This document shows positions 1-64,000 of a DNA stretch of 64,000 nucleotides, piece after piece (positions within the stretch are counted from its first letter, which is position 1; each line of letters begins with the position of its first letter). The stretch covers positions 23,106 through 87,105 of the forward strand of contig JAUPTZ010000005.1 of NCBI GenBank assembly GCA_030917815.1, in the 5' to 3' direction. The notes beneath the pieces were generated by a model, which had not been told where the DNA came from, searched no databases, and saw nothing but the letters and a program-made list of their open reading frames with translations. The stretch is from Candidatus Babelota bacterium. Lineage in GTDB: Bacteria; Babelota; Babeliae; Babelales; JAUPTZ01. Position numbers and translations under genes: made by a program.

Positions 1-211
1 CCTGCGTCACCAACCAACCTGATTTTAATGAATTCTGCGCCTCTGCTGAAATGCGAGGTGCTTCTGCGGTTGAACCGTTAAAAAAGAGTACGATGTCTTG
101 AATAAATGTTTCGGGATCTGGTTGCGCTACGTAACGATCAGATGCACCTAATGACTGAAAACCAAGCACCGCGACAACAAACAGCATGCCATTGGACAAA
201 AATGTACGCAT
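1..211 (-). CDS. N-terminal fragment of a secreted hypothetical protein (gene continues past the left edge)
   Basis: ATG at 211-209 is preceded by GAGGGGG. The translation MRTFLSNGMLFVVAVLGFQSLGASD... looks like a signal peptide, and the frame stays open to position 2. Confidence 0.4.
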   Translation of the reverse strand, partial: MRTFLSNGMLFVVAVLGFQSLGASDRYVAQPDPETFIQDIVLFFNGSTAEAPRISAEAQNSLKSGWLVTQ

Positions 212-283
212 AATTCCCCCTCAACCTACAATAAAGCCGGGATACGGTACACAGGGAGAAATGAAAAGTCAAAAAATACGCGC

Positions 284-1726
284 TTACTCCTGCAACAGAA
301 ACGCCGTATTCTCCGGCTTCGCGACCAAGGCCACGAGATCGACGATCTCTCTTCGGCCATGTATGCCAGACATCAAGATCGCACGCCCCTCGGAAAGCTT
401 AGGCTTGGTTTCGGCAAAGTCAAGTTGCGCCCCCTTGGGGTCGAAAAGATGTTGTTCTGCCCTAGTGCCCAAGCAATAATAGCATTTCGCATTAACACTA
501 AACTTCGTAAGCTCAACAGCTTCTCCATCCGGTGTAAGATTCAAAAGTTGTTGTCCAAGATCACTGCCATTAGAAACAAGTTCTGCAATATATGAAAGGT
601 TCGGTGAGGAAACGGTAAATGGAACAGCCAAGTCAACGGGCCTGGGAACTGATAGAGTGCACAGGCGACCATTAATTTCTCGTAGTACGGGCCACACATC
701 GGTACAAGATACTCTTATAAATCTTGGGTCATCCGGATGTACCAGAACCCTATCGGGAAACATCGCTCGCAAGTCATCCAGCAGCGCGCCTTGTACCACC
801 CCTCCGTCAGCCTCTAGCAGCAAAGCCCTAACCGGCGGCACAGGAGCTCTTGGTGTTTCTACCGGATTAGTCAACACCGCTGCCGGCACGATTGGAACAA
901 CAGGGTCAGGACGTTGCTTCCATTTACCATTCAAGCGATCGGTTAAGTCCTGAGGGCCTCCTTGTGTATTACACAACCTCGCATAAGGCTTGACCGACTT
1001 ATCGGTCAATAACTCCTCTTGCCGAGTTTTATTAAGCAACACGCCATCAGCGCCAAGTACATAGAGCTTTCCACGATTCTCAAGAGCAAAGTATTGCTCT
1101 GTGCCGCTACTTCTAAAAAGGAACAACCGCGCACTATCATCAAGACCATCGGGAAAACTTTTTTCAACAAACGGCTTAATCGCATCTATATAATGGCCAG
1201 ACTCATCTTGATACTCGAACCTGACATACCTACCAAATCCGGTTCTTTGAATAATAGAATCAAACGCTTTTGCTATTGCATGATCTACCGCGGGCGCCAC
1301 TAAATCACCATAAACGAGAGGCTTTGTGCCCTCGCCGATCGTACCAACCTCACGACAATTTTCAGAATTTGAACCGGTGATTGACGTTACCCCCGTAGAG
1401 TCAACTGCATTGCCAAACCAAGAACCATGCTTATATCGCCATAATGCCGCCAGCACTGCGGCCAGCGCAACAGCCGAACCACCCTTAAGAAGGAGGCTGA
1501 GGCGGTCAGCAGATAATACGCGATTTCCAAAGGCAGTGATTACCTCTCTATCGGCTAATTCAACCGCAGTATTTTTTGCCAATCTTTCTAAGAATCTCTT
1601 GATTGATGCGACCAAACTCTTCGAGATTTTACGAGATAACCGTGCCCAATTAAAAGTTGCGGTAAATGGCTGCACGAGATCGGGATAACGCTCCTCCATC
1701 ATAGAAATAATCGCTTCATATTGCAC
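284..1726 (-). CDS. hypothetical membrane-anchored protein (480 aa)
   Basis: Long ORF with a GTG start at 1726 and AGGAG 6 nt upstream. It has one hydrophobic segment (GGSAVALAAVLAALW). I recognise no family. Confidence 0.6.
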   Translation of the reverse strand: MQYEAIISMMEERYPDLVQPFTATFNWARLSRKISKSLVASIKRFLERLAKNTAVELADREVITAFGNRVLSADRLSLLLKGGSAVALAAVLAALWRYKHGSWFGNAVDSTGVTSITGSNSENCREVGTIGEGTKPLVYGDLVAPAVDHAIAKAFDSIIQRTGFGRYVRFEYQDESGHYIDAIKPFVEKSFPDGLDDSARLFLFRSSGTEQYFALENRGKLYVLGADGVLLNKTRQEELLTDKSVKPYARLCNTQGGPQDLTDRLNGKWKQRPDPVVPIVPAAVLTNPVETPRAPVPPVRALLLEADGGVVQGALLDDLRAMFPDRVLVHPDDPRFIRVSCTDVWPVLREINGRLCTLSVPRPVDLAVPFTVSSPNLSYIAELVSNGSDLGQQLLNLTPDGEAVELTKFSVNAKCYYCLGTRAEQHLFDPKGAQLDFAETKPKLSEGRAILMSGIHGRREIVDLVALVAKPENTAFLLQE

Positions 1727-1853
1727 ACGGAGCTCCTACTTTTCAGCCAATAGCGACCCGGCATTCACCTGTACCGCCGCATGCATAGGTATTACAATTA
1801 CCAACAGGCTCAACAGCAGTACATTTTTAGAAAAAACCACGGCACTCCACTCC

Positions 1854-2582
1854 CTAGAAAACAATTCTTCGGCACTCAACGCCATTAGTCGTCACAAGCG
1901 TTTCAACCTTCTGTGGCGCGGTATGCTGCCGCCACGTTATAGATTCAATAGCACCTTTAACCGAACCACGCACTAATGACTCGCCGTCATCGTTCAAGAA
2001 AATAGTTGGAAGTACCCCATCAACCACCGCCGTATTCGTAGCTAAATGGGCAGTATCGGCCACCTCGTAAACATTCTGGTTGCTCATTAAGACCACCAAG
2101 CATTTATCGGGCACACAGCTATCTTCCTCGATCGGCTGATGCGTGATGATCCAATAATATCTTTTTTCATTAGGGTCCCATTCGCGATCTAGTTTATACC
2201 AAGAGCATTTTTCTAATTTCTTCATCTTAATCCCGGCAATGGTATGCCCCTGCTCAAAATCAAGGTCTATCCGTTTACAAATCATCAAAGAAAAGTTGTC
2301 GAGACGCCCTGCCGCAACATCTTCGGCCGAGAGGGTGATGGTATAATCGCCGGACGAGTTTGAGTGAAGCACATTACCGTCAAAATAAAGCGTGAAAGAA
2401 GGAACCGGCTCGCCTTCTCGGCCCTTGATAACAAATTCACCCATCAGGCGTACCGGCTTCGCCTCAAGCACCGGTTCACTGCCTAACGCAGGCACATTAA
2501 CCCGAGCATCTGCATTAACCAGGGAGAGAAACATAAAAGAAAAAATCAATAAAATGAACATCACGACCCCCATAAAAACCAA
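1854..2582 (-). CDS. secreted hypothetical protein (242 aa)
   Basis: ORF with an N-terminal signal-like segment (VVMFILLIFSFMFLSLVNADA). I recognise no family. Confidence 0.55.
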   Translation of the reverse strand: MVFMGVVMFILLIFSFMFLSLVNADARVNVPALGSEPVLEAKPVRLMGEFVIKGREGEPVPSFTLYFDGNVLHSNSSGDYTITLSAEDVAAGRLDNFSLMICKRIDLDFEQGHTIAGIKMKKLEKCSWYKLDREWDPNEKRYYWIITHQPIEEDSCVPDKCLVVLMSNQNVYEVADTAHLATNTAVVDGVLPTIFLNDDGESLVRGSVKGAIESITWRQHTAPQKVETLVTTNGVECRRIVF

Positions 2583-2766
2583 GTTATTATCATTATTCTA
2601 AGGCTACATGAGAATAATGAGTGGCGCAAGAATACCTGGAAAAAGCAGGAATATCTTTGCTTTTCATGCAACCCAGCTACGCACTGCCCCCCTCAATCAA
2701 GAAGCGGCGCCATTCATCATTTATAGGACTGTGCTACACCGAACCATACCGCCGCACCAACAATCA

Positions 2767-2775
2767 TGGTATACT
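2767..2775 (+). promoter_or_regulatory. candidate extended -10 promoter element (TGgTATACT) upstream of smpB
   Basis: TGGTATACT lies 47 nt upstream of the smpB ATG. There is no good -35, which an extended -10 can tolerate. Confidence 0.3.
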
Positions 2776-2821
2776 GCCCTATAGTAGTAAGCCTTTTTAA
2801 AACCTTTAGTCCTGAGTAATC

Positions 2822-3274
2822 ATGAAAAAACTCATCGCAGACAACAAGCGCGCCCGTTTCGACTACCATATCCTTGAAACCTTTGAGGCCGGCATTGTAT
2901 TGACCGGCGACGAGGTGAAGTCACTCCGGGCCGGCAACAGCAACTTAAGCGATTCATACGCCACTGCGCATGACGGCAAAATGCAACTCTTGAACTGTTA
3001 CATTGGGCCCTACTCACATGCCTACGCCAAAGATGACACGGCACGTCGTAGCCGCGCCCTCCTTCTTCACCGAAAAGAAATCAATAAATTAATCGGTGCC
3101 ATTTCCCGTAAAGGGCTCACCGTTGTGCCGCTGAAAATCTATTTTTCAAATCGCGGATATGTAAAAGTAGAATTGGGCCTTGCCCAGCACAAAAACAGCG
3201 TTGATAAACGACAAACCATTAAAGAACGTGACATTGCACGCGAAACTCATCGAGCTCTTAGAGGTCGGGAGTAG
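2822..3274 (+). CDS. smpB: SsrA-binding protein SmpB
   Basis: 150 aa. [31 protein letters not shown] and the rest of the protein line up with E. coli SmpB as I recall it ([31 protein letters not shown]). Confidence 0.95.
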   Translation: [150 protein letters not shown]

Positions 3275-4280
3275 GCGGCAGCTTTTTCAATGCCTCAACA
3301 CGATCGGCATGGCTTGGATGAGTACAACGCCACGATGAATAACGATAGTTATATTCTGCATAGTGGTCAGCCATACTTACCATAGGGCTTAGGCGCGCAA
3401 TAAAAGCAGCCCTAGCCGCTGCGGGAAGCTCATCAAACCTTGATGATTCAAGAAGATATATGGCGGCCTGAGCACTTCTCCGTATCAGCGCAGCCTCTTT
3501 TATACGATCGCCTTCAAAATTACGTATACCACCATCACGAGCGTATTTTGCCGCAACTCTATCGGCCGCTCGTTCAAAAGTACGCGATACATACATGGCC
3601 AAGGCGTATGACCCCACGGCAAGGCCAGAGACAATCGATGCTGCGGCGAGAACTCTGGTAAGCTTAGGCACATCAACATGATACGGCGGCCCCAAAACTC
3701 GTCTCAAAACCTCAATTGATGTCACTCCGGCAGCACCAAGGGCTAAGCCAGGCAGAAGATGTCGCTTGCTTAGTTTTGAATGACCAAGCTTCAAATGAGC
3801 AATCTCGTGCCCTATGGTAAACCTCAACTCTTCTTCCGGCCTTCGTATATCCTCAAACGACAAATACATAACCGGCTTGTTTACAGCAATATGAAACATT
3901 TGAGCACCATACGGAACAATTACCAGAAGCGGCATCTCAGATATCCCTTCTTGTGCGGCAATTTCTTTAACCAGCCCGTATAATCGAGGCATGTCCGATT
4001 CATGCACAAAATAGACAAACCTGCGTAACACTTCACTCATGAATTGTCGCTCATACGGCATATACAAAAAATCTAAGAGGTGCGACCGTGATTGGCCAAA
4101 TTTAAGACAGAGCTCGGCATCAACCACTATGCGCCGGGCCGAAAAGGTCAATGCTTCGCCATAATTCTTTCCAACTTCTGTCGCATCAAAATCCAGCAGC
4201 TCCTGATAAAATACCGAAGATGAAAAAGCTGTAAGCACACTCCACACAAAAACGATCCCTAAAAATAAAGCATTTTTCAT
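3258..4280 (-). CDS. exported M48/HtpX-like zinc metalloprotease, active-site motifs intact
   Basis: Signal peptide, then an HExxH motif (TIGHEIAHLKLGH), two hydrophobic segments, and a downstream Glu motif (RTFERAADR) as in the HtpX/Ste24 family. Confidence 0.7.
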   Translation of the reverse strand: MKNALFLGIVFVWSVLTAFSSSVFYQELLDFDATEVGKNYGEALTFSARRIVVDAELCLKFGQSRSHLLDFLYMPYERQFMSEVLRRFVYFVHESDMPRLYGLVKEIAAQEGISEMPLLVIVPYGAQMFHIAVNKPVMYLSFEDIRRPEEELRFTIGHEIAHLKLGHSKLSKRHLLPGLALGAAGVTSIEVLRRVLGPPYHVDVPKLTRVLAAASIVSGLAVGSYALAMYVSRTFERAADRVAAKYARDGGIRNFEGDRIKEAALIRRSAQAAIYLLESSRFDELPAAARAAFIARLSPMVSMADHYAEYNYRYSSWRCTHPSHADRVEALKKLPPTPDL

Positions 4281-5329
4281 GCATGCTGGCCTTGTTTCAT
4301 AATTACTTGCGTAAAATATGCTCGTCGCTTGGCAAGTGACTGATGCGTACCAAAAATACCAAGATCCAGCACTTCCGCATTGCGCGCAGCACTATAAGCC
4401 TTCTCCATAACCCCAACTATCTCCTGTGTTTTTATCGCATCATGCGTCGGCAGATGAGGCAATGTCACGATAATGTCACGAGCAACTTCCAAATCACCTC
4501 CTAAGTTTTCCTTGTAGCACCGCTCAAGTGTGTCTATCATCGCAAGCCCATCGCGGGGATTTATCGCAGCAACGGCCTGATCGGCCATTTGTTCATAATA
4601 GCGCGACAAAGCACACCAATAAGCCGATGCCGCAACCCCAAACGTGCCTAACATTGCCAGGCATCCAATCCCCCGAATTAACGATATTGAATGGTCAGCA
4701 CCACGTATTTTGCTCAGCGCATACAGCGTTACCGCGAGACCGACTACAAACGCCGGCGCAAAAAATTTAGTGGTTTGCGCTTGATACCGTAAGGCAATAA
4801 GGCTCATTTGATGGGATAAAATACCACAAAACTGTTCGGCCGTTGTTTCTTCAAATGCCCCACGGCTCAGAACGACAAACCCGCTGGCGGTAGCCCAACA
4901 GGCGGCCGTTGCATCAACTAATTTTCGATCATCAACCAATAACAGCAACGGTACTGCAATATTAAGCTTTTGCGCACACTCACTGGCAATGGCATAAAGT
5001 TGTGGTAACTCTGCTTTGGGCAAGACGTAACAACGATCGGCAAAGGAGGCTATCTCATTTTCCATAAAGATATAGCCTAGCGTATCACGCCACCGAGCCG
5101 AGCGATGTTGCGTTTCGCCTAAATAATCATGCCATTGTGCAAGCCGAAGCATTCCTAATGCCATACCACTTCCCAGCCGTGCCGTACGGCCTAAAATCGT
5201 TTGTTCAGATGAAATGGCAAGGAAGAGTTCTTCAGAATAGATGTTCGCAGTTGATGGTGTAGAAAAAGCAACACCACATACCAAAGAATAGCCTATGGCA
5301 ATAAGAAACAGGTTTTTCATAATGATCAT
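4277..5329 (-). CDS. M48/HtpX-like paralog with a degenerate metal site (likely pseudo-protease)
   Basis: Same layout as the neighbouring gene, but SHQMS replaces HExxH. The YYEQMADQ motif is kept. The stop overlaps the downstream start by 4 nt. Confidence 0.55.
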   Translation of the reverse strand: MIIMKNLFLIAIGYSLVCGVAFSTPSTANIYSEELFLAISSEQTILGRTARLGSGMALGMLRLAQWHDYLGETQHRSARWRDTLGYIFMENEIASFADRCYVLPKAELPQLYAIASECAQKLNIAVPLLLLVDDRKLVDATAACWATASGFVVLSRGAFEETTAEQFCGILSHQMSLIALRYQAQTTKFFAPAFVVGLAVTLYALSKIRGADHSISLIRGIGCLAMLGTFGVAASAYWCALSRYYEQMADQAVAAINPRDGLAMIDTLERCYKENLGGDLEVARDIIVTLPHLPTHDAIKTQEIVGVMEKAYSAARNAEVLDLGIFGTHQSLAKRRAYFTQVIMKQGQHA

Positions 5330-5341
5330 CCTATTAAGGAA

Positions 5342-7534
5342 TTATAGCGGCAACGCACCGGTGAGAAATTGCTGCAAAAACGTAAGCCGTTGATTGCCTT
5401 TTACATTACGCACTCCCATAGCAATAGCACGGGTTTGGCCAACAAGTACACAAAGTTTTTTTGCTCGCGTAATAGCGGTGTAAATAAGATTACGCTGCAA
5501 CAACATAAAATGCTGTACAAAGAGAGGGATCACCACCACATCAAATTCAGATCCTTGCGACTTGTGGACCGAAATAGCATAAGCCAGCACAATTTCACCA
5601 AGTTCAAGGTATTGATACACCAATGCCCGCTCACCAAATGTTATCGTAATCTCTTGGTCCTCTACGTTGATAGCAGTAATAAATCCAATATCACCATTAA
5701 AGACAAACTTGTCATAGTTATTGCGAACCTGCATCACACGATCATTCACCCGAAACTCTTGCCCAAAGCGAGTGACCGTGGGACCCTTGGCGCCTTCACT
5801 ATTGAGAATCATCTGAAGCTCTTGGTTAATCCGCTGCGTACCGGCAATACCACGATTCATAGGCGTCAAGATAACCGCTTGCTGCCAAACACAATGGTAT
5901 TGCTTGATTGTTGTTGCAAAAAATTTCCGTAGAAAGTCAAAGAGCTCTTCAGGCGCTTCTTGTTTGATGTACATAAAATCTTTTTTGCTCGTCTCCCATA
6001 TCCCCTTGCTCGACGGAAACTCACCATTATTTACCCGGTGGGCATTAACAATAATCAAGCTATCTTGTGCCTGCCGAAAAATATGCTTCAAACGGGTAAT
6101 ATTAACCACACCCGAGTTGATAAGATCGTGCAAAATATTTCCCGCACCAACCGATGGCAATTGGTCAACGTCGCCCAGCAGAACCAAATGGGCACGGTCA
6201 GGTAAGGCTTTCAACAATGAATGCATCAGGAAAACATCGATCATCGAAGCTTCATCCACCACCACAAAATCGGCTTGAATCGCATTTTGTTCGTTGCGCG
6301 TAAAGCCCATAGTTGCCGGTGAAAACTCAAGCATCCGATGGAGCGTTTCGGTCGAACGACCGGTTCCCTCAAACATCCGTTTTGCCGCCCTTCCGGTTGG
6401 CGCTGCAAGCTTTACGGTAACATGTTGCTGGTCAAGTACCTGCAGGAGTGATTTAAGCAGTGTTGTTTTACCGGTACCAGGACCACCGGTGATAATCGAC
6501 ACTTTATGCTTTAAGCACCCAATAACGCCAAGCTGCTGTTCATCATTAAGCTGCACACCAACCAATGGAACCGCACTCACCGTTTTATACGCAGCATCAA
6601 TGTCGAAAGAGAATTTTTGAGACATATTAGAAGAAAAAGCACGCAGTTTTTTGGCTATGCCAACCTCGGCATAATAGTACTGCGGTAATGTAGCATAATG
6701 CTGCCCCTCAAAGGTAACCACTCGAATCTTATTCGCCTCATACAGCGCCCGCATAGCCTGCTTAATCAATACTTCGTTCTGCTCATACGACAGCTCCAAT
6801 AACTCTGCTGCATGCGTTAACACATCGGCAACAACTTTATAAAGGTTGCCCTCATCAAGAGCCGTGCTTATAGAAAACACCACACCAGCTTGTATGCGAG
6901 GCATTGAATTTGGCACAAAGCCTAACTTGAGTGCCAAGGTATCGGCCGACTTAAAACCAACACCCCAAACATCTTCAATAAGCTTGTACGGATTCTTAGA
7001 AATTGTTTCGATTGATGTTGCGCCATACGCTTTATAAATCTTAGAAGCAAGCCCGGTCCCTACCCCTTTTTCCTGAAGGAAAACCATAACACGGGACACC
7101 TCTTTTTGTTCCTGCCAGGCCGCAACAATTTGCTCTATCCGTTTAGGGCCAACACCAGAAACCTCAGATAGTCGGTGCGGCGCTGTATCAATAATATCAA
7201 GCGTACGTTCGCCAAAGTGAGAAACCAGCTTACGTGCAAAAACCGGCCCAACCCCTTTAATCAAACCAGAGGCTAAATACTTTTCAATTCCATTAGCAGT
7301 TTGTGGGAGCTGGACACTGCATTTTGTGGCCGCAAACTGTTTCCCAAATTTGGGATTAAACTGCCAGGTACCCTCTAGCGAAACCCGTGTACCTTCATGC
7401 ACATCGGGAAAACAACCGGTAACCGTCACGGTCTCTTTAGCATTGACCGCCAACAGAAATACCATGTAGCCATTTTCATTATTTTTGAACAAACACTTTT
7501 GTACCGTCCCTACTAATTCCACTGTCCCCGTCAT
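5342..7534 (-). CDS. recD2: RecD2-like SF1B ATP-dependent DNA helicase
   Basis: 730 aa with Walker A GGPGTGKTT, motif II VVVDEASMID, a C-terminal SVHKSQGSEF motif, and an N-terminal OB/HhH-like region (SGVGPKR). Confidence 0.9.
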   Translation of the reverse strand: MTGTVELVGTVQKCLFKNNENGYMVFLLAVNAKETVTVTGCFPDVHEGTRVSLEGTWQFNPKFGKQFAATKCSVQLPQTANGIEKYLASGLIKGVGPVFARKLVSHFGERTLDIIDTAPHRLSEVSGVGPKRIEQIVAAWQEQKEVSRVMVFLQEKGVGTGLASKIYKAYGATSIETISKNPYKLIEDVWGVGFKSADTLALKLGFVPNSMPRIQAGVVFSISTALDEGNLYKVVADVLTHAAELLELSYEQNEVLIKQAMRALYEANKIRVVTFEGQHYATLPQYYYAEVGIAKKLRAFSSNMSQKFSFDIDAAYKTVSAVPLVGVQLNDEQQLGVIGCLKHKVSIITGGPGTGKTTLLKSLLQVLDQQHVTVKLAAPTGRAAKRMFEGTGRSTETLHRMLEFSPATMGFTRNEQNAIQADFVVVDEASMIDVFLMHSLLKALPDRAHLVLLGDVDQLPSVGAGNILHDLINSGVVNITRLKHIFRQAQDSLIIVNAHRVNNGEFPSSKGIWETSKKDFMYIKQEAPEELFDFLRKFFATTIKQYHCVWQQAVILTPMNRGIAGTQRINQELQMILNSEGAKGPTVTRFGQEFRVNDRVMQVRNNYDKFVFNGDIGFITAINVEDQEITITFGERALVYQYLELGEIVLAYAISVHKSQGSEFDVVVIPLFVQHFMLLQRNLIYTAITRAKKLCVLVGQTRAIAMGVRNVKGNQRLTFLQQFLTGALPL

Positions 7535-7539
7535 CTATA

Positions 7540-8274
7540 CTACGCCTTCCAAATGGCTACTAAGGCCTTAAATGAAACCGGAAACAACCGTTCCATTTCA
7601 ACCGCGATACCATGTGCAACTTCGCGCGTTTCTTTTTGAGTGTCCGGAGCCAATCGTAGTTTTGCTATTCGTGCAAACGCAGCCAATGAACCGGACCAAA
7701 TCCATTCGGTCATCATTCCCTGGGGCAAGATCAAACGCGCTTGCTCCGGCGCAACACCACCCGCAATTAACGCGTTATAAGCCTCAACCGCTTGTGTTGT
7801 AACCTGTGTATACATAGCAGCAACCGCCTCCTGACCAAGCGTCGGAACGCCATCGCTTCCCTGCTTTGCATTCACCGGCGCACCCCGCCAGGATTCAACC
7901 GCATAGACTTCCGGCTCATAGGAGACATACCGACGAGAAACTTCGTTCCAGCATAGCCCAACCGTACTCTTTGAAAGTTGACGAGCACAACCGATCGGCG
8001 CCTTTATACGAAACGAGGCAAATGCATGCCCAAAAGGGCTCCAGTGGTTGTGAGTTGCAAGATATTCAATCAATTTTTGGTCACGAACCGACAGGTTATT
8101 AAATTGCCCATCGATCCAAAGACTTTCCTTGGCAAAACTCACCCGGGCAGCATTAACAACTGAAAGGTCAGATCCCATATGATCAACAAGTTCTACTGAA
8201 ATTGGAGTGAATTGCAATGTGGTTTCTTCATTAACCATCACATTCTGAACAATAGGCTGAGATTGTGTACTCAT
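7540..8274 (-). CDS. thyX: ThyX-like flavin-dependent thymidylate synthase homolog (signature RHR not conserved)
   Basis: VELVDHMGSDLSVVNAARVSF and LIEYL...PFGH...KAP..ARQ...NEVSRRY align with T. maritima ThyX as recalled. The RHR triad position instead reads SKST. Confidence 0.7.
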   Translation of the reverse strand: MSTQSQPIVQNVMVNEETTLQFTPISVELVDHMGSDLSVVNAARVSFAKESLWIDGQFNNLSVRDQKLIEYLATHNHWSPFGHAFASFRIKAPIGCARQLSKSTVGLCWNEVSRRYVSYEPEVYAVESWRGAPVNAKQGSDGVPTLGQEAVAAMYTQVTTQAVEAYNALIAGGVAPEQARLILPQGMMTEWIWSGSLAAFARIAKLRLAPDTQKETREVAHGIAVEMERLFPVSFKALVAIWKA

Positions 8275-8275
8275 A

Positions 8276-11200
8276 TTACTCCTTTTGCTTGCTGAACTGC
8301 TCTTCTTCCGCTACTAAATCATCATACATGCGCTTGTTGATCCCAAAGGCGTTTTCACGTTGGATAACCAAATGTGGATACGGTATTCCAATACCATTCT
8401 CCTGAAGCACCTTTAGAAGCTCTATACGAATCTGCCCGGCAATATCCCATTGCTCTCGCACTCGTCGAGAACTAATAAAGGCTCTCACCTTGTACTCAAG
8501 CCCATTATCGCCGAAATTCTCTAACCGCACCATCACTGCAGGAATACGCAACACCTGCGGATTATTTGCAACCACCTGCGCAATTAAATCACGAGCTAGT
8601 TGCGCATCAGCATGATATGACACGGTGACATCAAACTCAAATCCAACCGCGTAATAGCCGCCACCCCAATTAATAATCGGCTTACTGGTCAATTCGCTGT
8701 TGGGCACAATAACCGAGTAGTTTTGCGCCGTCCGAATAGTGGTTGCCCGCAACGCGATCTTCTTTACCACACCCCGGAGCGAACCGGTTTCAATATAGTT
8801 GCCCGGCTCCATAGGACGCTCAATCAAAATCCATAAACCGGAGAAAAAGTCGGCAACAAGATTCTTCGCACCGAATGAAATACCCAATGCTAAACCAAAC
8901 AACAACCAATTCCCCAGCTGCCCAAGCTTAATGGCATGCAGCCCAAGAATGATCGCCAAGAAGATAATTGCATAATGCAGAATGCGCGTGGCTGTGTTCT
9001 GCGCACCAGCCTCAACGCGAAAAATATCAAAGAGCTTTACCAAAACAAATCGAGTAAATACCGAAGAGATGACAAAGCCAGAAACAACAAACAGTGAAAG
9101 GGTCAATAAGCCGCCAAAACCGATGTGGACACCGGTTTCTGCAATAGTCAAAACCCAGTCCTGACTGAGACCCTGCCAAAGTCTTGCTAACGTATAATCA
9201 ACCCCCCAGATACTGGTTGTCGCAATAAAACCGAGCGTACACATAATTAAAAACGTCAGCAAAATGAAAACACCGTAATACATTTTTGCGTGCTCAAAGC
9301 GATCGGTCCCTTCTTCATCAGAGCCTTCTTCATCTCTAATGAAGAGCGCCATCGAATGCCGACGAATCGAGGTATGTAACGCAAGTAATCCGTAGATTAC
9401 CGCTACGGTTAATGGTAGACAGGCAGCCAAGTAGAAAGCCAAATTTGAATAGCCAACATAGGGATTAATAAGAATCAAAAAACCCATGATAAAGATGAAC
9501 ACGGGGTAATAATACTGATCAACAATGTTGCTAATAAAAGCACCAAAACGGCCATGCGAGGGAATAAGCCGTAACACGTCCTGCTTGTTGAAGAAAAGCA
9601 AAAATACCACCGAAATAGCCAAGGTCCAGGCCCCATAAATAACATTAGGTACCGACGAAGCGCTACGATCAAAAATATCAACAACGACACTACACAAAAA
9701 GACTTGTCGCAGTGGCAGCAAAATAGCGCTTATATATAACACCGAAGAAAGAAGCAGGAGAAATTTTTCCTGCAAGGTCTCGGTAAAGAAAAGAAAGCTC
9801 ATTCGCTGATTTATCGTCTTCACTTCTCGCATTAGATGACGAGCTAGATACAGAAAGAACGGTATAGAACAAACATAAAACATGGAAACAAAATAGGGGC
9901 CATAAAGCGGAGTTAGACCGGAGAAAATGTAGTACCCGCAGCGAAACCCGATATGCAGTCGAATACAAAGCCAGAACGCAATACCCCGACTATATTGCTC
10001 AACAAATCGAACAAAGGAGCGAAATACGGTTAAGTAGATTGCCCATATTTTTCCTTGATAAATATACAACAACCGATCGATATACCGCCCCAAGTAATTA
10101 ACTAAAAACTGAAATCCTGCCACAAAAAGCGAAAGCAGCAAAAAGAAGAAAAACAGTAGAAAGTAGGTCGACCATGGCTGCGTAAATCCGTCGTAGATCA
10201 AAGTAAGTGGCGAGAATATCTGCATTGTCTTATCATACATAACGTGGGCAAAATTACGTATATCACTCCAGGCTTGCTTCAATTGTATATAAGAAACCGC
10301 ACGACGAGACCGCTGCCAAATATTAATCGCTCGCTGCTCCCGCACCAATTCATCAAGCACAAAAAGAGCATCACTCTTCATAGATCGACACAACTCAACA
10401 TGCTGATTATTAACCGATAAGATCTCCTGATCAATGCGGCGCAATTCCATAACGATATCACGCAATACTTCATACACATACATAGCCTGAGGGCTTAATT
10501 TGCTATTTTGAAGCTTGCTAACCACAAGCTCCCCAAGCTTACGATGATCTTCACCACGCAAAGTACCCTCTTGAATATAATCATTCAATTGCTCAAGACT
10601 GGTATCCACTCGCTTGCTAATTTGATTGATGTCATTAAACCAACCATTAATTTTTTGCGGCACTACATTTCCAGAAAAATCATTAGCTCGATCATACATC
10701 ATACTTACAATGAAAAGCTGCAGCTCTTTTTGTTCAACTTTTTCCTCGATGAAGTGTTTGCGATGACCAAGAAATAATTCACGGCCGTAGAGTAACTGCA
10801 ACTCTTGGTCTATTTTTTCAACCTCTGCACCATACACTTCATTCTTAACTTTAAGCGTCTCAATCGACTGTTTGCGCTTAATAATCGCTTCTTTTTCACG
10901 GCGAATGCGACGAAATTCACGTGCTAATAATGCGTTTTCTTCAGTGGTCTCAGATTTCTGATTTTTAAGCTCTTGATCAGCAAGTGCAATGTCGGTTTGC
11001 TCAAAGATCATACGCTCCTGCATATCAGGGAGCCGCTGCTCAAGCTGATGCACCACATATTTTTGAAGCGCGCATTCGGTTGTATGGAGCGACTCACGTT
11101 GCGTATGATAGTCCTGCTCAAGCTTTTGCACTTGAACTGTTTCTTCAATGAGCGCTTTCTGCAAGCTGATGAGCGTCACAAAATATTCTCGTTGATTTGA

Positions 11201-11896
11201 ATCAACAGTACTATCGCGGCGCGACTCTAGCTCAAAAAGCTCTTGCTCTAACTGCTTCCCATACAAAGAAATCTGGTCGGTAAACCGCATTCCTTCGCGA
11301 ACAACCAAGCCCCTTTTTTCCTTAAGATAGCCAAGCTTTTCGCTCTCTTCGGTTAATTTTCTTTTTGCTTCTTTAAACTGCAACCAAGAACAGGCCGATT
11401 TTTGCCCATCATCGCCAGAGTGCTGCATATCATTGCTCAGCACCGCAATAAACCGTTTCAGCAGGAGCTCATATTCATCAATGACTTTACTAATCAAATC
11501 ACACACCTCTACCAACTTAATAGCGGCTTTCTCGCGCTCCATAAAAAGTATGCGCACTTCATCATCAACCGGAGAATGGTCACCCAAAAGCAATAACTTC
11601 TGCTTAAGCGCCTCAACACGCTCACGCGCCTGTACTTGTAAATTTGATGAGCGAATGCGAAATTCTTCCTTGTGTTGCTGCAGCTTAACAAACTGCTCCT
11701 GGCGACTTGCATACTCTTTTTGACGCGCAACATCGGAACTTTTAAGAAAAGCAAAACTAATGTCTTTACTGTTCCCATTAATCAAATTAAAGGGAAAGCC
11801 ATCCATGGTCATGGAGTGAAGAGTAGATATGCTACATACTACACCGTATAAAATAAGTGCTTTGAGCGCAATTGAGTGTTGTTTTCTGTGGTTCAT
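8276..11896 (-). CDS. MscK/MscM-like large mechanosensitive channel (MscS family)
   Basis: 1206 aa: a signal peptide, about 500 aa of coiled-coil-like sequence rich in E, K, Q and L, about 11 hydrophobic helices, and a C-terminal MscS domain (GAKNLVADFFSGLWILIERPMEPGNYIE). Confidence 0.85.
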   Translation of the reverse strand: MNHRKQHSIALKALILYGVVCSISTLHSMTMDGFPFNLINGNSKDISFAFLKSSDVARQKEYASRQEQFVKLQQHKEEFRIRSSNLQVQARERVEALKQKLLLLGDHSPVDDEVRILFMEREKAAIKLVEVCDLISKVIDEYELLLKRFIAVLSNDMQHSGDDGQKSACSWLQFKEAKRKLTEESEKLGYLKEKRGLVVREGMRFTDQISLYGKQLEQELFELESRRDSTVDSNQREYFVTLISLQKALIEETVQVQKLEQDYHTQRESLHTTECALQKYVVHQLEQRLPDMQERMIFEQTDIALADQELKNQKSETTEENALLAREFRRIRREKEAIIKRKQSIETLKVKNEVYGAEVEKIDQELQLLYGRELFLGHRKHFIEEKVEQKELQLFIVSMMYDRANDFSGNVVPQKINGWFNDINQISKRVDTSLEQLNDYIQEGTLRGEDHRKLGELVVSKLQNSKLSPQAMYVYEVLRDIVMELRRIDQEILSVNNQHVELCRSMKSDALFVLDELVREQRAINIWQRSRRAVSYIQLKQAWSDIRNFAHVMYDKTMQIFSPLTLIYDGFTQPWSTYFLLFFFFLLLSLFVAGFQFLVNYLGRYIDRLLYIYQGKIWAIYLTVFRSFVRFVEQYSRGIAFWLCIRLHIGFRCGYYIFSGLTPLYGPYFVSMFYVCSIPFFLYLARHLMREVKTINQRMSFLFFTETLQEKFLLLLSSVLYISAILLPLRQVFLCSVVVDIFDRSASSVPNVIYGAWTLAISVVFLLFFNKQDVLRLIPSHGRFGAFISNIVDQYYYPVFIFIMGFLILINPYVGYSNLAFYLAACLPLTVAVIYGLLALHTSIRRHSMALFIRDEEGSDEEGTDRFEHAKMYYGVFILLTFLIMCTLGFIATTSIWGVDYTLARLWQGLSQDWVLTIAETGVHIGFGGLLTLSLFVVSGFVISSVFTRFVLVKLFDIFRVEAGAQNTATRILHYAIIFLAIILGLHAIKLGQLGNWLLFGLALGISFGAKNLVADFFSGLWILIERPMEPGNYIETGSLRGVVKKIALRATTIRTAQNYSVIVPNSELTSKPIINWGGGYYAVGFEFDVTVSYHADAQLARDLIAQVVANNPQVLRIPAVMVRLENFGDNGLEYKVRAFISSRRVREQWDIAGQIRIELLKVLQENGIGIPYPHLVIQRENAFGINKRMYDDLVAEEEQFSKQKE

Positions 11897-11902
11897 AGCT
11901 TG

Positions 11903-12535
11903 TTATCCTGCTATACGATACAACTGATTTAAAAAGTTCTGTGTTTTAAGATAATGAAAATGATCGTGTTGCACAACCATCGACATCAACCATTGATCAA
12001 GAAGCTCAACCGAATGAGCATGTGTTACCTCTAATTCCATCTTCAATTGCGGATCAATACCCTGCTCCAGGCCGTGCAATTCAATCTGACCAAGGACCTG
12101 GCGATACCAACGCAATTGCTCCGGCACATGGTATCCAAGCAATGAAAAAAAATGCGCAACAAATAATTTGAATACAATATCAGGAGCAGCTGATATACGA
12201 AGGACCTGAATTAACAGGGAAAAAAGATCACCACTTGGCTGTTGCAGCGGCACGTAGTAAAAATACATATCCAGAACATGATTCTGCCAGAAAAATGAGC
12301 CCATATCGGCCCCGGCAACTCGTGTGACCACCGATTCCAAATCGTACAAAAACCAGCGATTGCCCTGTGCGGCGAGCGATGCATAACAAATATCACCAAC
12401 AATCGCCTCTTGCCATTGCTTTTTCCGTCGCATATCATGGACAGTCAAGCGGCCATACAGCGGAGTATACAACGAGAGCCTTATCGGCTCTAATCCTACG
12501 TTTCGCAATACAACTGCTTGAATAATGGTTTGCAT
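11903..12535 (-). CDS. hypothetical protein (weak RecO-like N-terminus)
   Basis: 210 aa. The N-terminus (IQAVVLRNVGLEPIRLSLYTPLYGRLTV) resembles the RecO OB-fold start, with no Cys zinc finger. The assignment is tentative. Confidence 0.3.
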   Translation of the reverse strand: MQTIIQAVVLRNVGLEPIRLSLYTPLYGRLTVHDMRRKKQWQEAIVGDICYASLAAQGNRWFLYDLESVVTRVAGADMGSFFWQNHVLDMYFYYVPLQQPSGDLFSLLIQVLRISAAPDIVFKLFVAHFFSLLGYHVPEQLRWYRQVLGQIELHGLEQGIDPQLKMELEVTHAHSVELLDQWLMSMVVQHDHFHYLKTQNFLNQLYRIAG

Positions 12536-12586
12536 TCTAGTACCTTTTCGCTACCTTAATGTCGGCAGCATACCATAGGAATTTTT

Positions 12587-13933
12587 ATGAACATACGATT
12601 TAGTGCTCTTGCCTTTTTATTCTCTCTGCTTGCCCCAGCGCTGGTCGCACAGCTTCCGGCTGAATACAATACTAAGCAAAAAGCTATTCTCTTGCTAAAC
12701 AGTCTGGATGCACAAGTCTGGCAAAGCACGGCACCTCATCATCAACTTGATCCGCTCTTCACTCTGCAGCCAGTACTCGATGCATTACCTGGGTTACCCT
12801 CAACCGCAACCCTCTTCATTTCACACACACCACATGTTGTCACCATCGAGAAATTAATAAATCCGGCCGCATTTGAAGATACCACCCTGCAACCATTTAT
12901 AGATTCGGCAGAAAAAATAGAAACTCAAGAGCATAGCGCCGGATTGCACATCGGCCAGCTGTGGGCACAAGACAACCTCGAACTTACTTGGCAATGGTGG
13001 ATCGGTGCCCGCCAACGAAATTGGTGGCTACACGGCGATGCACGCAAAGAATATCTTCAAACACTACAAAACTACAGCGGTTCACCAATTAGAACAGCAC
13101 GCGACGCCCACGCCCCACAAGAACCACAACATCGTCTCACGATGTGGCACGCAACAAGCACCAATATTGGCCTTGGCGATATGCACTTGCAGCTCAGATA
13201 TCGTCTTCCACTTGGCAATCGTTTTTCCTGTGCCTTTGGCGCGTATACCACTATTCCGATAGGCTCATTAGCAAATCGTCAGACACCACAAACCACCGAA
13301 GATGTAATCCCTCTAGATGGCGACAATGAATTAGCGTTGCGGCTTATCAATCGAGCGCGCGACATAATGCTGTGCACCCCACTTGGAGCAGCCGGTCATT
13401 TTGGTATTGGTGGGCACATCCAAGCGCAAATAAATCTTTCTCAACGCTGGGCAATTCGTGGTCAATTTACACAAATACATTATCGCGGTGGACTTGAAAA
13501 TCGTTTCGCGTTGACGCCCGCAACCGCATTAAATCGCCTTGAAGAGGGAATGCCTGGCACCTTAGAAAACATCAGCAGCAACGAACTTATTATGCAACAC
13601 CTCAAACAAAAGCTGTATCCAACCGATATCAAAATTGAAGTACGTCCCGGCATAACACGCATTAACGGCATTGCGCTTAATTACGCCAACATTCCTTTTC
13701 ATGGATCGCTTGGCTATCTTCACACAAGCACTGACAGTGAATACAGTGAGTCGGCGCCGTTCGCAACATTGACACGCACCCGCAATGAAAATCATCAAAT
13801 CAATGCAACTGCGGGATGGCGTCGCCGTCAAAGTTGGGGTGAGGCCTCATCATATATGACCGGCCATTACACGATCAACGGCACGCAAAAGGGTGCATGG
13901 GGATTTGGTGTTGGCGCAACCGTACAGGCATAA
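12587..13933 (+). CDS. putative outer-membrane beta-barrel protein
   Basis: Signal peptide (LLAPALVAQ). The C-terminal half is rich in Gly and aromatic residues in an alternating pattern (GAWGFGVGATVQA). I recognise no family. Confidence 0.5.
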   Translation: MNIRFSALAFLFSLLAPALVAQLPAEYNTKQKAILLLNSLDAQVWQSTAPHHQLDPLFTLQPVLDALPGLPSTATLFISHTPHVVTIEKLINPAAFEDTTLQPFIDSAEKIETQEHSAGLHIGQLWAQDNLELTWQWWIGARQRNWWLHGDARKEYLQTLQNYSGSPIRTARDAHAPQEPQHRLTMWHATSTNIGLGDMHLQLRYRLPLGNRFSCAFGAYTTIPIGSLANRQTPQTTEDVIPLDGDNELALRLINRARDIMLCTPLGAAGHFGIGGHIQAQINLSQRWAIRGQFTQIHYRGGLENRFALTPATALNRLEEGMPGTLENISSNELIMQHLKQKLYPTDIKIEVRPGITRINGIALNYANIPFHGSLGYLHTSTDSEYSESAPFATLTRTRNENHQINATAGWRRRQSWGEASSYMTGHYTINGTQKGAWGFGVGATVQA

Positions 13934-13938
13934 GTCGG

Positions 13939-14481
13939 CTAACTATTGGATAATTTTGACTTAACAAAATTGGATATTGCTGGCAACGCAAGATGTACAC
14001 CGGCAGCAAGACCGGCAACGAGTGTGCCTATTGCTATTTTGCGAAGCCGTAATAGCCGCTGATAAGCCTTGCTAATCTTCAAAAACTCTTCATTTTGACA
14101 TGAGTATGTCTTAGTAAAAGTCGCCATTTGCTCACGAAGATCTGGCCATCGCGCAAGCACAGCCGCTTCCATTGCAATACGCTGTTCTGCGCTTGAGAGT
14201 GTATGATAGTTTTCTGGCAAATCACCGGAAAAGCTCTCATCAGAGCCGTCCATCCCCTTGCTATCAATAAATGCGCTTGAGAGGTAGAAGGCGTAAAGAT
14301 CTTCAATGCCCGCTTTTACATACTTAATATCTTTATTCAGGCGTATCAGCCAGATAGTACCATAAGAAACCGCTGCTGGCGCAAACGCAATCTCCGCACG
14401 ATGCCAGGCAGATCGAGCAGTTGCCACACCCACAGAACCAGAAATGAGTAAAAACAAAAGAAAAGGCAGACGCTTTCTCAT
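13939..14481 (-). CDS. secreted/membrane hypothetical protein (180 aa)
   Basis: Signal peptide plus a C-terminal hydrophobic helix. TAGGATT SD-like sequence lies upstream of the ATG. Confidence 0.5.
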   Translation of the reverse strand: MRKRLPFLLFLLISGSVGVATARSAWHRAEIAFAPAAVSYGTIWLIRLNKDIKYVKAGIEDLYAFYLSSAFIDSKGMDGSDESFSGDLPENYHTLSSAEQRIAMEAAVLARWPDLREQMATFTKTYSCQNEEFLKISKAYQRLLRLRKIAIGTLVAGLAAGVHLALPAISNFVKSKLSNS

Positions 14482-14505
14482 TAAAATCCTATAACGCTAC
14501 GCTCA

Positions 14506-14589
14506 TTAGAAACAAGTAAGCACAGTATATACCAAAATGCTAAGACCCATAAGGGCTGCAACCGTACGCAGTATTATTTTTTTCATCAT
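14506..14589 (-). CDS. candidate 27-aa hydrophobic small protein (absent from the ORF track)
   Basis: Encodes MMKKIILRTVAALMGLSILVYTVLTCF. The ATG overlaps the upstream TGA (GTATGATGA). TAGGATT lies 5 nt upstream, the same SD-like motif as the next gene. Confidence 0.3.
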   Translation of the reverse strand: MMKKIILRTVAALMGLSILVYTVLTCF

Positions 14590-15140
14590 ACTAATCCTAC
14601 AAAACCTGATGGTCTAAAATGATTTCGGGCACTATAACGCACGGCATTCAAGGTATTTGTTACACCAACCACCGCATCAAACATTCTTCCTCGTTGGGCA
14701 AAACCTCGTTGATCTTTAAGCGCAACCTCTTCTTCTTTAGATGGGTTAGCCGCTAATTTTGTATCTATATCTTTCTTTTGCGCATTGAGCTGTGAAACAC
14801 GATCGGTAGCCGAAAGAGCGAAACCGGCACCGGGAATAAAGGCACTCGCAAGAGCTACTTTAATTGGATTTCTACTAATAGCTCTGCTCGCGCTACCTGC
14901 GCCACTGCTAGCCTGAGGCATGGGAGCCGTTGAAACGGTCGACGTCGCAGACGCAGCTGGCGTTGCGGTCGTAGTATTCGTAGTAGGTTTTGGTGAGCCG
15001 GCTCGCGATCCAGAGCCATTAGCACGACTCTTTGATGTTCTCGCCGATGAACCCCAAATCGATTTTTTAAACAATCCGGCATTGCAGTGAACCCCGCTCA
15101 GCACGATACAGACTGTCAGAAGAGCATAGAATTTTTTCAT
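14586..15140 (-). CDS. secreted low-complexity (Ser/Thr/Ala-rich) hypothetical protein
   Basis: The likely start is MKKFYALLTVCIVLSGVHCNA, internal to track ORF 14586..15209. This gives a signal peptide followed by an S/T/A-rich linker. Confidence 0.5.
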   Translation of the reverse strand: MKKFYALLTVCIVLSGVHCNAGLFKKSIWGSSARTSKSRANGSGSRAGSPKPTTNTTTATPAASATSTVSTAPMPQASSGAGSASRAISRNPIKVALASAFIPGAGFALSATDRVSQLNAQKKDIDTKLAANPSKEEEVALKDQRGFAQRGRMFDAVVGVTNTLNAVRYSARNHFRPSGFVGLV

Positions 15141-15247
15141 ACGCAGCCGAACCTCATGTTTAATTCTCAACACCGCTATTAAGAGATAACTATTAATACA
15201 GTATGGCAAAAACGCTGAAGTTCAAACAAGGGTTTGAGGGTTGGCAC

Positions 15248-15278
15248 AAAAAAAGGGCCCATCGTTTCCGATGAGCCC
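15248..15278 (-). terminator. rho-independent terminator downstream of hppA
   Basis: On the minus strand: GGGCTCATCG-gaaa-CGATGGGCCC (9 of 10 bp paired) followed by a T7 run, 20 nt after the hppA stop. Confidence 0.8.
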
Positions 15279-15297
15279 TTTTAAAATCTTAAAGTCG

Positions 15298-17286
15298 TTA
15301 TACGGTTGCAATCAACAACGAGATAATCGACATAAGCTTAATTAAAATATTAAGCGATGGACCAGAGGTGTCTTTGAAAGGGTCCCCAACCGTATCGCCC
15401 ACAACGGCCGCTTTATGAGCTTCTGAGCCCTTACCACCAAAGTTACCGGCTTCGATATACTTCTTAGCGTTATCCCATGCACCGCCACCATTAGCCATTG
15501 AAAGAGCTAACAAGATACCGGATAAGGTAGCACCAGCAAGGAAACCACCAAGAGCGGCCTTACCTTGAGCACCAAACACCAAGCGCACTACGATTGGCGA
15601 AACAATAGTAAGAACGGCTGGCAAGAACATTTCTCTCAACGCAGCGGTCGTACTAATTTCAATACAGCGATCATAGTCGGCTTCGGCTTTGCCTTCCATT
15701 AAACCAGGAATTTCTTTGAACTGACGGCGAACTTCTTCTACCATCTTCCATGCAGCCGATCCCACAGAACGCATCGTCAACGCAGAAATAAGGTATGGCA
15801 TCACACCACCAATGAAGAGACCGGAAATAATAACCGGATTCAAAAGATCAAGATGCTCAACACCTGCTTTGGTGCAATAAGCGGCAAACATCGCCAACGA
15901 GGCCAATGCGGCTGAACCAATAGCAAACCCTTTTCCAAGCGCTGCAGTTGTATTTCCCAACGCATCAAGACGGTCGGTAATTTCACGAACTTTTGACCCA
16001 AGACCGGCCATTTCTGAAATACCACCAGCATTATCAGCAATAGGTCCGTACGCGTCTACCGACATCGTAATACCAACGGTTGCAAGCATAGAGACTGCGG
16101 CAATAGAAACACCGTACAGATCACCACCATACGTAAATGAAGCATAGATAACACCGGCAAGAGCTATGACCGAAAGAACAATCGATTCATACCCAAGGGC
16201 AAGACCATAAATCAAGTTTGTTGCGGCGCCAGATTGTGACGCTTCGGCAAGCTCACGTACCGGCTTACCACTCGTGTAGTAGTCGGTCAACATACCAACA
16301 ACCACGCCAGAGATACCACCAAGAAGAACCGAAACAAAAAGCTCCATTGGCAAACCAGTGTGTACAATATACCAATACGCACCAGTAACGAATAAGGCAA
16401 TAGCTACGTAAGTAGCATTGTGCAACATCGCTGCAAGCTTGGTGCGAATAACAAAGACTGAAAGAAGACCAACCATCGATCCTAAAAGACCGATCGCGGA
16501 AAGAACAATAGGAAGACTAATGTAGAGCAAATCGGCACCTTGAAGCTCAATGGCAAGAACCATAGAAGCAATACACGAACCAACGTAGGATTCAAAGATA
16601 TCGGCACCCATACCAGCAGTATCACCGACACAATCACCAACGTTATCGGCTATAACAGCAGGATTACGTGGATCATCTTCAGGAATACCCATTTCAACTT
16701 TACCTACAAGGTCAGCACCAACGTCGGCCGCTTTGGTAAAGATACCGCCACCAACGCGAGCAAACAATGCGATGGAACTTGCACCAAGGCCGTAGCAGGT
16801 AATCAATTGAATGAAATACTCTGCATCGCCAGCAACGAAGAAATAAAACAAACCACCAAGACCAAGAAGGCCAAGTGAGGCAACTACAAATCCCATAACC
16901 GATCCACCAAACAAGGCGGTCAGAAATGCAGCGTATTCGCCATCATCTTTGGCAGCCATAGTGGTACGTTCATTCGCAATAGTAGCAGCACGCATACCAA
17001 TAAAGCCGGCAAGCATCGATGACCAGGCGCCAATCGCGTAAGCACTTGCGGCTACCGCGTTAAAGACATAAGAAAGGATAACAAAGGCGAGGACAATAAC
17101 CGCCATAAGAATAGTATATTCTTTTCTTAAGAAAGCCATTGCACCAAGGCGAATAAGGCGACCAATATGGGCGACCTTTTTATCGGTAACAGCCCGTCTA
17201 GCAATTAAGCCAAACATGATAAAGGTAGTCATCATCCCAAGCAGGGACACTGACACAAACATTGCTAGATAACTCAAAAGCTCCAT
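15298..17286 (-). CDS. hppA: membrane-integral K+-dependent-type pyrophosphatase (H+/Na+-PPase)
   Basis: Motifs [32 protein letters not shown] and [10 protein letters not shown] (Ala at the K+-dependence position). The ATG at 17286 has AAGGAG 5 nt upstream, and the track ORF begins at an upstream TTG. Confidence 0.95.
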
Positions 17287-17364
17287 GCATTCTCCTTGGA
17301 ACAATTAACACATATTACAACTCAGTAGGAACCTTCCGCAGAAACCCTACAGAAGAAGGGGATT

Positions 17365-17392
17365 AGTTTAATGAACTGGCCGTTTTTGTAAA
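17365..17392 (-). promoter_or_regulatory. candidate sigma70-type promoter for hppA
   Basis: On the minus strand: TTTACA, 16 nt, TAAACT, about 75 nt upstream of the hppA start. Confidence 0.3.
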
Positions 17393-17482
17393 GTAATTCC
17401 CTCAACGCGCCGCGGGAACCACCCGCGTTTCGAGATATGTTGGCGTCAACGTGCCGCTGGGCGAGTGCATTCCAAAAGCCGG

Positions 17483-20224
17483 TTACGCCGCCGAAGAACG
17501 CCCCACACTAATAAAAGACCAGGTAGCAGGATCAAACAATTTCTTGATAACCGCATTTACCTGCTCGGTAGTAACGGCTGCAACCTGTTCATCAAAGTCT
17601 CGCTCAAAATCAAGAGGAAGCCCCTGCGCAACCGCAGTAGCCGCCTCAGCAACAACTGCTTGTGGCGTAAAGATATAAGTCCCGCGAGCATGTAATCGAG
17701 ATGCTTTCAACGATTGAACGGTTGCATCATCAAGCCCATTCTCATAGATCGTTGTTACCAGTGTTCGCACTTCAGCGAGTAAGCGTTCGGTCGTCGTTGC
17801 GGTAGCGAGAATGATTATCTCGACCGCACCAGGTAGCAGCAACGTACCACGACTTACCCGTCCCTGACCGCCGTAAAATAGGCCGGTGCTTTCACGAATC
17901 TTCCATACCGATGCGGCTAAGTAATCGTTTAACACCGCACACACCGCATCATCGAGCGACAGCCCAGTATCAAGTATGCGAGCACAAAAAACCCATGATC
18001 GCTCGTTAGCCACTTCTACATGACCACTCGCCGTATCGGCAACTTTTGGTATCTCAACACTCTGCGTCTGCACAGCCGATTGCGCCGATAGCGATCCAAA
18101 GTAAGTCTCGGCTAATGCACACGCCGCCTCCCTACCCATGTTACCGGTCATAATTCCCACTACTTTTGACGGATCACGCAGCACTGAAATCATACCAGAA
18201 ATGTCATCCATCGTTGTCGCGGCAATATGCTGCTTTTCTTCTGCTTCAAGAAACTTCCATGTCCAATCATGATAAAGCGTTTTAGTTAAATACTGCGCAA
18301 GTTGGTAGGACAGATTGTTCTGCTGCTGCACTATCACTTCAAGTGCATCGGCCTTTTTGCGCTCTAAAATATCGATCGGCAATTGTGGTTTATCAAGCGC
18401 TAGTCGAAGCAACTCAAGCCCCTTTTCAAAATTATAGTCAAGTGCCGTAACGGTTAATGATGAGCTTGATGACTCAATAGAAACGCCGGAGCAATCGCAA
18501 AGATCCTCAAATTCTTTTTTTGAATACCTATCGGTACCATGGAGCAAAAGACCATTCCAATTCGATTTAGCAAATCCCTTATGCGCCGCACCAAGCATTA
18601 GCCCAACCTGCTCATTATTATGCACAACCAACGAGAATACCGCACGAGGGGACACCGGTTCTTGACGCCAATACACCGTCATGCCATTCGAAAGCACAAA
18701 CGATTCAAAACCAAGCATTGGTTTTTCTGGCAAAGCGGTAGGCATTGGCAGCACAGAAGCATCAAAGGGTAAGATGCCATCGGTTCGCAAGCGAGAAGCG
18801 ACCAATGCTTTTTCATGAGCCAACAGGCCCTGCTGTAGAGCCTGCCATGCACCCCGCTCTTCTGCCGGCAATGGCATGCGTTTTTCGGTACTCATCAAGA
18901 TAGGGCGTAAATAGGCAGCAGCTGCCTGCTGAATATCGTCTTGTGTTATGTTTTGCGCGAGCTCTTCTTCACGACAGAAATAAGTAAAGACATCGGCATG
19001 CAACATCGAAGTCATCGAAAGTCGATTCAATAACTCCGAAGGGTTTTCAGCAAAAGTAGCTAAATCACGCATACCGTCATGGTACATGCCGGTAAATTCT
19101 TCGTCTGTTAGGCCATTTGCCATGATATCGGCAAGCTCGGCAGCAAGCATAGTATCATAATCGAGACCATAGAATTCTTCTTTGGGTTCTATAGCTATAG
19201 CAAAATAGCCTATACATTCAAGCGCATACTGCTCAAAATTAACCGACAGACACCATCCATTACTATCAACCCATTTCTGAGTTAAGCGACGCTTTAAAGC
19301 ATAAGAAATTGCAGAGAGCCCTGCCGCCTCGACAGTCCCTATCTTGGCTCCAATCCATGCATACTGATATTTGCGATTCAACTGAGAATGGTAAACCTTT
19401 TTCTCGGTCGAAGAAAAACCGGCATAAAACGGCAGCGTTTCAACTTCAACAAATGGCTCAGTAGCTTTCCGATTAAATTCCCCAAAAGCTTTTTGCGCAT
19501 AGGCAAGCACATCGGCCGGATTAACATTACCACAAACAAAAAAAGTCATACGGTCAGGCGTATAAAATCGTTCATAAAATGAAACTATTTGCTCTGGCGT
19601 AAAGGCAATGATCTCTTCCTTATACCCTATGCTGCGATGATTATAGGGATGATTTTGTGGAAAAAAGATCCCATACCGAAGTAAATCTTGATCTCGTTCT
19701 CGTAATTTAAGCTCTTGTAAAATCGCACCCAACTCGGACGAAAGCGCCGAAGGATTGATTTCTAAATGCTGAAACCTATCGGCTATCACATCACCAAAAA
19801 TCTGCCAATTGGCCGCATCAGAGTCGAAAGAATAAAAGGTATGATCACTCCACGTAGCAGCATTAAAATCCCTGCCAATACGCATGCCAAAATTGGTAGT
19901 CAGCTTATCAAGGGTACCTTCAGGAAAGTTCTTGGACCCCTTAAAGAACATATGCTCTAGGATATGCGCAATACCCCATTCTGATGACTTTTCGTGACGA
20001 TTGCCGGCATCAACAAGCCCACCAACCGAAACTTTGTTGGTGTTCGGCGCATAAAAAGAAAGCACGGTCAATCCGTTATCAAGTGTATTGACCGCCACCC
20101 GATCTTTAATCGATTGCACAATCGCTTTACGCGCATCACGATCGGCCTGTGTCACCACTGCAACACAATGAGTACTCATTGCAAAGAGTGTAGCCATCAG
20201 AAAAAATTCACCCTGCTTTCTCAT
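17483..20224 (-). CDS. exported double-length M16 (pitrilysin-family) zinc peptidase, paralog 1
   Basis: Inverted zinc motif HxxEH (AHILEHMFFKGS), about 910 aa, signal peptide. The likely ATG at 20224 has GAAGGAA upstream. Confidence 0.85.
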   Translation of the reverse strand: MRKQGEFFLMATLFAMSTHCVAVVTQADRDARKAIVQSIKDRVAVNTLDNGLTVLSFYAPNTNKVSVGGLVDAGNRHEKSSEWGIAHILEHMFFKGSKNFPEGTLDKLTTNFGMRIGRDFNAATWSDHTFYSFDSDAANWQIFGDVIADRFQHLEINPSALSSELGAILQELKLRERDQDLLRYGIFFPQNHPYNHRSIGYKEEIIAFTPEQIVSFYERFYTPDRMTFFVCGNVNPADVLAYAQKAFGEFNRKATEPFVEVETLPFYAGFSSTEKKVYHSQLNRKYQYAWIGAKIGTVEAAGLSAISYALKRRLTQKWVDSNGWCLSVNFEQYALECIGYFAIAIEPKEEFYGLDYDTMLAAELADIMANGLTDEEFTGMYHDGMRDLATFAENPSELLNRLSMTSMLHADVFTYFCREEELAQNITQDDIQQAAAAYLRPILMSTEKRMPLPAEERGAWQALQQGLLAHEKALVASRLRTDGILPFDASVLPMPTALPEKPMLGFESFVLSNGMTVYWRQEPVSPRAVFSLVVHNNEQVGLMLGAAHKGFAKSNWNGLLLHGTDRYSKKEFEDLCDCSGVSIESSSSSLTVTALDYNFEKGLELLRLALDKPQLPIDILERKKADALEVIVQQQNNLSYQLAQYLTKTLYHDWTWKFLEAEEKQHIAATTMDDISGMISVLRDPSKVVGIMTGNMGREAACALAETYFGSLSAQSAVQTQSVEIPKVADTASGHVEVANERSWVFCARILDTGLSLDDAVCAVLNDYLAASVWKIRESTGLFYGGQGRVSRGTLLLPGAVEIIILATATTTERLLAEVRTLVTTIYENGLDDATVQSLKASRLHARGTYIFTPQAVVAEAATAVAQGLPLDFERDFDEQVAAVTTEQVNAVIKKLFDPATWSFISVGRSSAA

Positions 20225-20414
20225 TACATATTCCTTCTTAAAATCCACCTACATACTGTATGTACTTTAATGGCCGGCCTTGTTCGTCTTTGCGAGGAGC
20301 CTTTGTGCGACGTGGCAATCCAGAGAGGATAATGTTAAATATCTTATCACGCTGGATCACCACGGGCTGACAATGCAGCCCTCGTGATGACGTAGAAATA
20401 AACTGTTACTATGG

Positions 20415-23159
20415 CTATTGAACCACCGTGGAACCGACCGTAATAAACGACCACGTTGCCGGATCAAAATACCGCTGTACCACGTCATTCAACTGCTCAG
20501 TGGTGACCGCTGCAATCCGCTCGTCAAATTCTCGCTCATAATCAAGCGACGTCCCTTGAATAAGCGCATTAGATGCCTCTTTAATAACAGAAAGTGGTGT
20601 AAATACATACTTACTCCGCTTGTGCAGGCACTCTGCCTTAAGAGACTGTACCGCCACATCATCAAAATTGGTTGCATATACAGCGCGAAGCAGACTGATC
20701 AACTCATCCTGCAAGCGAGCCACCGATCCAGGAACCGCCCACGCAGTCATACAAACACGCCCCGGGATCGCTTGCGTACCTCGCACCACGAAGCCCCAGC
20801 CAGCATAGAATAAACCGGTACGCTCACGAAGGTTATAGACAATTTCCATGAGGTACTCACTTAAAATCTCCAGTGCTGGCGCATCGGAAGCATTCGCCGG
20901 GCAGGAAATCCGCAACGCGAGAACCTTTGCTCGTTCGTTGGCAACTTCAACATGCCCCGCCACAACGTTGGTAATTGGGGCCACGTCTACATCGCTAATC
21001 GTTAGTGTTGAACGATCGGCAAGCGATCCAAGGTATTTTTCAGCCAGCGCTTGTGCGGTGGTAGAATCAAAATTTCCGGTCATCACTCCAACCACTCTTG
21101 AGGGATCGCGCACCAGTGAAATCACATCACGAATATCATCCATCGTAATAGCATCCAAGTTTGCTTTTTCCTCATCTTCGGTGAATTTCCATGGCCATTG
21201 TTTATATAGGTTGGCTATTAAATATTGCGTGAGTTGATGATCAACATCATTCTTCCTTTGCGCCATATATTCAAGGAACTCTTGCTTTTTTCGCGCCAAG
21301 ATTTCTTCTGGGAGCACCGGCTTATCAAGTGCTAAACGAAGCAATTCGAGTCCTTTTTCAAAATTATAGTTAAATGCTGTTACGGTGAGCGATGAGGCGC
21401 TTCCAGAGGAGGTAATTGTAATCCCTGCTGCTTGGCATACATCATCAAATTCTTTTTTAGAATACGTATCGGTACCATGAAGCAACATGGTATCCCAAAC
21501 AGTTTTTGCGAACTCCTTCTTTGCCACCCCAAGAGACCGCGCAACCGCTTCATCATTATTTATTACCAGCGAAAATGCGCAGCGAGGTGACACCGGCTCT
21601 TGGCGCCAATACACGGTCATGCCATTGGAAAGCACAAACGAAGCAAATCCTAATGAAGGACGCTCCGGAAGGGCGGTCGGTTCTGGCAATGCCCCTTCTC
21701 CTAAGACTATTTCTTCATCGCTCCGCATGCGCTTCGCCAACAGCGCCTGCTCATGGGCAACAACCGCAGCCTGAAGCTCCTGCCAGGCCACTCGCTCCCC
21801 TTCAGGAATTGGCAACATTATCTCCTTGCTCATTAAGAATGGTCGAAGATAATTATACGCAGCTTCTTTAATGGCATCTTGAGTAACGTTTTGCAAATAT
21901 TCTTCTTTGATGCAAAATTGCGTAAAGACATCGGTACCGCGCAATGAAGTCAGCGCCCATTTATTAAGTAATGAAATAGGATTTTCTGCATAGTTAGCCA
22001 TCTTGCGCATACTATATTGATACATTCCGGCAAACTCATCATCACTTACACCATTTTGAATAACATCATTAATCTCAACGGCGAGCATCGCATCATAATC
22101 AAGATCATAGAACTCTTCTTTAGGGGTTATCGTAATAGAATACTGCCCTAAATAATCAAACCCACATTTCTGATATTCAACCCCCATGCACCAACCATTT
22201 TCATCAACCCATTTTTGTTCTAACCGACGATCAATCGCATATGCCACATAAGACAACGCTGCATGGTCTATAGTATTTTGTGCCGGCGTCAACCACATAT
22301 ACTGATAGCGTCTAAATTGTTGTGGATGATAAACCGTCTTAGTAGTAGCCGAAAAGCCGGCATAAAATGGTAGTGGCTCGGCAAGTGGCGTTGTTGGCGC
22401 GCTACTCACACGGTCAAAGCCGGCAAACGTAGTGCGTGCATAGTCAAACACCGAAACCGGGTCGACATTGCCGCACACCATGAAGGTAATTTTTTCTGGC
22501 GTATAATGCTTATTATAAAAAGCCATTACTTGATCGGCAGTGTAGGCAAGAATCTCTTCTTTGTACCCAATAATATTATGGCTGTATGGATTGTTGAGCG
22601 GTACAAAATCAACAATATCAAGGGTGTTTTGATCACGAGTTGCAAACTTAACCTCTTGCGATATTGCACCAAGTTCAGAGGTCAACGCAGAAGGGCGCAC
22701 ATCTAAGTTTTGGAGACCATCAGCAATCACATCGGCAAATACTTTCCAGTTAGCCGAGTCTGACCTGAAGTAGTAGAACGTATGATCAGGCGCGGTATGG
22801 GCATTAGAGTCGGCCCCTGACTGCATGCCATACAACCGTACCAAGCGATCAATCATTCCTTCAGGATAATGCTTAGTCCCCTTGTACCACATATGCTCCA
22901 GAATATGCGCAAGGCCCCACTCATGCGCTTCTTCATGGCGACAACCAACATCAACCTTTGCTGCCACAACAGCACTGTTCGTATTTGGCGTACAATAGCA
23001 AATAACGGTCATGCCATTGTCTAGTACTTGAGTGTAAACACGGCTGCGAATTGATTGCACAATCTGCTGACGAGCTTCGCGATCGGCCAGCGTCACCCGT
23101 GCATTACAAGTAGCTCCCATTAAAAGCAATAACCCTAAGCTCAGTATCTTATTCATCAT
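20415..23159 (-). CDS. exported double-length M16 zinc peptidase, paralog 2
   Basis: AHILEHMWYKGT motif and signal peptide. It shares identical blocks with paralog 1 (SFVLSNGMTVYWRQEPVSPR, YNFEKGLELLRLALDKP). Confidence 0.85.
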   Translation of the reverse strand: MMNKILSLGLLLLMGATCNARVTLADREARQQIVQSIRSRVYTQVLDNGMTVICYCTPNTNSAVVAAKVDVGCRHEEAHEWGLAHILEHMWYKGTKHYPEGMIDRLVRLYGMQSGADSNAHTAPDHTFYYFRSDSANWKVFADVIADGLQNLDVRPSALTSELGAISQEVKFATRDQNTLDIVDFVPLNNPYSHNIIGYKEEILAYTADQVMAFYNKHYTPEKITFMVCGNVDPVSVFDYARTTFAGFDRVSSAPTTPLAEPLPFYAGFSATTKTVYHPQQFRRYQYMWLTPAQNTIDHAALSYVAYAIDRRLEQKWVDENGWCMGVEYQKCGFDYLGQYSITITPKEEFYDLDYDAMLAVEINDVIQNGVSDDEFAGMYQYSMRKMANYAENPISLLNKWALTSLRGTDVFTQFCIKEEYLQNVTQDAIKEAAYNYLRPFLMSKEIMLPIPEGERVAWQELQAAVVAHEQALLAKRMRSDEEIVLGEGALPEPTALPERPSLGFASFVLSNGMTVYWRQEPVSPRCAFSLVINNDEAVARSLGVAKKEFAKTVWDTMLLHGTDTYSKKEFDDVCQAAGITITSSGSASSLTVTAFNYNFEKGLELLRLALDKPVLPEEILARKKQEFLEYMAQRKNDVDHQLTQYLIANLYKQWPWKFTEDEEKANLDAITMDDIRDVISLVRDPSRVVGVMTGNFDSTTAQALAEKYLGSLADRSTLTISDVDVAPITNVVAGHVEVANERAKVLALRISCPANASDAPALEILSEYLMEIVYNLRERTGLFYAGWGFVVRGTQAIPGRVCMTAWAVPGSVARLQDELISLLRAVYATNFDDVAVQSLKAECLHKRSKYVFTPLSVIKEASNALIQGTSLDYEREFDERIAAVTTEQLNDVVQRYFDPATWSFITVGSTVVQ

Positions 23160-23185
23160 ACAAACAACCCCTTAAGAAAACGATA

Positions 23186-25972
23186 TTAATTTGGCGAACG
23201 ACCTACTGTAATGAACGACCACGAGGCAGGATCAAAATATTTTCTGAGCGCCTGATTTACCTGATCAACCGTTACCCGGTCAACCTCTTTGTCAAAAAGC
23301 TCAGCATCATTAAGCGGGAGCCCGCTATAAAGTGCATTCATAAACATACCAGCCACTTTATCTGCAGTAATACAGTAGGTGCTACGTGCATGCGCACGCT
23401 CATCTTTAAGCGATTGAATCATTGTAGCACTAAGGCCTTCGATATACAACTTTTGAAGAATCAAAACCAATTCTTGGATAATGATATCGACATTATCAGG
23501 GGTCGCAGCAACGGTCAGCCTAATCGTACCGGGCAACAATGTACTGCCGCGTATTACACCACCATCACCAGCGTAAAAGAAGCCGCTTCTTTCACGGATA
23601 TCAAGTACTTGTTTTTGAATATAGTTTGAAAGAAGAGCCAAAATCGCTGCATCACTAGCATTTCCTGTACAGGTCTTACGTATTGCAAATATGTAGGATT
23701 GATCAATTGATAGCTCAATATGATCAACTACGGCTACCTCAGTAATATCAGGAATCGCTACTGAGGCACTGTCCATCATCGCCGCTTCGCACAATGAGCC
23801 AAAATAGTTTTCAGCAAGCGCTTGCACTTCTTGTTGATCAAAGTCTCCGCATAACACCAGCGCAACGCGTGCCGGATCTCGCAACAGCGAGAGGACCTTT
23901 TTTACATCATCAATAGTCACCGTCTGCATGTTTTCTATAGTTTGGTCTTGCCCAAACTTCCAGGGATATTTTGCATACAAAGTTTTTTGGAGATATTCAT
24001 TCAATCGATACCCGGGATCGTTTTGTGAAAAATCAATCTGCTGAATATATTCCTGCTTTTTGCGCTCAAGCAATGACATGGACAGCATTGGCTTATCGAT
24101 AGCAAGACGCATAAGGCGGAGCGCTTCTTCAAAATTATTCTTCAAGGCCGATGTTTGCACAAATTCTTCACCAACCGTCAACCCAATACCTTGCGAATGA
24201 AGCAAGTCGGCAAATTCTTTTGCTGAGTAAGAATCGGTTCCTTGAAGAAGCAAATGTGGTAACACTTGCTTGGCAAAAATTTTTCCGTCTGTACCTAACG
24301 CCAACGAAAGCTCCTCGGCATCCCGCAGCACCAAACCACACACTCGGCAAGGAGAAGCGGTATTGCGCTGCCAATAAACCTTCATACCATTTGAAAGCTC
24401 AAAAGTCTCATGATCCCCAACCGCGATCGGATCGAGCGGAAGACGAGGTGGAAGCCAAGAGGTATCATTCTGAACTCCGGTCATCGGCGCATTCGCACGC
24501 TTACGCGCTTGCAGCAACGCCATATCATGTGCCGATACCTTGATTTGCAACGCGTTCCATGTAGCATATTCCTCAACAGGCAACGGCTCTATAATGAGCT
24601 TATTCATGCGAAATGAGCGTAAATAATTAACCGCAACCGCTTGTATTTCTTCTTGCGTTACCGCCTGCGCCGCATCTTCTCGTTGGAAAAATTGCGTCAC
24701 AATGTTCTGCCCAGATAGCGGTGTAACCGCCAGCATCGCCACTAATGTGGACGGGTCCTCGGCACAACGCACCAACCCAAAGGTCTTATCGTGGTACGTA
24801 GCCGCAAATTCGGCTTCGCTTAAGCCATGTGCCGCGATATCGGATAGTTCATCAATAACCAATGCTTCATAGTCAATGGCATAGAATTCGGGACGTGGAA
24901 TGTATTGAATGGCAAACAACCCACCATGCTCAAGAAAAGAGGCCCCACAACCGACGTTAAAGCAATAACCAAGCCGATTGATCAGTTTATCCTTAAGCCG
25001 AGACTGCAGCGCCGTAGTAATATAATCAAAAGCCAATGAGGCAGAATCTCTTGATCCAGGTAGTTGCCACAGAAAGACGCCCACTCGATGTTGCTGTGTA
25101 TGGTACAGCGTTTTTGAAACGGTAGAAAATCCTGCATAAAAGGGATAACCAACTCCATCGACTTTAGCCGGCTGGCGATCAGCACGCGTAAAACCGACAA
25201 ATGCCTGTTGCGCATACGCGACTACGGCATTCGGATCAACATTGCCACACACAAAAAAGGTAGTATTCTTCGGGGTATAGTGCTTTTCATAGAAGGCCAT
25301 GACCTGCTCGGCCGAATACCCAAGCACCTGCTCTTTGTAGCCAATAAGCCGATGCGCATATGGATGATTCATGGGCAAGAGATCACTCATGGAAAGCGTA
25401 TCTATATCCTCAGACCGCTCTTTAATCTCCTGTGCAATAACACAAAGCTCAGAATTGAGTGGATCGGCTGCTACCACAAGATTTTGTGTTGCATCGGCAA
25501 TCACATCGGCAAACACGGTCCAGTTTTTATCATCGGTCTCAAAGTAATAGTAGGTGTTTTCGTAAGTAGTATACGCGTTATATGACTGACCGGCCTGCAT
25601 ACCAAAATTCTTAGCAAGTAAATCAATATCGCCTTCACGATACCGCCGAGTGCCTTTAAAAATCATATGCTCTAAGATATGGGCCAATCCCTGCTCATCA
25701 GCTGCCTCGCAAGCACCGCCAGCACGCACAAAAGCACCAACCGTCACGATATTAGTATTGGTCGCCGGGATGCACAAAATAGTCATACCGTTTTCAAGCG
25801 TGAATTGGTGAATTCTACTCTTTAATGAAGTAACTATCTCATGGCGTATTTGGCGATCGGCGATGGTCACCTGCGCACCGGCCCCCTGGTTTGCCAAAAT
25901 AGCAGCAGAAATGCTCATAAAAAAAGGCACCAAAACGACTGACAGCACTGATTTTCTTAGCATGTGGGGCAT
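23186..25972 (-). CDS. exported double-length M16 zinc peptidase, paralog 3 (most divergent)
   Basis: AHILEHMIFKGT motif and signal peptide. The C-terminal YFDPASWSFITVGRS block is shared with paralogs 1 and 2. Confidence 0.85.
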   Translation of the reverse strand: MPHMLRKSVLSVVLVPFFMSISAAILANQGAGAQVTIADRQIRHEIVTSLKSRIHQFTLENGMTILCIPATNTNIVTVGAFVRAGGACEAADEQGLAHILEHMIFKGTRRYREGDIDLLAKNFGMQAGQSYNAYTTYENTYYYFETDDKNWTVFADVIADATQNLVVAADPLNSELCVIAQEIKERSEDIDTLSMSDLLPMNHPYAHRLIGYKEQVLGYSAEQVMAFYEKHYTPKNTTFFVCGNVDPNAVVAYAQQAFVGFTRADRQPAKVDGVGYPFYAGFSTVSKTLYHTQQHRVGVFLWQLPGSRDSASLAFDYITTALQSRLKDKLINRLGYCFNVGCGASFLEHGGLFAIQYIPRPEFYAIDYEALVIDELSDIAAHGLSEAEFAATYHDKTFGLVRCAEDPSTLVAMLAVTPLSGQNIVTQFFQREDAAQAVTQEEIQAVAVNYLRSFRMNKLIIEPLPVEEYATWNALQIKVSAHDMALLQARKRANAPMTGVQNDTSWLPPRLPLDPIAVGDHETFELSNGMKVYWQRNTASPCRVCGLVLRDAEELSLALGTDGKIFAKQVLPHLLLQGTDSYSAKEFADLLHSQGIGLTVGEEFVQTSALKNNFEEALRLMRLAIDKPMLSMSLLERKKQEYIQQIDFSQNDPGYRLNEYLQKTLYAKYPWKFGQDQTIENMQTVTIDDVKKVLSLLRDPARVALVLCGDFDQQEVQALAENYFGSLCEAAMMDSASVAIPDITEVAVVDHIELSIDQSYIFAIRKTCTGNASDAAILALLSNYIQKQVLDIRERSGFFYAGDGGVIRGSTLLPGTIRLTVAATPDNVDIIIQELVLILQKLYIEGLSATMIQSLKDERAHARSTYCITADKVAGMFMNALYSGLPLNDAELFDKEVDRVTVDQVNQALRKYFDPASWSFITVGRSPN

Positions 25973-26102
25973 CCTTTTTTAGTAGAACAACGCAAGCAAC
26001 CATTAAAACAATAACATTGTGCCAAGAAAAAAACAATGCAGCTCCACGGTGATACTATCATATTGACAAGACAAAGCCATGCAAGACCTTTGACAAATAG
26101 AC

Positions 26103-27155
26103 ATGGCATTGTTTAGCCTAAAGGGGATGGGGGGAACTATGAATATGTTACGTCGTCTATTTTTACTGATCAGCCTTGTAGCCTACAGCACCAGTGCGCC
26201 GGTCAACGCTATGGAATCGGAGCCGGTTAACGCGAGCGAGTCGGAACTGGATAGTATCGCCAAGAAGATAAAAAATACTCAGACGCAGGACAAGCGGCGG
26301 CGCATTAAGCGCGCATTGCTCGCAGCGGCCGCTGCGGCCGCTGCAGGTGCCATCTGGTGGCGCTATACAGGAAAAAAAGCCAGAAATACTACCAATCTCG
26401 TCAAGCCAAAATCGGCATCGACCAGACAAGTAACAGCGTCAACGGCAGCCACTGTACGAACACGACCTTTACCACAAACACGACCACCGCAAGCACCGTT
26501 ACCGCAACCAGACAGCATTGCACAAAAGTCTGAGGCAACATTTGAACATTATTTTTCCGACTATCTACAATCAAAGAAGAGCTTCCCTTATCAAAAAATC
26601 AAGGGACACCGACCGGTAAGATCACTTGAATATATTATTGGCCGCCTGTCGGAGAATGGGAAACTGTCCGGACACATGAGTTTTACCGAGGCAGAAGAAG
26701 CGCATGACTGGATTCAATGGGCCTTCCCAACACAAACAGAAAGCGCCTTTAATCGCGGAGCTATCCTTTCAAATAAAGAGTTTCAAACAAAAATGAAGGA
26801 AACGCCTGAATTACGCAACACTCTTTTATTGTGCTTCCGGTACTATCTCAACTTTATGGGACTTGATCTTCCTCCGACCTGTGACTTAAATACCAAGCAA
26901 GATGGCATTTCGTTCGTGAAAACCGAAAGATTTGAAGAGGGAATGCAAAATTTCTTAGAAAATGGTCACAATTGGATGAGAGTGTCCAGAATTCTGGAAT
27001 CACTTCGCATTCATGGGCTTGAAGAATATGGCCAGGCATTTAGTAGCTTTTTGACCACCCCAGCAGGAATTGAAAAAATGAAGCCTGGTTTTATTAAGCA
27101 AACGCAGACCAGCCAGGATTTTTGGAAAAAAAGAAGCCCGGCGGTACGCAGATGA
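26103..27155 (+). CDS. secreted/membrane protein with a C-terminal OGFr-like (opioid growth factor receptor N-terminal conserved region) domain
   Basis: AHDWIQWAFPTQTES...LLLCFRYYLNFMGLDL...GHNWMRVSRILESLRIHGLEEYGQAF parallels human OGFR as recalled (NHSYIQWLFPLREPG...AYELMLGFYGIRL...HNNLRITRILKSLGELGLEHFQAPL). The N-terminus has a signal peptide plus a poly-Ala helix. An alternative start lies at 26139. Confidence 0.7.
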   Translation: MALFSLKGMGGTMNMLRRLFLLISLVAYSTSAPVNAMESEPVNASESELDSIAKKIKNTQTQDKRRRIKRALLAAAAAAAAGAIWWRYTGKKARNTTNLVKPKSASTRQVTASTAATVRTRPLPQTRPPQAPLPQPDSIAQKSEATFEHYFSDYLQSKKSFPYQKIKGHRPVRSLEYIIGRLSENGKLSGHMSFTEAEEAHDWIQWAFPTQTESAFNRGAILSNKEFQTKMKETPELRNTLLLCFRYYLNFMGLDLPPTCDLNTKQDGISFVKTERFEEGMQNFLENGHNWMRVSRILESLRIHGLEEYGQAFSSFLTTPAGIEKMKPGFIKQTQTSQDFWKKRSPAVRR

Positions 27156-27263
27156 TTACCCTAACCCAAGGGCGCCATACTCACAAAATAGTTGATTTTT
27201 AAAAGATCACTTTGCCAACCTACTTGGAAAGATTTCAATTACACGTATAAAGGAGTCGGCCCT

Positions 27264-27674
27264 ATGTTTTGTTTTTCATTTCTACCTATTAGCCTTATTG
27301 CTCTTATTGCCGGGATAGCAGCTCACATGATCATTGGCATGCTTTGGTACTCACCACTCTTATTCGGCAACCTTTGGATGTCGCTAAACAAAATAAAGGC
27401 TGGGTCATACAAAATGCACGCTGGCCATATCGCAGGATCGGTAATCACCGGAGCTACAACAACAATCGTCTTGGGACATATTCTTAAAGGTCTCAGCGTC
27501 ACTACATGCTTGGCCGCGCTTGAGCACAGTCTTCTGCTCTGGCTTGGATTCATTGCTACCGAGCAATTCGGCTCAGTATTATGGGAAAAGAAGCCACTTG
27601 AACTCTACTTTATTAAAGTAGCACACGTAGCGGTTACTCTCGCAGCTGTTGGCTGCCTCGTTACTGTCTTATAA
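27264..27674 (+). CDS. DUF1761-like small membrane protein
   Basis: IAGIAAHMIIGMLWYSPLLFGNLWM matches my recollection of the DUF1761 N-terminal motif. The ATG at 27264 has AAGGAG upstream. Confidence 0.6.
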   Translation: MFCFSFLPISLIALIAGIAAHMIIGMLWYSPLLFGNLWMSLNKIKAGSYKMHAGHIAGSVITGATTTIVLGHILKGLSVTTCLAALEHSLLLWLGFIATEQFGSVLWEKKPLELYFIKVAHVAVTLAAVGCLVTVL

Positions 27675-27775
27675 GGACGAACCCTTTTCAAACGGAACCG
27701 CCTGCCATCGAGATAGGGTAGCGGGCAACGACCGTACGAAGAAATAAAGAACCCCACTAAGAAGATCATTTTGAC

Positions 27776-27809
27776 AAGGCCGGCGGTATACCCCGGCCTT
27801 TTCTCGTTC
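27776..27809 (+). terminator. rho-independent terminator ending the 26.1-27.7 kb plus-strand unit
   Basis: AAGGCCGG(C)GG-TATA-CCCCGGCCTT followed by TTTCTCGTT. The stem is GC-rich, 10 bp, with one bulge. Confidence 0.7.
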
Positions 27810-28543
27810 CATAACGACAGTTTTGATCCCGCTGGCAACTGCATTGGCCACCAGCTGAGGCGCTATTGACCCCTCCGTATGCCCAACTACCAAGAAGGGC
27901 TCAGAAAATGGCCTAGAGGCCTGATCAAGAGAAGAAATATAGTAGGAAGAACATATCATAGTAAAAGCCTTTGTTTTTCATCTAACAATAAAATTACTGT
28001 ATCATCTTTGGGATAGGTCGTATAGGGGGATTGTATCAAAATTTACCCCTGTCGCCGTTCAACTATTATGTCATTTCATCAAAACAACGACCCAGTCGTT
28101 CTTTTATCGCTGCCCCAAAAAAATACACTTTAAAAAATCACTGCTCTCGCGGTAAAAAAAAGCCCCTCGCGATCTAATTACTCACAATTTTGTGCATAAC
28201 TATTAGAAGGAGGGAGATGCGGCCTTCCAGCCATCCTTTTTCTTTTGCCACCCCGAAGCTCAAAAAAATGAGCCTCGTGTCGAATGGTGTTTTAACTGTC
28301 TAAAAAACCGGTAGCTAGGACGAATATTACGGCTCTTTACCAAAACTATCGGACGGTTACTATTACGCAATGAGATAAATTGCCCACTATACCGAGAACA
28401 TAACTGCAGGGGTCTCTGGGCATAGTGGGCAACAGAGTTTTAACTTTCGTCACACAGCTCTTTTGCTTTTCACTATAAAACTCAGTAGAATCTGCTCCCT
28501 AAAGGCAGTTTTTTAATTGTTTTATCTTACGCAAGGAGTATCG

Positions 28544-29080
28544 ATGCAACATCAATCAAAACCTGATCAAGAGCAAACATATACAGTAACGATACGGCCA
28601 ATTAACGACGTTACACAAAGAAAGTCACTTCAAGAAGCCCTTGCACGCATTGATGAAATGAACAAGCAGCTTGAGTATTTTTACAGCACTATTTCGGTAG
28701 GATACAAAGAGGCCACCGAACTCTTATCAACATTACAAAAAGCTCGCCTCATCAAAGAAGAGCCACATAAAGAGCGAACCGATCAAAGTGTTATGACCTA
28801 CCTTGATCTGCTTCATGCCATAAAAATAGAAATCGAACGCGAAAGAGTCATTCTTGAATCGCTTCAATCGGCACAAGAAGAAAAAACCATAGAAATTTAT
28901 GAACCTGCACCAACAAATTTTGATGATTTCGTACGTCAAAAAATAAAAAACACAAAGGTGCAAACCAAGAAAATTGAAAGCTCACTGCGTGTTAGTTTTT
29001 CGCGCTACCAGCACTGGATCAATCAAACCATTACGCGACTTAATCATCTGCAAAAAATGTATGTTCCTGCAACGAGTTAG
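28544..29080 (+). CDS. hypothetical coiled-coil protein (178 aa)
   Basis: The ATG at 28544 is preceded by CAAGGAG. The protein is rich in Glu, Lys and Gln with a heptad-like pattern. I recognise no family. Confidence 0.5.
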   Translation: MQHQSKPDQEQTYTVTIRPINDVTQRKSLQEALARIDEMNKQLEYFYSTISVGYKEATELLSTLQKARLIKEEPHKERTDQSVMTYLDLLHAIKIEIERERVILESLQSAQEEKTIEIYEPAPTNFDDFVRQKIKNTKVQTKKIESSLRVSFSRYQHWINQTITRLNHLQKMYVPATS

Positions 29081-29083
29081 TAG

Positions 29084-30208
29084 TTAATCTTTTTTGTTGC
29101 CACTCTCTTGGGAAGTCGGCACGTGGTCGTTAATGTAGGCGATACGCTCGTCCAAAGATGACTGTATATCAAGAATGCCCGCCTTGTGTATCATCGCGGG
29201 CATTTCTATTTGCCGCTTACGATGAGTATGTAATTGATTTTTCAAGAAACAGGTAACGTAGGGATGTACCAATCCCTCAAGCTCTTCGATCTGACGAGAA
29301 ACATACTGATAATGATGCTTATAGTTGTAATCCATTCGCTGCCGTCGCAGCGCTTCATCAGTCTCAACACTTTTGAGCGCTTCAAGATATTCTTCTGAGG
29401 ACTCACCAAACGCTTTTAATGCAAACAAATCGGCCTCGTGCTGATATTTGCGACTAAGATGCGCATCAATTATTTCTGCCGTCAATGTGCATGCAGCAGC
29501 AAGAAGAACAGAGTTAAGGCCGGTGCTTGAAAATGCTTTAATAATACTTACCGCATGATCTTTCCAGTCGCCATTATCCATCGCCTCTTTCGCACAACTC
29601 AGTGCGCATATACCAACAATCCCCGCAACGGCTCCCCACCATATCTTTCGTGCAAGGTTCTTTTTTTCGCAATGTCGTCGCGCAATTTTAGCCAATTCAC
29701 GTGCTATAACCGCACGAACTTCACACTCACTGCGACGCTCAAGAAACGATTGACTAAATACCAACGCACTAAATCCCCCCCCCAGCGAAAGAGCTTCAAC
29801 CGTTTTTACCGTGCGATTCTTTTTACGTGCAACAAATATAAACGTTGTATCTATATTCATCTTCAGACACATGGCAGAGACTTCTGCGTAAGTGCGCGGT
29901 GCATATTTGCGCGCAACATAATGAATGGAGGACGGAATGCTGAGGCCGTGCAAAAGCCCTTCTATGCGCCTACACCACTCAACCGAAGAAGCAATTTGTT
30001 CGTGAGCCAGTGAAAGCGGAATGAAAAATTTTCGCAATTCAGAGGGAACCTGCACCTGTTCATACAAGAATTCTTCATTGCGTCCAACTTCGCAAAGCTC
30101 TGAAAACACCTGTTTTCCATCAATAGACATGCTTTGTGTCGAGCCCGCAAATGCAAAGCTCAACACAAAAACTAGTGGTAACAATCTACGAAGTAAAACC
30201 AAAATCAT
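29084..30208 (-). CDS. M48/HtpX-like paralog with a degenerate metal site (third family member)
   Basis: IARELAKIARRH sits at the position of IGHEIAHLKLGH, and the downstream KYQHEADLFA motif is kept. The likely start is [10 protein letters not shown] at 30208, overlapping the leuS stop (TAATG). Confidence 0.5.
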   Translation of the reverse strand: MILVLLRRLLPLVFVLSFAFAGSTQSMSIDGKQVFSELCEVGRNEEFLYEQVQVPSELRKFFIPLSLAHEQIASSVEWCRRIEGLLHGLSIPSSIHYVARKYAPRTYAEVSAMCLKMNIDTTFIFVARKKNRTVKTVEALSLGGGFSALVFSQSFLERRSECEVRAVIARELAKIARRHCEKKNLARKIWWGAVAGIVGICALSCAKEAMDNGDWKDHAVSIIKAFSSTGLNSVLLAAACTLTAEIIDAHLSRKYQHEADLFALKAFGESSEEYLEALKSVETDEALRRQRMDYNYKHHYQYVSRQIEELEGLVHPYVTCFLKNQLHTHRKRQIEMPAMIHKAGILDIQSSLDERIAYINDHVPTSQESGNKKD

Positions 30209-32649
30209 TATTCCTTTATTACAAAACTTACCAGCTTTCCTGGCACCACCACAGTCTTTAGCACCTCGCCACCAAGCCACCTCACGGCCGCTTCGCGCGC
30301 TCGCTCAACAAGCTCTTCACGAGAAATATTTCGATCAACGGTAAGCTGCGCACGCAATTTTCCATTAACCTGTACAACTACAACCACCGTCTCATCTGAC
30401 AAACAACTTTCATCAATCACTGGCCACACACATTCTTCGAGTGATTTGTTGAAAAGCAGCTCAAGTAACTCTGAAGCCACGTGCGGAGCCATAACTGACA
30501 ACACCGAAAGTAATTGAAAGAGCAACGTATCATCAAGCTGAAGCTTATTCTTTGTTAAGACGTTTAAGTATTCCATCACCGAAGCAACTGCGGTATTAAC
30601 TTTATAGTTTTCTATCCGCTGTGTATATGCGGCCAAAAAGCGATGGAATGCTTTATATGACTCTGGCGACGCCTTAGCGCAACGATTTTCAGCATTGGTT
30701 AAAAAATGCCACAATCGCCCAATAAAGCCATTAACTCCTTTGATCGACTCCATCTGCCATTCGGTATCAAGCTCTGGTGGCCCCATAAACAGCATGTACA
30801 TACGAAGTGTATCTGCGCCAAATTCTTGCACAATCTCATCAGGATTAACAACATTTCCCTTTGATTTTGACATCTTTTCAACACGCCCGGTCTTTGGCGA
30901 ACGCATACAAACCATGCCCTGATTAAAGAGATGTTTAAATGGCTCAGAGAAAGGGAGATAACCAAGATCATAAAGAACATGGATAAAAAATCGAGAGTAC
31001 AGAAGATGCAGTATTGCATGCTCTACGCCACCAACATACAAATCAACCGGAAGCCATTTGTTCATATCTTCTTTGCTAAACGCAGCAGTAGTCAACTGCG
31101 GATTAGGATAACGAAGAAAATACCAACAAGAACCGGCCCACTGAGGCATAGTATTTGTCTCTCGGCGGCCAGGGCCTTTACATTGAGGGCAGGAAGTATT
31201 CACCCAAGAATCAATCGCTGCCAGCGGTGACTCACCGGTGCCGGTTGGCTCATAGTTTTCTACATCTGGAAGAATTACCGGAAGATCGGCTTCAGGCACT
31301 GGCACGACACCACACGCATTACAATGCACCAAAGGAATCGGCTCACCCCAGTAACGCTGCCGAGAAAAAATCCAATCCCGAAGTCGGAAGCTTATTTTAG
31401 GCGTGGCCAAACCGTTTTCTTCGCAGTACTGAACGATTTCCTTGCGACATTGGCCAGAAACGCGCCCCGCAAATTGAGCCGGCGCTTGCAGAATACCTTC
31501 TTTCATATCGGTATAGCAGTATTCAAGGCGAGCAACTTTTGCAGCCTCAATCGGGTCTTTTGGAAACAGTACCGCATGGAGTGGGATGCCATACTTCTTT
31601 GCAAAAGCAAAATCTCGATCATCATGAGCCGAACACTTCACAATCCCGGTTCCATAATCACGAAGCACAAAGCTTGCTACCCAAATGGGTAAATCATTGC
31701 CACTCACTGGATCAACAATATAACGGCCAGTAAAAATACCTTCCGATTCTTTCTCTTCTCCATGCCCGCGGGCCTCTCGCCGCATAACTATTTGCTCACA
31801 GAAAGCCAGAATTTCATCACGATTAGCAACACCCTCAAGAAGAGTAGGAAGCAGGGTATGATCGGGCGCAATGGTTACAAAGGTATCGGCAGCAAACGAT
31901 TCAAAGTGTGCGCTAAAGGTTTGAATCGTTAATGAACTACCCTTTACCGGAGCGGTAAACAGTAATCCCTCACTACGGCCAATCCAATTTCGCTGCATCA
32001 TCTTAACTTTTTCCGGCCATTCAAGAGTATCAAGGCCTTGCAAGAGCTTGTCGGCGTACTGCGTAATTCTCAATACCCACTGGCGAATGTTTTTTTGCTC
32101 AACGGCAGACCCACAGCGCTCACAACTTCCATCAACAACCTCTTCATTGGCAAGCCCTGTTAGACAACTTGGGCACCAGTTAATAGGCATTACGTCTTCA
32201 TACGCAAGTCCAGCCTTGTACATTTGCAAGAATATCCACTGAGTCCACTTATAATAAGCAGGGTCAACGGTACTCAACTCTTTGGTCCAATCGTACACCG
32301 CCCCAATAGTAGCCAACTGACGCTTAAAGGTCGCAATATTACTTGCCGTACCCACCGAAGGATGAATTTTCTTCTTAATGGCATCATTTTCAGCCGGCAA
32401 TCCAAAAGCATCCCACCCCATTGGATGGAGCACATTATACCCCTCAAGAATCTTCTTGCGGGCGTATACATCTGAGAAGACATATCCCTTCCAATGGCCT
32501 ACATGCAGACCAGAACCTGATGGGTAGGGAAACATATCCAGGCAATAAAACGTTTTTTCCTCGTCAACCCTCTGTGAACGCAAATAGGGAGACTTTTCCC
32601 AGTAAGCACGCCACTTTTTCTCTATAAGATCGTGATTATATGCTGCCAT
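30208..32649 (-). CDS. leuS: leucyl-tRNA synthetase
   Basis: HIGH-type motif HVGHWKGY and KMSKS motif (KMSKSKGN). The start [18 protein letters not shown] is at 32649, and the track ORF is extended upstream. Confidence 0.95.
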
Positions 32650-32899
32650 CGCGATGATCCTCGCTAGTAAAAGCCATGAAAACAGTAAAAATGAGCGGCC
32701 ATTATAGCAAAAACAAAATAAAAGTCCTCGCCTTGGGTGCGAAAACACATCTTTCGATCTGCTGCGGCAATAGAATCGTTTTTCTCGGTACCATTCATTT
32801 TCTACCTGAAAATTAATTAAGCTAGGTATATCAACGAAGCTTTTAAAAAATATCTTTGTGGCCGCTTTTTTAACGCGCGAGCCCATATAACGAGGCCAT

Positions 32900-34372
32900 A
32901 TGAACTATACGATAAAAACTATCATGATTTTATCCTGGCTGGCTATTTTATGTGGGACCATTTATGCCATAACCGACATAGCCCCGAACTCAGATGATAT
33001 CAGTCGCTTAATCGACAACCAAAACCGCTTTTCCCTCCTGCGCCCCCCTAAAAAGCCGACCACCCCCCTCCCATTCAATCAGCCCAAACTACCCCGAGCA
33101 GAAGCTGAATGGACCATTGTTATCCTGATACAGGCTAGCAACAACCTTGAAAGCTTTGCACACAAAAACATGAAGGAAATGATGAAGTGGGGCTCTTCAA
33201 ATCAAGTAAATATTCTTGTAGACCTCCATAAAGCCGGCGACAAATCCTGGAAATATCGCATTGAACCAGGATGCTGCGTAGTAGAAGAAGTATCGGCACG
33301 ATCGACACAGTCAACCATAGCAGAAGAAGTAATACACACAGCCCAATGGGCAATAAATACGTATCCAGCTAAAAAATATGCCTTTATCTTCTGGAACCAT
33401 GGCGCCGGCATCCTTGACCCAATGCCAGAGAAAAATAAACCTACCTACCTGAGCGCCCTTGGGGACAACTGGCGAACCGGTTACCTTATGGGCACCCCAG
33501 AAGACATTGCGCAACAAACCACTCGCGCCACACAGAACCTAATTCCGTCAGACAAGAGTATTTTGTTTGATGATGAACGCCATACCTATCTTTCAAACCC
33601 TGACCTTCGCACCACACTTCAAATCATTTCTACCAAGCTTCTTGGCGGTAAAAAAATAGATCTCATTGGTATGGACGCCTGCCTCATGGGCATGATTGAA
33701 ATTGCCGACCAAATAAAAGAGTTCGCCAACTACTTTGTCGCTTCACAGGAATTCGAATTCGCCCAAGGATGGGCGTACGGAGATATCATTGAAAAACTCT
33801 CGGCGCACCCAACCGCAATTGGCGGCAAAGAGCTGGGTAAAATCATCGTCGACACATTTGAACAATACTACATAAGCAGAACCAGTTACTTCACACAATC
33901 CTGCATTGATTTAAGTAAAATACCGGCGCTAAAAGACAACGTCGACAATCTCGCAATTGCACTATTGTGTGGCAAGAAACAGGACAGTACCCGCATGAAA
34001 CTATTCATACAACAAGCACGTTGCCAATCGTTATCATTCAGCCTGTCTGACTACATTGACCTACACTCGTTTTACCAGGAACTTCTCAAAATAACCCAAT
34101 ACGCACTAGACAACCCGAGCAACCGAAGCATTCCAATGCCACGCATCGAAAATGATTTACTTAAAAACATTAAGGTTCTACTAACTGAAGGCATTGCGCT
34201 CCTAAAGGACGCCGTCACCGGAAACACCGCCGGTCGCTATCTTTCAAAGGCAAGCGGACTATCAATTTATTTTCCACAAAAATCGGTTGATCTCTCCTAT
34301 GCTGCAACCGAGTTTGCGCAGACCACGTCGTGGCCAGCACTCATAACCGATCAGATAGAAAGCCGCTATTAG
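32900..34372 (+). CDS. exported C11 (clostripain-family) cysteine peptidase, paralog 1
   Basis: Catalytic His motif FIFWNHGAG and Cys motif [10 protein letters not shown]-terminal signal/anchor. Confidence 0.7.
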
Positions 34373-35736
34373 AATCTCCAAGAAAGTCCGGCCGAAATCT
34401 GATGCATTCTCGCTGCGCGTGTAGCACCAATACAGTAATTCAGTCCCAAGTTCAGCGTAGGCACATGCTTCAATTTAGGGAACAAATCAACCAACTCATA
34501 CTGCGCCCCAAGCATAATATACGAACGTTTCCAAGCCGAGTATTCTCTCTTTTGTCCACGATTCATGTTCGTTAGGTTAATTTGCGACCGAGTATCAAGA
34601 GTGCTGCCGGCCGAATCATCTGGCAGACTTGTACGAGTTAAAAAGCTCGGCGTTGAAGGGGCTAAACGCAGATCATAGAACCTATCGGCATAATGCTTGG
34701 TAAGTGAGAAACCTAAAAAGAGATGAACGTTATCAATAAAATGCTGCATGGTCAGCGATGGCTCCCAAGAAAGTGTAAGCCCAGGCACCGTTTTAACTTT
34801 GCCTTTGATAACCCCAAAGGCCATCGGTTCAGCATACGCAGGCAAGCGCTGTTCGCGCGTCGCCACCGACTGAGCAACCAAAGTAAGAGGTGATTGGAAC
34901 CAAATCGATTCCTTAACCTCAAAGCGAGATATCAATGACAACGCAAACCCCCACGATCCTGGATTACCCAGCGCAAATGAGGCTGGATAGGCAACATCTT
35001 CTGCTTTTGCCGTCGGGCCACTAATACTAAGGCGACCGCCCACCTGAATGGTACGTAACAGCCAAACATAGCCCCATGTTTTTACATATTCGGCCCACCC
35101 AGTAAGATCTCCAACACTATTAAGAACCCAATCTTTTTGGACCATGCCTAAATCTTTATGAAGCGCTTGGCGAAAACGATGTGTTTGCTCAACCTGAGGA
35201 GCAGAAACCGCTTGATCGGAAGACATCACCGGAAATTGGTAACGCTGCCGAGCCTCAACGTGAATCAATGGCAAGGTAAGACCACAGCGAAGCTCAGAAG
35301 AAACCGGAATCTCAGCGACAAGATCAAGGCCATAGAGTGCAACGCTGCTTTGTGCACCAAACAACAACTGTCGAGCCGACAAGGTATCGCCACCGGTCTC
35401 GCGATAAAAAGGAGAGGTAAGTCCCGGAATTGCTTCTTTAGCCGACGCAGTCATTTCATGAAAGTCGTACAATCCGCCCATCTCCATAAGACCATCAAAC
35501 TTGTACATTTCACGTGGCTCATCAATAAAGTTTGAGGAGTGAGAAGCATGAAGAGCGCGGCTCGCTATCGAAACTGTTGGGCGCATTTGTGGCATCTGAA
35601 CAGCTTGAGCAGCATCCGAAGCAAAAGAAGGAACATGGCGGCTAATTAAAGGCCCTGTTGGCGATACAGAAAGAGGCAACAACACCAAGAGAAGGGTTAA
35701 GCGGATATTCATAGAAATCCTCATAGTAGGGGGCAT
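34369..35736 (-). CDS. putative outer-membrane beta-barrel protein
   Basis: Signal peptide, alternating-pattern sequence, and the C-terminal ...GLSWRF (terminal Phe) typical of BAM substrates. Confidence 0.6.
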   Translation of the reverse strand: MPPTMRISMNIRLTLLLVLLPLSVSPTGPLISRHVPSFASDAAQAVQMPQMRPTVSIASRALHASHSSNFIDEPREMYKFDGLMEMGGLYDFHEMTASAKEAIPGLTSPFYRETGGDTLSARQLLFGAQSSVALYGLDLVAEIPVSSELRCGLTLPLIHVEARQRYQFPVMSSDQAVSAPQVEQTHRFRQALHKDLGMVQKDWVLNSVGDLTGWAEYVKTWGYVWLLRTIQVGGRLSISGPTAKAEDVAYPASFALGNPGSWGFALSLISRFEVKESIWFQSPLTLVAQSVATREQRLPAYAEPMAFGVIKGKVKTVPGLTLSWEPSLTMQHFIDNVHLFLGFSLTKHYADRFYDLRLAPSTPSFLTRTSLPDDSAGSTLDTRSQINLTNMNRGQKREYSAWKRSYIMLGAQYELVDLFPKLKHVPTLNLGLNYCIGATRAARMHQISAGLSWRF

Positions 35737-35883
35737 TCATTACTAATCAAAAACGGCTATAACATAGCTGATACACAAAAAAGAACAAGGAATTTGTCCC
35801 CAATGTTTGAATATACTTAAAAAGTTAGTAGACTGCTTTTTCCAATTTTATGTCTTTACCCTTATATTAAAACGAGGTTTCCC

Positions 35884-36195
35884 ATGATCATTTCACTACT
35901 TGTTGGGCTCTTTATTTTCTGCTGCCTCCTTCTTGGCATTCTCGTCATGATCCAGCAAGGCAAGGGTGATATGGGTCTTGGTGCACTTCACAGCGGCACT
36001 CAAACGCTATTCGGTGGCTCTGGCGGACAAACCTTTTTCCAAAAACTTACCTGGGTCTTTGGCGCTATTTTCCTCACCGGCTCCCTTGGTTTAACCGTAC
36101 TAAAAATGCAACAACTTGACTCGACACGTATTGTTGTGTCACAACAAGCAGCATCAAATCCGGTAGCCCCTGCAGCAGAGGCAGACGCTGAATAA
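35884..36195 (+). CDS. secG: preprotein translocase subunit SecG
   Basis: 103 aa. LGILVMIQQGKGDMG...LFGGSGGQTFF matches the SecG pattern (MLQQGKGADMG...LFGSSGSGNF). Confidence 0.85.
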   Translation: MIISLLVGLFIFCCLLLGILVMIQQGKGDMGLGALHSGTQTLFGGSGGQTFFQKLTWVFGAIFLTGSLGLTVLKMQQLDSTRIVVSQQAASNPVAPAAEADAE

Positions 36196-36220
36196 ACTAT
36201 TCTTTTAAAGAGAGCCATCC

Positions 36221-37000
36221 ATGGTAATAAACTCGATTAACGCCTTGGGACTGTATACCCAAAAAGTAGTTTATCGCTGTGGAGTATTTACACTCTTTCT
36301 ACACGAATCGGTTCGCTCATTCCTCGAACACGGGGTCAATACCGGCAAACTCCTTGTTCAAATAAATTACATCGGCGTCAATTCACTTGTCGTGATTATG
36401 ACAACCGGCCTATCGGTCGGTGCAGTACTTGCCATGCAAACCCATATTGGCCTTAGTCGCTTTGGTGCATTTCAATTTATTGGACCGGTCGTATTTTTGG
36501 GCATGGTTCGAGAATTTGGACCGATCCTCAGCTCAATCATGGTCGCTGGACGAGCAGGGTCGGCTATGACGGCCGAAATCGGCACCATGCAGATCACCGA
36601 ACAGATTGATGCACTTCGTACGCTAGGCCTCAACGTGAAGCAGTATTTGATTGTGCCACGCATTGTCGCCTCAACCATCAGCATGCCTCTTATTTCTCTG
36701 TTTTGCTCACTCTGTGGAATTCTTGGTGGCTACATTGTGGCGGTTGGTGTCCTGAAAGTTAATCACGAAATTTACATCTCTTCTATTCAGGAAAACGTAG
36801 TAGTAAACGATATTCTTCACGGCTTGGTAAAATCTATAGTGTTTGGGTTCCTGGTTGGTAGCATAGCTACCTTTAAAGGGTATCAAACCCGCGGTGGGGC
36901 ACGTGAAGTAGGTAACTCCACAACCCAAAGCGTAGTAAGCGCCAGTCTCGCAACACTCATCGCCGACTATATCCTTGTTTCGATTGCAAAAGCCCTATGA
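36221..37000 (+). CDS. mlaE: MlaE-type ABC transporter permease
   Basis: REFGPILSSIMVAGRAGSAMTAEIGTMQITEQIDALRTLG is the conserved MlaE/YrbE block. Confidence 0.85.
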   Translation: MVINSINALGLYTQKVVYRCGVFTLFLHESVRSFLEHGVNTGKLLVQINYIGVNSLVVIMTTGLSVGAVLAMQTHIGLSRFGAFQFIGPVVFLGMVREFGPILSSIMVAGRAGSAMTAEIGTMQITEQIDALRTLGLNVKQYLIVPRIVASTISMPLISLFCSLCGILGGYIVAVGVLKVNHEIYISSIQENVVVNDILHGLVKSIVFGFLVGSIATFKGYQTRGGAREVGNSTTQSVVSASLATLIADYILVSIAKAL

Positions 37001-37773
37001 AGCAAAATTACATTGTAAAGCTCATCAATCTTTTTAAAGCATTTGGCCCCAAAGTCATTAGCAAGGACCTGAATCTTTCTATTATTGAGGGAGAGTTTTT
37101 GGCTATCATTGGCCGATCGGGCGAAGGAAAATCGGTACTTCTTAAACAAATGATCGGACTCATCACACCGGACAGTGGCACCGTAATCGTTGACGGTGTT
37201 GATCTTACCGCCCTCAAAGATGTACGGGAACACGATAAGGTGTTCCAGTCATGCGGCTATGTGTTTCAGTTCGCTGCGCTCCTCGATTCATTAACCGTTG
37301 CAGAAAATGTTGGCATAACACTGTTTGAAGAAGGAAAAAGCCTCAAGGAAGTATTACCACTCGTAAGAGACAAGCTCGTAGCCGTAGGCCTTGACCCGGC
37401 CATAGCCAACCGATATCCCTCTGAGCTTTCTGGTGGTATGAAGAAACGAGTAGGATTAGCCCGCACCTTAATGCGCAGCCCCAAAATTCTTATCTACGAT
37501 GAACCAACAACCGGACTCGATCCGATATCGGTGCGCATGATTCACGAATTAATGCGTACTACTCACGACGCAAACAAAACAACAACAGTTGTTATCTCCC
37601 ATGATCCGGACGTATTTAACTACGCCGATCGAGTAGCCATGCTGCATGAGGGACGCATCTTGTATATTGGCGATGCCAAGACAATCTGGCAAGAAACCAA
37701 TCCATACATTTACCAGTTCATCCGTGGCCTCTCTGAAGGACCCATTACCATGGCTTCTGAGAAGGTTAAGTAG
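36997..37773 (+). CDS. mlaF: MlaF-type ABC transporter ATP-binding protein
   Basis: Walker A GRSGEGKS, signature LSGGMKKRVGLAR, Walker B ILIYDEPT. The start overlaps mlaE by 4 nt. Confidence 0.85.
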   Translation: MKQNYIVKLINLFKAFGPKVISKDLNLSIIEGEFLAIIGRSGEGKSVLLKQMIGLITPDSGTVIVDGVDLTALKDVREHDKVFQSCGYVFQFAALLDSLTVAENVGITLFEEGKSLKEVLPLVRDKLVAVGLDPAIANRYPSELSGGMKKRVGLARTLMRSPKILIYDEPTTGLDPISVRMIHELMRTTHDANKTTTVVISHDPDVFNYADRVAMLHEGRILYIGDAKTIWQETNPYIYQFIRGLSEGPITMASEKVK

Positions 37774-37872
37774 CAAAAACCATTGATTTAACAGGCTTTT
37801 TTCCTTTACTTTAGTCAAGGGGGTGTTACTCTTATCCGAGTAACAGTAACCAAGAATTGTAGGGGGAGATGG

Positions 37873-38511
37873 ATGAATAGAGCGGCCTTTTTTTTACTGA
37901 GCCTTACCGTGATCGCATATACCAGTACCGCATGGCCTAAAAACGGCAGTCAAAAAATGGAAGCCTTATTAGAGCTCTTAGAGCCGGCAATGGAGGACCT
38001 GGAACTTGAATTAGATAGCCCGGAAATAAGCGTCAAAAAACAGATCCTAATGGCGCGAAATCTCCGGCAGCTCCCTAAAGAGGCACTCTCACTCCCAGAA
38101 CGATTTACCATGATCCTCGAGCAGCTCGCTCCCTATCCAGCGATACGATATGCCTTTATTCAAACCCATGAAGAGCTTGGCACGCTGCCACTGCGCAGAG
38201 AATATAAAAAGGAAATAGACGCGTTTGAAGACATCCTTATCTCTGAAGACGTGCCAGCACCCCTTGCTCGTGAAATCATAAGCTTCAACGCCATAGCACT
38301 TACACTCACTTCTCGCCTTACCTCAACCGAGATCATTGCTCTGTGTGGTGCTATTTCGGTCGGATGCATTGCGCTCACAGTCGCCACGTACAAACTTGGC
38401 AATATGGTAGCAGAAGAAGAGGAAGAAAGAGTGCGTCAACACATACAAACACATCAGGCGGGGGTCGCTGCCGGCAGACGCCAGGTACTAGCCGAGCTTA
38501 GCTGCCCATAG
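37873..38511 (+). CDS. secreted/membrane hypothetical protein (212 aa)
   Basis: Signal peptide and a C-terminal hydrophobic helix. I recognise no family. Confidence 0.45.
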   Translation: MNRAAFFLLSLTVIAYTSTAWPKNGSQKMEALLELLEPAMEDLELELDSPEISVKKQILMARNLRQLPKEALSLPERFTMILEQLAPYPAIRYAFIQTHEELGTLPLRREYKKEIDAFEDILISEDVPAPLAREIISFNAIALTLTSRLTSTEIIALCGAISVGCIALTVATYKLGNMVAEEEEERVRQHIQTHQAGVAAGRRQVLAELSCP

Positions 38512-38529
38512 GGGCAAGTTCGAAGAAAG

Positions 38530-39321
38530 TTAAGTAGCTTTTTTTTGAATACCAATCTTTTGAATGCCAATACGAGATTGAATATACTGCAAACCCCGAT
38601 CAGCAAGCAGCTTCTTCGAGTCAGTACCCGACTCAGTAAACGGATTTAATAGCGATTTCGCGGTAATTTCACCATTTTTATCAGCACTTAGGCGCGCACC
38701 GAGCTTGGCTAATTTATTGATAGCAAGCTTACCGCTATAAGTATTATTAAGCACGACGACCGGGTCACCACACTTATAAATCCAAGCCTCATCGGTTATA
38801 CCAGAGTCTGCCATTCTTTTCGCACGCTCTTTGTTGCTTAGCTGATTACCCTTTACTACTTCTTCCGCGCTTTCAACAACCTTTAGTCGCTTCTCCCAGC
38901 GAGAGGACTCAACATCCCAATCATCGCCATTTTTATACCATTCGGCGAGGTGGTAAATGGTTGAAATATAGCCAGCGAAAGCAAGTGTTTGAAGCGCGCC
39001 ACGCATAAGCCGGCGGACCACGGGACGCATCGCGACAATCGCCTTTTGAGACTCCGGCGCAGCAACGGCAGCCTTTCCATCCGGGTCCCGGTCGGTTTCC
39101 TCGATAGATGGTTTAGCCTTCTTCTTGAGCTCCAAGGTATTGGCAAGCTTTGTTGCCACAACAGCCCCGATGACGCTCCACAGTGCCCGCGCAATACTCG
39201 GATTGCTTACAGCATCACCTCGCAATTGTTCCATACTGCTAGCCGTCAAAGGTATGTTCACCATCGATCCCAAACCAAGAAGACCAATCACTAAAAGTCG
39301 TTTTTTCATTGGATTTACCAT
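38530..39321 (-). CDS. secreted hypothetical protein (263 aa)
   Basis: Signal peptide (LLVIGLLGLGSMVNIPLTASS). I recognise no family. Confidence 0.5.
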   Translation of the reverse strand: MVNPMKKRLLVIGLLGLGSMVNIPLTASSMEQLRGDAVSNPSIARALWSVIGAVVATKLANTLELKKKAKPSIEETDRDPDGKAAVAAPESQKAIVAMRPVVRRLMRGALQTLAFAGYISTIYHLAEWYKNGDDWDVESSRWEKRLKVVESAEEVVKGNQLSNKERAKRMADSGITDEAWIYKCGDPVVVLNNTYSGKLAINKLAKLGARLSADKNGEITAKSLLNPFTESGTDSKKLLADRGLQYIQSRIGIQKIGIQKKAT

Positions 39322-39354
39322 AACAATTACCCCTTTTTAACTGTAACCTTTTTG

Positions 39355-39383
39355 AGTATAACCAATTGGTAGCCGCCAAGCAA
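39355..39383 (-). promoter_or_regulatory. candidate sigma70-type promoter for the 38530..39321 gene
   Basis: On the minus strand: TTGCTT, 17 nt, TATACT, about 35 nt upstream of the ATG. Confidence 0.4.
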
Positions 39384-39479
39384 ACCATACAAAAGAGATT
39401 GCATCCTTCCCCTGTTTTTTGCTATACACACCCCCATCTTCTTTAGAAAAATCATAATTTTTAGATTACAGGGGTACCT

Positions 39480-40466
39480 ATGAGCAAAGTTGTTGCACCA
39501 GAAGTAATAGAAAACATTAAAGAGGAAGGCGCCCGTTGGCAGGCACTTAAACAAGAAATCAAAAAGCGGGTCATCGGCCAAGAGCAAGTCATTGATCGCA
39601 TCCTCATCGGTATTCTCTGTAACGGACACATCCTCCTTGAAGGGGTGCCCGGTCTTGCAAAAACAACACTGGTAACCGCCGTTGCCGACGCCATAGGGCT
39701 CGACTGCAAAAGAATTCAGTTTACCCCCGATCTTTTACCGGCCGACGTTATTGGAACACAGATCTATAGCCCAAAAACCGAAGACTTCACTACAAAAAAA
39801 GGCCCTGTATTTGCCAACCTGGTTCTTGCCGATGAAATTAACCGAGCCCCCGCGAAAGTGCAGTCGGCTCTTCTTGAGGCGATGCAGGAACGACAGGTAA
39901 CCATTGGTGACGAAACCTTTAAGCTCCCAAGCCCTTTCTTTGTATTGGCAACGCAAAATCCAATCGATCAGGAGGGTACCTACCAGCTACCCGAAGCACA
40001 AATGGACCGCTTTTTGCTCAAAGTAATCGTCCATTATCCCACCATCGAAGAAGAAAAAAAGATCATTAAGTCGGTTTTTGAGCCGGAAAAAGTAAATCGT
40101 GTGCTCACCGCCAAGGAAGTAAAAGCGACACAGGCACTAATTCAAGAGATTTACGTCGATGACAAAGTGGTAGACTACTTGCTGTCCATCATTTTTGCTA
40201 CGCGTCAACCGGAACTCTACAAACTTGATAGTCTTACGCCACTCATTATGCATGGCGCCTCACCCAGAGCCACATTGGCCTTATTTCAGGCGGCAAAAGC
40301 TCACGCGTTTTTAAAGAAGCGCCATTTTGTTATCCCTGATGACATTAAGGCAATCGCGCCCGATGTATTAAGGCACCGCATACTCCTTACCTATCAAGCA
40401 GAAGCAGAGTCGATGCACGGAGATGCTATTATACAGGCCATTTTAAAGACACTTCCATCACCATAA
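39480..40466 (+). CDS. moxR: MoxR-family AAA+ ATPase
   Basis: Walker A GVPGLAKT, Walker B LADEINRAPAKVQSALLEAMQERQVT, and the ATQNPIDQEGTYQLPEAQMDRF block. Confidence 0.9.
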   Translation: MSKVVAPEVIENIKEEGARWQALKQEIKKRVIGQEQVIDRILIGILCNGHILLEGVPGLAKTTLVTAVADAIGLDCKRIQFTPDLLPADVIGTQIYSPKTEDFTTKKGPVFANLVLADEINRAPAKVQSALLEAMQERQVTIGDETFKLPSPFFVLATQNPIDQEGTYQLPEAQMDRFLLKVIVHYPTIEEEKKIIKSVFEPEKVNRVLTAKEVKATQALIQEIYVDDKVVDYLLSIIFATRQPELYKLDSLTPLIMHGASPRATLALFQAAKAHAFLKKRHFVIPDDIKAIAPDVLRHRILLTYQAEAESMHGDAIIQAILKTLPSP

Positions 40467-40632
40467 TAAGCCACCAGAGGCTTTTGACCGCATATCGTTT
40501 CTATGATATCGTTTCTGAGCGCAGAATCTCCGTGCGGTTATCAATTATTTGTTTCTGTTGCACTGCATAGGCAAAACTCTGAATCCAAATTATGCAATCA
40601 AACAAGGCAAAATAACGCTGTTTTTGCATGAC

Positions 40633-40662
40633 TTGACACTATTTCTTTAAGAAAAGTAGGCT
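40633..40662 (+). promoter_or_regulatory. candidate promoter for the secretin operon
   Basis: TTGACA, 18 nt, TAGGCT, 35 nt upstream of the GspC-like start. The -10 element is weak. Confidence 0.25.
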
Positions 40663-40696
40663 GACCCTGAATATTTTGGCATGCAAAGGTATTGAT

Positions 40697-41830
40697 ATGG
40701 TAAAACAGCAGTTGTGGATTATAAATAGCGCGCTTGTCGTCCTTGCGATAGTAAGTATTGCGCTTGCGCAGCTTGTTAAGCAAGACCTGCCGTCAATTCC
40801 AACGCGGCGGCGAAACTACGCACAGGCCGAAATAAAGCCACCTCGACTCATTGTAAGCCCGGAAAAAATATATCAAAACGATCTATTTGATACTTTTTCG
40901 GCACCAGCCGAGCCGGTCCCAACCTCAAAAAATCTTGTGACTCCGATTCCACAATTCAGCGTCAAAAATTCAGCAGCACCTACTAAGAACCAAAAGGTAG
41001 ATTTTATTCCACCGCTCGATATCACGATAAAAGGGATTATCATGTCCCCACAGCCAAAAAATAGCATTGTGATGGTAGCCGACTCAACCGGCAAAGAGCA
41101 AATGTATCACATAGGTGACAAAATTAATGACGGCCAAGTACTTAAAATCACTAAAAATCAAATGGTTGTAATTCGCGGTAACGGCCAGCAAGAAACATTC
41201 TTCTTACGTAAGATGGAAAAGCTCAATCCAGGACTTCCATCATGGGATTTTGCCATTAAGAAGATCGATGATGCTCTCTATCACCTTGATCCGGTAGAAA
41301 TTTTAAAAGAGATCACCAGCATTGGTGAGGTAATTGAAGCACTTGATTTATGCGGTGCATATAAAGATGGCAAATCAATTGGTCTCTTAATAGGATCAAT
41401 TAAACACCATCCACTAGCAGAGAAGCTTGGCTTGGCCTCGGGAGATATTATAACCAAAGTTAACAGCCTACCAGTCACCGACTCAAAAGAGCGTATTGCG
41501 GTGTACGATGCTATTGCCGAACTTTCAATGGGTGGCTACATTCACGTTTCGGTAATGCGTAGCGATAAATCATTAGAGCTTTCCTATCTCTTAAAACGGC
41601 TTGAGCGTCCATCACCATTTAGTTCATCAAGCGGCGATACTAAAGATGGTAAAGACACACAGGGATCAGACCTATTTCAGTTAGGTAAAGATGCTCAGCG
41701 GCAGCAAAATCGTCGTCGTTTTGACCAAATTCATCGGACCTCAGAACAGCATGACGCCGCTATATCTGAAATGCGCAAAAAAATGCTCGATGATATGCGT
41801 ACCCGCGCTCCAAATAGACGTGTATTATGA
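40697..41830 (+). CDS. GspC-like inner-membrane protein (TM + HR/PilP-like beta domain + PDZ)
   Basis: An N-terminal TM helix (WIINSALVVLAIVSIALAQLV), then ITIKGIIMSP...VMVADSTGKEQMYHIGDKINDGQVLKITKNQMVVIRGNG (GspC HR-like), then a PDZ-like region (LAEKLGLASGDIITKVNSLPV). The track start at 40676 is also possible. Confidence 0.55.
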   Translation: MVKQQLWIINSALVVLAIVSIALAQLVKQDLPSIPTRRRNYAQAEIKPPRLIVSPEKIYQNDLFDTFSAPAEPVPTSKNLVTPIPQFSVKNSAAPTKNQKVDFIPPLDITIKGIIMSPQPKNSIVMVADSTGKEQMYHIGDKINDGQVLKITKNQMVVIRGNGQQETFFLRKMEKLNPGLPSWDFAIKKIDDALYHLDPVEILKEITSIGEVIEALDLCGAYKDGKSIGLLIGSIKHHPLAEKLGLASGDIITKVNSLPVTDSKERIAVYDAIAELSMGGYIHVSVMRSDKSLELSYLLKRLERPSPFSSSSGDTKDGKDTQGSDLFQLGKDAQRQQNRRRFDQIHRTSEQHDAAISEMRKKMLDDMRTRAPNRRVL

Positions 41831-41852
41831 GTGAACGAAGGATATAAGAAGT

Positions 41853-44756
41853 ATGAATAAAAAATTTATTTTTACCATTGCACTCATTGTCTGCGTTCAA
41901 GCGTATCCACAAAAAATGTTTGACGATTTTCTGTCGGCACAAACGCCCTCATTAGAAAATAGATTTGATGATGATGTACTCGCAGCCACACCATCTCTAA
42001 GTTTAGGCAATGAATCGGCACTCACCAAAGAAGCACAGAGAAATCCGGATCTTTTTGGCCCTGTTGATGAAAAAAAAGATGTGTATTTAAATTTTGAAAA
42101 CGCCGATCTAAAAAATTTTGTTGAATATATTGCCGACATCAAAGGCATGAATATTATTCCGGACAAGTCGATTGCCGGCAATAAAATCTCGCTCAACTTT
42201 CGCAATCCAGTAAGTAAGACCGGCGCATGGAATACGTTCCTTACCGTACTTGAAATGGCCAACCTCAGTATCGTAAAGGTTGGTAACCTGTATCGCGTAA
42301 TAACTAAAGATAAAAAATTTAAACTGCCGCTGCCTACCTTTATTGGCGTCAATCCAAACACGCTTCCTGATTCTGATGCCACAATTCGCTACATAGCAAT
42401 GCTCGACAATATTCCAGCTCAGGACGTAAAAAATCTTCTACAAAGCATGCTCAGTCAACCGACGAGTCTTCTCGATCCACCAAATATTAATGGGTTCATC
42501 ATTACCGACTGCTCCTGCGTTATAAAAGCGGCGATGCAGGTACTTAATGAGCTCGACCAAACCGGTGTTGAAGAATCGGTTTACGTCATTCCATTAAAAA
42601 AAGCCAACGCGAGTGATGTAAAAACATTGTTTGAAACACTTATTACCACCAAAGACTCAAACCCCTTAGCGAAACTTCTTGGCAAGCCGCAAGACTCAAG
42701 CGAATACTTTACTCCTGGTACTCGTATTATTGCCGAAGATAGAACGAATAAACTTATCTTATTGGGACAGCGACAATCACTCGAAAAAATAAAAAACTTC
42801 ATCACTGAACATATCGATACCGATCTCAAACAAGCAAAATCACCCCTCAGGATTTACGACCTACAAAACGCTAACGTAACCGACATTGTTACCATCCTGA
42901 AAAGTGCAACCGATTCATCGCAATCATCTGCTGCCGGCAAGCAGGCCGCTACTTTTGGTGCAATTCGAGATGGAGCAAAATATTTTAAAAATATGACCTT
43001 TCAGGCCGATAAAGAAGGGAATCGATTGCTTGTTTCTTGCACCGAAGATGGTGACTGGGATCTCCTAAAGGAGACTATAAAGAAATTAGATACCGCACAG
43101 CCACAAGTTGCCATGCAAATGCTGATTGTAAGCATCAGCGCAACGGCACTCACGCAGCTCGGCGGGCAGTTTCGTAGTCCAAACCAAAATAGTGTTGGCG
43201 GCGGCATAAACTTTCAAACAGCAGCAGTATCACAACCGGTATTCACTACCGACAGCTCCGGCAACACACAAAGTGTTCTTGGTAACATGCTCAATTCGCT
43301 TGCGCTAGGACGAGGTATGACTGCAGTAAGTCTTGGTAACGCTGGTGGCAGCAATGGAGTCTGGGGTGTATTCAATGCCATTAAGCAACAAACCGATGCC
43401 ACCATATTATCCCAGCCCTTTGCCGTTGCCGCTAACTGCACCGAAACAAAACTCTTGGTCGGTAGTACCAGTTATATTACTACACAGTCAACCGGTGGTG
43501 CTGGCGCTATTTCCGGTAAAACACCGGCCGATGCAAATACTACCATTACATTTACCCCACAAGTAAACAGCGAAGGTGTCATTCGTTTAAAAATTACGGC
43601 CGACATTAAAGAATTCGTTCCTGAATCGGCCAACTTAAGCACACAATCAAAGTACCTTGATACGGTTGTTACCGTAGCCAACGGACAAGTTTTGGTTATC
43701 GGTGGTTTTATTCAAACCAAAATAACCGATAACGGAGGTCAAACCCCACTTCTAGGCTCCATTCCTATCTTGGGATGGATTGCTAAGAACCTTTCTCGTA
43801 CCGTTGAAAAAAGCTACCTCTTTCTATTTTTATGTCCAACCATTCTAAAACCTCGCACATCCCCCGGCATCGGCACGTATAGCAAAATGTGTCTTCATCA
43901 AGCGGCAAAAGAAGTGGAAGAAACAATTAAAACAACAAAAACAAATGACCCTATCCACAACTGGCTCTTCAACTCAAGTGGCGAAAATTATTCACATAAA
44001 GTGATCGACTTCGCTAACGCACGCTATCAGCCCAATACGGTCGATATTCGCTACGATCCTTACTACCGCAGTTCGATGGCAGATACTGGGAAACAGGCCC
44101 CTCCACTAAAAATAGATGGTGAATCATCGTCGCCAGGGGCATATATGCAAACCCAGCATATGTATTCTGATGAAGCAAAGATTCAAGAAAAATCAACAAA
44201 GGTGGTTGGCGAAAAGGTGGCAAAGGAGGTAGAAATGCCACAGCAGCCACTAGAAAATAAACCGCTAAAGAAAAAGGAATCCCGCAAGAAGCCTGAGAAG
44301 GTTATCTTTGACCCACAAAGGGAAGTGATAAGAGATGACAACGACGTAATAGCCGCTATTGAAGCTCCATTGCCAGCGCCAACGACCGCAGGGCATCTCG
44401 CACCCGAACCGGCAAACATTGCAATGTTTGATGTAGATACTGCACTCGCTGAAAAGCGATCAAGATTACGCTCACTTCTTGCACAAGGCTCACTGGGAGA
44501 CCTGCTTACTAAGCCGGCAACACAATCATCACCAATTAAAGAGATGACAGAAGAAGAGTTTAATGCATCGTATGAAATCGAGCCGGAAATCGAAACCGTG
44601 CCTGAATCAACACCTGTGGCACAAGATTCATTTACACTTACCCGACGAAATGGCATACAAAACCTCTTTGCTACAAGCAATCAAGGCGAAGTAAACACAT
44701 CTTCACTAAATCGACCTGCAAGTAGTGGCCTACAATCACTGTTTGGAGGTAAATAA
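41853..44756 (+). CDS. secretin 1 (GspD/PilQ family) with a ~300-aa low-complexity C-terminal extension
   Basis: N0-like VYLNFENADLKNFVEYIADIKGMNIIPD, repeated N-domains, and a secretin core (PQVAMQMLIVSIS...TPLLGSIPILGWIAKN...YLFLFLCPTILKP). The tail from about 43860 is rich in E, K, P and S. Confidence 0.85.
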   Translation: MNKKFIFTIALIVCVQAYPQKMFDDFLSAQTPSLENRFDDDVLAATPSLSLGNESALTKEAQRNPDLFGPVDEKKDVYLNFENADLKNFVEYIADIKGMNIIPDKSIAGNKISLNFRNPVSKTGAWNTFLTVLEMANLSIVKVGNLYRVITKDKKFKLPLPTFIGVNPNTLPDSDATIRYIAMLDNIPAQDVKNLLQSMLSQPTSLLDPPNINGFIITDCSCVIKAAMQVLNELDQTGVEESVYVIPLKKANASDVKTLFETLITTKDSNPLAKLLGKPQDSSEYFTPGTRIIAEDRTNKLILLGQRQSLEKIKNFITEHIDTDLKQAKSPLRIYDLQNANVTDIVTILKSATDSSQSSAAGKQAATFGAIRDGAKYFKNMTFQADKEGNRLLVSCTEDGDWDLLKETIKKLDTAQPQVAMQMLIVSISATALTQLGGQFRSPNQNSVGGGINFQTAAVSQPVFTTDSSGNTQSVLGNMLNSLALGRGMTAVSLGNAGGSNGVWGVFNAIKQQTDATILSQPFAVAANCTETKLLVGSTSYITTQSTGGAGAISGKTPADANTTITFTPQVNSEGVIRLKITADIKEFVPESANLSTQSKYLDTVVTVANGQVLVIGGFIQTKITDNGGQTPLLGSIPILGWIAKNLSRTVEKSYLFLFLCPTILKPRTSPGIGTYSKMCLHQAAKEVEETIKTTKTNDPIHNWLFNSSGENYSHKVIDFANARYQPNTVDIRYDPYYRSSMADTGKQAPPLKIDGESSSPGAYMQTQHMYSDEAKIQEKSTKVVGEKVAKEVEMPQQPLENKPLKKKESRKKPEKVIFDPQREVIRDDNDVIAAIEAPLPAPTTAGHLAPEPANIAMFDVDTALAEKRSRLRSLLAQGSLGDLLTKPATQSSPIKEMTEEEFNASYEIEPEIETVPESTPVAQDSFTLTRRNGIQNLFATSNQGEVNTSSLNRPASSGLQSLFGGK

Positions 44757-44758
44757 TT

Positions 44759-46381
44759 ATGCTGATACTGAAAAACCTATTTTTCCCAAGGCTCTTGCAT
44801 AACAAGCCACTGTTTCCTATCCGTCGCGTTGCCATTCACATCGAATCAACAACCATTCATGTTGCACATGTTCAGGATACACGTACAAAGACAATAATTA
44901 CTGCTCTTGAGGAATATCAAATTAACCCGGGTGACGCACGCACATACACGCAACGCCTCGTTGCTACCTTAAAAAAAATAGCCCCTAAAATAGAAAAAAA
45001 TGCAGAGATTATTGTTACCTTTCCTTCATCAAAAGTGGTAGTAAAAGAGCTCACGCTGCCGTTTCTCGATGAAGAAAAAATCCGCATGGTTATCGAATAT
45101 GAAATAGAGGCAGTAATTCCCTTTAAGCTGGAAAATGCGGTAACCGATTTTATCATTCTCAGCCGCAGTGAAGTTAAAGAATCATCCAATGTATTGGTTA
45201 TCGCTGCACAAAAAGAAGAAGTCAAAAAAATTGTAGACGCTCTTCATAAGGCCGATATAGAGCCTCACCAGATTACTATTGATTTATTCAGTATCATCTC
45301 ACTTTTCGGCCATATTCCTACCTATAGCAAACTTAAGCATGCCTATGCAGTTGTTGATATGGGCCCCCAGTCAACACGAATCGCACTTATCAACAGCCAA
45401 ACCATGATCGCCACCAGAACGCTCTTGCAAGGATCGGAGCTCCCTACAAAAATTAATGATGATGAAATCGGACAACCCATTGATTTAGCAACACATCATA
45501 GTAGATTATTCAGCGAGATTAGCTTCACGTTAGATTCTTTTGAAATCAAGCAGTCAAGTGTTCCAGAGATTGAAAAACTCTTTTTTATTGGAACACCAAG
45601 CGTGTTCAGCGGCTTTGAGGAATACGCAAAAAAAGCTATCCATTGCCCATGCGAAGTTCTTGCAACCGAACAAATAACAACTAATCCAACCATACAATCA
45701 AAAATCTCATTGCAGCCCGCTTCATGGCAAACCTACAGCCGCGTTCTTGGCGCTGCATTGGTCTCTCCTGCGTACGAATCATTCACCCTTCGCCGCAAGG
45801 AACTGGAGCTATCACCACGCCCGTTAATACAACAGCAGTTGCTCGCCGGCATTATCCTCTTTACTCTTGCCCTAGGTGCCCTGGGACTTCAGGGGTATTT
45901 TCAAGTCGAGGAAGGGACTGAGCAAATAACACTCCTCGAGGAGCGTGAAATCAAACGGCTGCGCTCAGCTCTCCCAACCGATCATCCCGGCACAAAAAAG
46001 AAAACTATTAAAACATTGGCTCGAGAAGTCGAAACATATGTGCAAGAACAGGAAGAATTATGGTCGGCCTTTGCCACTCAGCGCTTACGTCCCCTAGAGA
46101 TATTGCAAGAACTCACCATACTCTTCAATAAAAAGAAGTTTGATGTTGATATTGAGCACATTATCATTAGTCGCAACGATGCGCCAAATCCTATTGAAAT
46201 CAAAGGAGTGTTTCGTTCAAAAACAGGCAAGGAAGATTTCAAGCATTTCACCGAACTAGCTGATGATATTGGCAAGCTCGCCAAGATGCTCGTATTAACC
46301 GAAGAAATTGATCCATCTCAGCTACCGGACAAGGGAGTTAGTTTCACTGCTCACTTTAAATTGCGCGAAGGGGCATTATGA
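44759..46381 (+). CDS. PilM-PilN fusion / GspL-like assembly-platform protein
   Basis: An actin-like PilM pattern (VTFPSSKVVVKELTLPF...VLVIAAQKEEV...AVVDMGPQSTRIALI), then a TM helix (LLAGIILFTLALGALGLQGYF), then a periplasmic domain of about 170 aa. Confidence 0.6.
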   Translation: MLILKNLFFPRLLHNKPLFPIRRVAIHIESTTIHVAHVQDTRTKTIITALEEYQINPGDARTYTQRLVATLKKIAPKIEKNAEIIVTFPSSKVVVKELTLPFLDEEKIRMVIEYEIEAVIPFKLENAVTDFIILSRSEVKESSNVLVIAAQKEEVKKIVDALHKADIEPHQITIDLFSIISLFGHIPTYSKLKHAYAVVDMGPQSTRIALINSQTMIATRTLLQGSELPTKINDDEIGQPIDLATHHSRLFSEISFTLDSFEIKQSSVPEIEKLFFIGTPSVFSGFEEYAKKAIHCPCEVLATEQITTNPTIQSKISLQPASWQTYSRVLGAALVSPAYESFTLRRKELELSPRPLIQQQLLAGIILFTLALGALGLQGYFQVEEGTEQITLLEEREIKRLRSALPTDHPGTKKKTIKTLAREVETYVQEQEELWSAFATQRLRPLEILQELTILFNKKKFDVDIEHIIISRNDAPNPIEIKGVFRSKTGKEDFKHFTELADDIGKLAKMLVLTEEIDPSQLPDKGVSFTAHFKLREGAL

Positions 46382-46935
46382 GTTTTTTAGAAACCATTGC
46401 TGACACCATTTCACAGCAAACTAAGAAGCAGCACAAAATCTTTATCCTCACCATCGGCTCGCTTCTTTCTCTGTCACTTATTGGTATCGTCTATTTTTTA
46501 TACGCACAGCGAGATGGGGACATCCAAACCATAACCTCACTCTATGAACAAATAAAAAAGAACGACTCACTGATGGCAAAAAGTGAACGCACAAAAGCGG
46601 AAGAAGATCGTGTTCAAGCACTCCTTGAAAGCTATAAGGGGTTTAGCATCAAAACATTTTTTGAAACACTCACTTCAGAACAAAAAATGAAAGCCGAGAC
46701 CGGATGGGAGACCGCAACTTGCAATATTGAGGGTAATGAAACCTTTGATGAGATCGTGCTTGCCGCTACCTTCAAGGGGCAGACAACGCAAACATTAGTA
46801 AGTCTACTGAATGCACTTGAAACACATGAAAACGTCTACATAAAAGAGCTAGAAATAAAAAAAGAAGGCAAAAAGAACATCACTTTCGATCTCACAATAG
46901 CAACCAAAAAACGTAAACAATTCTGGGAAGATTAG
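46378..46935 (+). CDS. PilO/GspM-like bitopic membrane protein
   Basis: 185 aa with an N-terminal TM helix (IFILTIGSLLSLSLIGIVYFLY). Its size and position after the L-like gene fit, and it overlaps that gene by 4 nt. The call rests on context, not motifs. Confidence 0.4.
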   Translation: MSFLETIADTISQQTKKQHKIFILTIGSLLSLSLIGIVYFLYAQRDGDIQTITSLYEQIKKNDSLMAKSERTKAEEDRVQALLESYKGFSIKTFFETLTSEQKMKAETGWETATCNIEGNETFDEIVLAATFKGQTTQTLVSLLNALETHENVYIKELEIKKEGKKNITFDLTIATKKRKQFWED

Positions 46936-46938
46936 GCC

Positions 46939-49425
46939 ATGATGGGACATCGCTATTTATCACTTCTATGTATGTGTATGTTGATTGCGTGCTGCCTGGC
47001 TGCAAAAGAAGAGGGTACGCAAGGGTCGGTGCAAAAGTTCTCATTTAAAAAAGAAAAAAAGGCTGATGCTTCTGAAACTCGACAAAATGATGCAGTAAAG
47101 ACAATAACACTAAAGTCGGACAGTCCCGTTACACCACAGGAAGGCACAGCGAGTGAAAAAACTCCCTCAAGCGACCAGCCTGCTGAGGGAACGATTTACT
47201 TTAATTTTGATAATGCATCGCTTACCACGGTACTTAATTATCTGGTTGATCGAAAGAATATGGACGTTATTCCACACAAGGATCTTCAGAACATCAAGGT
47301 AAGTCTTGTCTCGCGTGAACCAATGTCACTTGCTGAGGCATGGGAAACGGTGCTTGTATTGATGGAGGCAAACAGCTTTACCATTGTGAACGTCAATGGA
47401 ATTAACCGAGTTGTTCCGCTCAACGCCTCATCTCAAAACTCATTACCCTGCTATAGCTCGATTCGCGGAACCAGGCCACAAGACCTACCTGATACTAACG
47501 CCATATGTCGCTACATTTATTTCTGTAAAAACTTAAAGGTTGATGTCGCTTCAAACATTATTTCGCCCCTTGTAAGTGACAAAGCGGTACAGGTTAACCC
47601 AACATTGCAAGCATGTATCATTACTGATAACTGCAATTATATTAAATCGGCACTTCGTATCGTAGAAGAACTAGACATAAACGGGATGCGACAAACTATT
47701 AAGATTCTTCAATTAAGGCATACCAACGCCGATCAACTTGCAAAGCTCTTGAACGAACAGATCGTACAGGGTCAGCAGCAAGATAATTCTAAAATTCGTA
47801 TCATTGGTGAAGAGAAGAGGCGTGAAATGTCGTTCTTCTCAAAAGATACAAAAATATTCTCAGAGCCTATGCACAATCGCCTCATATTTATGGGTATGGA
47901 GGATGCCATTAATCGCATAATAAATTTCATTAATAAGCACCTTGATGTACCACTTGACGCTGCAAAATCACGGCTTCGCATTAAAGAACTCAAATACTAC
48001 AGTGCACCAGCTATGAAAGAGTTGCTTGATCAAATGATTACACCGCCAAAGGGGCTCGGTGGCACGACCGGACTTGTCGAAGGGGAATACAAATTTTTCC
48101 AAGATGTTGTTATCACACCGGAAACGCCAAGTGGCAGCGGCGGTACCGTTTCAGGAACCGGAAACAGATTAATCATTTCTTGCAATCCTGAAGACTGGCA
48201 ACGTCTCTCTACATTCATAGACCAAATAGATAAGCCACAACCACAGGTTGCGATTGAAATGATGATTGTTGACGTGGAAATTGATGATGAAATTGGGCTC
48301 GGGGGTAAGTTCAGAACACCAAATGGCCTCCTGGGCAATAACATCAATGCTTCCTCTTTTATGCTTGATAGCGCAAGTACTAGCTTAAGTACGGTACCAA
48401 CCAACGTGCTTAATAACATAGCACTCGAGCCAAACTCATCTATCATATCGTTTGGTAATGCGTCATCAGACAAGATCTGGGGCGCTATTCGTACCATGTA
48501 TGGCATTAGCCATAGTAATGTCATTTCACAGCCCTACCTGGTAGCAAATAATAACACCAAGGGCACGGTAAAATCTTCAGTAACGCACTTGATACCAACC
48601 GTTCAAACAAACAATAGCACACAACCGGTGCAAACAGATGTGCCACAATCGGCCGATATCACCGCCCAAATTACCCCTCATGTGAACGCCTCCGGAATTA
48701 TTAAATTGGAAATCCGTATAACCGTAGACGAATTTAAATCGGCAAAAGACTCCAACGCCGATAAAACAAACAGAGAAATCACTATACAAGCCGTATCTAT
48801 GGCGGCTGGCGAAGTTTTAGTTCTCGGTGGACTCGCAAACAGTAAGCATGCAAATTCCACCTGGGCTGTTCCTATTTTGAGCGCCATCCCCATTTTAGGA
48901 AATTTATTTAGAGACAGGACTCGAGAAACCATCAAATCAAATCTCTACATATTCATACGACCAACAGTGATAAAGCCGCACTTTAACCTAGGGGCCGATG
49001 AATATACACAACTAAAACTTGATTATGCAAAATACCAAGTTTTAACCAGTGATGACTCCTCACTAAGCCAAGATCCAATTCAGCGCTATTTATTTGCCCC
49101 AACCCATTATAATATGAAGCAAAAGGCTATAGATAATAAAACAAATCGAATGCCAGTCATTGATGACTTCGCTGAACGTCGTCACCTTCCTAATGAAGTA
49201 GAAATGGCCAAAGACCCGCTCTTTCATAAGATTCAGGAAACATCCGATATCACCTATGAACCAGAAGAGGGATTTGCATCGATGCCTCACGTTAATCCAT
49301 CCGAGTACACTACGCCAGGGATTTTTGAAAATCTAATGTTTGACGACCTTTTCAATGAAAAAAGTCAAAACACTAACACCCCGCAACTACTTGGGAAGCG
49401 ACAGTCGCCCTTGCGCACTCAGTAA
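46939..49425 (+). CDS. secretin 2 (GspD/PilQ family), probable lipoprotein
   Basis: N0-like IYFNFDNASLTTVLNYLVDRKNMDVIPH and secretin core PQVAIEMMIVDVE...VPILSAIPILGNLFRD...LYIFIRPTVIKP. The lipobox LIAC (Cys18) follows a basic n-region. Confidence 0.85.
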   Translation: MMGHRYLSLLCMCMLIACCLAAKEEGTQGSVQKFSFKKEKKADASETRQNDAVKTITLKSDSPVTPQEGTASEKTPSSDQPAEGTIYFNFDNASLTTVLNYLVDRKNMDVIPHKDLQNIKVSLVSREPMSLAEAWETVLVLMEANSFTIVNVNGINRVVPLNASSQNSLPCYSSIRGTRPQDLPDTNAICRYIYFCKNLKVDVASNIISPLVSDKAVQVNPTLQACIITDNCNYIKSALRIVEELDINGMRQTIKILQLRHTNADQLAKLLNEQIVQGQQQDNSKIRIIGEEKRREMSFFSKDTKIFSEPMHNRLIFMGMEDAINRIINFINKHLDVPLDAAKSRLRIKELKYYSAPAMKELLDQMITPPKGLGGTTGLVEGEYKFFQDVVITPETPSGSGGTVSGTGNRLIISCNPEDWQRLSTFIDQIDKPQPQVAIEMMIVDVEIDDEIGLGGKFRTPNGLLGNNINASSFMLDSASTSLSTVPTNVLNNIALEPNSSIISFGNASSDKIWGAIRTMYGISHSNVISQPYLVANNNTKGTVKSSVTHLIPTVQTNNSTQPVQTDVPQSADITAQITPHVNASGIIKLEIRITVDEFKSAKDSNADKTNREITIQAVSMAAGEVLVLGGLANSKHANSTWAVPILSAIPILGNLFRDRTRETIKSNLYIFIRPTVIKPHFNLGADEYTQLKLDYAKYQVLTSDDSSLSQDPIQRYLFAPTHYNMKQKAIDNKTNRMPVIDDFAERRHLPNEVEMAKDPLFHKIQETSDITYEPEEGFASMPHVNPSEYTTPGIFENLMFDDLFNEKSQNTNTPQLLGKRQSPLRTQ

Positions 49426-50639
49426 TGCCACAATGCGTACTTGATGTACTTCACACCGTAGGTTTTTTACTTGCTAGTGGATTGATTGGCACCAGCTTTT
49501 TTATATACACACAGACTGAGCGTGTTCATGTATCCATCCTAACACCCCTATCACCACTGTTCTCAGTAGGAGCAACCCTTGGCGGCATTGGCCTGTACCA
49601 CATGCTCTCAGGCTATTGCTTCTTTGCACTCCTAGCTGCCATAGGATTCGCATGGCATGCTTTTTACCGTACGAGAAATTATATTCCCTTACATGCTGCT
49701 GCCTGTGCGCTTTGTGCCGTAATGACGCTCTGTGTGGATCATCATCAATTTACCGAAAAAAAAGATCTCTTGCTGCAAGGGAGACACACACTGCACGGGC
49801 TCGTCATTGATCGTAAACAATGGGCACACCGACTTAATGCAACGGTAATAACTATTAACCTCACCCATCTGGATTATGCACCCACTAGCGGCCAATTTAA
49901 ATTTTTTGTTTACACTAACCCATCAATAACAGTGGGTGATTATGCGATCTTTTTTCATACTACCGCATCGCCAGCCCCTCAAAAGAAAGATTTTCTCTCA
50001 TATGCACTGCGTGACCACTCTCTAGGCTCTTGCTTTACGCCAATACTACAAGCACGAATATTCCCCACCAAGTCTTATTACAGCCGCTGGATTTCGTGGT
50101 GGTACATCTGGCGGGAAAACCTCTATAGATCACTACAAGAAACTATTCCAGCTATACCATTCACGTACATATCAGCACTCTTTTTTGGCAACAAAGAATG
50201 TGCTGAATTCTTAGACATTCGTGCAAAGTTCACTCGCTGGGGACTAACTCATTATTTAGCTCGCTCCGGTCTTCATATTTCATTACTCATCACTCTTTGG
50301 GTGGGAGTATTCCGATTCATCCCTCTCCCAATCACATTAAAAGCACCGATTTTATTCGCCATACTCTTTCTCTACGACCATCTTTCGTGGGCAAGCATCT
50401 CATTTAACCGAGCACTGTGGCTTTGGTTTTTTTATTTAGGAAGCTGGCTCGTAAAAGCAACAGCAACCCCACTGTTTGGCCTTTCTCAACTCTCATTAGT
50501 AATCCTACTCTATAATCCCTGGCAATCAGGATGTCTTGATTTTCAATTGAGCTTCTTATTGACCATGATTCTTATGATATATGGCTACTATCATCAACAA
50601 TCGTTTCTCCTGTCTTATTGCGCCAAGAAAAAGAAATAG
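49425..50639 (+). CDS. short ComEC/Rec2-like membrane channel protein (no beta-lactamase-fold domain)
   Basis: ALFFGNKECAEFLDIRAKFTRWGLTHYLARSGLHISLL matches the ComEC competence-domain motif (G..H..A.SGLH). The N-terminal TMs plus an OB-like insert resemble DUF4131. The protein is only 404 aa. Its ATG overlaps the secretin-2 TAA (TAATG). Confidence 0.6.
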   Translation: MPQCVLDVLHTVGFLLASGLIGTSFFIYTQTERVHVSILTPLSPLFSVGATLGGIGLYHMLSGYCFFALLAAIGFAWHAFYRTRNYIPLHAAACALCAVMTLCVDHHQFTEKKDLLLQGRHTLHGLVIDRKQWAHRLNATVITINLTHLDYAPTSGQFKFFVYTNPSITVGDYAIFFHTTASPAPQKKDFLSYALRDHSLGSCFTPILQARIFPTKSYYSRWISWWYIWRENLYRSLQETIPAIPFTYISALFFGNKECAEFLDIRAKFTRWGLTHYLARSGLHISLLITLWVGVFRFIPLPITLKAPILFAILFLYDHLSWASISFNRALWLWFFYLGSWLVKATATPLFGLSQLSLVILLYNPWQSGCLDFQLSFLLTMILMIYGYYHQQSFLLSYCAKKKK

Positions 50640-50684
50640 GGTATACAAACGGTTCCCTTTTTGTTTCTTTGCGTAAGGATGTTT

Positions 50685-52124
50685 ATGCTACATAGCTTTC
50701 TAATCTGCTTGCATGTGTTTTTAGCGCTCTGTTGCCTTCCTTCGCTTGGCAGCGCAAAAACAGGACTGCATACAAACCCTCAAAGAGAACGTGCAACCGA
50801 TACTTATGTGCTACCAAAGACACCGGCGCATAAAGAAATTACTCGCGAACTCTCTCCACAAAATCAGCAAAAAGAATGGAATATTTTCATCTATATTGCC
50901 GGCAACAACAACCTCTATCGCTTTATTGAAACCAACATACAGCAGGCATTGGCAATTGGATCAAACAGCTACATTAATATCGTCATCCAAGTCGATAAGT
51001 TTGGCTCCCAAGAAGTAACTCGCTCATTGATACAAAAAAATAATGTTGTTACCTACTGGCGCTCGTCAGATGTACCACAAGCCGAGCGAAATGCTCACCC
51101 AGAACTCTACAACAGCGGGTCGGTACAAAATTTTACCGACTTCCTGCAAAGTGGCATGCAAAAATTTAGCGCAAAAAAACAATGCGTCATCGTATGGAAT
51201 CACGGCTCTGGCGTGATTGATCCTGCTGGTTGGCGCCAGCCACTCAATATCGGCATTCCACCGCTCACGCGCGGCATGGCATTCAACGATAAATATGGCT
51301 ATTACCTCTCAAATCAAGACCTTTCTCAGGCCCTGACAACGGTATCAAAAACCTGCTTAAACAACAAACCAATTGACATTCTTGGGCTTGATCTTTGCGT
51401 ATGTGGGCAAATAGAAATCGCGGCACAAGTTAAAGGCGCTGTTCAATACGTTGTTGCATCACAAGAGGTAGAGCTTGCTTATGGATGGAATTACACAAAA
51501 GCGTTCACTCGCGTATCAAAAGAAATCCGCACACCACTTGAATTCTCCATTGATATCATAAATGCCTATCGAGAAGAATATATTAGCACTATGCCCGACT
51601 ATACCCTGGCCGTGTATGACCTCACCCAGAAGCCCCTTGGAGGACAGAGCACCTATTTTGAATTACTTGAGGAATGCATAAGTGATATCGCCCTCAGACT
51701 TATTATGCTTATGCGTAGCTCACAAAAAAACCTTATACGACAAGTGCTCAGCGATATCCGCAAAAAAAGAACTCTCTGTTGTGATTTTTACTGCAACGAA
51801 TATATCGATCTACACTTGTTTCTCATTAGTTTGCAAAATAGCTTCCGGCAGGTCCTCAACCTAAATGATTTCCGCCACAATTATCCGGACACTGCACGTA
51901 AGATTCAAGACACCATTAATCGCTGCGTACATGCGCTAGAATTTTTGTACAAAGTGGTACCATTCTATAGCTCTGGCATCGCATTTTCCGGCAACCCAAT
52001 GCGCGCAAGGGGCATCTCCATAGCCTTCCCACTCCGTATGGTACACCCCTCATATTACAAAACTACTTTTGGACAAAAAACCGAGTGGGTTAATTTCTTA
52101 AAAGAGTTTCTCCTCGCAAAATAG
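50685..52124 (+). CDS. exported C11 (clostripain-family) cysteine peptidase, paralog 2
   Basis: VIVWNHGSG (His motif), LGLDLCVCG (Cys motif) and a signal peptide. The ATG at 50685 has AAGGA 5 nt upstream, and the track ORF starts at TTG 50661. Confidence 0.65.
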   Translation: MLHSFLICLHVFLALCCLPSLGSAKTGLHTNPQRERATDTYVLPKTPAHKEITRELSPQNQQKEWNIFIYIAGNNNLYRFIETNIQQALAIGSNSYINIVIQVDKFGSQEVTRSLIQKNNVVTYWRSSDVPQAERNAHPELYNSGSVQNFTDFLQSGMQKFSAKKQCVIVWNHGSGVIDPAGWRQPLNIGIPPLTRGMAFNDKYGYYLSNQDLSQALTTVSKTCLNNKPIDILGLDLCVCGQIEIAAQVKGAVQYVVASQEVELAYGWNYTKAFTRVSKEIRTPLEFSIDIINAYREEYISTMPDYTLAVYDLTQKPLGGQSTYFELLEECISDIALRLIMLMRSSQKNLIRQVLSDIRKKRTLCCDFYCNEYIDLHLFLISLQNSFRQVLNLNDFRHNYPDTARKIQDTINRCVHALEFLYKVVPFYSSGIAFSGNPMRARGISIAFPLRMVHPSYYKTTFGQKTEWVNFLKEFLLAK

Positions 52125-52202
52125 CCTCCGCCTTTCATTGCGACTGTGCTAGAATTGTCCACACATAATAATGATGGACTTACTCTGTATGCAGAAAGAA
52201 AC

Positions 52203-52847
52203 ATGATGGAAGTATTCCTAAAAAAAACGGTTGCGGAGCGCCTAGCATATCTTTTTACCCATGAGGGCAACCCCCTTAACGAAGCCCCTGCAGAGCGACT
52301 CGCGCGCCTCAGAAGTTACTACAAAGACTGTCAACGATGCCCTCTTGCCGCCGAAGGGAGAGCACAGGTCGTTTTTGGCGAAGGCTGCCCAACCGCACGC
52401 GTACTTTTTATTGGAGAGGCTCCTGGAAAAGAAGAGGACCTTCTCGGAAGACCATTTGTCGGGCGCTCTGGGCGATTACTTACACGTATGCTTGATAAGC
52501 TAGGCCTCACACGAGATGTTGTGTACGTTGCAAATACGGCCCGCTGCAGGCCACCAGAAAATCGACAGCCAACACCGGAAGAAAGCGGCACCTGCATTAG
52601 CCACATACTTCTCCGCGAAATAAACATCATTAGACCTCAGCTCATTTGCACGCTTGGCGCCACCGCAACCGGTGCGCTTTTGGACATCAAACAAAGCCTC
52701 TCGTCGCTGCGAGGAAAAATTATACAGACAGAGTACTTTTCAATAATGCCAACATATCACCCGGCCTATCTCCTCAGAAATCCGCCAGCCCAAAGTATCG
52801 TCGAAGCCGATTTCTTGAAAATTATCGCGTTTTTGGATGGCAAATAA
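52203..52847 (+). CDS. family-4 uracil-DNA glycosylase
   Basis: Motifs CQRC...GEGC, GEAPGKEED, GRPFVGRSG and HPAYLLRNP. The likely ATG is at 52203, and the track ORF starts at GTG 52146. Confidence 0.8.
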   Translation: MMEVFLKKTVAERLAYLFTHEGNPLNEAPAERLARLRSYYKDCQRCPLAAEGRAQVVFGEGCPTARVLFIGEAPGKEEDLLGRPFVGRSGRLLTRMLDKLGLTRDVVYVANTARCRPPENRQPTPEESGTCISHILLREINIIRPQLICTLGATATGALLDIKQSLSSLRGKIIQTEYFSIMPTYHPAYLLRNPPAQSIVEADFLKIIAFLDGK

Positions 52848-52915
52848 AAAGTCGTGCGGCTATATGATGTTCTCCAGATGTCTCACTTGTAACGATTGCA
52901 CTGTCCGAGTAGGAA

Positions 52916-52969
52916 TGTGGATAACTCTGTGGATAACTTGTGGATAACTTGTGGATTGGATGTGGATGA
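52916..52969 (-). repeat. DnaA-box array, left arm (5 boxes, minus orientation)
   Basis: TGTGGATAA at 52916, 52928 and 52939 (perfect complement of TTATCCACA), plus TGTGGATTG at 52950 and TGTGGATGA at 52961. Spacing is 12/11/11/11 bp. Confidence 0.85.
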
Positions 52970-53057
52970 CATTCGAATGGCGCGTGCCTGAGGAGCAATG
53001 CAAGGACCTGCGCTGGATTTGAGCCACCAGAGCCATTATTGAGAGGGTTGCAAAAAC

Positions 53058-53098
53058 TTATCCACAAGTTATCCACACCAATCCACAAGTTATCCACA
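53058..53098 (+). repeat. DnaA-box array, right arm (4 boxes, plus orientation)
   Basis: TTATCCACA at 53058, 53069 and 53090, and CAATCCACA at 53079. Spacing is 11/10/11 bp. The arm is an imperfect inverted copy of the left arm, sharing a 21-mer (TGTGGATAACTTGTGGATTGG). Confidence 0.85.
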
Positions 53099-53156
53099 TA
53101 AGCCGAAATCCTAAAAATGCCCAAAAACGCAGGGGTTTTACGGCCGAAAGGCGGAG

Positions 53157-53196
53157 TTATCCACATTTTTCCCTTCCCCTACTATTATTAATACTA
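53157..53196 (+). promoter_or_regulatory. terminal DnaA box + C-rich cluster + DnaA-trio-like triplets
   Basis: TTATCCACA (53157-53165), then tttttCCCTTCCC, then CTA CTA TTA TTA ATA CTA (53179-53196). On the complementary strand these read 3'-GAT/AAT-5' in 5 of 6 triplets, as in the DnaA-trio element described for B. subtilis oriC. Confidence 0.6.
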
Positions 53197-53373
53197 AAAA
53201 CGTATGAAATAAAGTAGTTATAGGTAACCCAAAAAATTGAAAAAAGCCGTTACTTCACTTTCTGTGCAAAATCGGTAGACTAGTACCCATAACAGAGTGT
53301 GCTGGTATTTAGACTTCCGGGGCGATAGATTGAGGCTCCGGATTTTTCTTTAAGCGTAATTGGAGTTTATAGC

Positions 53374-54465
53374 GTGAAGCTTGATGAAGTCATAGAATCG
53401 TTACTCGAGGAGCGAAACCTCGATCGAGAGAAGGTTATTGCGGTTATTCGAGACGGCGTTTTGACGGCGTATCGGAAAAAGTTTCCTGACCTGGCGTTCC
53501 AGGCTCGCTATAACACGAAGACAGGCCAAGTAGAAGTTTTGGTAGAGAAGACCGTTGTTTCTGGTGTTCCTGCGTCTTCGGCTGAGATTCCGTTGCGCAA
53601 GGCAAGAATTATTGACGCCAGTGCAGAAATTGGCGGGACCGTTCTTGAGGCGTTTGACCAGTCGGTTGGGCGTATCGAGATGTCTGCGGCGCGGCAGTTT
53701 ATCGCTGGCGGTATCCGTGGCGTAGAGCAGCAAGCGGTCTATGATGAATTCAAAGACAAAGAAGGAACTATCATTAACGGTCGAGTCCATAAGCGTGAGC
53801 GCGCTGGGTATGTGGTTAAAATGGGTGAAACAATGGCTTTCCTCCCGAAATCGTGTACAATCCCAGAAGAGAACTTGCGCATTGGTTATCCGGCGCGAGC
53901 CTTGTTGAAAGAAGTTTTACCAAGCGCCCGCGGGGACCATCAGTTAATTTTAGATCGTGCATCGAGTCAATTCGTACAAAAGCTTCTTGAGCTTGAAATT
54001 CCTGAGATATTTGAGGGAGTTGTCGAAATTAGACAGGTGGTGCGTGTTCCCGGGTATAAATCGAAAGTTGTTGTTTCATCAAACAGCAAAGAGATTGACC
54101 CTGTGGGGACTTGCGTTGGGGTTGGTGGGGTTCGTATCCGACCAATTCTGAAGGAGCTGGGGCAAGAGAAGGTAGACCTTATTGAGTTTACGGAAAATCT
54201 CGAGCAGTTGGTTGCCGAAGCGCTTAAGCCGGCTGAAATTGACCGTGTTGTGGTTGATGAAGATCACGGACGGGCTACTGTGTGGCTTGCGCAAGATCAG
54301 CGATCATTCGCTATTGGCAAGCAAGGGCAAAACATAGCACTTGTTTCTCGCTTGACCGGGTTACATGTTCAGCTGCAAGAAGATACAGCACAAAAAAAAT
54401 TGGCTGCCGGTGTTGACGAATTAGAAGCAATACACGGACAGTCGGAAAACAAGACAGAGGAGTAG
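53374..54465 (+). CDS. nusA: transcription termination/antitermination factor NusA
   Basis: 363 aa with a GTG start. An N-terminal NusA pattern (LDREKVIAVIRDGVLTAYRKKF), an S1-like segment (GTIINGRVHKRERAGYVVKMGE) and KH-like segments (DPVGTCVGVGGVRIRPI). Confidence 0.9.
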   Translation: MKLDEVIESLLEERNLDREKVIAVIRDGVLTAYRKKFPDLAFQARYNTKTGQVEVLVEKTVVSGVPASSAEIPLRKARIIDASAEIGGTVLEAFDQSVGRIEMSAARQFIAGGIRGVEQQAVYDEFKDKEGTIINGRVHKRERAGYVVKMGETMAFLPKSCTIPEENLRIGYPARALLKEVLPSARGDHQLILDRASSQFVQKLLELEIPEIFEGVVEIRQVVRVPGYKSKVVVSSNSKEIDPVGTCVGVGGVRIRPILKELGQEKVDLIEFTENLEQLVAEALKPAEIDRVVVDEDHGRATVWLAQDQRSFAIGKQGQNIALVSRLTGLHVQLQEDTAQKKLAAGVDELEAIHGQSENKTEE

Positions 54466-54474
54466 TCATACGGT

Positions 54475-56745
54475 ATGCGTATAAGCGAGTATGCTAAAGA
54501 GCACAATTTACAGCCGCGCGACGTTGTTGATACGTTGAAGCAAAATGGCCATCAAGTGACCGATCAAAGTTCGGAGCTAAATGGTGACATGACTGCACTT
54601 CTTGATCGAACGATTGGTGGCAGTAATTCTCGACCGCGTGGCCCTCGTCCTGGGGGTGATGCCGGTGCGCGAGGTCCTCGTCCGCCGCGTCCGGTTGGTG
54701 ATCGATCCAGTACTGCGCCTTATGCGCCGCGCACGCCACGTCCTGCCGGTGCCACTGGCGATGCAAAGCCTGAAGCTGGCGCTACTACATGGCGTCGACC
54801 AGCTACTGCTGGGGGGCGTCCTGAGGCTACCGCTGGTGCAGCGACTGCTCTTGTTGATAAAAAGACGAGTACCAAGAAAGGTGCTGCGCCTAAAAAGCGA
54901 ACGGCTAAAAAAGAGAAAGACGACACCGACGTCGAAGCAACGACTGTACAACAAAGCAATCGCACAAATCGTGAGACGATTATTACTCCGCCGTTGGTTG
55001 AAAGCGTTATTGTTAAAGGCGATATGCCATTGATTGAAGCGGCAGAATTGTTGCGTAAGCCGATCAGTGAAGTTATTTTTGTCCTGCTTAAAAATGGTAT
55101 AGCCAAGAATGTGCATGCCATTGTTACGCCGAGTGATATGGCTATTTTGGGTACTGCATTCTCAATAGGCATAACGGTTGAAGAGGCGCCTAAGCAAAAG
55201 CATTCGGCCTCTGTTTCTGCCGACAAGAAAACTAACTCCATCGAGGCACATGGTGAGCAGCGCTTGCCGATTGTTGTTGTTATGGGGCATGTTGACCACG
55301 GTAAGACGACCCTGCTTGATTATCTCCGCAAAACAAATGTTGTTGCCAAAGAAAAGGGTGGAATCACCCAGCATCTAAGTGCGTATGAAGTAAAGACCGG
55401 CAACAAAAGCTCGATTTTCCTTGATACTCCTGGCCACGAAGCGTTTTCCGCCATGCGGACCCGTGGAACTCGTATCACCGACATCGCGGTTATTATTGTT
55501 GCGGTTAATGACGGGCTTAAGCCGCAAACAATTGAGGCCATCAAGTTGGCTCAACAGGCCGCTGTGCCGATCGTTGTTGCGATTAATAAAATTGATAAAT
55601 TGGATTCAGAAGCTCAGCTTGAGACCATACGTACGCAGCTTGCACAGCACGGATTAACGCCTGAAGAATGGGGTGGGGATACGGTATGTGTAAAAATTTC
55701 GGCCAAGACCGGCCAGGGGGTTAATGACCTTCTTGATATGCTTGGGCTTGTTGCCGAGATGCTTGATTTGAAAACGACAACCAAGCTTCCAGCTCGAGCG
55801 TTTGTACTTGAGACTCGCCAACTAAAAGGGCATGGGCTTGCGGTGACAGTAATTTGCCGAGAAGGCATTTTACGCCGCGGAGATCATTTTACTTGTGGCC
55901 AAACAACTGGAAAAGTTCGCTTATTAATCGATAGTTATGGCGCTTTTGTTGACGAAGTTGGCCCTTCGATTCCGGTTCAAGTTATCGGATTTGATGAGGC
56001 TCATGGGCTTGGTGATTATCTTGACGTAGTAAGCGCTGCTGAATATCAAGAAGCTCGTGCAAATGCGCATAATCGTAAGCCGGCTACCATGTCGACTTCA
56101 TCGAAGCAGGGGCAATCAGCCGATACACCAGGGCTCCGCCTTATGTTTAAGGCAGATGTTCAAGGTTCGTGCCAGGCCATTATTGATGCGATTGGCAAAA
56201 TGGAGCAGCATGCAAAAAATAACTCGATTCGCATTGAGTTGTTGTCATGTGAGGTGGGTCCTATAACTGAGAGCGATGTGATTCGTGCCTCAGATACCGG
56301 TGCTATACTTTTTGGCTTGCATGTGCGTGCTGATAAAAATGCACAGGCAATGGCTAAAGAGAAGCGGGTAGAGATCATTCTTCATGATATTATCTATCAT
56401 CTTTTTGAGCAGATTGAGGCGCTTATCAAGACCGAGCGTCGTAAAATTATCCACTTGGTTGAGGCCGGTAAAGCTGAAGTACTTAAAGTGTTTCCAATCA
56501 AGGGACATAAGGTTATTGCTGGTTGCATGATCAAAGAAGGTATTCTTAAGATTGGTGACAAGGTCGTTTGCACTCGTTCTCGTCAGGAAATTGGAAGCGG
56601 CAAGGTTATTACCTTGCAACGTGATCGTAAAGAAGCCAAGGAAATCTATGCTGGCAACGACTGCGGTTTGCTTACCGATTCATTCCATGATTGGGCAGTG
56701 GGCGATCGTATAACGATCTTTACGCATCAACAAGAAGAAGAGTAA
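54475..56745 (+). CDS. infB: translation initiation factor IF-2
   Basis: GTPase motifs [20 protein letters not shown] and NKIDK. The N-terminal region is Pro/Arg/Gly/Ala-rich low complexity. The gene follows nusA, as is canonical. Confidence 0.95.
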
Positions 56746-56752
56746 TCCATAC

Positions 56753-57499
56753 TTATGGTGTGTCATCTCCAAACGAGACTTCTTGGCTAGCGCTTGGGGT
56801 AATCGGTATTGGAAGGGGCATGTTCGCCTGAGGTGTTGTTGCAACCGGGTTGACCGGTATCGCTACAGGCTCGGGAGTGGGAGCTTCGCTGCTTAATGGG
56901 GCTGGTTTGCTTTTGGTGGATTTCTTTGGCGTTGATAGCGTGCTGCCACTTTCGGCTAGCGCAGAAGGCGCTGCAGGGATTACAATGGTAGGTAGTGGGT
57001 TTTGAAAAGCGAGCGCTTTAAGTGTGGCGCTTAGTTTTGTTGCTGCGGCAATGTATCCGTTAAGTGCTTTTTCATGTCTGACCTTTCTCTTTATCATTTC
57101 CGGTGTTAATGATGTACCTGCAGTTTCTGCGGGCGCAGCCGGTATGTTGTTTAGCCAGGTGTTTCCCTCATTAATTTTATTTGTTAGGTATTGAGCCGAT
57201 GCAGCTGATGTGCTTGAGCCAAAATAGGATCGCCATTCATCGGCGCGCTGATTAAGAAGGTTGTCGATTGAGTTGTAGGTCATTTTGAAGCAATGTAAGA
57301 CGGTATTACCTATATCTGCCGCTTGCATGGTTAGGTTGTCAAGCGAGGCTTGAAGAGCGCTAAAAGCTGGTGGTTGTGCGGGGGGGGTAGCGGCTTGTGG
57401 AGCCGGCTGAACTTGTGGTTGTCGCATTGCTTGCACTCTAGACGCAGCAATTTGCATAGGGGTGATGAGTAGGAGAATTGACAGTAAAAAAATCAGCAT
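56753..57499 (-). CDS. secreted Ala/Pro-rich hypothetical protein
   Basis: Signal peptide and P/A-rich termini. It shares a short LNGYIA motif with the upstream neighbour. Confidence 0.45.
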   Translation of the reverse strand: MLIFLLSILLLITPMQIAASRVQAMRQPQVQPAPQAATPPAQPPAFSALQASLDNLTMQAADIGNTVLHCFKMTYNSIDNLLNQRADEWRSYFGSSTSAASAQYLTNKINEGNTWLNNIPAAPAETAGTSLTPEMIKRKVRHEKALNGYIAAATKLSATLKALAFQNPLPTIVIPAAPSALAESGSTLSTPKKSTKSKPAPLSSEAPTPEPVAIPVNPVATTPQANMPLPIPITPSASQEVSFGDDTP

Positions 57500-57518
57500 G
57501 ACTTAGCTCCCGCCCCGA

Positions 57519-57932
57519 TTACTTCTGGTGATAACTGTCAGATGTGGCACCAGAGCCAAGCGTTACACTAACTAGATATGTGTTGGTAAGTGTCTGCTTA
57601 AACGACGCATAGTTTGGCGACGTAAGCTTTTCGCTATTAATTGGTCCGGCATTTGCACTAAGCTCGGCTATTCTTTGGTTGAGCACGGTGACAAGTTGTT
57701 GTACGTCAAGGCTATTTTTATCTGCTTTCGCTATATACCCATTAAGCAATGAGAAGTAATTATCTCCGCTCTTGATTGTTGTGCTGTAGCTTCCGGGAGT
57801 AATTGGGCTGCCAAGAAAGGTCATAAGCGTTTGGTTTGCGTTTGCATTGACCATTGTTGCAGTACCAAGGCTGAGCACGGTTAATAGGAACGAGAGACAT
57901 ACAGATGATCTAAGCATGGTTTTGCCCTTCAT
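57519..57932 (-). CDS. secreted hypothetical protein (137 aa)
   Basis: Signal peptide (LSFLLTVLSLGTATMVNA). I recognise no family. Confidence 0.45.
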   Translation of the reverse strand: MKGKTMLRSSVCLSFLLTVLSLGTATMVNANANQTLMTFLGSPITPGSYSTTIKSGDNYFSLLNGYIAKADKNSLDVQQLVTVLNQRIAELSANAGPINSEKLTSPNYASFKQTLTNTYLVSVTLGSGATSDSYHQK

Positions 57933-58009
57933 GAAAAAAGCTTTCTACTTATTGTAAATAAGCTGACTGTTCATAGAATACAAAAACTGCCCTATTTGGC
58001 GCAATGGTT

Positions 58010-58924
58010 TTAGATAGAAGCGATAAGGCCGACCTTATTTTTTCGTGGTTTTGCGATACCGGCTATGATGCTGTCAAGACAGCTTTGTGAGCAGGTATAA
58101 TCATACGCCTCACGGCATTTGAGGCAGGAGATGAACTGTTTATTGCAGAGCGTGTTCATGCAGTTGGTATAGGTGTCGGCCGGCTCATGGCAGACATCAC
58201 AATCGGTTAAGATATCGTCATTGACTTTGAGTGCAATGCGATCATCAAAGACATAGTTTTTACCGCGGAAAAATCCGTTTGGGTACTTTTCAACGTAACG
58301 ACAGATTCCCCCCTTAATTTGATAGACCGCCTTGGCTACCTTTTTGACATTGAGGACCGCAGTGGCTCGTTCGCAGCGGATGCCCCCGGTGCAGTACATA
58401 AGAACCTCTTTGTCCTTAAAGGTCTCTAGGTTGTTTTCTATGTAAGCGGGAAAGTCGCGAAAGCTTTTAAGGTCAGGGATGAGGGCATTTTTGAATCTTC
58501 CAATACGGGATTCATAGTCGTTACGAGTGTCGAGAATAAGAAGATCCTTCTTCTCTTGAATGAGAGTATGCACTTCTTCAGGCGTCAAATGAGTACCGGT
58601 ATCGGCAACCGTAAGGTTTTCGGGGTCAATACCAAGCGCAACGATTTCTTTTTTAACTTTTACCATAAGACGAGGAAAATCGTTGGCTGAGCCGATGCTT
58701 TCTTTTAAGTCGACATCGCCAAAGAGGGGATGGGCAAGAAATTCACTTTTAAATTGTCCGATTTCTTCTAGCGTACCGCCAACAGTGCCATTGATGCCTT
58801 CGGTGCCGATGAGTATGCGGCCCTTGAGATTGAGGCGGCCACAAAGCTCACGAATCCATTTGGCTACTTGTTCTGGGTATTCAATGGCAATGTATTTGTA
58901 GTATAGAAGAATGAGGCCGTTCAT
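58010..58924 (-). CDS. trhO: rhodanese-domain protein TrhO/YceA (UPF0176; tRNA U34 hydroxylase family)
   Basis: N-terminus LLYYKYIAIEYPEQ...LKGRILIGTEGINGTVGG, a rhodanese active-site loop (MYCTGGIRCERA), and a Cys-rich C-terminus. Confidence 0.85.
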   Translation of the reverse strand: MNGLILLYYKYIAIEYPEQVAKWIRELCGRLNLKGRILIGTEGINGTVGGTLEEIGQFKSEFLAHPLFGDVDLKESIGSANDFPRLMVKVKKEIVALGIDPENLTVADTGTHLTPEEVHTLIQEKKDLLILDTRNDYESRIGRFKNALIPDLKSFRDFPAYIENNLETFKDKEVLMYCTGGIRCERATAVLNVKKVAKAVYQIKGGICRYVEKYPNGFFRGKNYVFDDRIALKVNDDILTDCDVCHEPADTYTNCMNTLCNKQFISCLKCREAYDYTCSQSCLDSIIAGIAKPRKNKVGLIASI

Positions 58925-59068
58925 AAAAGCTCCTAAGAATCAATGTTTTTTAAGAAACAGGTTGGTAGTATAGCGAAAATTTGCTCGGTATGCATCTACC
59001 CAGTTCACATGAAGTTCTATATAATTCGACGACGGGATTAAAGTCTTTATTTAGGGTCGGAAATAACT

Positions 59069-59917
59069 ATGGACATTGTAGCTTTTCAGGAAACTATTAA
59101 TGCTTACTATGCCACGCACAAGAGGGCCTTTCCTTGGCGTGATGTGAGCAACCCCTACTATGTTCTTGTCTCGGAAATCATGCTGCAACAGACGCAGACA
59201 TATCGGGTAGAGCCGAAATTTGAGCAGTTTATAGCGCAATTTCCTACCATTAATGATCTTGCAAGTGCGCCATTGGTTACCGTGCTTTTTGCATGGCAAG
59301 GCCTTGGCTATAACCGTCGCGCGAAATTTTTGCATAAAGCGGCACAAGAGATTGTGGCCATACATAATGGCCATGTGCCTGCAGAAGTTCCTCATCTTCA
59401 AGCACTTTCCGGACTTGGATATGCGACTGCCTCTTCGGTGGCCGCATTTGCTTACAATGTTCCTACCGTATTTATAGAAACTAATATTCGGGCCGTCTTC
59501 CTACACTTCTTTTTTAATGGGCAGGACAACATACACGATAAGCAACTTATGCCGCTCGTTACCAGTGCACTTGAGGGCCAAGACCCGCGCCAATGGTATT
59601 ACGCTCTGATGGATTATGGGGTCATGCTTAAGAAAACACACCCCAATCCAAGCCGTAAAAGTAAGCACCATGTAAAGCAATCTCGGTTTGAGGGGTCTGA
59701 CCGGCAAATACGAGGAGCGATTATTCGTGTTCTAACGAGTGTTTCGTATTCATTACCTTATGATACATTGGTAGCGATGGTGTGCGAAGATGTGGGCCGC
59801 TCGACGAGCGATAAAAAACTGGCTACTATTGTCCGAAAGCTTGCTGATGAGGGTTTGCTTTCTGTTGATGGAAATGATCACGTTCAAATTTATGATCGGT
59901 CTGTATATGGTAAGTAA
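59069..59917 (+). CDS. MutY-like HhH-GPD DNA glycosylase lacking the Fe-S cluster cysteines
   Basis: FPWR...PYYVLVSEIMLQQTQ (catalytic Glu context), WQGLGYNRRAKFLH and the HhH motif LSGLGYATASSVAAFA. The whole protein has only one Cys. IETNIRAV sits where MutY has LDGNVKRV. Confidence 0.7.
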   Translation: MDIVAFQETINAYYATHKRAFPWRDVSNPYYVLVSEIMLQQTQTYRVEPKFEQFIAQFPTINDLASAPLVTVLFAWQGLGYNRRAKFLHKAAQEIVAIHNGHVPAEVPHLQALSGLGYATASSVAAFAYNVPTVFIETNIRAVFLHFFFNGQDNIHDKQLMPLVTSALEGQDPRQWYYALMDYGVMLKKTHPNPSRKSKHHVKQSRFEGSDRQIRGAIIRVLTSVSYSLPYDTLVAMVCEDVGRSTSDKKLATIVRKLADEGLLSVDGNDHVQIYDRSVYGK

Positions 59918-60800
59918 CACGACAAATACGTGGCAGGGGGTTCGGGATACTGCATTTTGGGTTGCGCTCTATCGTGCGCGTGAGTCATTAAGAGCCGATC
60001 GGCTTTTTAATGATAGATGGGCGACACATTTAGTTGGAGAGGACAATGCGCGGGTTATTGAGAAGTTACCGCGCGTTTTTGCAAGTGAATGGAAGTATTC
60101 GTTGCGGACCGTTACTATCGATACTTTTATACAGAATGCGATTGACCGTGAGTTTATTGATGTTGTAGTGAACTTGGGGGCCGGGCTTGACATGCGCCCT
60201 TATCGTCTTGAGGTACCGTCACATATTGTGTGGGTCGAGGTGGATTTGCCCGAAATTATCGCTTATAAAGAAAAAAAAATAGCCTCTTTTACGCCGTATC
60301 CGATTCCTCATTGCCTCGTGAAGCGAATGGGCTGTGATCTTTCTAAAAAAGAAGAACAAGCAAAAGTGTTTAATGAGGTCGCAACATTTGGAAAACGGTG
60401 CCTCATCGTTACAGAGGGTCTTCTTATTTACCTTGAACAGTCGCAAGTAGCCCAGTTGATGAATGAAGTTGCCTCACATGGCGAAACTGTTTTCTGGGTT
60501 ACCGACTACCATACTGACTTTATGGTTTCCTGGTACAAAAAAACGGCACAATTACTTCTTAGTCACTTAAAAATGACTTTTAAATTCTCAGTTCCTAAAG
60601 ATAAGGGTGTGGCGTACTTTGAGCAATTTGGCTGGAAACCGGTTGCTGACATAAGCATGTTTGATGCTGCTTTTAAGTATGATCGCCGACCACCGTTTCT
60701 TGTGCGAGTTCAGGCATCGCTCGGCCTTGGTGGCCGAGGATCATATGTTCGTGCGATGTCTGGATGCTGCTTGCTTAAAAAAACAAAACTCACAGTATAA
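59907..60800 (+). CDS. class I SAM-dependent O-methyltransferase (LCMT/TIGR00027-like)
   Basis: TAFWVALYRARES...DRWATHLVGE and VVNLGAGLDMRPYRL. The ATG at 59907 overlaps the upstream gene by 11 nt, and the track ORF starts further upstream. Confidence 0.7.
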   Translation: MVSNTTNTWQGVRDTAFWVALYRARESLRADRLFNDRWATHLVGEDNARVIEKLPRVFASEWKYSLRTVTIDTFIQNAIDREFIDVVVNLGAGLDMRPYRLEVPSHIVWVEVDLPEIIAYKEKKIASFTPYPIPHCLVKRMGCDLSKKEEQAKVFNEVATFGKRCLIVTEGLLIYLEQSQVAQLMNEVASHGETVFWVTDYHTDFMVSWYKKTAQLLLSHLKMTFKFSVPKDKGVAYFEQFGWKPVADISMFDAAFKYDRRPPFLVRVQASLGLGGRGSYVRAMSGCCLLKKTKLTV

Positions 60801-63800
60801 ACTTTTGTGGCCGCGGGCTTCCATTTGCGGCGCGCAAATATCCTAAAGAAGTGGCAGCATTTTCTGCAACCTGTTGTCGGCTGCGAGTTGCTACCCATCG
60901 CTTGTTGATAGGGTATGATTGAATTCGTCCACCTGAACCTACAAATGCTACGCTGTTTTGAAGATTGTTCGCATACGCCGTTACATAGCGGTTATTTTGC
61001 GATGGCTGTTGAAACGTTAGTGCAAGAAAAGTTTCATCAACCGGCCCGGTAAATTGATACGTTGTTGGATTTATTTGTACCGCAGCGCGTCCATATTTAA
61101 GTATAGAGGTGTGTACCGAATCTGGCTGATTACGCAACATAAAGAGTGGCGGTGGTGCGAGTATTGAGTATTTACCGTTATCATCGGACCCGCCAACAAG
61201 TGGTGAAACGGTGTTCCAAATCGATACGACCTGTGGCGTTGCCTCACCGTTTCCATCACCAGGGACGATGCCTGCGCGCAAGAAGAGCACATTGCCGCCA
61301 CCCATAATTGCATCCGGCTTATTTTTATTGAGAGTTATAATATAGTTTGCGCGAGGAGCTTGTGGGCCAAAGGCAAGCAGCGAAGCGTTGCTGCTTGCGC
61401 CGTTTGCGACGATATGGTGCCAAAAATTGCCGTTCAACAGATTTAGGTTAATGTTGTAGACGTTAAAAAGGCTGTGCACATTCCAGGCATTAAACTGATC
61501 AGGATCGGTGTCTGGATCGGTTGTCTCATCTGGGATTGAGCCGTTGATGTTACCGTTTTTATTAATGGTACCAACTCCAAACCCAACAAAACCTTCTCGT
61601 GCTATGTAGAATTGAGAATTGGTGCCGTTAAGGGTAAGGGTGAAATCTATTGAGGTTGGCCTTGGTATGAATGGGGCTGAGAAGGCACCATACGCAGGGT
61701 TTGATGAATTGTTTGGGTAGTTGTCAGAATCTAGATTATTGCTGCCGCCTTCAATAATGTTCCCAACTTGAAATCCTCCACCGGAAGTATTTTGATCACC
61801 AATAAGCCACTGACTTTGATCATTAAGTTCTATGGTAATGTCGGTAACATTTGAGGTGTAATCGGCTTCAATACCAACTAATGCAGAGCGCATAATGGTC
61901 GCTATAGCATTGTCTGAGAATTTAAGGGTTCCAATCCCAAGAATTTTTGTGCGTACTTGATCGGGACCATCTTGTGCGTTAGTCCATCGATCAAGGTCAT
62001 AATTTTCCGGCCCTTGAAAAATAAGTTGTGCATTATCCTTGAACAGCAATGTTGGCGCAAGGTTGCGATTATTCGGTAGTACGTATGGAAGGCGCAATCG
62101 TGCATTAGGTTCGAAAACCAATTTCACTTTACCGCTAAAAACAATTTGTTGTCCACCCTCTACATCTCCTTTGCCAAACCCGGTAAGGTCTAGGGTGGTT
62201 CCTGCAGTCACCACGATCATTCGCTCGACATTTGAATAAAAAATAATGCGATGTCTGCCGGCAAGATCGGTGGGTACTCCGGGAATACATCGTGTTGGCA
62301 CCCCAGAGCTCGATCCAAATCCTGGTGCAGGGCGTAAGAAATTTGGGCCTGAGATGAAAAGATCGCTGTTGAGCGTGATAAGTGAGTCACCATCCGGCGT
62401 TATCTCTGCGGCCCCAAGAACCGAAAGTGATTGGCCGGAGTCCATCGAGAGATTGCCGTTACCTAATGCCACGAGTGCATCTTTTATATACACACGTGAA
62501 TAAGCCTCAGTCTTGGCCATATCAGGTAGGAGTAATTCTCGTACGTGATTGGTTACGTGCTCATTTGATCCGGTAGTAACAAAAGTGTTATTTGGGTATT
62601 GAGAATTTCCAGATGAGATTGATTGTTGTTGGTTTGATAATGTGGCGGCATCGGTCGTTGTAAGCCTTGAATGCATATAAGCGGCTGCCGTTGAGCTGGC
62701 GGTTGATTGCGAGTTCCCACTAAACCCTGGCGAAAAAGTACTCCCCGAGATGTTGAGTTGGGGCTCCAGAGCATCAAGAATGGTTTGGAGTGTTGTAAAA
62801 GCGGTGTTTCGATCATGCAGCGGAGAGCTATCTTCAGGATGAACATGATAATCGGTGTACCCATTATCAGAGAGGTAAGCTTCTATGGTTGATCTTATGG
62901 TATTAAACTTGCTGTTTATACAAAAAGTGATAGCGGCCGCAACCAATGTGGAAAAGAGGGTTGAGTTTGCATGTATATGGCTATACGTTACCAGGTTGTT
63001 TGCGAGGGCAGAAATGGTTGCAAGACGTGACGTTTGGCGGGCTTGTTCTTTCTCATCAACTTGTGTTTTTATGATTGATGGATCATTTGATCCATAAAGA
63101 CTTACCTGCTGCTCAAACCGTTCAAGGATAAGTGGATTTATGAGCGCTAGTGCGACTCCGAGGTCGTACATAAAGGCTGCTTCTTCAAAAAAGAAATCGC
63201 CAAAGCCTGCGAGATCTTCATTGCCATCCTGAGAAACGAGAGATCTGACTGATGCGGTAATATTACCAATGTTTGACCGCTGTATGCTTAAGATATTGTT
63301 AATAGCGGTTTTCGTGGTGTTAATAAGAGCTATTTTTTGGTCGGCAGTGAGTGTTGAAGGATCTGCAGTAAGCAGGGCGGTAAATGCATTTTCAAGGTTT
63401 TGAGTTGTAGCATTATAGTGTAAGTAGCCGTTTGAATCAGAAGTACCTAGGATGTACGTAGTCGCACCCAGCTCAAAATTCGTATTAAGAAAGTGAGAAA
63501 CCGAATGCCCGGCGAGAAGGGTATGAAACATGCCAGACAAAAGAGCCTGGGGCTTAAGTACCGTGTTGGTTCCGAGCGCAATGTCGATAGCTTCCAGGGC
63601 AGCTATTTTTTTATTGGCATAACTTGAGTCATTAGCCATGGTAATTAGTTTGGGTTTAATGGTTTGCCACACCCCTCCAAGTTGAGAAATTCTTAGGTAA
63701 TCAGAACATTGATTGGCGAGAAGAGTAGCAGCCATCTGTGTAGAAAAATAGTCGTAAGAGTAGAAGGTGGGAGATATTCGTGTCGGGTCGCCGTTTGCAG

Positions 63801-64000
63801 AACGGAACGACGCATATTGGATAGTAGAAGGTGTTGCGCCATCGTCGATGGTATATTCAAACATTGTGTCGGTCGCATTTTGCACGAGCAATCCATTTAT
63901 AGGGTCTCCAGTTCCTATGGCAATGTATCCATCATCGTAAGTTACCCAAAAAGTAGCATCGTCTGCCGGTCCAGGGTTGATTATTTGGGAGTAGAGCTCT
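60790..64000 (-). CDS. very large Asn/Thr/Ser/Gly-rich hypothetical protein, 5'-partial (over 1069 aa)
   Basis: The frame stays open from 63891 to the window edge (…ELYSQIINPGPADDATFWVTYDDGYIAIGTGDPINGLLVQN…), so the track's TTG start is not the true start. I recognise no family. The beta-rich repetitive composition suggests a surface or secreted protein. Confidence 0.6.
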   Translation of the reverse strand, partial: ELYSQIINPGPADDATFWVTYDDGYIAIGTGDPINGLLVQNATDTMFEYTIDDGATPSTIQYASFRSANGDPTRISPTFYSYDYFSTQMAATLLANQCSDYLRISQLGGVWQTIKPKLITMANDSSYANKKIAALEAIDIALGTNTVLKPQALLSGMFHTLLAGHSVSHFLNTNFELGATTYILGTSDSNGYLHYNATTQNLENAFTALLTADPSTLTADQKIALINTTKTAINNILSIQRSNIGNITASVRSLVSQDGNEDLAGFGDFFFEEAAFMYDLGVALALINPLILERFEQQVSLYGSNDPSIIKTQVDEKEQARQTSRLATISALANNLVTYSHIHANSTLFSTLVAAAITFCINSKFNTIRSTIEAYLSDNGYTDYHVHPEDSSPLHDRNTAFTTLQTILDALEPQLNISGSTFSPGFSGNSQSTASSTAAAYMHSRLTTTDAATLSNQQQSISSGNSQYPNNTFVTTGSNEHVTNHVRELLLPDMAKTEAYSRVYIKDALVALGNGNLSMDSGQSLSVLGAAEITPDGDSLITLNSDLFISGPNFLRPAPGFGSSSGVPTRCIPGVPTDLAGRHRIIFYSNVERMIVVTAGTTLDLTGFGKGDVEGGQQIVFSGKVKLVFEPNARLRLPYVLPNNRNLAPTLLFKDNAQLIFQGPENYDLDRWTNAQDGPDQVRTKILGIGTLKFSDNAIATIMRSALVGIEADYTSNVTDITIELNDQSQWLIGDQNTSGGGFQVGNIIEGGSNNLDSDNYPNNSSNPAYGAFSAPFIPRPTSIDFTLTLNGTNSQFYIAREGFVGFGVGTINKNGNINGSIPDETTDPDTDPDQFNAWNVHSLFNVYNINLNLLNGNFWHHIVANGASSNASLLAFGPQAPRANYIITLNKNKPDAIMGGGNVLFLRAGIVPGDGNGEATPQVVSIWNTVSPLVGGSDDNGKYSILAPPPLFMLRNQPDSVHTSILKYGRAAVQINPTTYQFTGPVDETFLALTFQQPSQNNRYVTAYANNLQNSVAFVGSGGRIQSYPINKRWVATRSRQQVAENAATSLGYLRAANGSPRPQKFIL

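Follow-up and report, generated by a model that had tools for sequence, protein, structure and literature searches.

An OGFr_N-domain protein with a predicted signal peptide from a Dependentiae bacterium, possibly acting outside the bacterial cytoplasm

We describe a bacterial protein that is a genuine member of the OGFr_N family, confirmed by its profile score, its family-invariant residues and its predicted fold. The domain is C-terminal and in single copy, with nothing after it, and is preceded by a predicted Sec-type signal peptide, a long helix and a disordered tether. The gene lies in a 64,000-nucleotide stretch of contig JAUPTZ010000005.1 (the whole stretch analysed, here termed the window), whose source is an obligately host-associated Dependentiae (TM6) bacterium of the intracellular, protist-dependent type. 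Our preferred but tentative reading is that Sec exports the protein as a tethered OGFr_N module, that the T2SS possibly releases it, and that its site of action is beyond the bacterial cytoplasm and its target probably the host.

The product of the longest open reading frame is 100% identical to NCBI MDQ5890369.1, annotated in a Candidatus Dependentiae MAG; this identity, together with the TM6-typical T2SS genes described below, bears out the original prediction that the bacterium is of an intracellular type. Translation probably begins at M13 (26139): a G-rich RBS-like sequence lies upstream, the homolog P0002 begins at the equivalent Met, and independent gene calling yields a product of 338 aa (P0001), against 350 aa for the longest frame. 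Residues are numbered on the 350-aa form unless stated. The features are as follows.

26103..27155, + strand: gene for the OGFr_N protein as its longest ORF (350 aa plus stop), from the ORF and its identity to MDQ5890369.1
26139..26141, + strand: probable true start codon, M13, preceded by RBS-like AAAGGGGATGGGGGGAACT
26139..26210, + strand: predicted Sec-type signal peptide, MNMLRRLFLLISLVAYSTSAPVNA, from sequence rules and hydrophobicity; kept in P0002
26238..26387, + strand: single long predicted helix, residues 46–95 (34–83 in the 338-aa numbering), AF2 pLDDT about 82–85
26292..26312, + strand: basic stretch KRRRIKR, directly 5′ of the hydrophobic segment, from the sequence; KKRRRIKQ in P0002
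26313..26360, + strand: Ala-rich, marginally hydrophobic segment, ALLAAAAAAAAGAIWW, from hydrophobicity scales
26388..26534, + strand: predicted disordered Pro/Thr/Arg-rich tether, residues 96–144, AF2 pLDDT <50 for most
26535..27134, + strand: globular OGFr_N domain, mostly alpha-helical, residues 145–344, from AF2 and alignment
26679..27086, + strand: segment matched by PF04664 (OGFr_N), residues 193–328, from the Pfam search
26694..26732, + strand: motif 1, EEAHDWIQWAFPT, from alignment
26835..26861, + strand: motif 2, FRYYLNFMG, from alignment
26964..27023, + strand: motif 3, GHNWMRVSRILESLRIHGLE, from alignment

The domain had originally been recognized from three sequence blocks, and all three are present. 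The Pfam profile PF04664 matches with 55.9 bits (E = 5.3e-15; gathering cutoff 22), aligning residues 193–328 to profile positions 35–162 of 208; the outcome named in advance as refuting the idea, a profile search with no significant OGFr_N match, thus did not occur. The C-terminal placement stands as predicted; the predicted length of ∼170 aa does not, the folded domain being ∼200 aa (145–344), of which Pfam covers only the core. All eight family-invariant residues, defined as invariant across a 99-sequence alignment, are retained: E198, H201, Q205, F208 and P209 in motif 1, and H289, R293 and R296 in motif 3. Structure prediction, which had been proposed as a check, yields a confident domain, with AlphaFold2 (AF2) giving pLDDT 92.5 and pTM 0.90 for residues 145–344. 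A Foldseek search with this model matches a Marseillevirus ‘Opioid growth factor receptor’ in BFVD (E = 2e-6, TM 0.58/0.64, 23% identity). Among solved structures, neither Foldseek nor a sequence profile found a relative of the window domain, and no solved structure of any OGFr_N family member was found. Among these residues, the Glu, the Gln and the pairs of His and Arg suggest a site for catalysis or for binding a small ligand, and the putative ligand is possibly anionic or phosphorylated.

The signal peptide, basic stretch and poly-Ala helix that had been predicted upstream are likewise found, by sequence, hydrophobicity and AF2. Signal peptides, both here and in the related proteins considered below, were judged by sequence rules and hydrophobicity. 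The N-terminus has a basic n-region (MNMLRR), a 10-residue h-region (LFLLISLVAY) and then STSAPVNA, with small residues at −3 and −1; SPase I cleavage is predicted after VNA (A36), leaving a mature start at MESE. AF2 shows this signal segment as a helix at residues 3–16 of the 338-aa form. Two hydrophobic segments (25–34 and 71–86) thus lie ∼35 residues apart, the first being a canonical Sec signal peptide. The second, ALLAAAAAAAAGAIWW, falls with the basic stretch inside the AF2 helix 46–95, and has a Kyte-Doolittle value of about 1.1–1.3 and a summed Hessa value of +4.5, where the N-terminal signal segments of related proteins range from +0.6 to +5.0. Such a segment might anchor the protein in a membrane or serve as a weak stop-transfer sequence.

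An exhaustive HMMER search gave 2397 clusters (50% identity) with OGFr_N, and the clade of the window protein is rare among them (14/2397). A signal-peptide-like N-terminus is found in 13 of 15 full-length clade members, with P0023 and P0028 less clear-cut; two short sequences, P0014 and P0030, start at the OGFr_N domain. The clade architectures are fluid, as is usual for effectors: linkers are long and of low complexity, the domain is duplicated in P0023, and P0025 has an extra C-terminal region of 440 aa. This region (..QSGVDCGYH.. / ..GHWICLGF..) was considered as a Josephin- or papain-like deubiquitinase and rejected, with no Pfam match at E ≤ 10 and no PDB sequence match. The Dependentiae setting of the clade comes from the window protein, the only member with a taxon name; a scan of genome contigs for clade members retrieved no genome of Dependentiae, just remote homologs in Myxococcota. 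At three clade loci (L001, L013 and L020) none of the window's operon partners recurs; an M16 peptidase does adjoin the OGFr_N gene in L020, but its identity to the copies in the window is only 23%.

A route across the outer membrane may be encoded nearby, in the following cluster, listed for context only.

40676..50639, + strand: T2SS-like cluster of GspC-like, two GspD-like secretin, PilM/GspL-like and ComEC-like genes

The GspC-like protein consists of T2SSC and PDZ domains and both GspD-like secretins have N0 domains; with the PilM/GspL-like gene they occupy 40676–49425, the GspC and two GspD genes lying 14 kb from the OGFr_N gene. The GspC-like, GspD-like and PilM/GspL-like genes are the T2SS evidence within the window, and the remaining apparatus lies outside it. 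A pair of gspD copies belongs to the core features of TM6 bacteria (PMC4776705). We infer that this system would be the outer-membrane export route for the window protein. Signal-peptide or TM-like N-termini occur in about 24 of the 43 window ORFs, and in 44% of proteins of the cultured Dependentiae bacterium C. destructans (PMC6561590). Since roughly half of the window proteins have such N-termini, the signal peptide discriminates little here; for Dependentiae, the proteins with signal peptides have been proposed as the pool of effectors (PMC6561590).

PADLOC, applied to the window protein, to one standalone and one Chlamydiota-type homolog and to P0025, gave no matches, and the idea of a link to anti-phage defence was dropped. 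Around standalone homologs in Kaistia, on three long contigs from metagenomes and at nine loci of Myxococcota, no conserved partner recurs. Scattered neighbours of homologs include the DNA-repair genes UvrC, SRAP and Ogt and a phage PARP/RNA-ligase, and are too inconsistent to use.

A signal peptide and, after it, another hydrophobic helix with basic flanks also make up the textbook layout of a type I inner-membrane protein with a cytoplasmic C-terminal domain. The Ala-rich helix would then stop transfer, and OGFr_N would perform a housekeeping or regulatory job, like that of the standalone proteins, while tethered to the membrane; the signal peptide would export a short N-terminal segment only (in relatives, an N-domain of ∼150 aa). 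Four clade members (P0003, P0004, P0005 and P0029), with signal peptide, N-domain, a more hydrophobic helix, linker and then OGFr_N, do look like a sensor on the outer side coupled to a domain on the inner side, and most homologs among the best-scoring 150 clusters (79) are standalone proteins of ∼170 aa without export signals, presumably cytoplasmic. We nevertheless consider this topology rather unlikely for the window protein. Seven close clade members (P0006, P0023–P0026, P0028 and P0031) keep the signal peptide and have no clear internal hydrophobic segment, so their OGFr_N domain is predicted to be exported; P0006, which has the same N-domain, is one of them, which places OGFr_N outside the cytoplasm within this clade. 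The window protein's own helix, rich in Ala and Gly, is a borderline case for insertion into a membrane, and has more positive charge before it than after it, which under the positive-inside rule argues against a clean outside-to-inside stop-transfer. An exported OGFr_N protein might instead act on the bacterium's own envelope, that is its periplasm, outer membrane or surface. Lipobox-bearing OGFr_N proteins elsewhere (P0037 ..IGIGC, P0049 ..FVSAC and P0056 ..LASGC) indicate that the domain can operate outside the cytoplasm, P0003 brings an LTGC lipobox-like site into the clade itself, and the window gene lies among exported proteases (M16, M48 and C11), adjoining that of a DUF1761 membrane protein. 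An envelope role is unlikely, however: the envelope metabolism of Dependentiae themselves is scant; long disordered Pro-rich tethers, domain duplication and added domains, all present in the clade, are more usual in proteins directed at a host; and the profile that lies nearest comes from an intracellular lineage too, being built on the membrane-anchored proteins of Chlamydiota-type contigs.

The original prediction took the domain as eukaryote-like and possibly acquired from a eukaryote, and this part finds no support. By sequence comparison OGFr_N is mainly bacterial, and common in ordinary bacteria and phages: besides its abundance in the cluster count, standalone examples occur in free-living Gemmataceae, Kaistia sp. 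32K (on the chromosome) and Myxococcota, and a Marseillevirus and jumbo phages have viral copies. Identity of the window domain is 33% to the protein of Kaistia, a free-living alphaproteobacterium, and 25–28% to frog OGFRL1-like copies. Of three profiles tested, the metazoan one scores lowest for 18/18 clade domains and the Chlamydiota-type one is the best match for 17/18 (83–113 bits), the clade scoring higher with bacterial profiles than with the metazoan one. The phylogeny proposed as a check on horizontal acquisition (neighbour-joining, NJ, on BLOSUM-score distances, n = 100 bootstraps) recovers the window clade in 80/100 replicates and settles no origin, with no sister group above 16/100; protist sequences carry no labels in the tree, and a protist source is compatible with the comparison. 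That the domain was taken from a eukaryote, mimics host OGFr and interferes with OGF/OGFr-type growth control is thus highly improbable, despite the motif-level similarity to metazoan OGFr/OGFRL1 and the position of the clade near metazoan sequences in the point-estimate NJ tree. KRRRIKR has what we take to be a resemblance to a classical nuclear localisation signal, but it abuts the hydrophobic helix as the flanking charges of a membrane anchor do, and we know of no enkephalin signalling in protist hosts. The label ‘eukaryote-like’ therefore seems misleading, and the gene is better seen as that of a possible effector aimed at the host than as one taken from a eukaryote. A bolder proposal, which we regard as decidedly unlikely, is that OGFr_N is an ancient enzymatic or small-ligand fold, fitted separately with export or membrane-anchoring signals in Dependentiae and Chlamydiota, as intracellular parasites of protists, and here part of a tethered T2SS effector against host growth control or nuclear processes. 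Under that proposal the biochemistry would be the same as that of animal OGFr/OGFRL1; the fold is also carried by giant viruses and jumbo phages.

On our preferred reading, of an exported module probably acting on the host, the signal peptide would be removed after A36 to give a mature protein of ∼314 aa, composed of a 50-residue helix, a disordered Pro/Thr/Arg-rich tether of ∼50 residues and the C-terminal OGFr_N domain of ∼200 aa. The C-terminal half of the helix, basic-flanked, Ala-rich and only marginally hydrophobic, could anchor in a membrane. OGFr_N would work outside the bacterial cytoplasm, released or displayed most likely via T2SS or vesicles, with the protist host as target, and its activity would be expected to be that of an ancient, mostly bacterial OGFr_N fold. 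The biochemistry is a guess, as there is no resembling solved structure and no conserved gene neighbourhood.

Human OGFR and OGFRL1 are defined by the OGFr_N domain, and in one report OGFRL1 loss is linked to cherubism (PMC11062026). The present comparison finds an enzyme-like invariant set of His, Glu, Gln and Arg kept in a mainly bacterial domain, and versions with export signals or membrane anchors in two unrelated intracellular lineages. The result is a testable set of small proteins for the function of the OGFr_N fold; were the ancient-fold proposal true, these bacterial proteins would be a tractable route to the molecular function of OGFr. A candidate effector family is added to Dependentiae, in which, to our knowledge, no effector has been characterised so far. 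Should the protein instead do routine housekeeping while tethered to the membrane, only a correct domain annotation would remain.

Metazoan OGFr/OGFRL1 share with the window protein the domain, its motifs (HD(W/Y)IQW.FP, F.G and HN..R(I/V)(T/S)RIL) and the invariant E/H/Q/F/P/H/R/R. In metazoan OGFr the domain is followed by imperfect repeats, and the receptor proper is characterised by binding of [Met5]-enkephalin and by a location in the nucleus or at its envelope. The architectures differ: the metazoan domain is N-terminal or in 2–3 copies (fish, mussel, sponge, frog), followed by C-terminal repeats and without a signal peptide, whereas the single window domain is C-terminal and preceded by a bacterial signal peptide, helix and tether. 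Bacterial standalone proteins annotated ‘opioid growth factor receptor-related protein’ (∼170 aa; K32_15750 of Kaistia sp. 32K and a Gemmataceae MAG protein) have the fold family and the invariant residues in common with it, but lack signal peptide, helix and tether and lie in ordinary chromosomal contexts. The window clade further has inserted residues in the domain's N-terminal portion, reading FEHYFSDY...GHRPVRSL where the standalone proteins have DFYRG..PD..GR.L. Viral OGFr_N proteins, from Marseillevirus LCMAC202 and from the jumbo Xanthomonas phages Xoo-sp13 and XacN1 (the phage copies found by tblastn), have the same fold and are standalone, ∼170–190 aa, without export signals. The nematode effector MiISE6, described with an OGFr_N region, was rejected as a meaningful parallel, with a match at residues 35–62 only. 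In the literature we found no link of OGFr to Chlamydiae or Legionella effectors, and no catalytic mechanism.

Closest by profile score are the membrane-anchored proteins of Chlamydiota-type contigs (P0047, P0052, P0059 and others, with long Lys-rich forms in P0051/P0065), in which OGFr_N is also C-terminal to a membrane-targeting element, in an obligate intracellular lineage. Only two of these contigs are tied to Chlamydiota, through genes neighbouring P0051 and P0047: each has valS, and the kinase beside P0051 passes the NCBIfam PknD cutoff (946.6 versus 839) while that beside P0047 falls short (729.9). Their targeting element differs from that of the window protein, being a leader of 35–70 aa with one hydrophobic stretch of ∼25–30 aa and a ..(V/A)TP(F/I)F..LD.. 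motif, and no Sec signal peptide. The window protein also differs from chlamydial Inc-type proteins, which are type III secreted and have a bilobed hydrophobic domain (∼40–60 aa near the N-terminus) and no Sec signal peptide. Within its own phylum, it compares with the ankyrin-repeat proteins of Chromulinavorax destructans, which also place a Sec signal peptide on a eukaryote-suited domain (PMC6561590); the cargo domain is another one, and both are putative effectors.

The ORF at 26103-27155 (+) was confirmed as real and encodes 350 aa. Its start codon is most likely M13 (26139), as indicated by a G-rich RBS-like sequence upstream, by the start of a 66%-identical homolog (P0002) at the equivalent Met and by independent 338-aa gene calls. 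By every sequence test the protein falls within the known OGFr_N family. The OGFr domain of the original prediction was recovered by hmmscan of Pfam-A as a significant match to OGFr_N (PF04664; E = 5.3e-15; 55.9 bits, gathering cutoff 22) that spans residues 193-328 and profile positions 35-162 of 208. No other Pfam-A family came near significance, NCBIfam gave nothing meaningful, and a six-frame hmmsearch found only this one copy in the window. The three OGFR motif blocks claimed at the outset are present, and a frog OGFRL1-like protein aligns to them in each of its two domain copies (25-28% identity, 45-48 bits, pairwise):

26694-26732 (+), OGFr_N block 1, EEAHDWIQWAFPT
26835-26861 (+), OGFr_N block 2, FRYYLNFMG
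26964-27023 (+), OGFr_N block 3, GHNWMRVSRILESLRIHGLE

The N-terminus reads as a textbook signal peptide, with n, h and c regions MNMLRR, LFLLISLVAY and STSAPVNA before MESE, and with V at -3 and A at -1. A basic stretch (KRRRIKR) and then ALLAAAAAAAAGAIWW follow, so each of the sequence elements first described here (signal peptide, basic stretch, poly-Ala helix) was found. AlphaFold2 modelled the last 206 residues from an alignment of 99 sequences (mean pLDDT 92.5, pTM 0.90) and, in a second run, the full 338-aa form. The former model is mostly helical with two tiny beta elements and is ordered from the first residue supplied, which suggests a folded domain of ~200 aa (145-344) exceeding the Pfam match; the domain is C-terminal as proposed, with a predicted folded size of ~200 aa rather than ~170. 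The full-length model is divided as follows (338-aa numbering):

3-16, signal-peptide helix, then a disordered stretch
34-83, single long helix linking the charged/basic and Ala-rich segments (pLDDT ~83)
84-132, disordered tether rich in Pro, Thr and Arg (pLDDT mostly below 50)
133-332, globular domain (pLDDT above 90)

In the 99-sequence alignment E198, H201, Q205, F208, P209, H289, R293 and R296 (350-aa numbering) are invariant and D202, W206, S214, N217 and N290 are conserved at ≥90%; the window protein keeps them all. The N-terminal 'GR' motif of the domain contributes another conserved Arg; with the invariant Glu, His (two), Gln and Arg (two) residues, it makes up a set suggestive of ligand binding or catalysis. 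The PDB held no relative of the domain by sequence profile or Foldseek, PADLOC gave no match for the OGFr_N proteins submitted, no conserved neighbourhood recurred across the loci compared, and a literature search found no mechanistic account of the domain; homology, structure, neighbourhood and literature taught us nothing about its function.

The window protein belongs to a signal-peptide-bearing group of 14 clusters, here termed the clade, whose profile was used in a HMMER scan of 1.84 billion 50%-identity representatives. This matched 2397 clusters at E ≤ 1e-3, 410 at E ≤ 1e-10 and 14 at E ≤ 1e-30. Among the best 150 of the 2397, 79 are standalone proteins of ~150-230 aa without an export signal (consensus MSKIIDFYRG..PD..GR...W....LE..HDYIQWLFP...NHN.LRITRIL). 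Bacterial carriers include a Gemmataceae MAG and the Kaistia sp. 32K chromosome, where NCBI or UniRef names the product 'opioid growth factor receptor-related protein', nine Myxococcota loci, and long chromosomal contigs on which the surrounding genes are ordinary bacterial ones. Two jumbo Xanthomonas phages (Xoo-sp13 and XacN1) and an uncultured phage of 595 kb carry homologs too (GenBank MN047793.1, AP018399.1, LR756511.1), as do phage-like contigs (loci L021, 6001-6510, and L022, 7001-7501). On one phage-like contig the OGFr_N gene is flanked by genes for a PARP-like protein and an RNA ligase. In BFVD the sole significant match to the predicted structure was a Marseillevirus protein (E = 2e-6, TM 0.58/0.64). 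Metazoan matches are multi-copy proteins of fish, mussels, a sponge and frogs. Given the bacterial, phage and Marseillevirus copies, OGFr_N is not eukaryote-specific, and its name reflects the place of first sighting.

The exact 350-aa sequence is NCBI MDQ5890369.1 ('hypothetical protein, Candidatus Dependentiae bacterium', from a MAG), present on four contigs, the longest of 103 kb. Assignment to Dependentiae is supported by the window's gene content: T2SS-like, M16, M48-like and C11 genes, with H+-pyrophosphatase and ThyX genes also in the window. Its secretion-related features are:

40676-50639, T2SS-like cluster: GspC-like (T2SSC+PDZ), secretin+N0, PilM/GspL-like, 185-aa ORF, second secretin+N0, ComEC-like
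40676-49425, the part of it with the GspC-like gene, two GspD-like secretins with N0 domains and the PilM/GspL-like gene
17483-25972 (-), 3258-5329 (-), 29084-30280 (-), 32900-34372 (+) and 50661-52124 (+), exported proteases

T2SS components are core TM6 orthologs, and the two gspD copies match a feature of 7/7 TM6 genomes compared (Yeoh et al., PMC4776705). The proteases are dense, with three M16 paralogs of ~920 aa in tandem, three M48-like peptidases and two C11 peptidases of clostripain type, and most have signal-peptide or TM-like N-termini, as do ~24 of the 43 window ORFs of ≥150 aa. This fraction agrees with the 44% of Chromulinavorax destructans, proposed as a secreted effector pool (PMC6561590). 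The OGFr gene is divergently oriented to an M16 peptidase gene and lies 37 nt upstream of a DUF1761 membrane-protein gene.

Two ORFs near the OGFr gene lack a family match: 28517-29080 (+), of 187 aa and without a signal peptide, which may be coiled-coil and has weak, non-significant Pfam scores, and 34369-35736 (-), of 455 aa with a signal-peptide-like N-terminus. At 59790-60800 (+) lies a leucine carboxyl methyltransferase (LCM) family gene (99.6 bits), of a family familiar mainly from PP2A regulation in eukaryotes. This gene shares ~130 nt with the tail of an HhH-GPD glycosylase gene, and its start may be mis-set. The segment 52848-53373 is a likely chromosomal replication origin: the seven exact DnaA boxes (TTATCCACA) found in the 64 kb of the window all fall here, along with a one-mismatch box at 52961, GC skew passes from negative to positive at ~52.5-53 kb, and a UDG-family gene and nusA-infB flank it, with no dnaA gene adjoining. 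The exact boxes are:

52916, 52928 and 52939, minus strand
53058, 53069, 53090 and 53157, plus strand

Within the OGFr_N family the clade is rare, previously undescribed, signal-peptide-bearing and of distinctive architecture. A signal-peptide-like N-terminus was scored by hydrophobicity in 13 of 15 full-length members, more weakly in P0023 and P0028, and is the sole feature common to nearly all of them; P0014 and P0030 are short sequences starting at the domain. Beyond it, layouts differ. The window protein and P0002 have a short helix after the signal peptide and lack the ~150-aa N-domain (residues ~25-165) that in many members sits between signal peptide and hydrophobic segment. This N-domain, conserved by eye, occurs in P0003, P0004, P0005, P0006, P0027, P0029 and P0032 and has no Pfam match in P0003, the sole example scanned. 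Long low-complexity linkers mark P0024-P0026, P0028 and P0031, and P0023 has two OGFr_N copies. P0025 (918 aa; locus L020, 8001-10757) has an extra ~440-aa C-terminal region with motifs ..QSGVDCGYH.. and ..GHWICLGF.. and no Pfam or PDB match; its gene, like that in the window, neighbours an M16 peptidase gene (950 aa).

The original prediction took the eukaryote-like domain as possibly eukaryote-derived, to be tested by phylogeny. Neighbour-joining of 183 domains, a crude method, made the 14 clusters and near-identical members monophyletic in 80/100 bootstraps, with no sister group recurring in more than 16/100. In pairwise alignment the Kaistia protein shares 33% identity with the window domain (52 bits), above the values for the frog OGFRL1 copies. 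Size-matched profiles were scored on all 18 clade domains, giving 23-76 bits for the metazoan profile, 28-95 for random sets of 15 standalone proteins from bacterial genomes and metagenomes, and 47-113 (83-113 without the degenerate first copy of P0023) for 12 Chlamydiota-type membrane-anchored proteins. The ranking was identical in 18/18 domains; as profile diversity can bias such scores and most sequences carry no taxon label, it indicates only that a metazoan source for the clade is unsupported, which leaves room for a protist source. That the protein is an OGFr mimic derived from a eukaryote is very improbable.

Our tentative explanation, which we put a little short of probable, is export to the host. 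SecYEG would export the protein, SPase I would cleave after A36, the marginal Ala-rich helix would pass the translocon or anchor, the genome's T2SS, or vesicles, would carry the protein past the outer membrane, and the tethered OGFr_N module would act on a host component via the conserved His/Glu/Gln/Arg site. Of this scheme, the identity of the domain with its invariant residues intact, the layout of the protein, the signal peptide shared by the clade, the T2SS genes and the phylum are shown, whereas export itself, transit of the outer membrane, the host target and any chemistry are inferred. Taken alone, the window protein has the textbook topology prediction of a type I inner-membrane protein with a cytoplasmic domain, an arrangement we consider rather unlikely. 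The window protein, P0002-P0005 and P0029 have an internal hydrophobic segment, short and Ala/Gly-rich, which is weaker in P0027 and P0032; its Hessa central-position sums over 19 residues (a simple sum, not the full deltaG predictor) are +1.5 to +4.9, with +4.5 for the window protein. P0006, P0023-P0026, P0028 and P0031 lack it, so their domain must be exported, and the simplest reading of these layouts is that the domain acts outside the cytoplasm across the whole clade. A periplasmic or surface protein directed at the bacterium's own envelope is a further alternative, which we hold to be unlikely. Overall, the original observation is confirmed and its interpretation partly supported: the export signal and the intracellular bacterium stand, while the protein is not demonstrably eukaryote-derived nor a proven effector.

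A parallel is found outside the clade. A hydrophobic stretch precedes the domain in 16 of the best 150 representatives, at least 10 of which share a ~25-30-residue motif ..(V/A)TP(F/I)F..LD.. after a 35-70-aa leader. A leader with conserved hydrophobic anchor, or a long Lys-rich N-terminus, is seen in P0047, P0052, P0059, P0067, P0073, P0133, P0152, P0158, P0160, P0168, P0051 and P0065. On the two contigs examined the OGFr_N gene lies near valS and a PknD-like kinase gene:

L015, 3504-4238, kinase 729.9 bits against the NCBIfam PknD equivalog PRK13184 (below the cutoff of 839)
L016, 8001-9230, kinase 946.6 bits (above it)

PRK13184 presumably derives from chlamydial PknD, and pknD and valS are adjacent in Chlamydia; we assign both contigs to Chlamydiota on these two genes. 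Other OGFr_N proteins bear a lipobox (P0037, P0049, P0056). As the anchored, lipobox and signal-peptide forms show, OGFr_N has repeatedly left the cytoplasm, two of the lineages concerned being inhabitants of protist cells; our literature search found no paper on such relocation in these lineages. The Chlamydiota-type proteins may be an undescribed family of membrane-anchored effectors, and their likeness to Inc proteins is a candidate one, the hydrophobic stretch being shorter than the classical bilobed domain of Inc proteins.

Follow-up and report, generated by a model that had tools for sequence, protein, structure and literature searches.

The 64 kb window, which is the whole stretch of DNA that was analysed, contained a compact gene run for two GspD-type secretins and one set of scaffold proteins. 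We interpret this locus, with a probability of about 0.6, as the envelope-spanning (alignment and outer-membrane) module of the scattered type IV filament machinery of Dependentiae, a mosaic of T2SS and T4aP in which the second secretin would occupy the pilQ position. A protein comparison showed that the window proteins were 100% identical to those of one Candidatus Dependentiae (TM6) MAG. Dependentiae are widespread obligate parasites of protists, and the operon is probably their main gateway for host-manipulating effectors.

The gene run consists of six closely spaced plus-strand genes, which encode in order a GspC-like protein, a GspD-type secretin (Sec1), a PilM-PilN fusion (PilMN), a PilO-fold protein, a second GspD-type secretin (Sec2), and a short ComEC-like protein (Table 1). 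Based on the ORF coordinates, the GspC-like and Sec1 genes are separated by a gap of 22 nt and the Sec1 and PilMN genes by 2 nt, the PilMN and PilO-like genes overlap by 4 nt, a 3-nt gap without any ORF inside precedes Sec2, and the ComEC-like gene overlaps Sec2 by 1 nt at its stop codon. A preliminary description of the locus had given the same ORF coordinates and spacing, and its gene identities were upheld by Pfam, NCBIfam, PDB, and fold matches, including profile searches that found the secretin core in both secretins and matched T2SSC, PilM_2, and Competence. It had overlooked a conserved gene for a MoxR-type AAA+ ATPase directly upstream and the non-conservation of the ComEC adjacency.

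Table 1. Genes and protein domains of the two-secretin locus (window coordinates; domain limits in residues of the respective protein).
Feature	Position (nt)	Strand	Residues	Evidence
MoxR-type AAA+ ATPase	39480..40466	+		Pfam AAA_3 (E 5.7e-66) and AAA_lid_2
GspC-like bitopic inner-membrane protein	40676..41830 (ATG at 40697 = start in the preliminary description)	+		Pfam T2SSC and PDZ
GspC-like, TM helix			13-31	
GspC-like, HR/T2SSC domain	40976-41206		101-177	
GspC-like, PDZ	41375-41584		234-303	
Secretin 1 (Sec1), 967 aa, GspD-type	41853..44756	+		Pfam N0, Secretin_N x2, Secretin
Sec1, N0			79-149	
Sec1, secretin core	43377-43850		509-666	
Sec1, C-terminal extension	43851-44087		667-745	conservation profile
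PilM-PilN fusion (PilMN), 540 aa, GspL-like topology	44759..46381	+		Pfam PilM_2
PilMN, cytoplasmic actin-like PilM domain			about 19-354	
PilMN, TM helix	45839-45895		361-379	
PilMN, periplasmic PilN/PilO-like domain (putative)			380-540	
PilO-fold protein (predicted), 185 aa	46378..46935	+		AF2 model and Foldseek
PilO-like, TM helix			21-39	
Secretin 2 (Sec2), 828 aa, GspD-type paralogue of Sec1	46939..49425	+		Pfam Secretin, Secretin_N x2
Sec2, secretin core	48511-48975		525-679	
Sec2, C-terminal extension	48976-49233		680-765	
Short ComEC-like membrane protein, 404 aa	49425..50639	+		Pfam Competence

Both secretins comprise a signal peptide, N0 (divergent in Sec2), N-domains, the secretin core, and the same C-terminal extension, which is conserved and followed in Sec1 by about 220 aa of variable, low-complexity sequence; the Sec1 motif DPIHNW..Y.HK..DFANARYQP was invariant in 20 orthologues. 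Sec1 matched the Pfam families N0 (50.2 bits), Secretin_N (twice), and Secretin (99.1 bits), and Sec2 matched Secretin (105.6 bits), Secretin_N (twice), and, below the cutoff, N0 (22.8 bits); the Secretin E-values were 2.7e-28 and 2.8e-30 for the two proteins. Thus, the N0 domain is more canonical in Sec1, the neighbour of GspC. The secretins were typed by family-model scores together with an NJ tree. The best NCBIfam family of both, the GspD model TIGR02517 (cutoff 351), scored 287 bits for Sec1 and 231 bits for Sec2, and the PilQ model TIGR02515 (cutoff 284) scored lower in both, at 136 and 118 bits, respectively. No AMIN domain was matched in either secretin with Pfam, and the best PDB matches of both were GspD chains (about 130 bits for Sec1). 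These family models and solved structures indicate that both secretins are of the GspD rather than the PilQ type.

Sec1 and Sec2 share 30% identity over 694 residues (E 9e-100, 320 bits), whereas solved GspD proteins reached only 113-130 bits against them. In the NJ tree, the Dependentiae secretins clustered together against Aquificota-like and Verrucomicrobia GspDs and then split by gene position, although this tree is crude and the deep lineages L048, L050, and L052 lie outside the main Sec1 and Sec2 clades, where orthology was assigned by position. Mean pairwise identity among 23 genomes was 45% for Sec1 and 42% for Sec2, and both were full length, from N0 through the S-like domains, in nearly all genomes. 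Because the two are mutual closest relatives, form position-specific clades, and are equally conserved, they descend from an old duplication of which both copies were kept, which agrees with the earlier view of them as full-length paralogues. The suggestion that one secretin is a self-piloting liposecretin failed, since a lipobox-like motif occurred in only 4 of 34 Sec2 and 5 of 48 Sec1 orthologues; also, the LIAC motif of the window's Sec2 was missing in its closest relatives.

The GspC-like protein has the TM/HR/PDZ layout and matched Pfam T2SSC with 38.9 bits (cutoff 27, E 9.7e-10), whereas its PDZ matches were below the gathering cutoffs, and the NCBIfam GspC models gave 85.6 bits (GspC_delta, cutoff 150) and 47.3 bits (the other model, cutoff 101.6). 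PilMN matched PilM_2 with an E-value of 7.7e-19, compared with only 0.0012 for T2SSL, and its family profile covered the whole of a solved PilM (3jc8_Ma, E 1.4e-28). Its C-terminal part aligned with the PilO-like family (hhalign probability 69%, E 4.4e-5, 151 columns), and this match and the topology suggest that this part is PilN-like. The fused architecture, with a length of 520-580 aa, was found in about 160 cluster representatives, the named ones of which are Babeliales. In the 185-aa protein, an N-terminal TM helix is followed by a long coiled-coil helix and, at the C-terminus, an alpha/beta domain. This protein had no Pfam match and resembled GspM_XpsM weakly (E 0.016), and a sequence search of its family profile against the PDB returned noise only. 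Its fold was assigned from an AF2 model (pLDDT 80.6), for which the top Foldseek matches were PilO structures (3jc8_Oa, E 1.8e-5; 2rjz, E 1.2e-4, TMt 0.55; 5uvr, TMt 0.60), so that the protein is predicted to adopt a PilO fold. Each of the three scaffold proteins contains a single TM helix at the expected place. One HR-domain protein, one PilMN, and one PilO were found beside the two secretins, in support of the single C/L/M-type scaffold proposed earlier. All curated equivalog cut-offs (TIGR02517, TIGR01713/NF041515, and TIGR01175) were missed.

Synteny was compared among about 50 Dependentiae genomes or loci, which represent about 50 species and include the complete genome of Vermiphilus. 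The order MoxR-GspC-Sec1-PilMN-PilO-Sec2 was kept on one strand in essentially every locus with a long enough contig, and the median intergenic gaps of the five-gene core ranged from -4 to 15 nt. In particular, the GspC-like gene was kept in every locus and Sec2 was present at all loci reaching that far. Beyond Sec2, unrelated housekeeping genes, often convergent, mark the end of the operon. Thus, the unit conserved throughout the phylum is (MoxR)-GspC-Sec1-PilMN-PilO-Sec2 and not the six genes of the preliminary description: ComEC followed Sec2 in only 5 of the about 33 loci extending past it. In these five it always belonged to a ComEC-C11-UDG block, at a distance of 317-1667 nt from Sec2 in three of them, and the remaining loci, about 28, had unrelated genes at this position. 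The ComEC-like gene is therefore a lineage-specific neighbour rather than a core part, which rules it out as an integral member of the operon and reduces the direct secretin-ComEC coupling of the preliminary description to a clade-specific adjacency. Two other window genes (56753-57499 and 58010-58924) were compared with the 245- and 300-aa genes found downstream of Sec2 elsewhere and were not homologous to them.

In 44 Dependentiae loci, a co-oriented MoxR gene immediately precedes gspC (median gap 86 nt), and the two remain together even where the Mla synteny further upstream is lost (L036 and L054); MoxR was undetected in loci L032, L035, and L052. At 67.5%, its mean pairwise identity is the highest in the block. 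MoxR is thus a conserved upstream neighbour, and its membership in the system is uncertain.

A Pfam scan of all window ORFs of 150 aa or more found no gene for GspE/PilB, GspF/PilC, or a pilin, nor did a six-frame scan of the window for motifs of the pilin N-terminus and the GspE-type Walker A box reveal any, which upholds the reported lack of ATPase, platform, and pilins across these 64 kb. Similarly, GspE, GspF, and GspG-K were absent from the 10 kb flanking the operon on each side in some 50 Dependentiae loci, and a look-up of sequence beyond the window for motor genes gave only short Logan contigs with TsaD, Rho, and SecF. T4aP systems are typically multi-locus (PMC6668835), and the COG counts for Babela and TM6SC1, respectively, are 2 and 2 for PulE, 2 and 2 for PulF, 3 and 0 for PulG, 1 and 1 for PilM, and 1 and 1 for ComEC (PMC4378268 suppl. 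7); one Babela PulF stands alone amid unrelated genes (PMC4378268 suppl. 5). Since T4aP genes are normally dispersed and PulE and PulF are listed in both genomes, the absence of motor genes at the locus is not anomalous. By analogy with these other Dependentiae, the MAG of the window presumably carries its motor genes elsewhere.

The proposed machinery would serve both a T4P-like pilus and secretion of the T2SS type. One inner-membrane and periplasmic scaffold would be built from the GspC-like protein, the PilM-PilN fusion, and the PilO-fold protein, the HR domain of GspC would dock on the N0 domain of a secretin, and the two paralogous secretins would provide outer-membrane pores. Genes elsewhere in the genome would supply the motor ATPase(s), platform(s), (pseudo)pilins, and prepilin peptidase, as T4aP pilMNOPQ lies apart from pilBCD and pilA. 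The gene order can be read as a pair of neighbouring sub-modules, of which gspC-gspD1 would be of the T2SS type and pilM::N-pilO-gspD2 would correspond to the T4aP arrangement pilMNO(P)Q, with the duplicated GspD at the pilQ position. In the most likely reading, Sec1 would be the effector-secretion pore and Sec2 the pilus pore, possibly for DNA uptake, with a single scaffold for both; it is the gene positions and the divergence of N0 that point to this assignment.

Compared with T2SS loci (Klebsiella Pul, Vibrio Eps, and Myxococcus Gsp), the locus shares a GspC-like TM/HR/PDZ gene directly 5' of a GspD-type secretin, secretins with N0, N-domains, secretin core, and S-like C-terminus whose best HMM and PDB matches are GspD, and a bitopic protein of GspL topology followed by a small bitopic protein of GspM/PilO fold. 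However, the L/M-like genes follow gspD without gspE-K in between, the actin-like cytoplasmic domain, truncated in GspL, is a complete PilM domain in the L-like protein, a second GspD paralogue ends the operon, an extra conserved C-terminal motif follows the secretin core, the equivalog cut-offs are not reached, and no pilotin gene was identified here. Compared with T4aP pilMNOPQ (Pseudomonas, Myxococcus, Neisseria, and Thermus), the locus has the order PilM, PilN, PilO, secretin, with the PilM domain and PilO fold confirmed, and its alignment genes lie apart from those for motor (pilB/T), platform (pilC), and pilins, as is usual for T4aP (PMC6668835). In contrast to T4aP, PilM is fused to PilN, a PilP lipoprotein is missing, the upstream GspC-like protein being the sole HR-domain protein, and where pilQ would stand there is a GspD-type secretin that lacks AMIN domains and represents a recent-lineage paralogue of the T2SS secretin, not a PilQ orthologue. 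The locus also resembles the Akkermansia Amuc_1098-1102 cluster, in that PilMN matched the PilM-like family of Amuc_1101 (E 4.9e-14), both secretins weakly matched the Amuc_1098 family, and Amuc_1100 structures were among the fold matches of the PilO-like protein. Nevertheless, the matches were weak and far below cut-offs, and the Amuc cluster has one secretin and another gene order, and no GspC-like protein is known from it.

Two gspD genes and no pilQ have been reported in all seven TM6 genomes compared by Yeoh et al. (2016, PMC4776705), who asked whether one gspD copy replaces pilQ. The TM6 core orthologues include components of T2SS and possibly T4P (PMC4776705). Electron microscopy of Babela showed no pili (PMC4776705), which counts against our interpretation. 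In addition, Deeg et al. (2019) proposed that type IV pili may use a 'derived pulD channel' (PMC6561590), and the TM6 genome papers (Yeoh 2016, Pagnier 2015, Deeg 2019) describe T2SS as the only secretion system of Babela and report Tfp assembly genes. The doubled pore was therefore already known (PMC4776705), as were motor genes elsewhere in two other genomes, whereas the gene order, which the preliminary description had not recognised as a described system, is unusual: neither this order nor any experimental characterisation was found in the searchable literature. The published genomes report gene counts only, and the operon structure, the single shared scaffold, the PilM-PilN fusion, the PilO-fold protein, an analysis of secretin paralogy, and the MoxR linkage were not found in the accessible text of those papers. 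The gene order lends direct genomic support, across the phylum, to the idea raised by Yeoh et al. (2016) that the PilQ role passed to a duplicated GspD, and such a natural T2SS/T4aP mosaic bears on the evolution of secretion systems from pili.

The presence of one scaffold set (one HR-domain protein, PilMN, and PilO) for two secretins counts against our interpretation, and since there is only this set, two strictly independent machines are not encoded at the locus. It would agree with a single Dependentiae-specific machine in which Sec1 and Sec2 form a heteromeric ring, or stacked or adjacent rings, on one GspC/PilMN/PilO platform, as would the single-copy PilM of Babela and TM6SC1, the linkage of both secretin genes in one operon throughout the phylum, their retention under similar constraint, and the family-specific conserved C-terminal extension past the core that is common to both. 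We nonetheless consider this unlikely: a literature search for two-secretin or heteromeric secretin systems found nothing relevant and hence no precedent for heteromeric rings, an identity of 30% is very diverged for a common ring interface, N0 and the start of the secretin domain, for which an extracellular location is predicted, diverged differently between the copies, and Babela and TM6SC1 each have two PulE and two PulF, which better fits two filament systems. A further variant, also rather unlikely, is one filament machine with the two GspDs co-assembled or side by side on a single platform, two motor/platform pairs, encoded at other sites, switching between the secretins, and MoxR as a dedicated assembly chaperone; if true, this architecture would be unlike any described secretion or pilus system. 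Either way, one scaffold set with two pores poses a testable structural question, namely a shared platform versus a heteromeric channel.

The ComEC-like protein combines four TM helices at its N-terminus with an OB fold and the first half of the competence domain, and lacks the MBL nuclease domain. It matched Pfam Competence with an E-value of 6.1e-17 (profile positions 12-142 of 270), DUF4131 weakly, and TIGR00361 with 36.6 bits (cutoff 190), and aligned with residues 243-379 of the solved ComEC 9vc6_A (827 aa). The beta region of its AF2 model (pLDDT 90.5) resembled OB folds, and Foldseek returned OB-fold matches only, with no ComEC chain. This short form is typical of the phylum, as the Dependentiae family is uniformly about 360-410 aa. 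T4P secretins (PilQ/HofQ) mediate DNA uptake in other bacteria, and the locus might be a dedicated DNA-uptake route from secretin to the adjacent ComEC-like channel, used for nucleotide scavenging by a parasite possibly lacking nucleotide synthesis. The overlap with the Sec2 stop codon in the clade of the window, the occurrence throughout Dependentiae of a ComEC-like family with OB fold and competence-domain helices, and the lack of complete metabolic pathways found in Chromulinavorax (PMC6561590) would fit such a route. It is nevertheless improbable in view of the five-locus, block-associated adjacency and the unrelated genes after Sec2 elsewhere, the halved competence domain without nuclease, and the absence of ComEA and DprA homologues in the Pfam scan of window ORFs with 150 aa or more.

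It is least probable, to the point of being a marginal option, that one secretin acts outside the filament machine, either as a stand-alone nozzle for non-protein export (e.g., exopolymer), as recently reported for GspD/PilQ in slime export in myxobacteria and cyanobacteria (PMC12475490), or as a redundant or decaying copy, as the split secretin ORFs of a few MAGs (Sec2 in L008, L033, and L052; Sec1 in L047) could indicate: both secretins are full length and equally conserved in nearly all genomes, the split ORFs are scattered over the tree and more likely represent assembly or frameshift errors, and a machine-associated role is favoured by the close packing of the secretin genes with scaffold genes in one operon.

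Promoter and terminator scans of 38.4-53.4 kb yielded sites no commoner than in shuffled sequences, which did not inform the transcript boundaries, and Rfam and tRNA scans of the window gave no matches. Additionally, a strong oriC candidate lies 2.2 kb downstream.

Six closely packed plus-strand genes were identified in the window, with gaps of 22, 2, and 3 nt and overlaps of 4 and 1 nt, exactly as in the preliminary description of a six-gene operon (coordinates in the table below). Searches against Pfam and NCBIfam agreed on the identities of most genes, and that of the 185-aa PilO-like protein, which had no match in either collection, was assigned from a modelled structure. No secretion ATPase (GspE/PilB), platform protein (GspF/PilC), or pilin was found in the window, either in the Pfam scan of every ORF of 150 aa or more or in the six-frame motif scan, in line with the initial reading.

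Features of the secretin locus and its surroundings (window positions)
Feature	Position	Strand	Assignment or remark
MlaE and MlaF	36221-37773		lipid-asymmetry ABC transporter; syntenic with MoxR-gspC in most Dependentiae loci
MoxR	39480-40466		MoxR-type AAA+ ATPase; directly 5' of gspC in 44 Dependentiae loci
GspC-like	40676/40697-41830	+	T2SSC (HR) and PDZ (Pfam/NCBIfam)
Sec1	41853-44756	+	N0, two Secretin_N, Secretin core (Pfam/NCBIfam)
Sec1 conserved C-terminal extension	43851-44087 (aa 667-745)	+	after secretin core
PilMN, 540 aa	44759-46381	+	PilM_2 at N-terminus (Pfam/NCBIfam)
PilO-like, 185 aa	46378-46935	+	fold match of AF2 model to PilO
Sec2	46939-49425	+	N0, two Secretin_N, Secretin core (Pfam/NCBIfam)
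Sec2 conserved C-terminal extension	48976-49233 (aa 680-765)	+	after secretin core
ComEC-like, 404 aa	49425-50639	+	Competence domain and weak DUF4131 match (Pfam/NCBIfam)
DnaA boxes	52916-52947	-	perfect matches
DnaA boxes	53058-53165	+	perfect matches

The first- and second-position secretins (Sec1 and Sec2) aligned over 694 residues with 30% identity (320 bits, E 9e-100), including a common extension of about 75 residues past the secretin core. This extension is family-specific, is longer than the S-domain segment of solved GspDs with which it aligns, and carries a near-invariant aromatic motif in the Sec1 orthologues (DPIHNW..Y.HK..DFANARYQP..D..DPYY); its candidate partners are a pilotin, peptidoglycan, and the second secretin. 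Both secretins scored higher with the curated GspD model (287 bits for Sec1 and 231 for Sec2) than with PilQ (136 and 118) or HofQ, the best solved GspD gave 113-130 bits with each against 35-66 bits for solved PilQ, and both lacked an AMIN domain. A neighbor-joining tree built from 98 secretins placed every Dependentiae sequence in one group, apart from the outgroups, with separate clades for the first and second positions and with the deepest lineages (loci L048, L050, and L052) branching near the base. Mean pairwise identity was 45% for Sec1 and 42% for Sec2 in the 23 genomes with all genes intact, and the region from N0 through the extension was conserved in both, with variable N- and C-terminal tails. 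Given their mutual similarity, the clades by position, the near-equal identities, and this conserved region, the two genes are the product of an old duplication of a GspD-type secretin, lineage-specific among the sampled outgroups, with both copies under constraint, as had been proposed from their full-length alignment at low identity. Secretin genes split into two ORFs were also seen in some metagenome-assembled genomes (Sec2 in L008, L033, and the Vermiphilus locus L052; Sec1 in L047), which could be artefacts of frameshifts or of assembly, or else pseudogenes that arise now and then.

The other core proteins each had a single transmembrane helix by hydropathy (aa 13-31 in the GspC-like protein, 361-379 in PilMN, and 21-39 in the PilO-like protein). 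A profile of 42 PilMN orthologues matched the solved PilM 3jc8_Ma over its full length (E 1.4e-28), and the reading of this protein as a PilM-PilN fusion with GspL topology was upheld; its family comprises about 160 representatives at 50% clustering. The PilO-like protein, at present annotated only as hypothetical, also gave no match when its sequence profile was searched against the PDB. Its AF2 model, built with 19 homologues (pLDDT 80.6), had PilO as its best structural matches (Myxococcus 3jc8_Oa, E 1.8e-5; Pseudomonas 2rjz and 5uvr). The C-terminal 200 residues of PilMN aligned with the PilO-like family (hhalign probability 69%, E 4.4e-5), as expected for a PilN/PilO pair.

The proteins of the window were identical to proteins encoded on a 103-kb contig of a metagenome-assembled genome of Candidatus Dependentiae (TM6). 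A Sec1-family profile scan with one genome per species yielded 67 loci, about 54 of them from Dependentiae/Babeliales, one being in the complete genome of Vermiphilus pyriformis, and the window proteins were mapped by phmmer onto their six-frame ORFs. The block MoxR-GspC-Sec1-PilMN-PilO-Sec2 was found in one order and on one strand in essentially all loci long enough to show it, with median intergenic distances of 15, -4, 1.5, and 14 nt from gene to gene in the five-gene core; MoxR and GspC were separated by a median of 86 nt. The phylum-wide unit comprises the five core genes, with ComEC outside it and MoxR as a conserved upstream neighbour. The genes 3' of Sec2 were lineage-dependent, often convergent, and unrelated to filament systems (LOG-like, DeoC, AspRS, enolase, LigT, and ankyrin). 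Neither a GspE-type Walker A box nor a pilin N-terminal motif occurred within 10 kb of the operon in any Dependentiae locus; by contrast, Aquificota-like outgroup loci had GspC-GspD-GspE, and in Verrucomicrobia outgroup loci the secretin was followed by a 567-aa ORF. Within the block, MoxR had the highest conservation (67.5% mean identity). It remained beside gspC where the upstream MlaE-MlaF-MoxR synteny breaks (L036 and L054), went undetected in L032, L035, and L052, and had no recognised VWA partner nearby. MoxR might serve the machinery as a chaperone, or its linkage might be no more than conserved synteny. In Chromulinavorax, which belongs to this phylum, no genes for LPS synthesis were found.

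One complete alignment/assembly-platform set (the HR-domain protein, the GspL-topology PilM-PilN, and the PilO/GspM-fold protein) is encoded in the locus, together with two pores. Structures of T2SS and T4aP machines provide the basis for the expected scaffold contacts: by analogy, the HR domain of the GspC-like protein would bind secretin N0, the periplasmic PilN-like and PilO-like domains would heterodimerise, and the PilM domain would contact the motor and platform. The gene order can be read as gspC-gspD followed by pilM::N-pilO-'pilQ'. We favour a division of labour in which Sec1 would be an effector-secretion pore, since its N0 is more canonical and it adjoins GspC, and Sec2 would be a pilus (possibly DNA-uptake) pore on the same scaffold. 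Alternatively, the two proteins may form a heteromeric or tandem dual-secretin assembly. The system resembles a T2SS/T4aP hybrid and is strictly a member of neither: the absence of E-K genes from the locus and the apparently PilM-type, rather than GspL-type, chemistry set it apart from a canonical T2SS, and the lack of PilP and of a PilQ-type secretin from a canonical T4aP.

The direct coupling of an outer-membrane secretin to a ComEC channel, suggested in the preliminary description, was not conserved. Just five loci (L001, L002, L017, L025, and L039) had ComEC 3' of Sec2, always as ComEC-C11 peptidase-UDG, and in three of them it lay 317-1667 nt from Sec2; ComEC is a clade-level neighbour and no component of the conserved unit. 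The Competence profile was covered only at positions 12-142 of 270, and the protein aligned only to residues 243-379 of a solved 827-aa ComEC. Its AF2 model (pLDDT 90.5) showed four N-terminal helices, an OB-fold-matching beta-domain, and about seven further helices. More than 100 Dependentiae homologues (P0121-P0240) were uniformly about 360-410 aa long, which rules out a pseudogene and indicates a genuine, phylum-typical half-size ComEC with the N-terminal transmembrane helices, the OB fold, and the first half of the competence domain, without the MBL nuclease. Any DNA channel built from so short a protein might, for example, be a dimer. A self-piloting liposecretin was also rejected, as lipobox-like motifs were sporadic among orthologues (4 of 34 Sec2 and 5 of 48 Sec1).

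Contig walking beyond the window reached only TsaD, Rho, and SecF. The core orthologues of TM6 include T2SS and possibly T4P components, and all seven TM6 genomes compared had two gspD and no pilQ, raising the question of whether one gspD stands in for pilQ (Yeoh et al. 2016, PMC4776705). COG counts for Babela and TM6SC1, respectively, were 3 and 2 for PulD, 2 and 2 for PulE, 2 and 2 for PulF, 3 and 0 for PulG, 1 and 1 for PilM, 1 and 1 for ComEC (COG0658), and 0 and 0 for MBL-ComEC (PMC4378268 suppl. 7); one Babela PulF is isolated among unrelated genes (PMC4378268 suppl. 5). A 'derived pulD channel' was suggested for type IV pili by Deeg et al. 2019 (PMC6561590). Multi-locus organisation is normal for T4aP systems (Denise et al. 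2019, PMC6668835). The gene order had not been recognised as a described system in the initial reading: the doubled gspD is already published as a gene count (PMC4776705). The searchable literature yielded no account of how the operon is arranged, of one scaffold shared by both pores, of the PilM-PilN fusion family, of the PilO-fold protein, of the secretin paralogy, or of the MoxR linkage.

Additionally, two paralogous clostripain-family (C11) peptidase genes flank the region (32900-34372 and 50661-52124), and in related genomes the downstream copy accompanies ComEC and UDG. On the minus strand, 17483-25972 holds a tandem array of three M16 (insulinase-type) peptidase paralogues (921, 914, and 928 aa). 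The protein encoded at 26103-27155 matches OGFr_N, the conserved region of the opioid growth factor receptor (E 5.3e-15). Such domains are known mainly from eukaryotes, and the protein could therefore be a host-interaction effector.

The 527-nt intergenic region between UDG and NusA (52848-53373) contained seven perfect DnaA boxes (TTATCCACA), with none elsewhere in the 64 kb, and the GC skew changes sign at about 53.0 kb, coinciding with the cluster. No dnaA gene adjoins it. Similar clusters were found beside UDG in L001, L002, L036, and L054. On these sequence features, the region is a strong candidate for the chromosomal replication origin, 2.2 kb past the secretin/ComEC locus, and the secretin operon would be transcribed toward it, head-on to replication. 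In L036 and L054, the putative origin is instead located upstream of MoxR-gspC, suggesting that a segment around oriC was inverted.

Follow-up and report, generated by a model that had tools for sequence, protein, structure and literature searches.

Between the gene for a family-4 uracil-DNA glycosylase (udg) and nusA, in a 64-kb stretch of bacterial DNA (the whole stretch that was analysed, called the window below), lies a tightly ordered cluster of matches to the binding site of the initiator DnaA. The question raised by this locus is whether chromosomal replication begins there, with neither dnaA nor dnaN in the window. An earlier, sequence-only reading of the same DNA had proposed a candidate oriC at this place. 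From the analysis described here the 335-bp stretch upstream of nusA is very probably the DnaA-dependent chromosomal oriC of a bacterium of the Dependentiae (TM6, Babeliales). The box cluster is dense, ordered and phylum-conserved, and it lies exactly at a switch in strand composition that has the polarity of an origin. Three other explanations, i.e. a site that titrates or reactivates DnaA or controls nusA, an artefact of rearrangement or assembly, and the origin of a mobile element, are weighed at the points where the evidence bears on them.

Box arrays and the putative unwinding module

Perfect matches to TTATCCACA number seven in the 64-kb window and all are at 52916-53165, where base composition predicts ~0.62 for the whole window and 0.0024 per 250 bp. 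With one mismatch allowed there are 29 matches in the window against 14.8 expected, a number reached by none of 100 shuffles. Three near-perfect boxes accompany the seven perfect ones within 250 bp, an unusual clustering of the type looked for in an oriC. The sequence-only reading had listed ten matches, seven of them perfect and with five pointing leftward and five rightward; their positions were reproduced, as was the 10-12 bp spacing within the arrays. Locations and composition of the parts are in Table 1.

Within the distal array the boxes at 52916, 52928 and 52939 are perfect, that at 52950 is CAATCCACA and that at 52961 is TCATCCACA, with steps of 12, 11, 11 and 11 bp. In the proximal array 53058, 53069 and 53090 are perfect and 53079 is again CAATCCACA, the steps being 11, 10 and 11 bp. 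A 21-nt stretch is common to both arrays (52939-52959 and 53078-53098) and is 100% complementary between them, just as had been described from the letters, and the description of the intervening 88 bp as GC-richer was equally accurate.

Table 1. Features of the udg-nusA intergenic region and its flanks (window coordinates)
Feature	Position	Strand	Remarks
udg, family-4 uracil-DNA glycosylase, left neighbour	52146..52847	+	TIGR00758, 182 bits
Distal DnaA-box array, 5 boxes	52916..52969	-	period 11-12 bp
Inter-array spacer, 88 bp	52970..53057	.	53% G+C vs 45% in window
Proximal DnaA-box array, 4 boxes	53058..53098	+	period 10-11 bp; all face the A+T-rich tract
Array-to-lone-box spacer, 58 bp	53099..53156	.	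fixed length
Lone perfect DnaA box	53157..53165	+	adjoins unwinding element
13-nt spacer, TTTTTCCCTTCCC	53166..53178	+	C-rich cluster at its end
Putative DnaA-trio run	53179..53196	-	top strand CTA CTA TTA TTA ATA CTA
A+T-rich putative duplex-unwinding element	53179..53250	.	25% G+C vs 45% in window
nusA promoter-like element	53254..53281	+	TTCACT, 16 nt, TAGACT; read from sequence
nusA, right neighbour	53374..54465	+	TIGR01953, 320 bits
infB, after nusA	54475..56745		TIGR00487, 501 bits

At the right-hand edge, an A+T-rich tract adjoins a box, as would be expected of an origin. By its published definition a basal unwinding system consists of a DnaA box, no more than 16 bp of spacer and at least three trios (3'-NAN-5', with the central A being the constant feature), the commonest spacer in predicted modules being 13 bp and 3'-GAT-5' being the most frequent trio next to the box (PMC8287927). 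The trio consensus has been given as 3'-G/AAT-5', located downstream of a GC-rich region (PMC5295017). The window fits the basal definition exactly, with its 13-nt spacer and six in-phase triplets whose middle base is A on the bottom strand; there the run is 3'-GAT GAT AAT AAT TAT GAT-5', five of the six matching 3'-G/AAT-5', and this is the strand predicted to be bound by DnaA when single-stranded. A tandem pair of boxes before the trios is predicted for 57% of origins, and single-box modules are also within the definition (PMC8287927). Here no tandem second box is present before the trios, the spacer TTTTTCCCTTCCC matching a box at only 4 of 9 positions. The succession that had been recognised at the outset, of lone box, C-rich cluster, six triplets and A+T-rich tract, is present in all its parts, and its interpretation as the box, GC cluster, trio and unwinding-element grammar of an origin accords with the basal system and its favoured spacer length. 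The combination of box, 13-nt spacer, trios and A+T-rich tract agrees with published descriptions (PMC8287927, PMC5295017, PMC10316083).

Several other features occupy or overlap the intergenic region, which is 526 bp in all (52848-53373). The promoter-like element listed for nusA reads away from the unwinding element and is ~90 bp from the last box; it scores under the threshold of a consensus scan, and the pattern TTCACT, 16-17 nt, TAGACT/TAGAAT/TAAACT recurs in most relatives. A minus-strand ORF of 114 amino acids (52822-53166) overlaps the arrays and was dismissed as spurious, since close relatives do not conserve the spacer sequences that would be translated as part of it. Rfam and ARAGORN searches of the whole window yielded no structured RNA and no tRNA. 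As a separate matter, an attenuator-like hairpin followed by a T-run, with compensatory changes, was seen by eye in the nusA leader, with weak support from RNAalifold.

Strand composition and neighbouring genes

A change from negative to positive GC skew on the strand as read is the polarity of an origin, which is established knowledge summarised in PMC7111523. In 2-kb windows every value over 1-52 kb is negative, and from 53 kb onward to the right end of the 64 kb the skew is positive, with means of -0.115 over the left 52.9 kb and +0.135 over the right 10.7 kb. Cumulative G-C, which the sequence-only reading had put forward as a check on the full replicon, has its minimum over the 64 kb at 52,791, at the cluster, and the extreme of the keto/amino disparity is at 53,294. 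Within the 64-kb window, the site is positioned at a skew switch with origin polarity. The switch is independent of gene strand, since negative plus-strand skew characterises all 36 of the left genes (18/18 on the minus strand and 18/18 on the plus strand) and positive skew all seven on the right.

A caveat had been raised about the genes to the left. The 13 kb directly left of the site (39.5-52.8 kb) does consist of plus-strand genes that would be head-on to a leftward fork, and to that extent the caveat was correct. However, it is a weak one: summed over ORF coordinates, 58% of the coding bases left of the site are co-directional with a fork moving left, and the head-on genes have a skew no less negative than the other left genes.

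The window NusA has relatives in metagenome-assembled genomes of Dependentiae (TM6, Babeliales), at 53-84% identity, from which the organism was assigned to that phylum, and the comparison set comprises 15 origins, i.e. the window and 14 Dependentiae nusA loci. At the homologous site in 14/14 of these loci, skew is negative to the left and positive to the right. Non-Dependentiae nusA loci are without this skew pattern, except for one weak case (L024, -0.044/+0.038). The switch at the cluster, repeated at the homologous site in 14 relatives, supports the proposal of an oriC. An alternative is that the switch marks the breakpoint of a large inversion, or the join in a chimeric assembly, that has met the box cluster by chance. 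In short-read assemblies of the same organism the contigs are indeed interrupted at the inverted arrays, L002 and L003 beginning 461 bp upstream of nusA, so that the repeats are an obstacle to assembly. Nevertheless, the same junction, with the same right-hand genes and skew polarity, is present in 14 independently assembled genomes with NusA identities of 53-84%, and the relatives' contigs include ones of 570 kb and 996 kb (the latter that of L018), lengths that already imply reads crossing the locus. Breakpoint or chimera is, in consequence of so many recurrences, given almost no credence.

Pfam and NCBIfam profile scans of the window ORFs of at least 150 amino acids gave no match to Bac_DnaA or DNA_pol3_beta, and a DnaA probe was without a match in tblastn against the window, which bears out the earlier statement that dnaA and dnaN are absent from it. 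(The probe was B. subtilis DnaA; it scores 270 bits with Pfam Bac_DnaA and detected dnaA in 17 metagenome loci.) An origin at the cluster would therefore be at least 53 kb from dnaA on the left and at least 10.6 kb on the right. In 15 related loci no DnaA homologue was found within ~10 kb, as far as the contigs extend, and for relatives with full flanks the distance between origin and dnaA is at least about 10 kb on each side. None of the genes that serve as indicators of oriC (dnaA, dnaN, rpmH, gidA and parAB) is in the window, their proximity being a usual feature and not an obligatory one.

It is this remoteness from dnaA that invites consideration of a different role for the cluster, as a DnaA-titrating or reactivating locus comparable to E. 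coli datA and DARS, or as a DnaA-controlled nusA promoter, with the true origin elsewhere, e.g. at dnaA. As in datA and DARS, several DnaA boxes are clustered outside the dnaA region; the conserved promoter-like element is within ~90 bp of the last box; and in another member of the phylum, Babela massiliensis, the origin has been placed 152 nt upstream of dnaA (PMC4378268). However, datA and DARS have neither the module of box, GC-containing spacer, trios and A+T-rich tract nor a position at a skew switch, whereas the cluster has the first and is the point at which, in the window as in 14/14 relatives, composition switches with the polarity of an origin. Were the origin elsewhere, the change in the sign of skew at the cluster would be left without a reason. 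Titration, reactivation or promoter control as the sole function is accordingly rated very improbable, though less so than the artefact just considered.

If the cluster is an origin, is it that of the chromosome? The same module (box, 58 bp, box, 13-14 nt, trios) is also present on a family of phage-like marine contigs, from which it could be argued that an integrated or extrachromosomal mobile element using the host DnaA is its owner. Yet the flanking genes udg, nusA and infB, the first and second of which had been correctly named as neighbours from the sequence (Table 1), are core housekeeping genes in conserved synteny; the window yielded no gene for an integrase or terminase and none of plasmid type; and skew keeps to one sign along 53 kb on the left and to the other along 10.7 kb on the right. 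Neither mobile-element boundaries nor variable presence of the locus among close relatives was seen. A mobile-element origin is likewise given almost no credence, and the cluster is considered below as the chromosomal oriC.

Conservation of layout and clade-specific boxes

The plan upstream of nusA is the same in 14/14 relatives, in the order of minus-strand array, spacer, plus-strand array, lone box and trios. The minus-strand array has 2-5 boxes in each of the 14, and the plus-strand array is kept in all. What separates the two arrays is not conserved in sequence, and in some relatives has one extra 'middle' box; in 13 of the 15 origins the distance between inner boxes is in one of three classes, 96-97, 106-109 or 120-122 bp, those outside being L011 and one array with a 33-bp gap in L007. 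On the other side of the plus-strand array constancy is complete. Measured between starts, the last array box and the lone box are 66-67 bp apart in 15/15 origins with the intervening sequence varying, A-tracts and T-tracts being frequent in it. Lone box and trios are separated by 13-14 nt in 14/15 origins and by about 12 nt in L015. All 15 have YTA triplets in phase, in runs of at least 2-4, and columns of the A+T-rich tract are 80-100% A/T across the set.

A conserved hairpin or terminator was also considered for the 58-bp spacer and ruled out. Mean folding z over the 15 origins is -0.8, the GC-rich hairpins that do occur there in some relatives have ordinary folding energies, and no terminator-like site was found in that spacer.

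In contrast to the constancy of spacing, which box word is used differs by clade, while being uniform within each origin. The window and eight relatives have TTATCCACA; L017, L018 and L020 have TTATCCACC; L011 and L014 have TTATGAACA; and L015 has TTATCAACA. These groups form clades in a neighbour-joining tree of NusA. For the clades using TTATCCACC, TTATGAACA and TTATCAACA, perfect occurrences of the respective word total 42 in the fetched loci, 40 of them within 650 bp upstream of nusA. Every site has been rewritten uniformly on a fixed geometry, as expected for sites that are read by one protein.

A history that would unite these features, and which is advanced tentatively with somewhat less than even confidence, is that in an ancestor of the Dependentiae the whole canonical module left the dnaA region for the nusA-infB promoter, where it was kept phylum-wide. 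Geometry would then have been frozen (at 66-67 bp and 12-14 nt), and in three clades or more the 8-11 sites of an origin would all have changed together to a new box word, implying matching changes in the DNA-binding domain of DnaA. If this is true, the phylum would provide a natural series for the co-evolution of initiator and origin, and the published dnaA-adjacent origin of Babela massiliensis would seem misplaced. If that placement is instead correct, linkage to nusA is not universal in the phylum.

Proposed opening of the origin, and comparison with known systems

By analogy with origins studied in detail, ATP-DnaA would occupy the lone box together with the four plus-strand boxes in tandem to give a five-protomer set, and also the five opposite boxes, where a second set would face the first as in E. 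coli oriC. The 58-bp spacer of fixed length may bend, intrinsically or via an HU/IHF-type protein, allowing the oligomer on the array to reach the protomer on the lone box. From the lone box the oligomer would extend across the 13 nt onto the bottom-strand trios 3'-GAT GAT AAT AAT-5', which DnaA would stretch and melt, with the opening then spreading into 53197-53250 for helicases to be loaded there and forks to depart bidirectionally. A more speculative addition is that the nusA promoter, transcribing away from the unwinding element, may aid melting via the negative supercoiling upstream of it. Transcription-assisted melting of this type was proposed for gidA in E. coli.

There are practical as well as general consequences. 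An origin would be fixed for a large and almost entirely uncultured phylum of intracellular bacteria, with uses in orienting genomes, checking the correctness of metagenome-assembled genomes and estimating growth rates from coverage, and the textbook grammar of origins would be seen to hold far from the model organisms. Two natural experiments are on offer, one being a spacer of invariant length and freely varying sequence and the other the clade-wide rewriting of box words with the architecture unchanged. Both bear on why arrangements of boxes are built as they are.

The origin of Chromulinavorax destructans, also of the Dependentiae, was independently predicted at 651,641-652,233 from GC skew and TTATCCACA (PMC6561590). 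That interval is 593 bp long and mid-genome, which may be compared with the 526-bp intergenic region here, the phylum and the criteria used being the same; the prediction occupies one sentence, in which architecture and neighbouring genes are not given (PMC6561590). A literature search yielded no account of a nusA-linked origin, of Dependentiae architecture or of box variants beyond the single sentences on Chromulinavorax and Babela.

The sequence-only reading regarded large opposed arrays as an uncommon geometry, and in this it was mistaken. In E. coli oriC two pentamers of opposite box orientation, with five boxes each, are directed toward one another, and an IHF-binding region separates R1 from R5M-I2 (PMC10316083). 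The arrangement here is like that of E. coli and of Vibrio cholerae chromosome I oriC in having one lone and four tandem boxes by the unwinding element that face five opposite ones, and in having adjacent boxes 2-3 bp apart, the period here being 10-12 bp. Opposed arrays are present too in the dnaA-linked metagenomic origins described below, and the geometry is therefore widespread. By analogy, the distal array would be the counterpart of the right DnaA-oligomerisation region of E. coli, and the lone box at 53157 the counterpart of both E. coli R1 and B. subtilis box 6. Further likenesses to E. coli are the polarity of the lone box toward the unwinding element, the 13 nt from box to first unwinding repeat (in E. 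coli, from the R 13-mer to R1), and translocation of the origin away from dnaA, E. coli itself illustrating that linkage to dnaA is dispensable.

The differences from E. coli are also numerous. Lone box to array is 67 bp here, R1 and R5M being 55 bp apart; GATC sites are absent from 52848-53373, where 2.1 are expected; the A+T-rich tract is without a family of 13-mer repeats; and the boxes are mostly perfect consensus and not low-affinity variants. The IHF consensus WATCAANNNNTTR is absent from the 58-bp spacer, one-mismatch matches being only over DnaA boxes and the unwinding element. Neighbours are udg and nusA in place of gidA and mioC.

In the B. subtilis type of core, at dnaA-dnaN, there are tandem boxes, with boxes 6 and 7 followed by a GC cluster, DnaA-trios and an A+T-rich tract. 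Shared with it are the orientation of the boxes to the trios, the 13-nt spacer with a C-rich end, and first trios of 3'-GAT-5' ahead of an A+T-rich tract. In contrast, the box nearest the trios here is single, and the site is upstream of nusA instead of between dnaA and dnaN.

Further parallels came from a metagenome scan with the pattern TTATCCACA-N57/58-TTATCCACA-N13/14-YTAYTA, which was found at at least 120 loci. As the pattern has a spacer of fixed length, the scan shows that the module is present in other lineages and not that this spacing is dominant in them. At least 33 loci have a Dependentiae-like nusA 180-380 bp downstream, and for at least 17 the fetched contig includes dnaA, whose end is usually 100-250 bp upstream. 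At least 50 have other neighbours (including rnpA-yidC and parA, as recognised by eye from ORF translations), and for at least 20 there is too little right-hand sequence to judge. The dnaA-linked examples have the same opposed arrays, 58-bp gap, lone box and trios. In 6 of the 8 of them that were inspected, a tandem pair plus 'gccc' is nearest the trios, i.e. the 13 nt consist of a second tandem box and 'gccc', whereas the Dependentiae keep the length without the second box. Origins of this dnaA-linked type have a three-box array, the 58-bp gap, a box, the spacer and CTA CTA trios; among them is one with dnaN downstream, whose DnaA shares 71% identity with that of B. subtilis.

No new mechanism is revealed; what is unusual is the neighbouring gene, the degree of regularity, and the use of box words particular to clades. 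The origin of the Dependentiae can best be regarded as a canonical dnaA-type core that no longer has the second proximal box and is now at nusA.

Spacing and box words at predicted Dependentiae origins

Measured from innermost box to innermost box, the two opposed DnaA-box arrays are 96-97, 106-109 or 120-122 bp apart in 13 of the 15 origins compared (that predicted in the window and those of relatives among the nusA loci L006-L020), the exceptions being L011, with 181 bp, or 139 to a middle box, and L007, where an array has a 33-bp gap. Each of these three spacing classes differs from the next by approximately one box unit of 11-12 bp, suggesting that the arrays maintain their rotational phase relative to each other. 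Two short-read (Logan) contigs from the same organism as the window, L002 and L003, start 461 bp upstream of nusA, where the left array has its outer edge, so that short-read assembly breaks off at the origin because of the inverted box arrays.

A different type of variation is in the box word itself. In three Dependentiae clades the canonical DnaA box is swapped, at all origin positions, for TTATGAACA, TTATCAACA or TTATCCACC, with the remaining layout unaltered (Table). Such a replacement would imply a shift in DnaA specificity in these clades.

Coordinates of features in the window and in compared loci
Feature	Location	Strand or direction	Context
M16 (insulinase-type) peptidase genes	window 17483-25972	minus	three tandem paralogues
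Protein with PF04664 domain	window 26103-27155		opioid-growth-factor-receptor N-terminal region
Secretion or pilus cluster	window 40676-50639	plus (all genes)
Secretin gene	window 41853-44756	plus	secretion or pilus cluster
Secretin gene	window 46939-49425	plus	secretion or pilus cluster
Promoter-like TTCACT, 16 nt, TAGACT	window 53254-53281	toward nusA-infB, away from origin	right edge of A+T-rich tract
Hairpin CCGGGG-N13-CTCCGG, then ATTTTTCTTT	window 53317-53351		nusA leader
Protein with PF04072 domain	window 59790-60800		leucine carboxyl methyltransferase
Origin with replaced box word	L011:9453-9766
Origin with replaced box word	L014:9488-9728
Origin with replaced box word	L015:3965-4193
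Origin with replaced box word	L017:4917-5169
Origin with replaced box word	L018:9555-9829
Origin with replaced box word	L020:9528-9803
Unwinding module, phage-like contig	L076:5108-5260

The nusA leader and other genes in the window

The promoter-like element ahead of nusA is kept in most Dependentiae loci. The leader hairpin, undetected by a simple terminator scan because its loop is long, is retained in close relatives with compensatory changes (CCGGGG/CCCCGG in L006, CCAGGG/CCCTGG in L008), and RNAalifold support for it is weak. The hairpin resembles a transcription attenuator and might serve NusA autoregulation.

Elsewhere in the window, the secretion or pilus cluster, which also includes T2SS-C-like, PilM-like and ComEC-like genes, is oriented head-on to a fork moving leftward from the predicted origin. 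The M16 paralogues are of 914-928 aa. The PF04664 (5e-15) and PF04072 (3e-28) domains are typical of eukaryotes, and the genes with them may, judging by these matches, be host-interaction genes, or host-derived genes acquired by an intracellular bacterium.

Related modules in phage-like contigs and dnaA-linked origins

Among the matches listed from the metagenome pattern scan, a marine phage-like contig family (L043, L066, L068, L069, L076, L077, L082, L086, L096, L118, L129, L138, L144 and L153) has an unwinding module of bacterial type in complete form. Its TTATCCACA boxes, three in tandem, are followed by a 58-bp gap (a length fixed at 57/58 bp by the pattern itself) and a lone box; after a further 13-14 nt come TTA trios and then an A+T-rich tract containing short direct repeats, with a terminase-small-subunit-like ORF (phrog_4102, 1e-9) directly downstream. 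GC skew in L076 goes from -0.18 to +0.12 across the module. These contigs may be phages using a host-DnaA origin of chromosomal type.

Opposed arrays, the 58-bp gap (again as set by the pattern) and trios are also present in dnaA-linked metagenome origins of other lineages (L045, L151, L116, L142, L084 and L126). There, another box in tandem and 'gccc' together take up the 13-nt spacer, whereas Dependentiae origins retain the 13-nt length without that second box.
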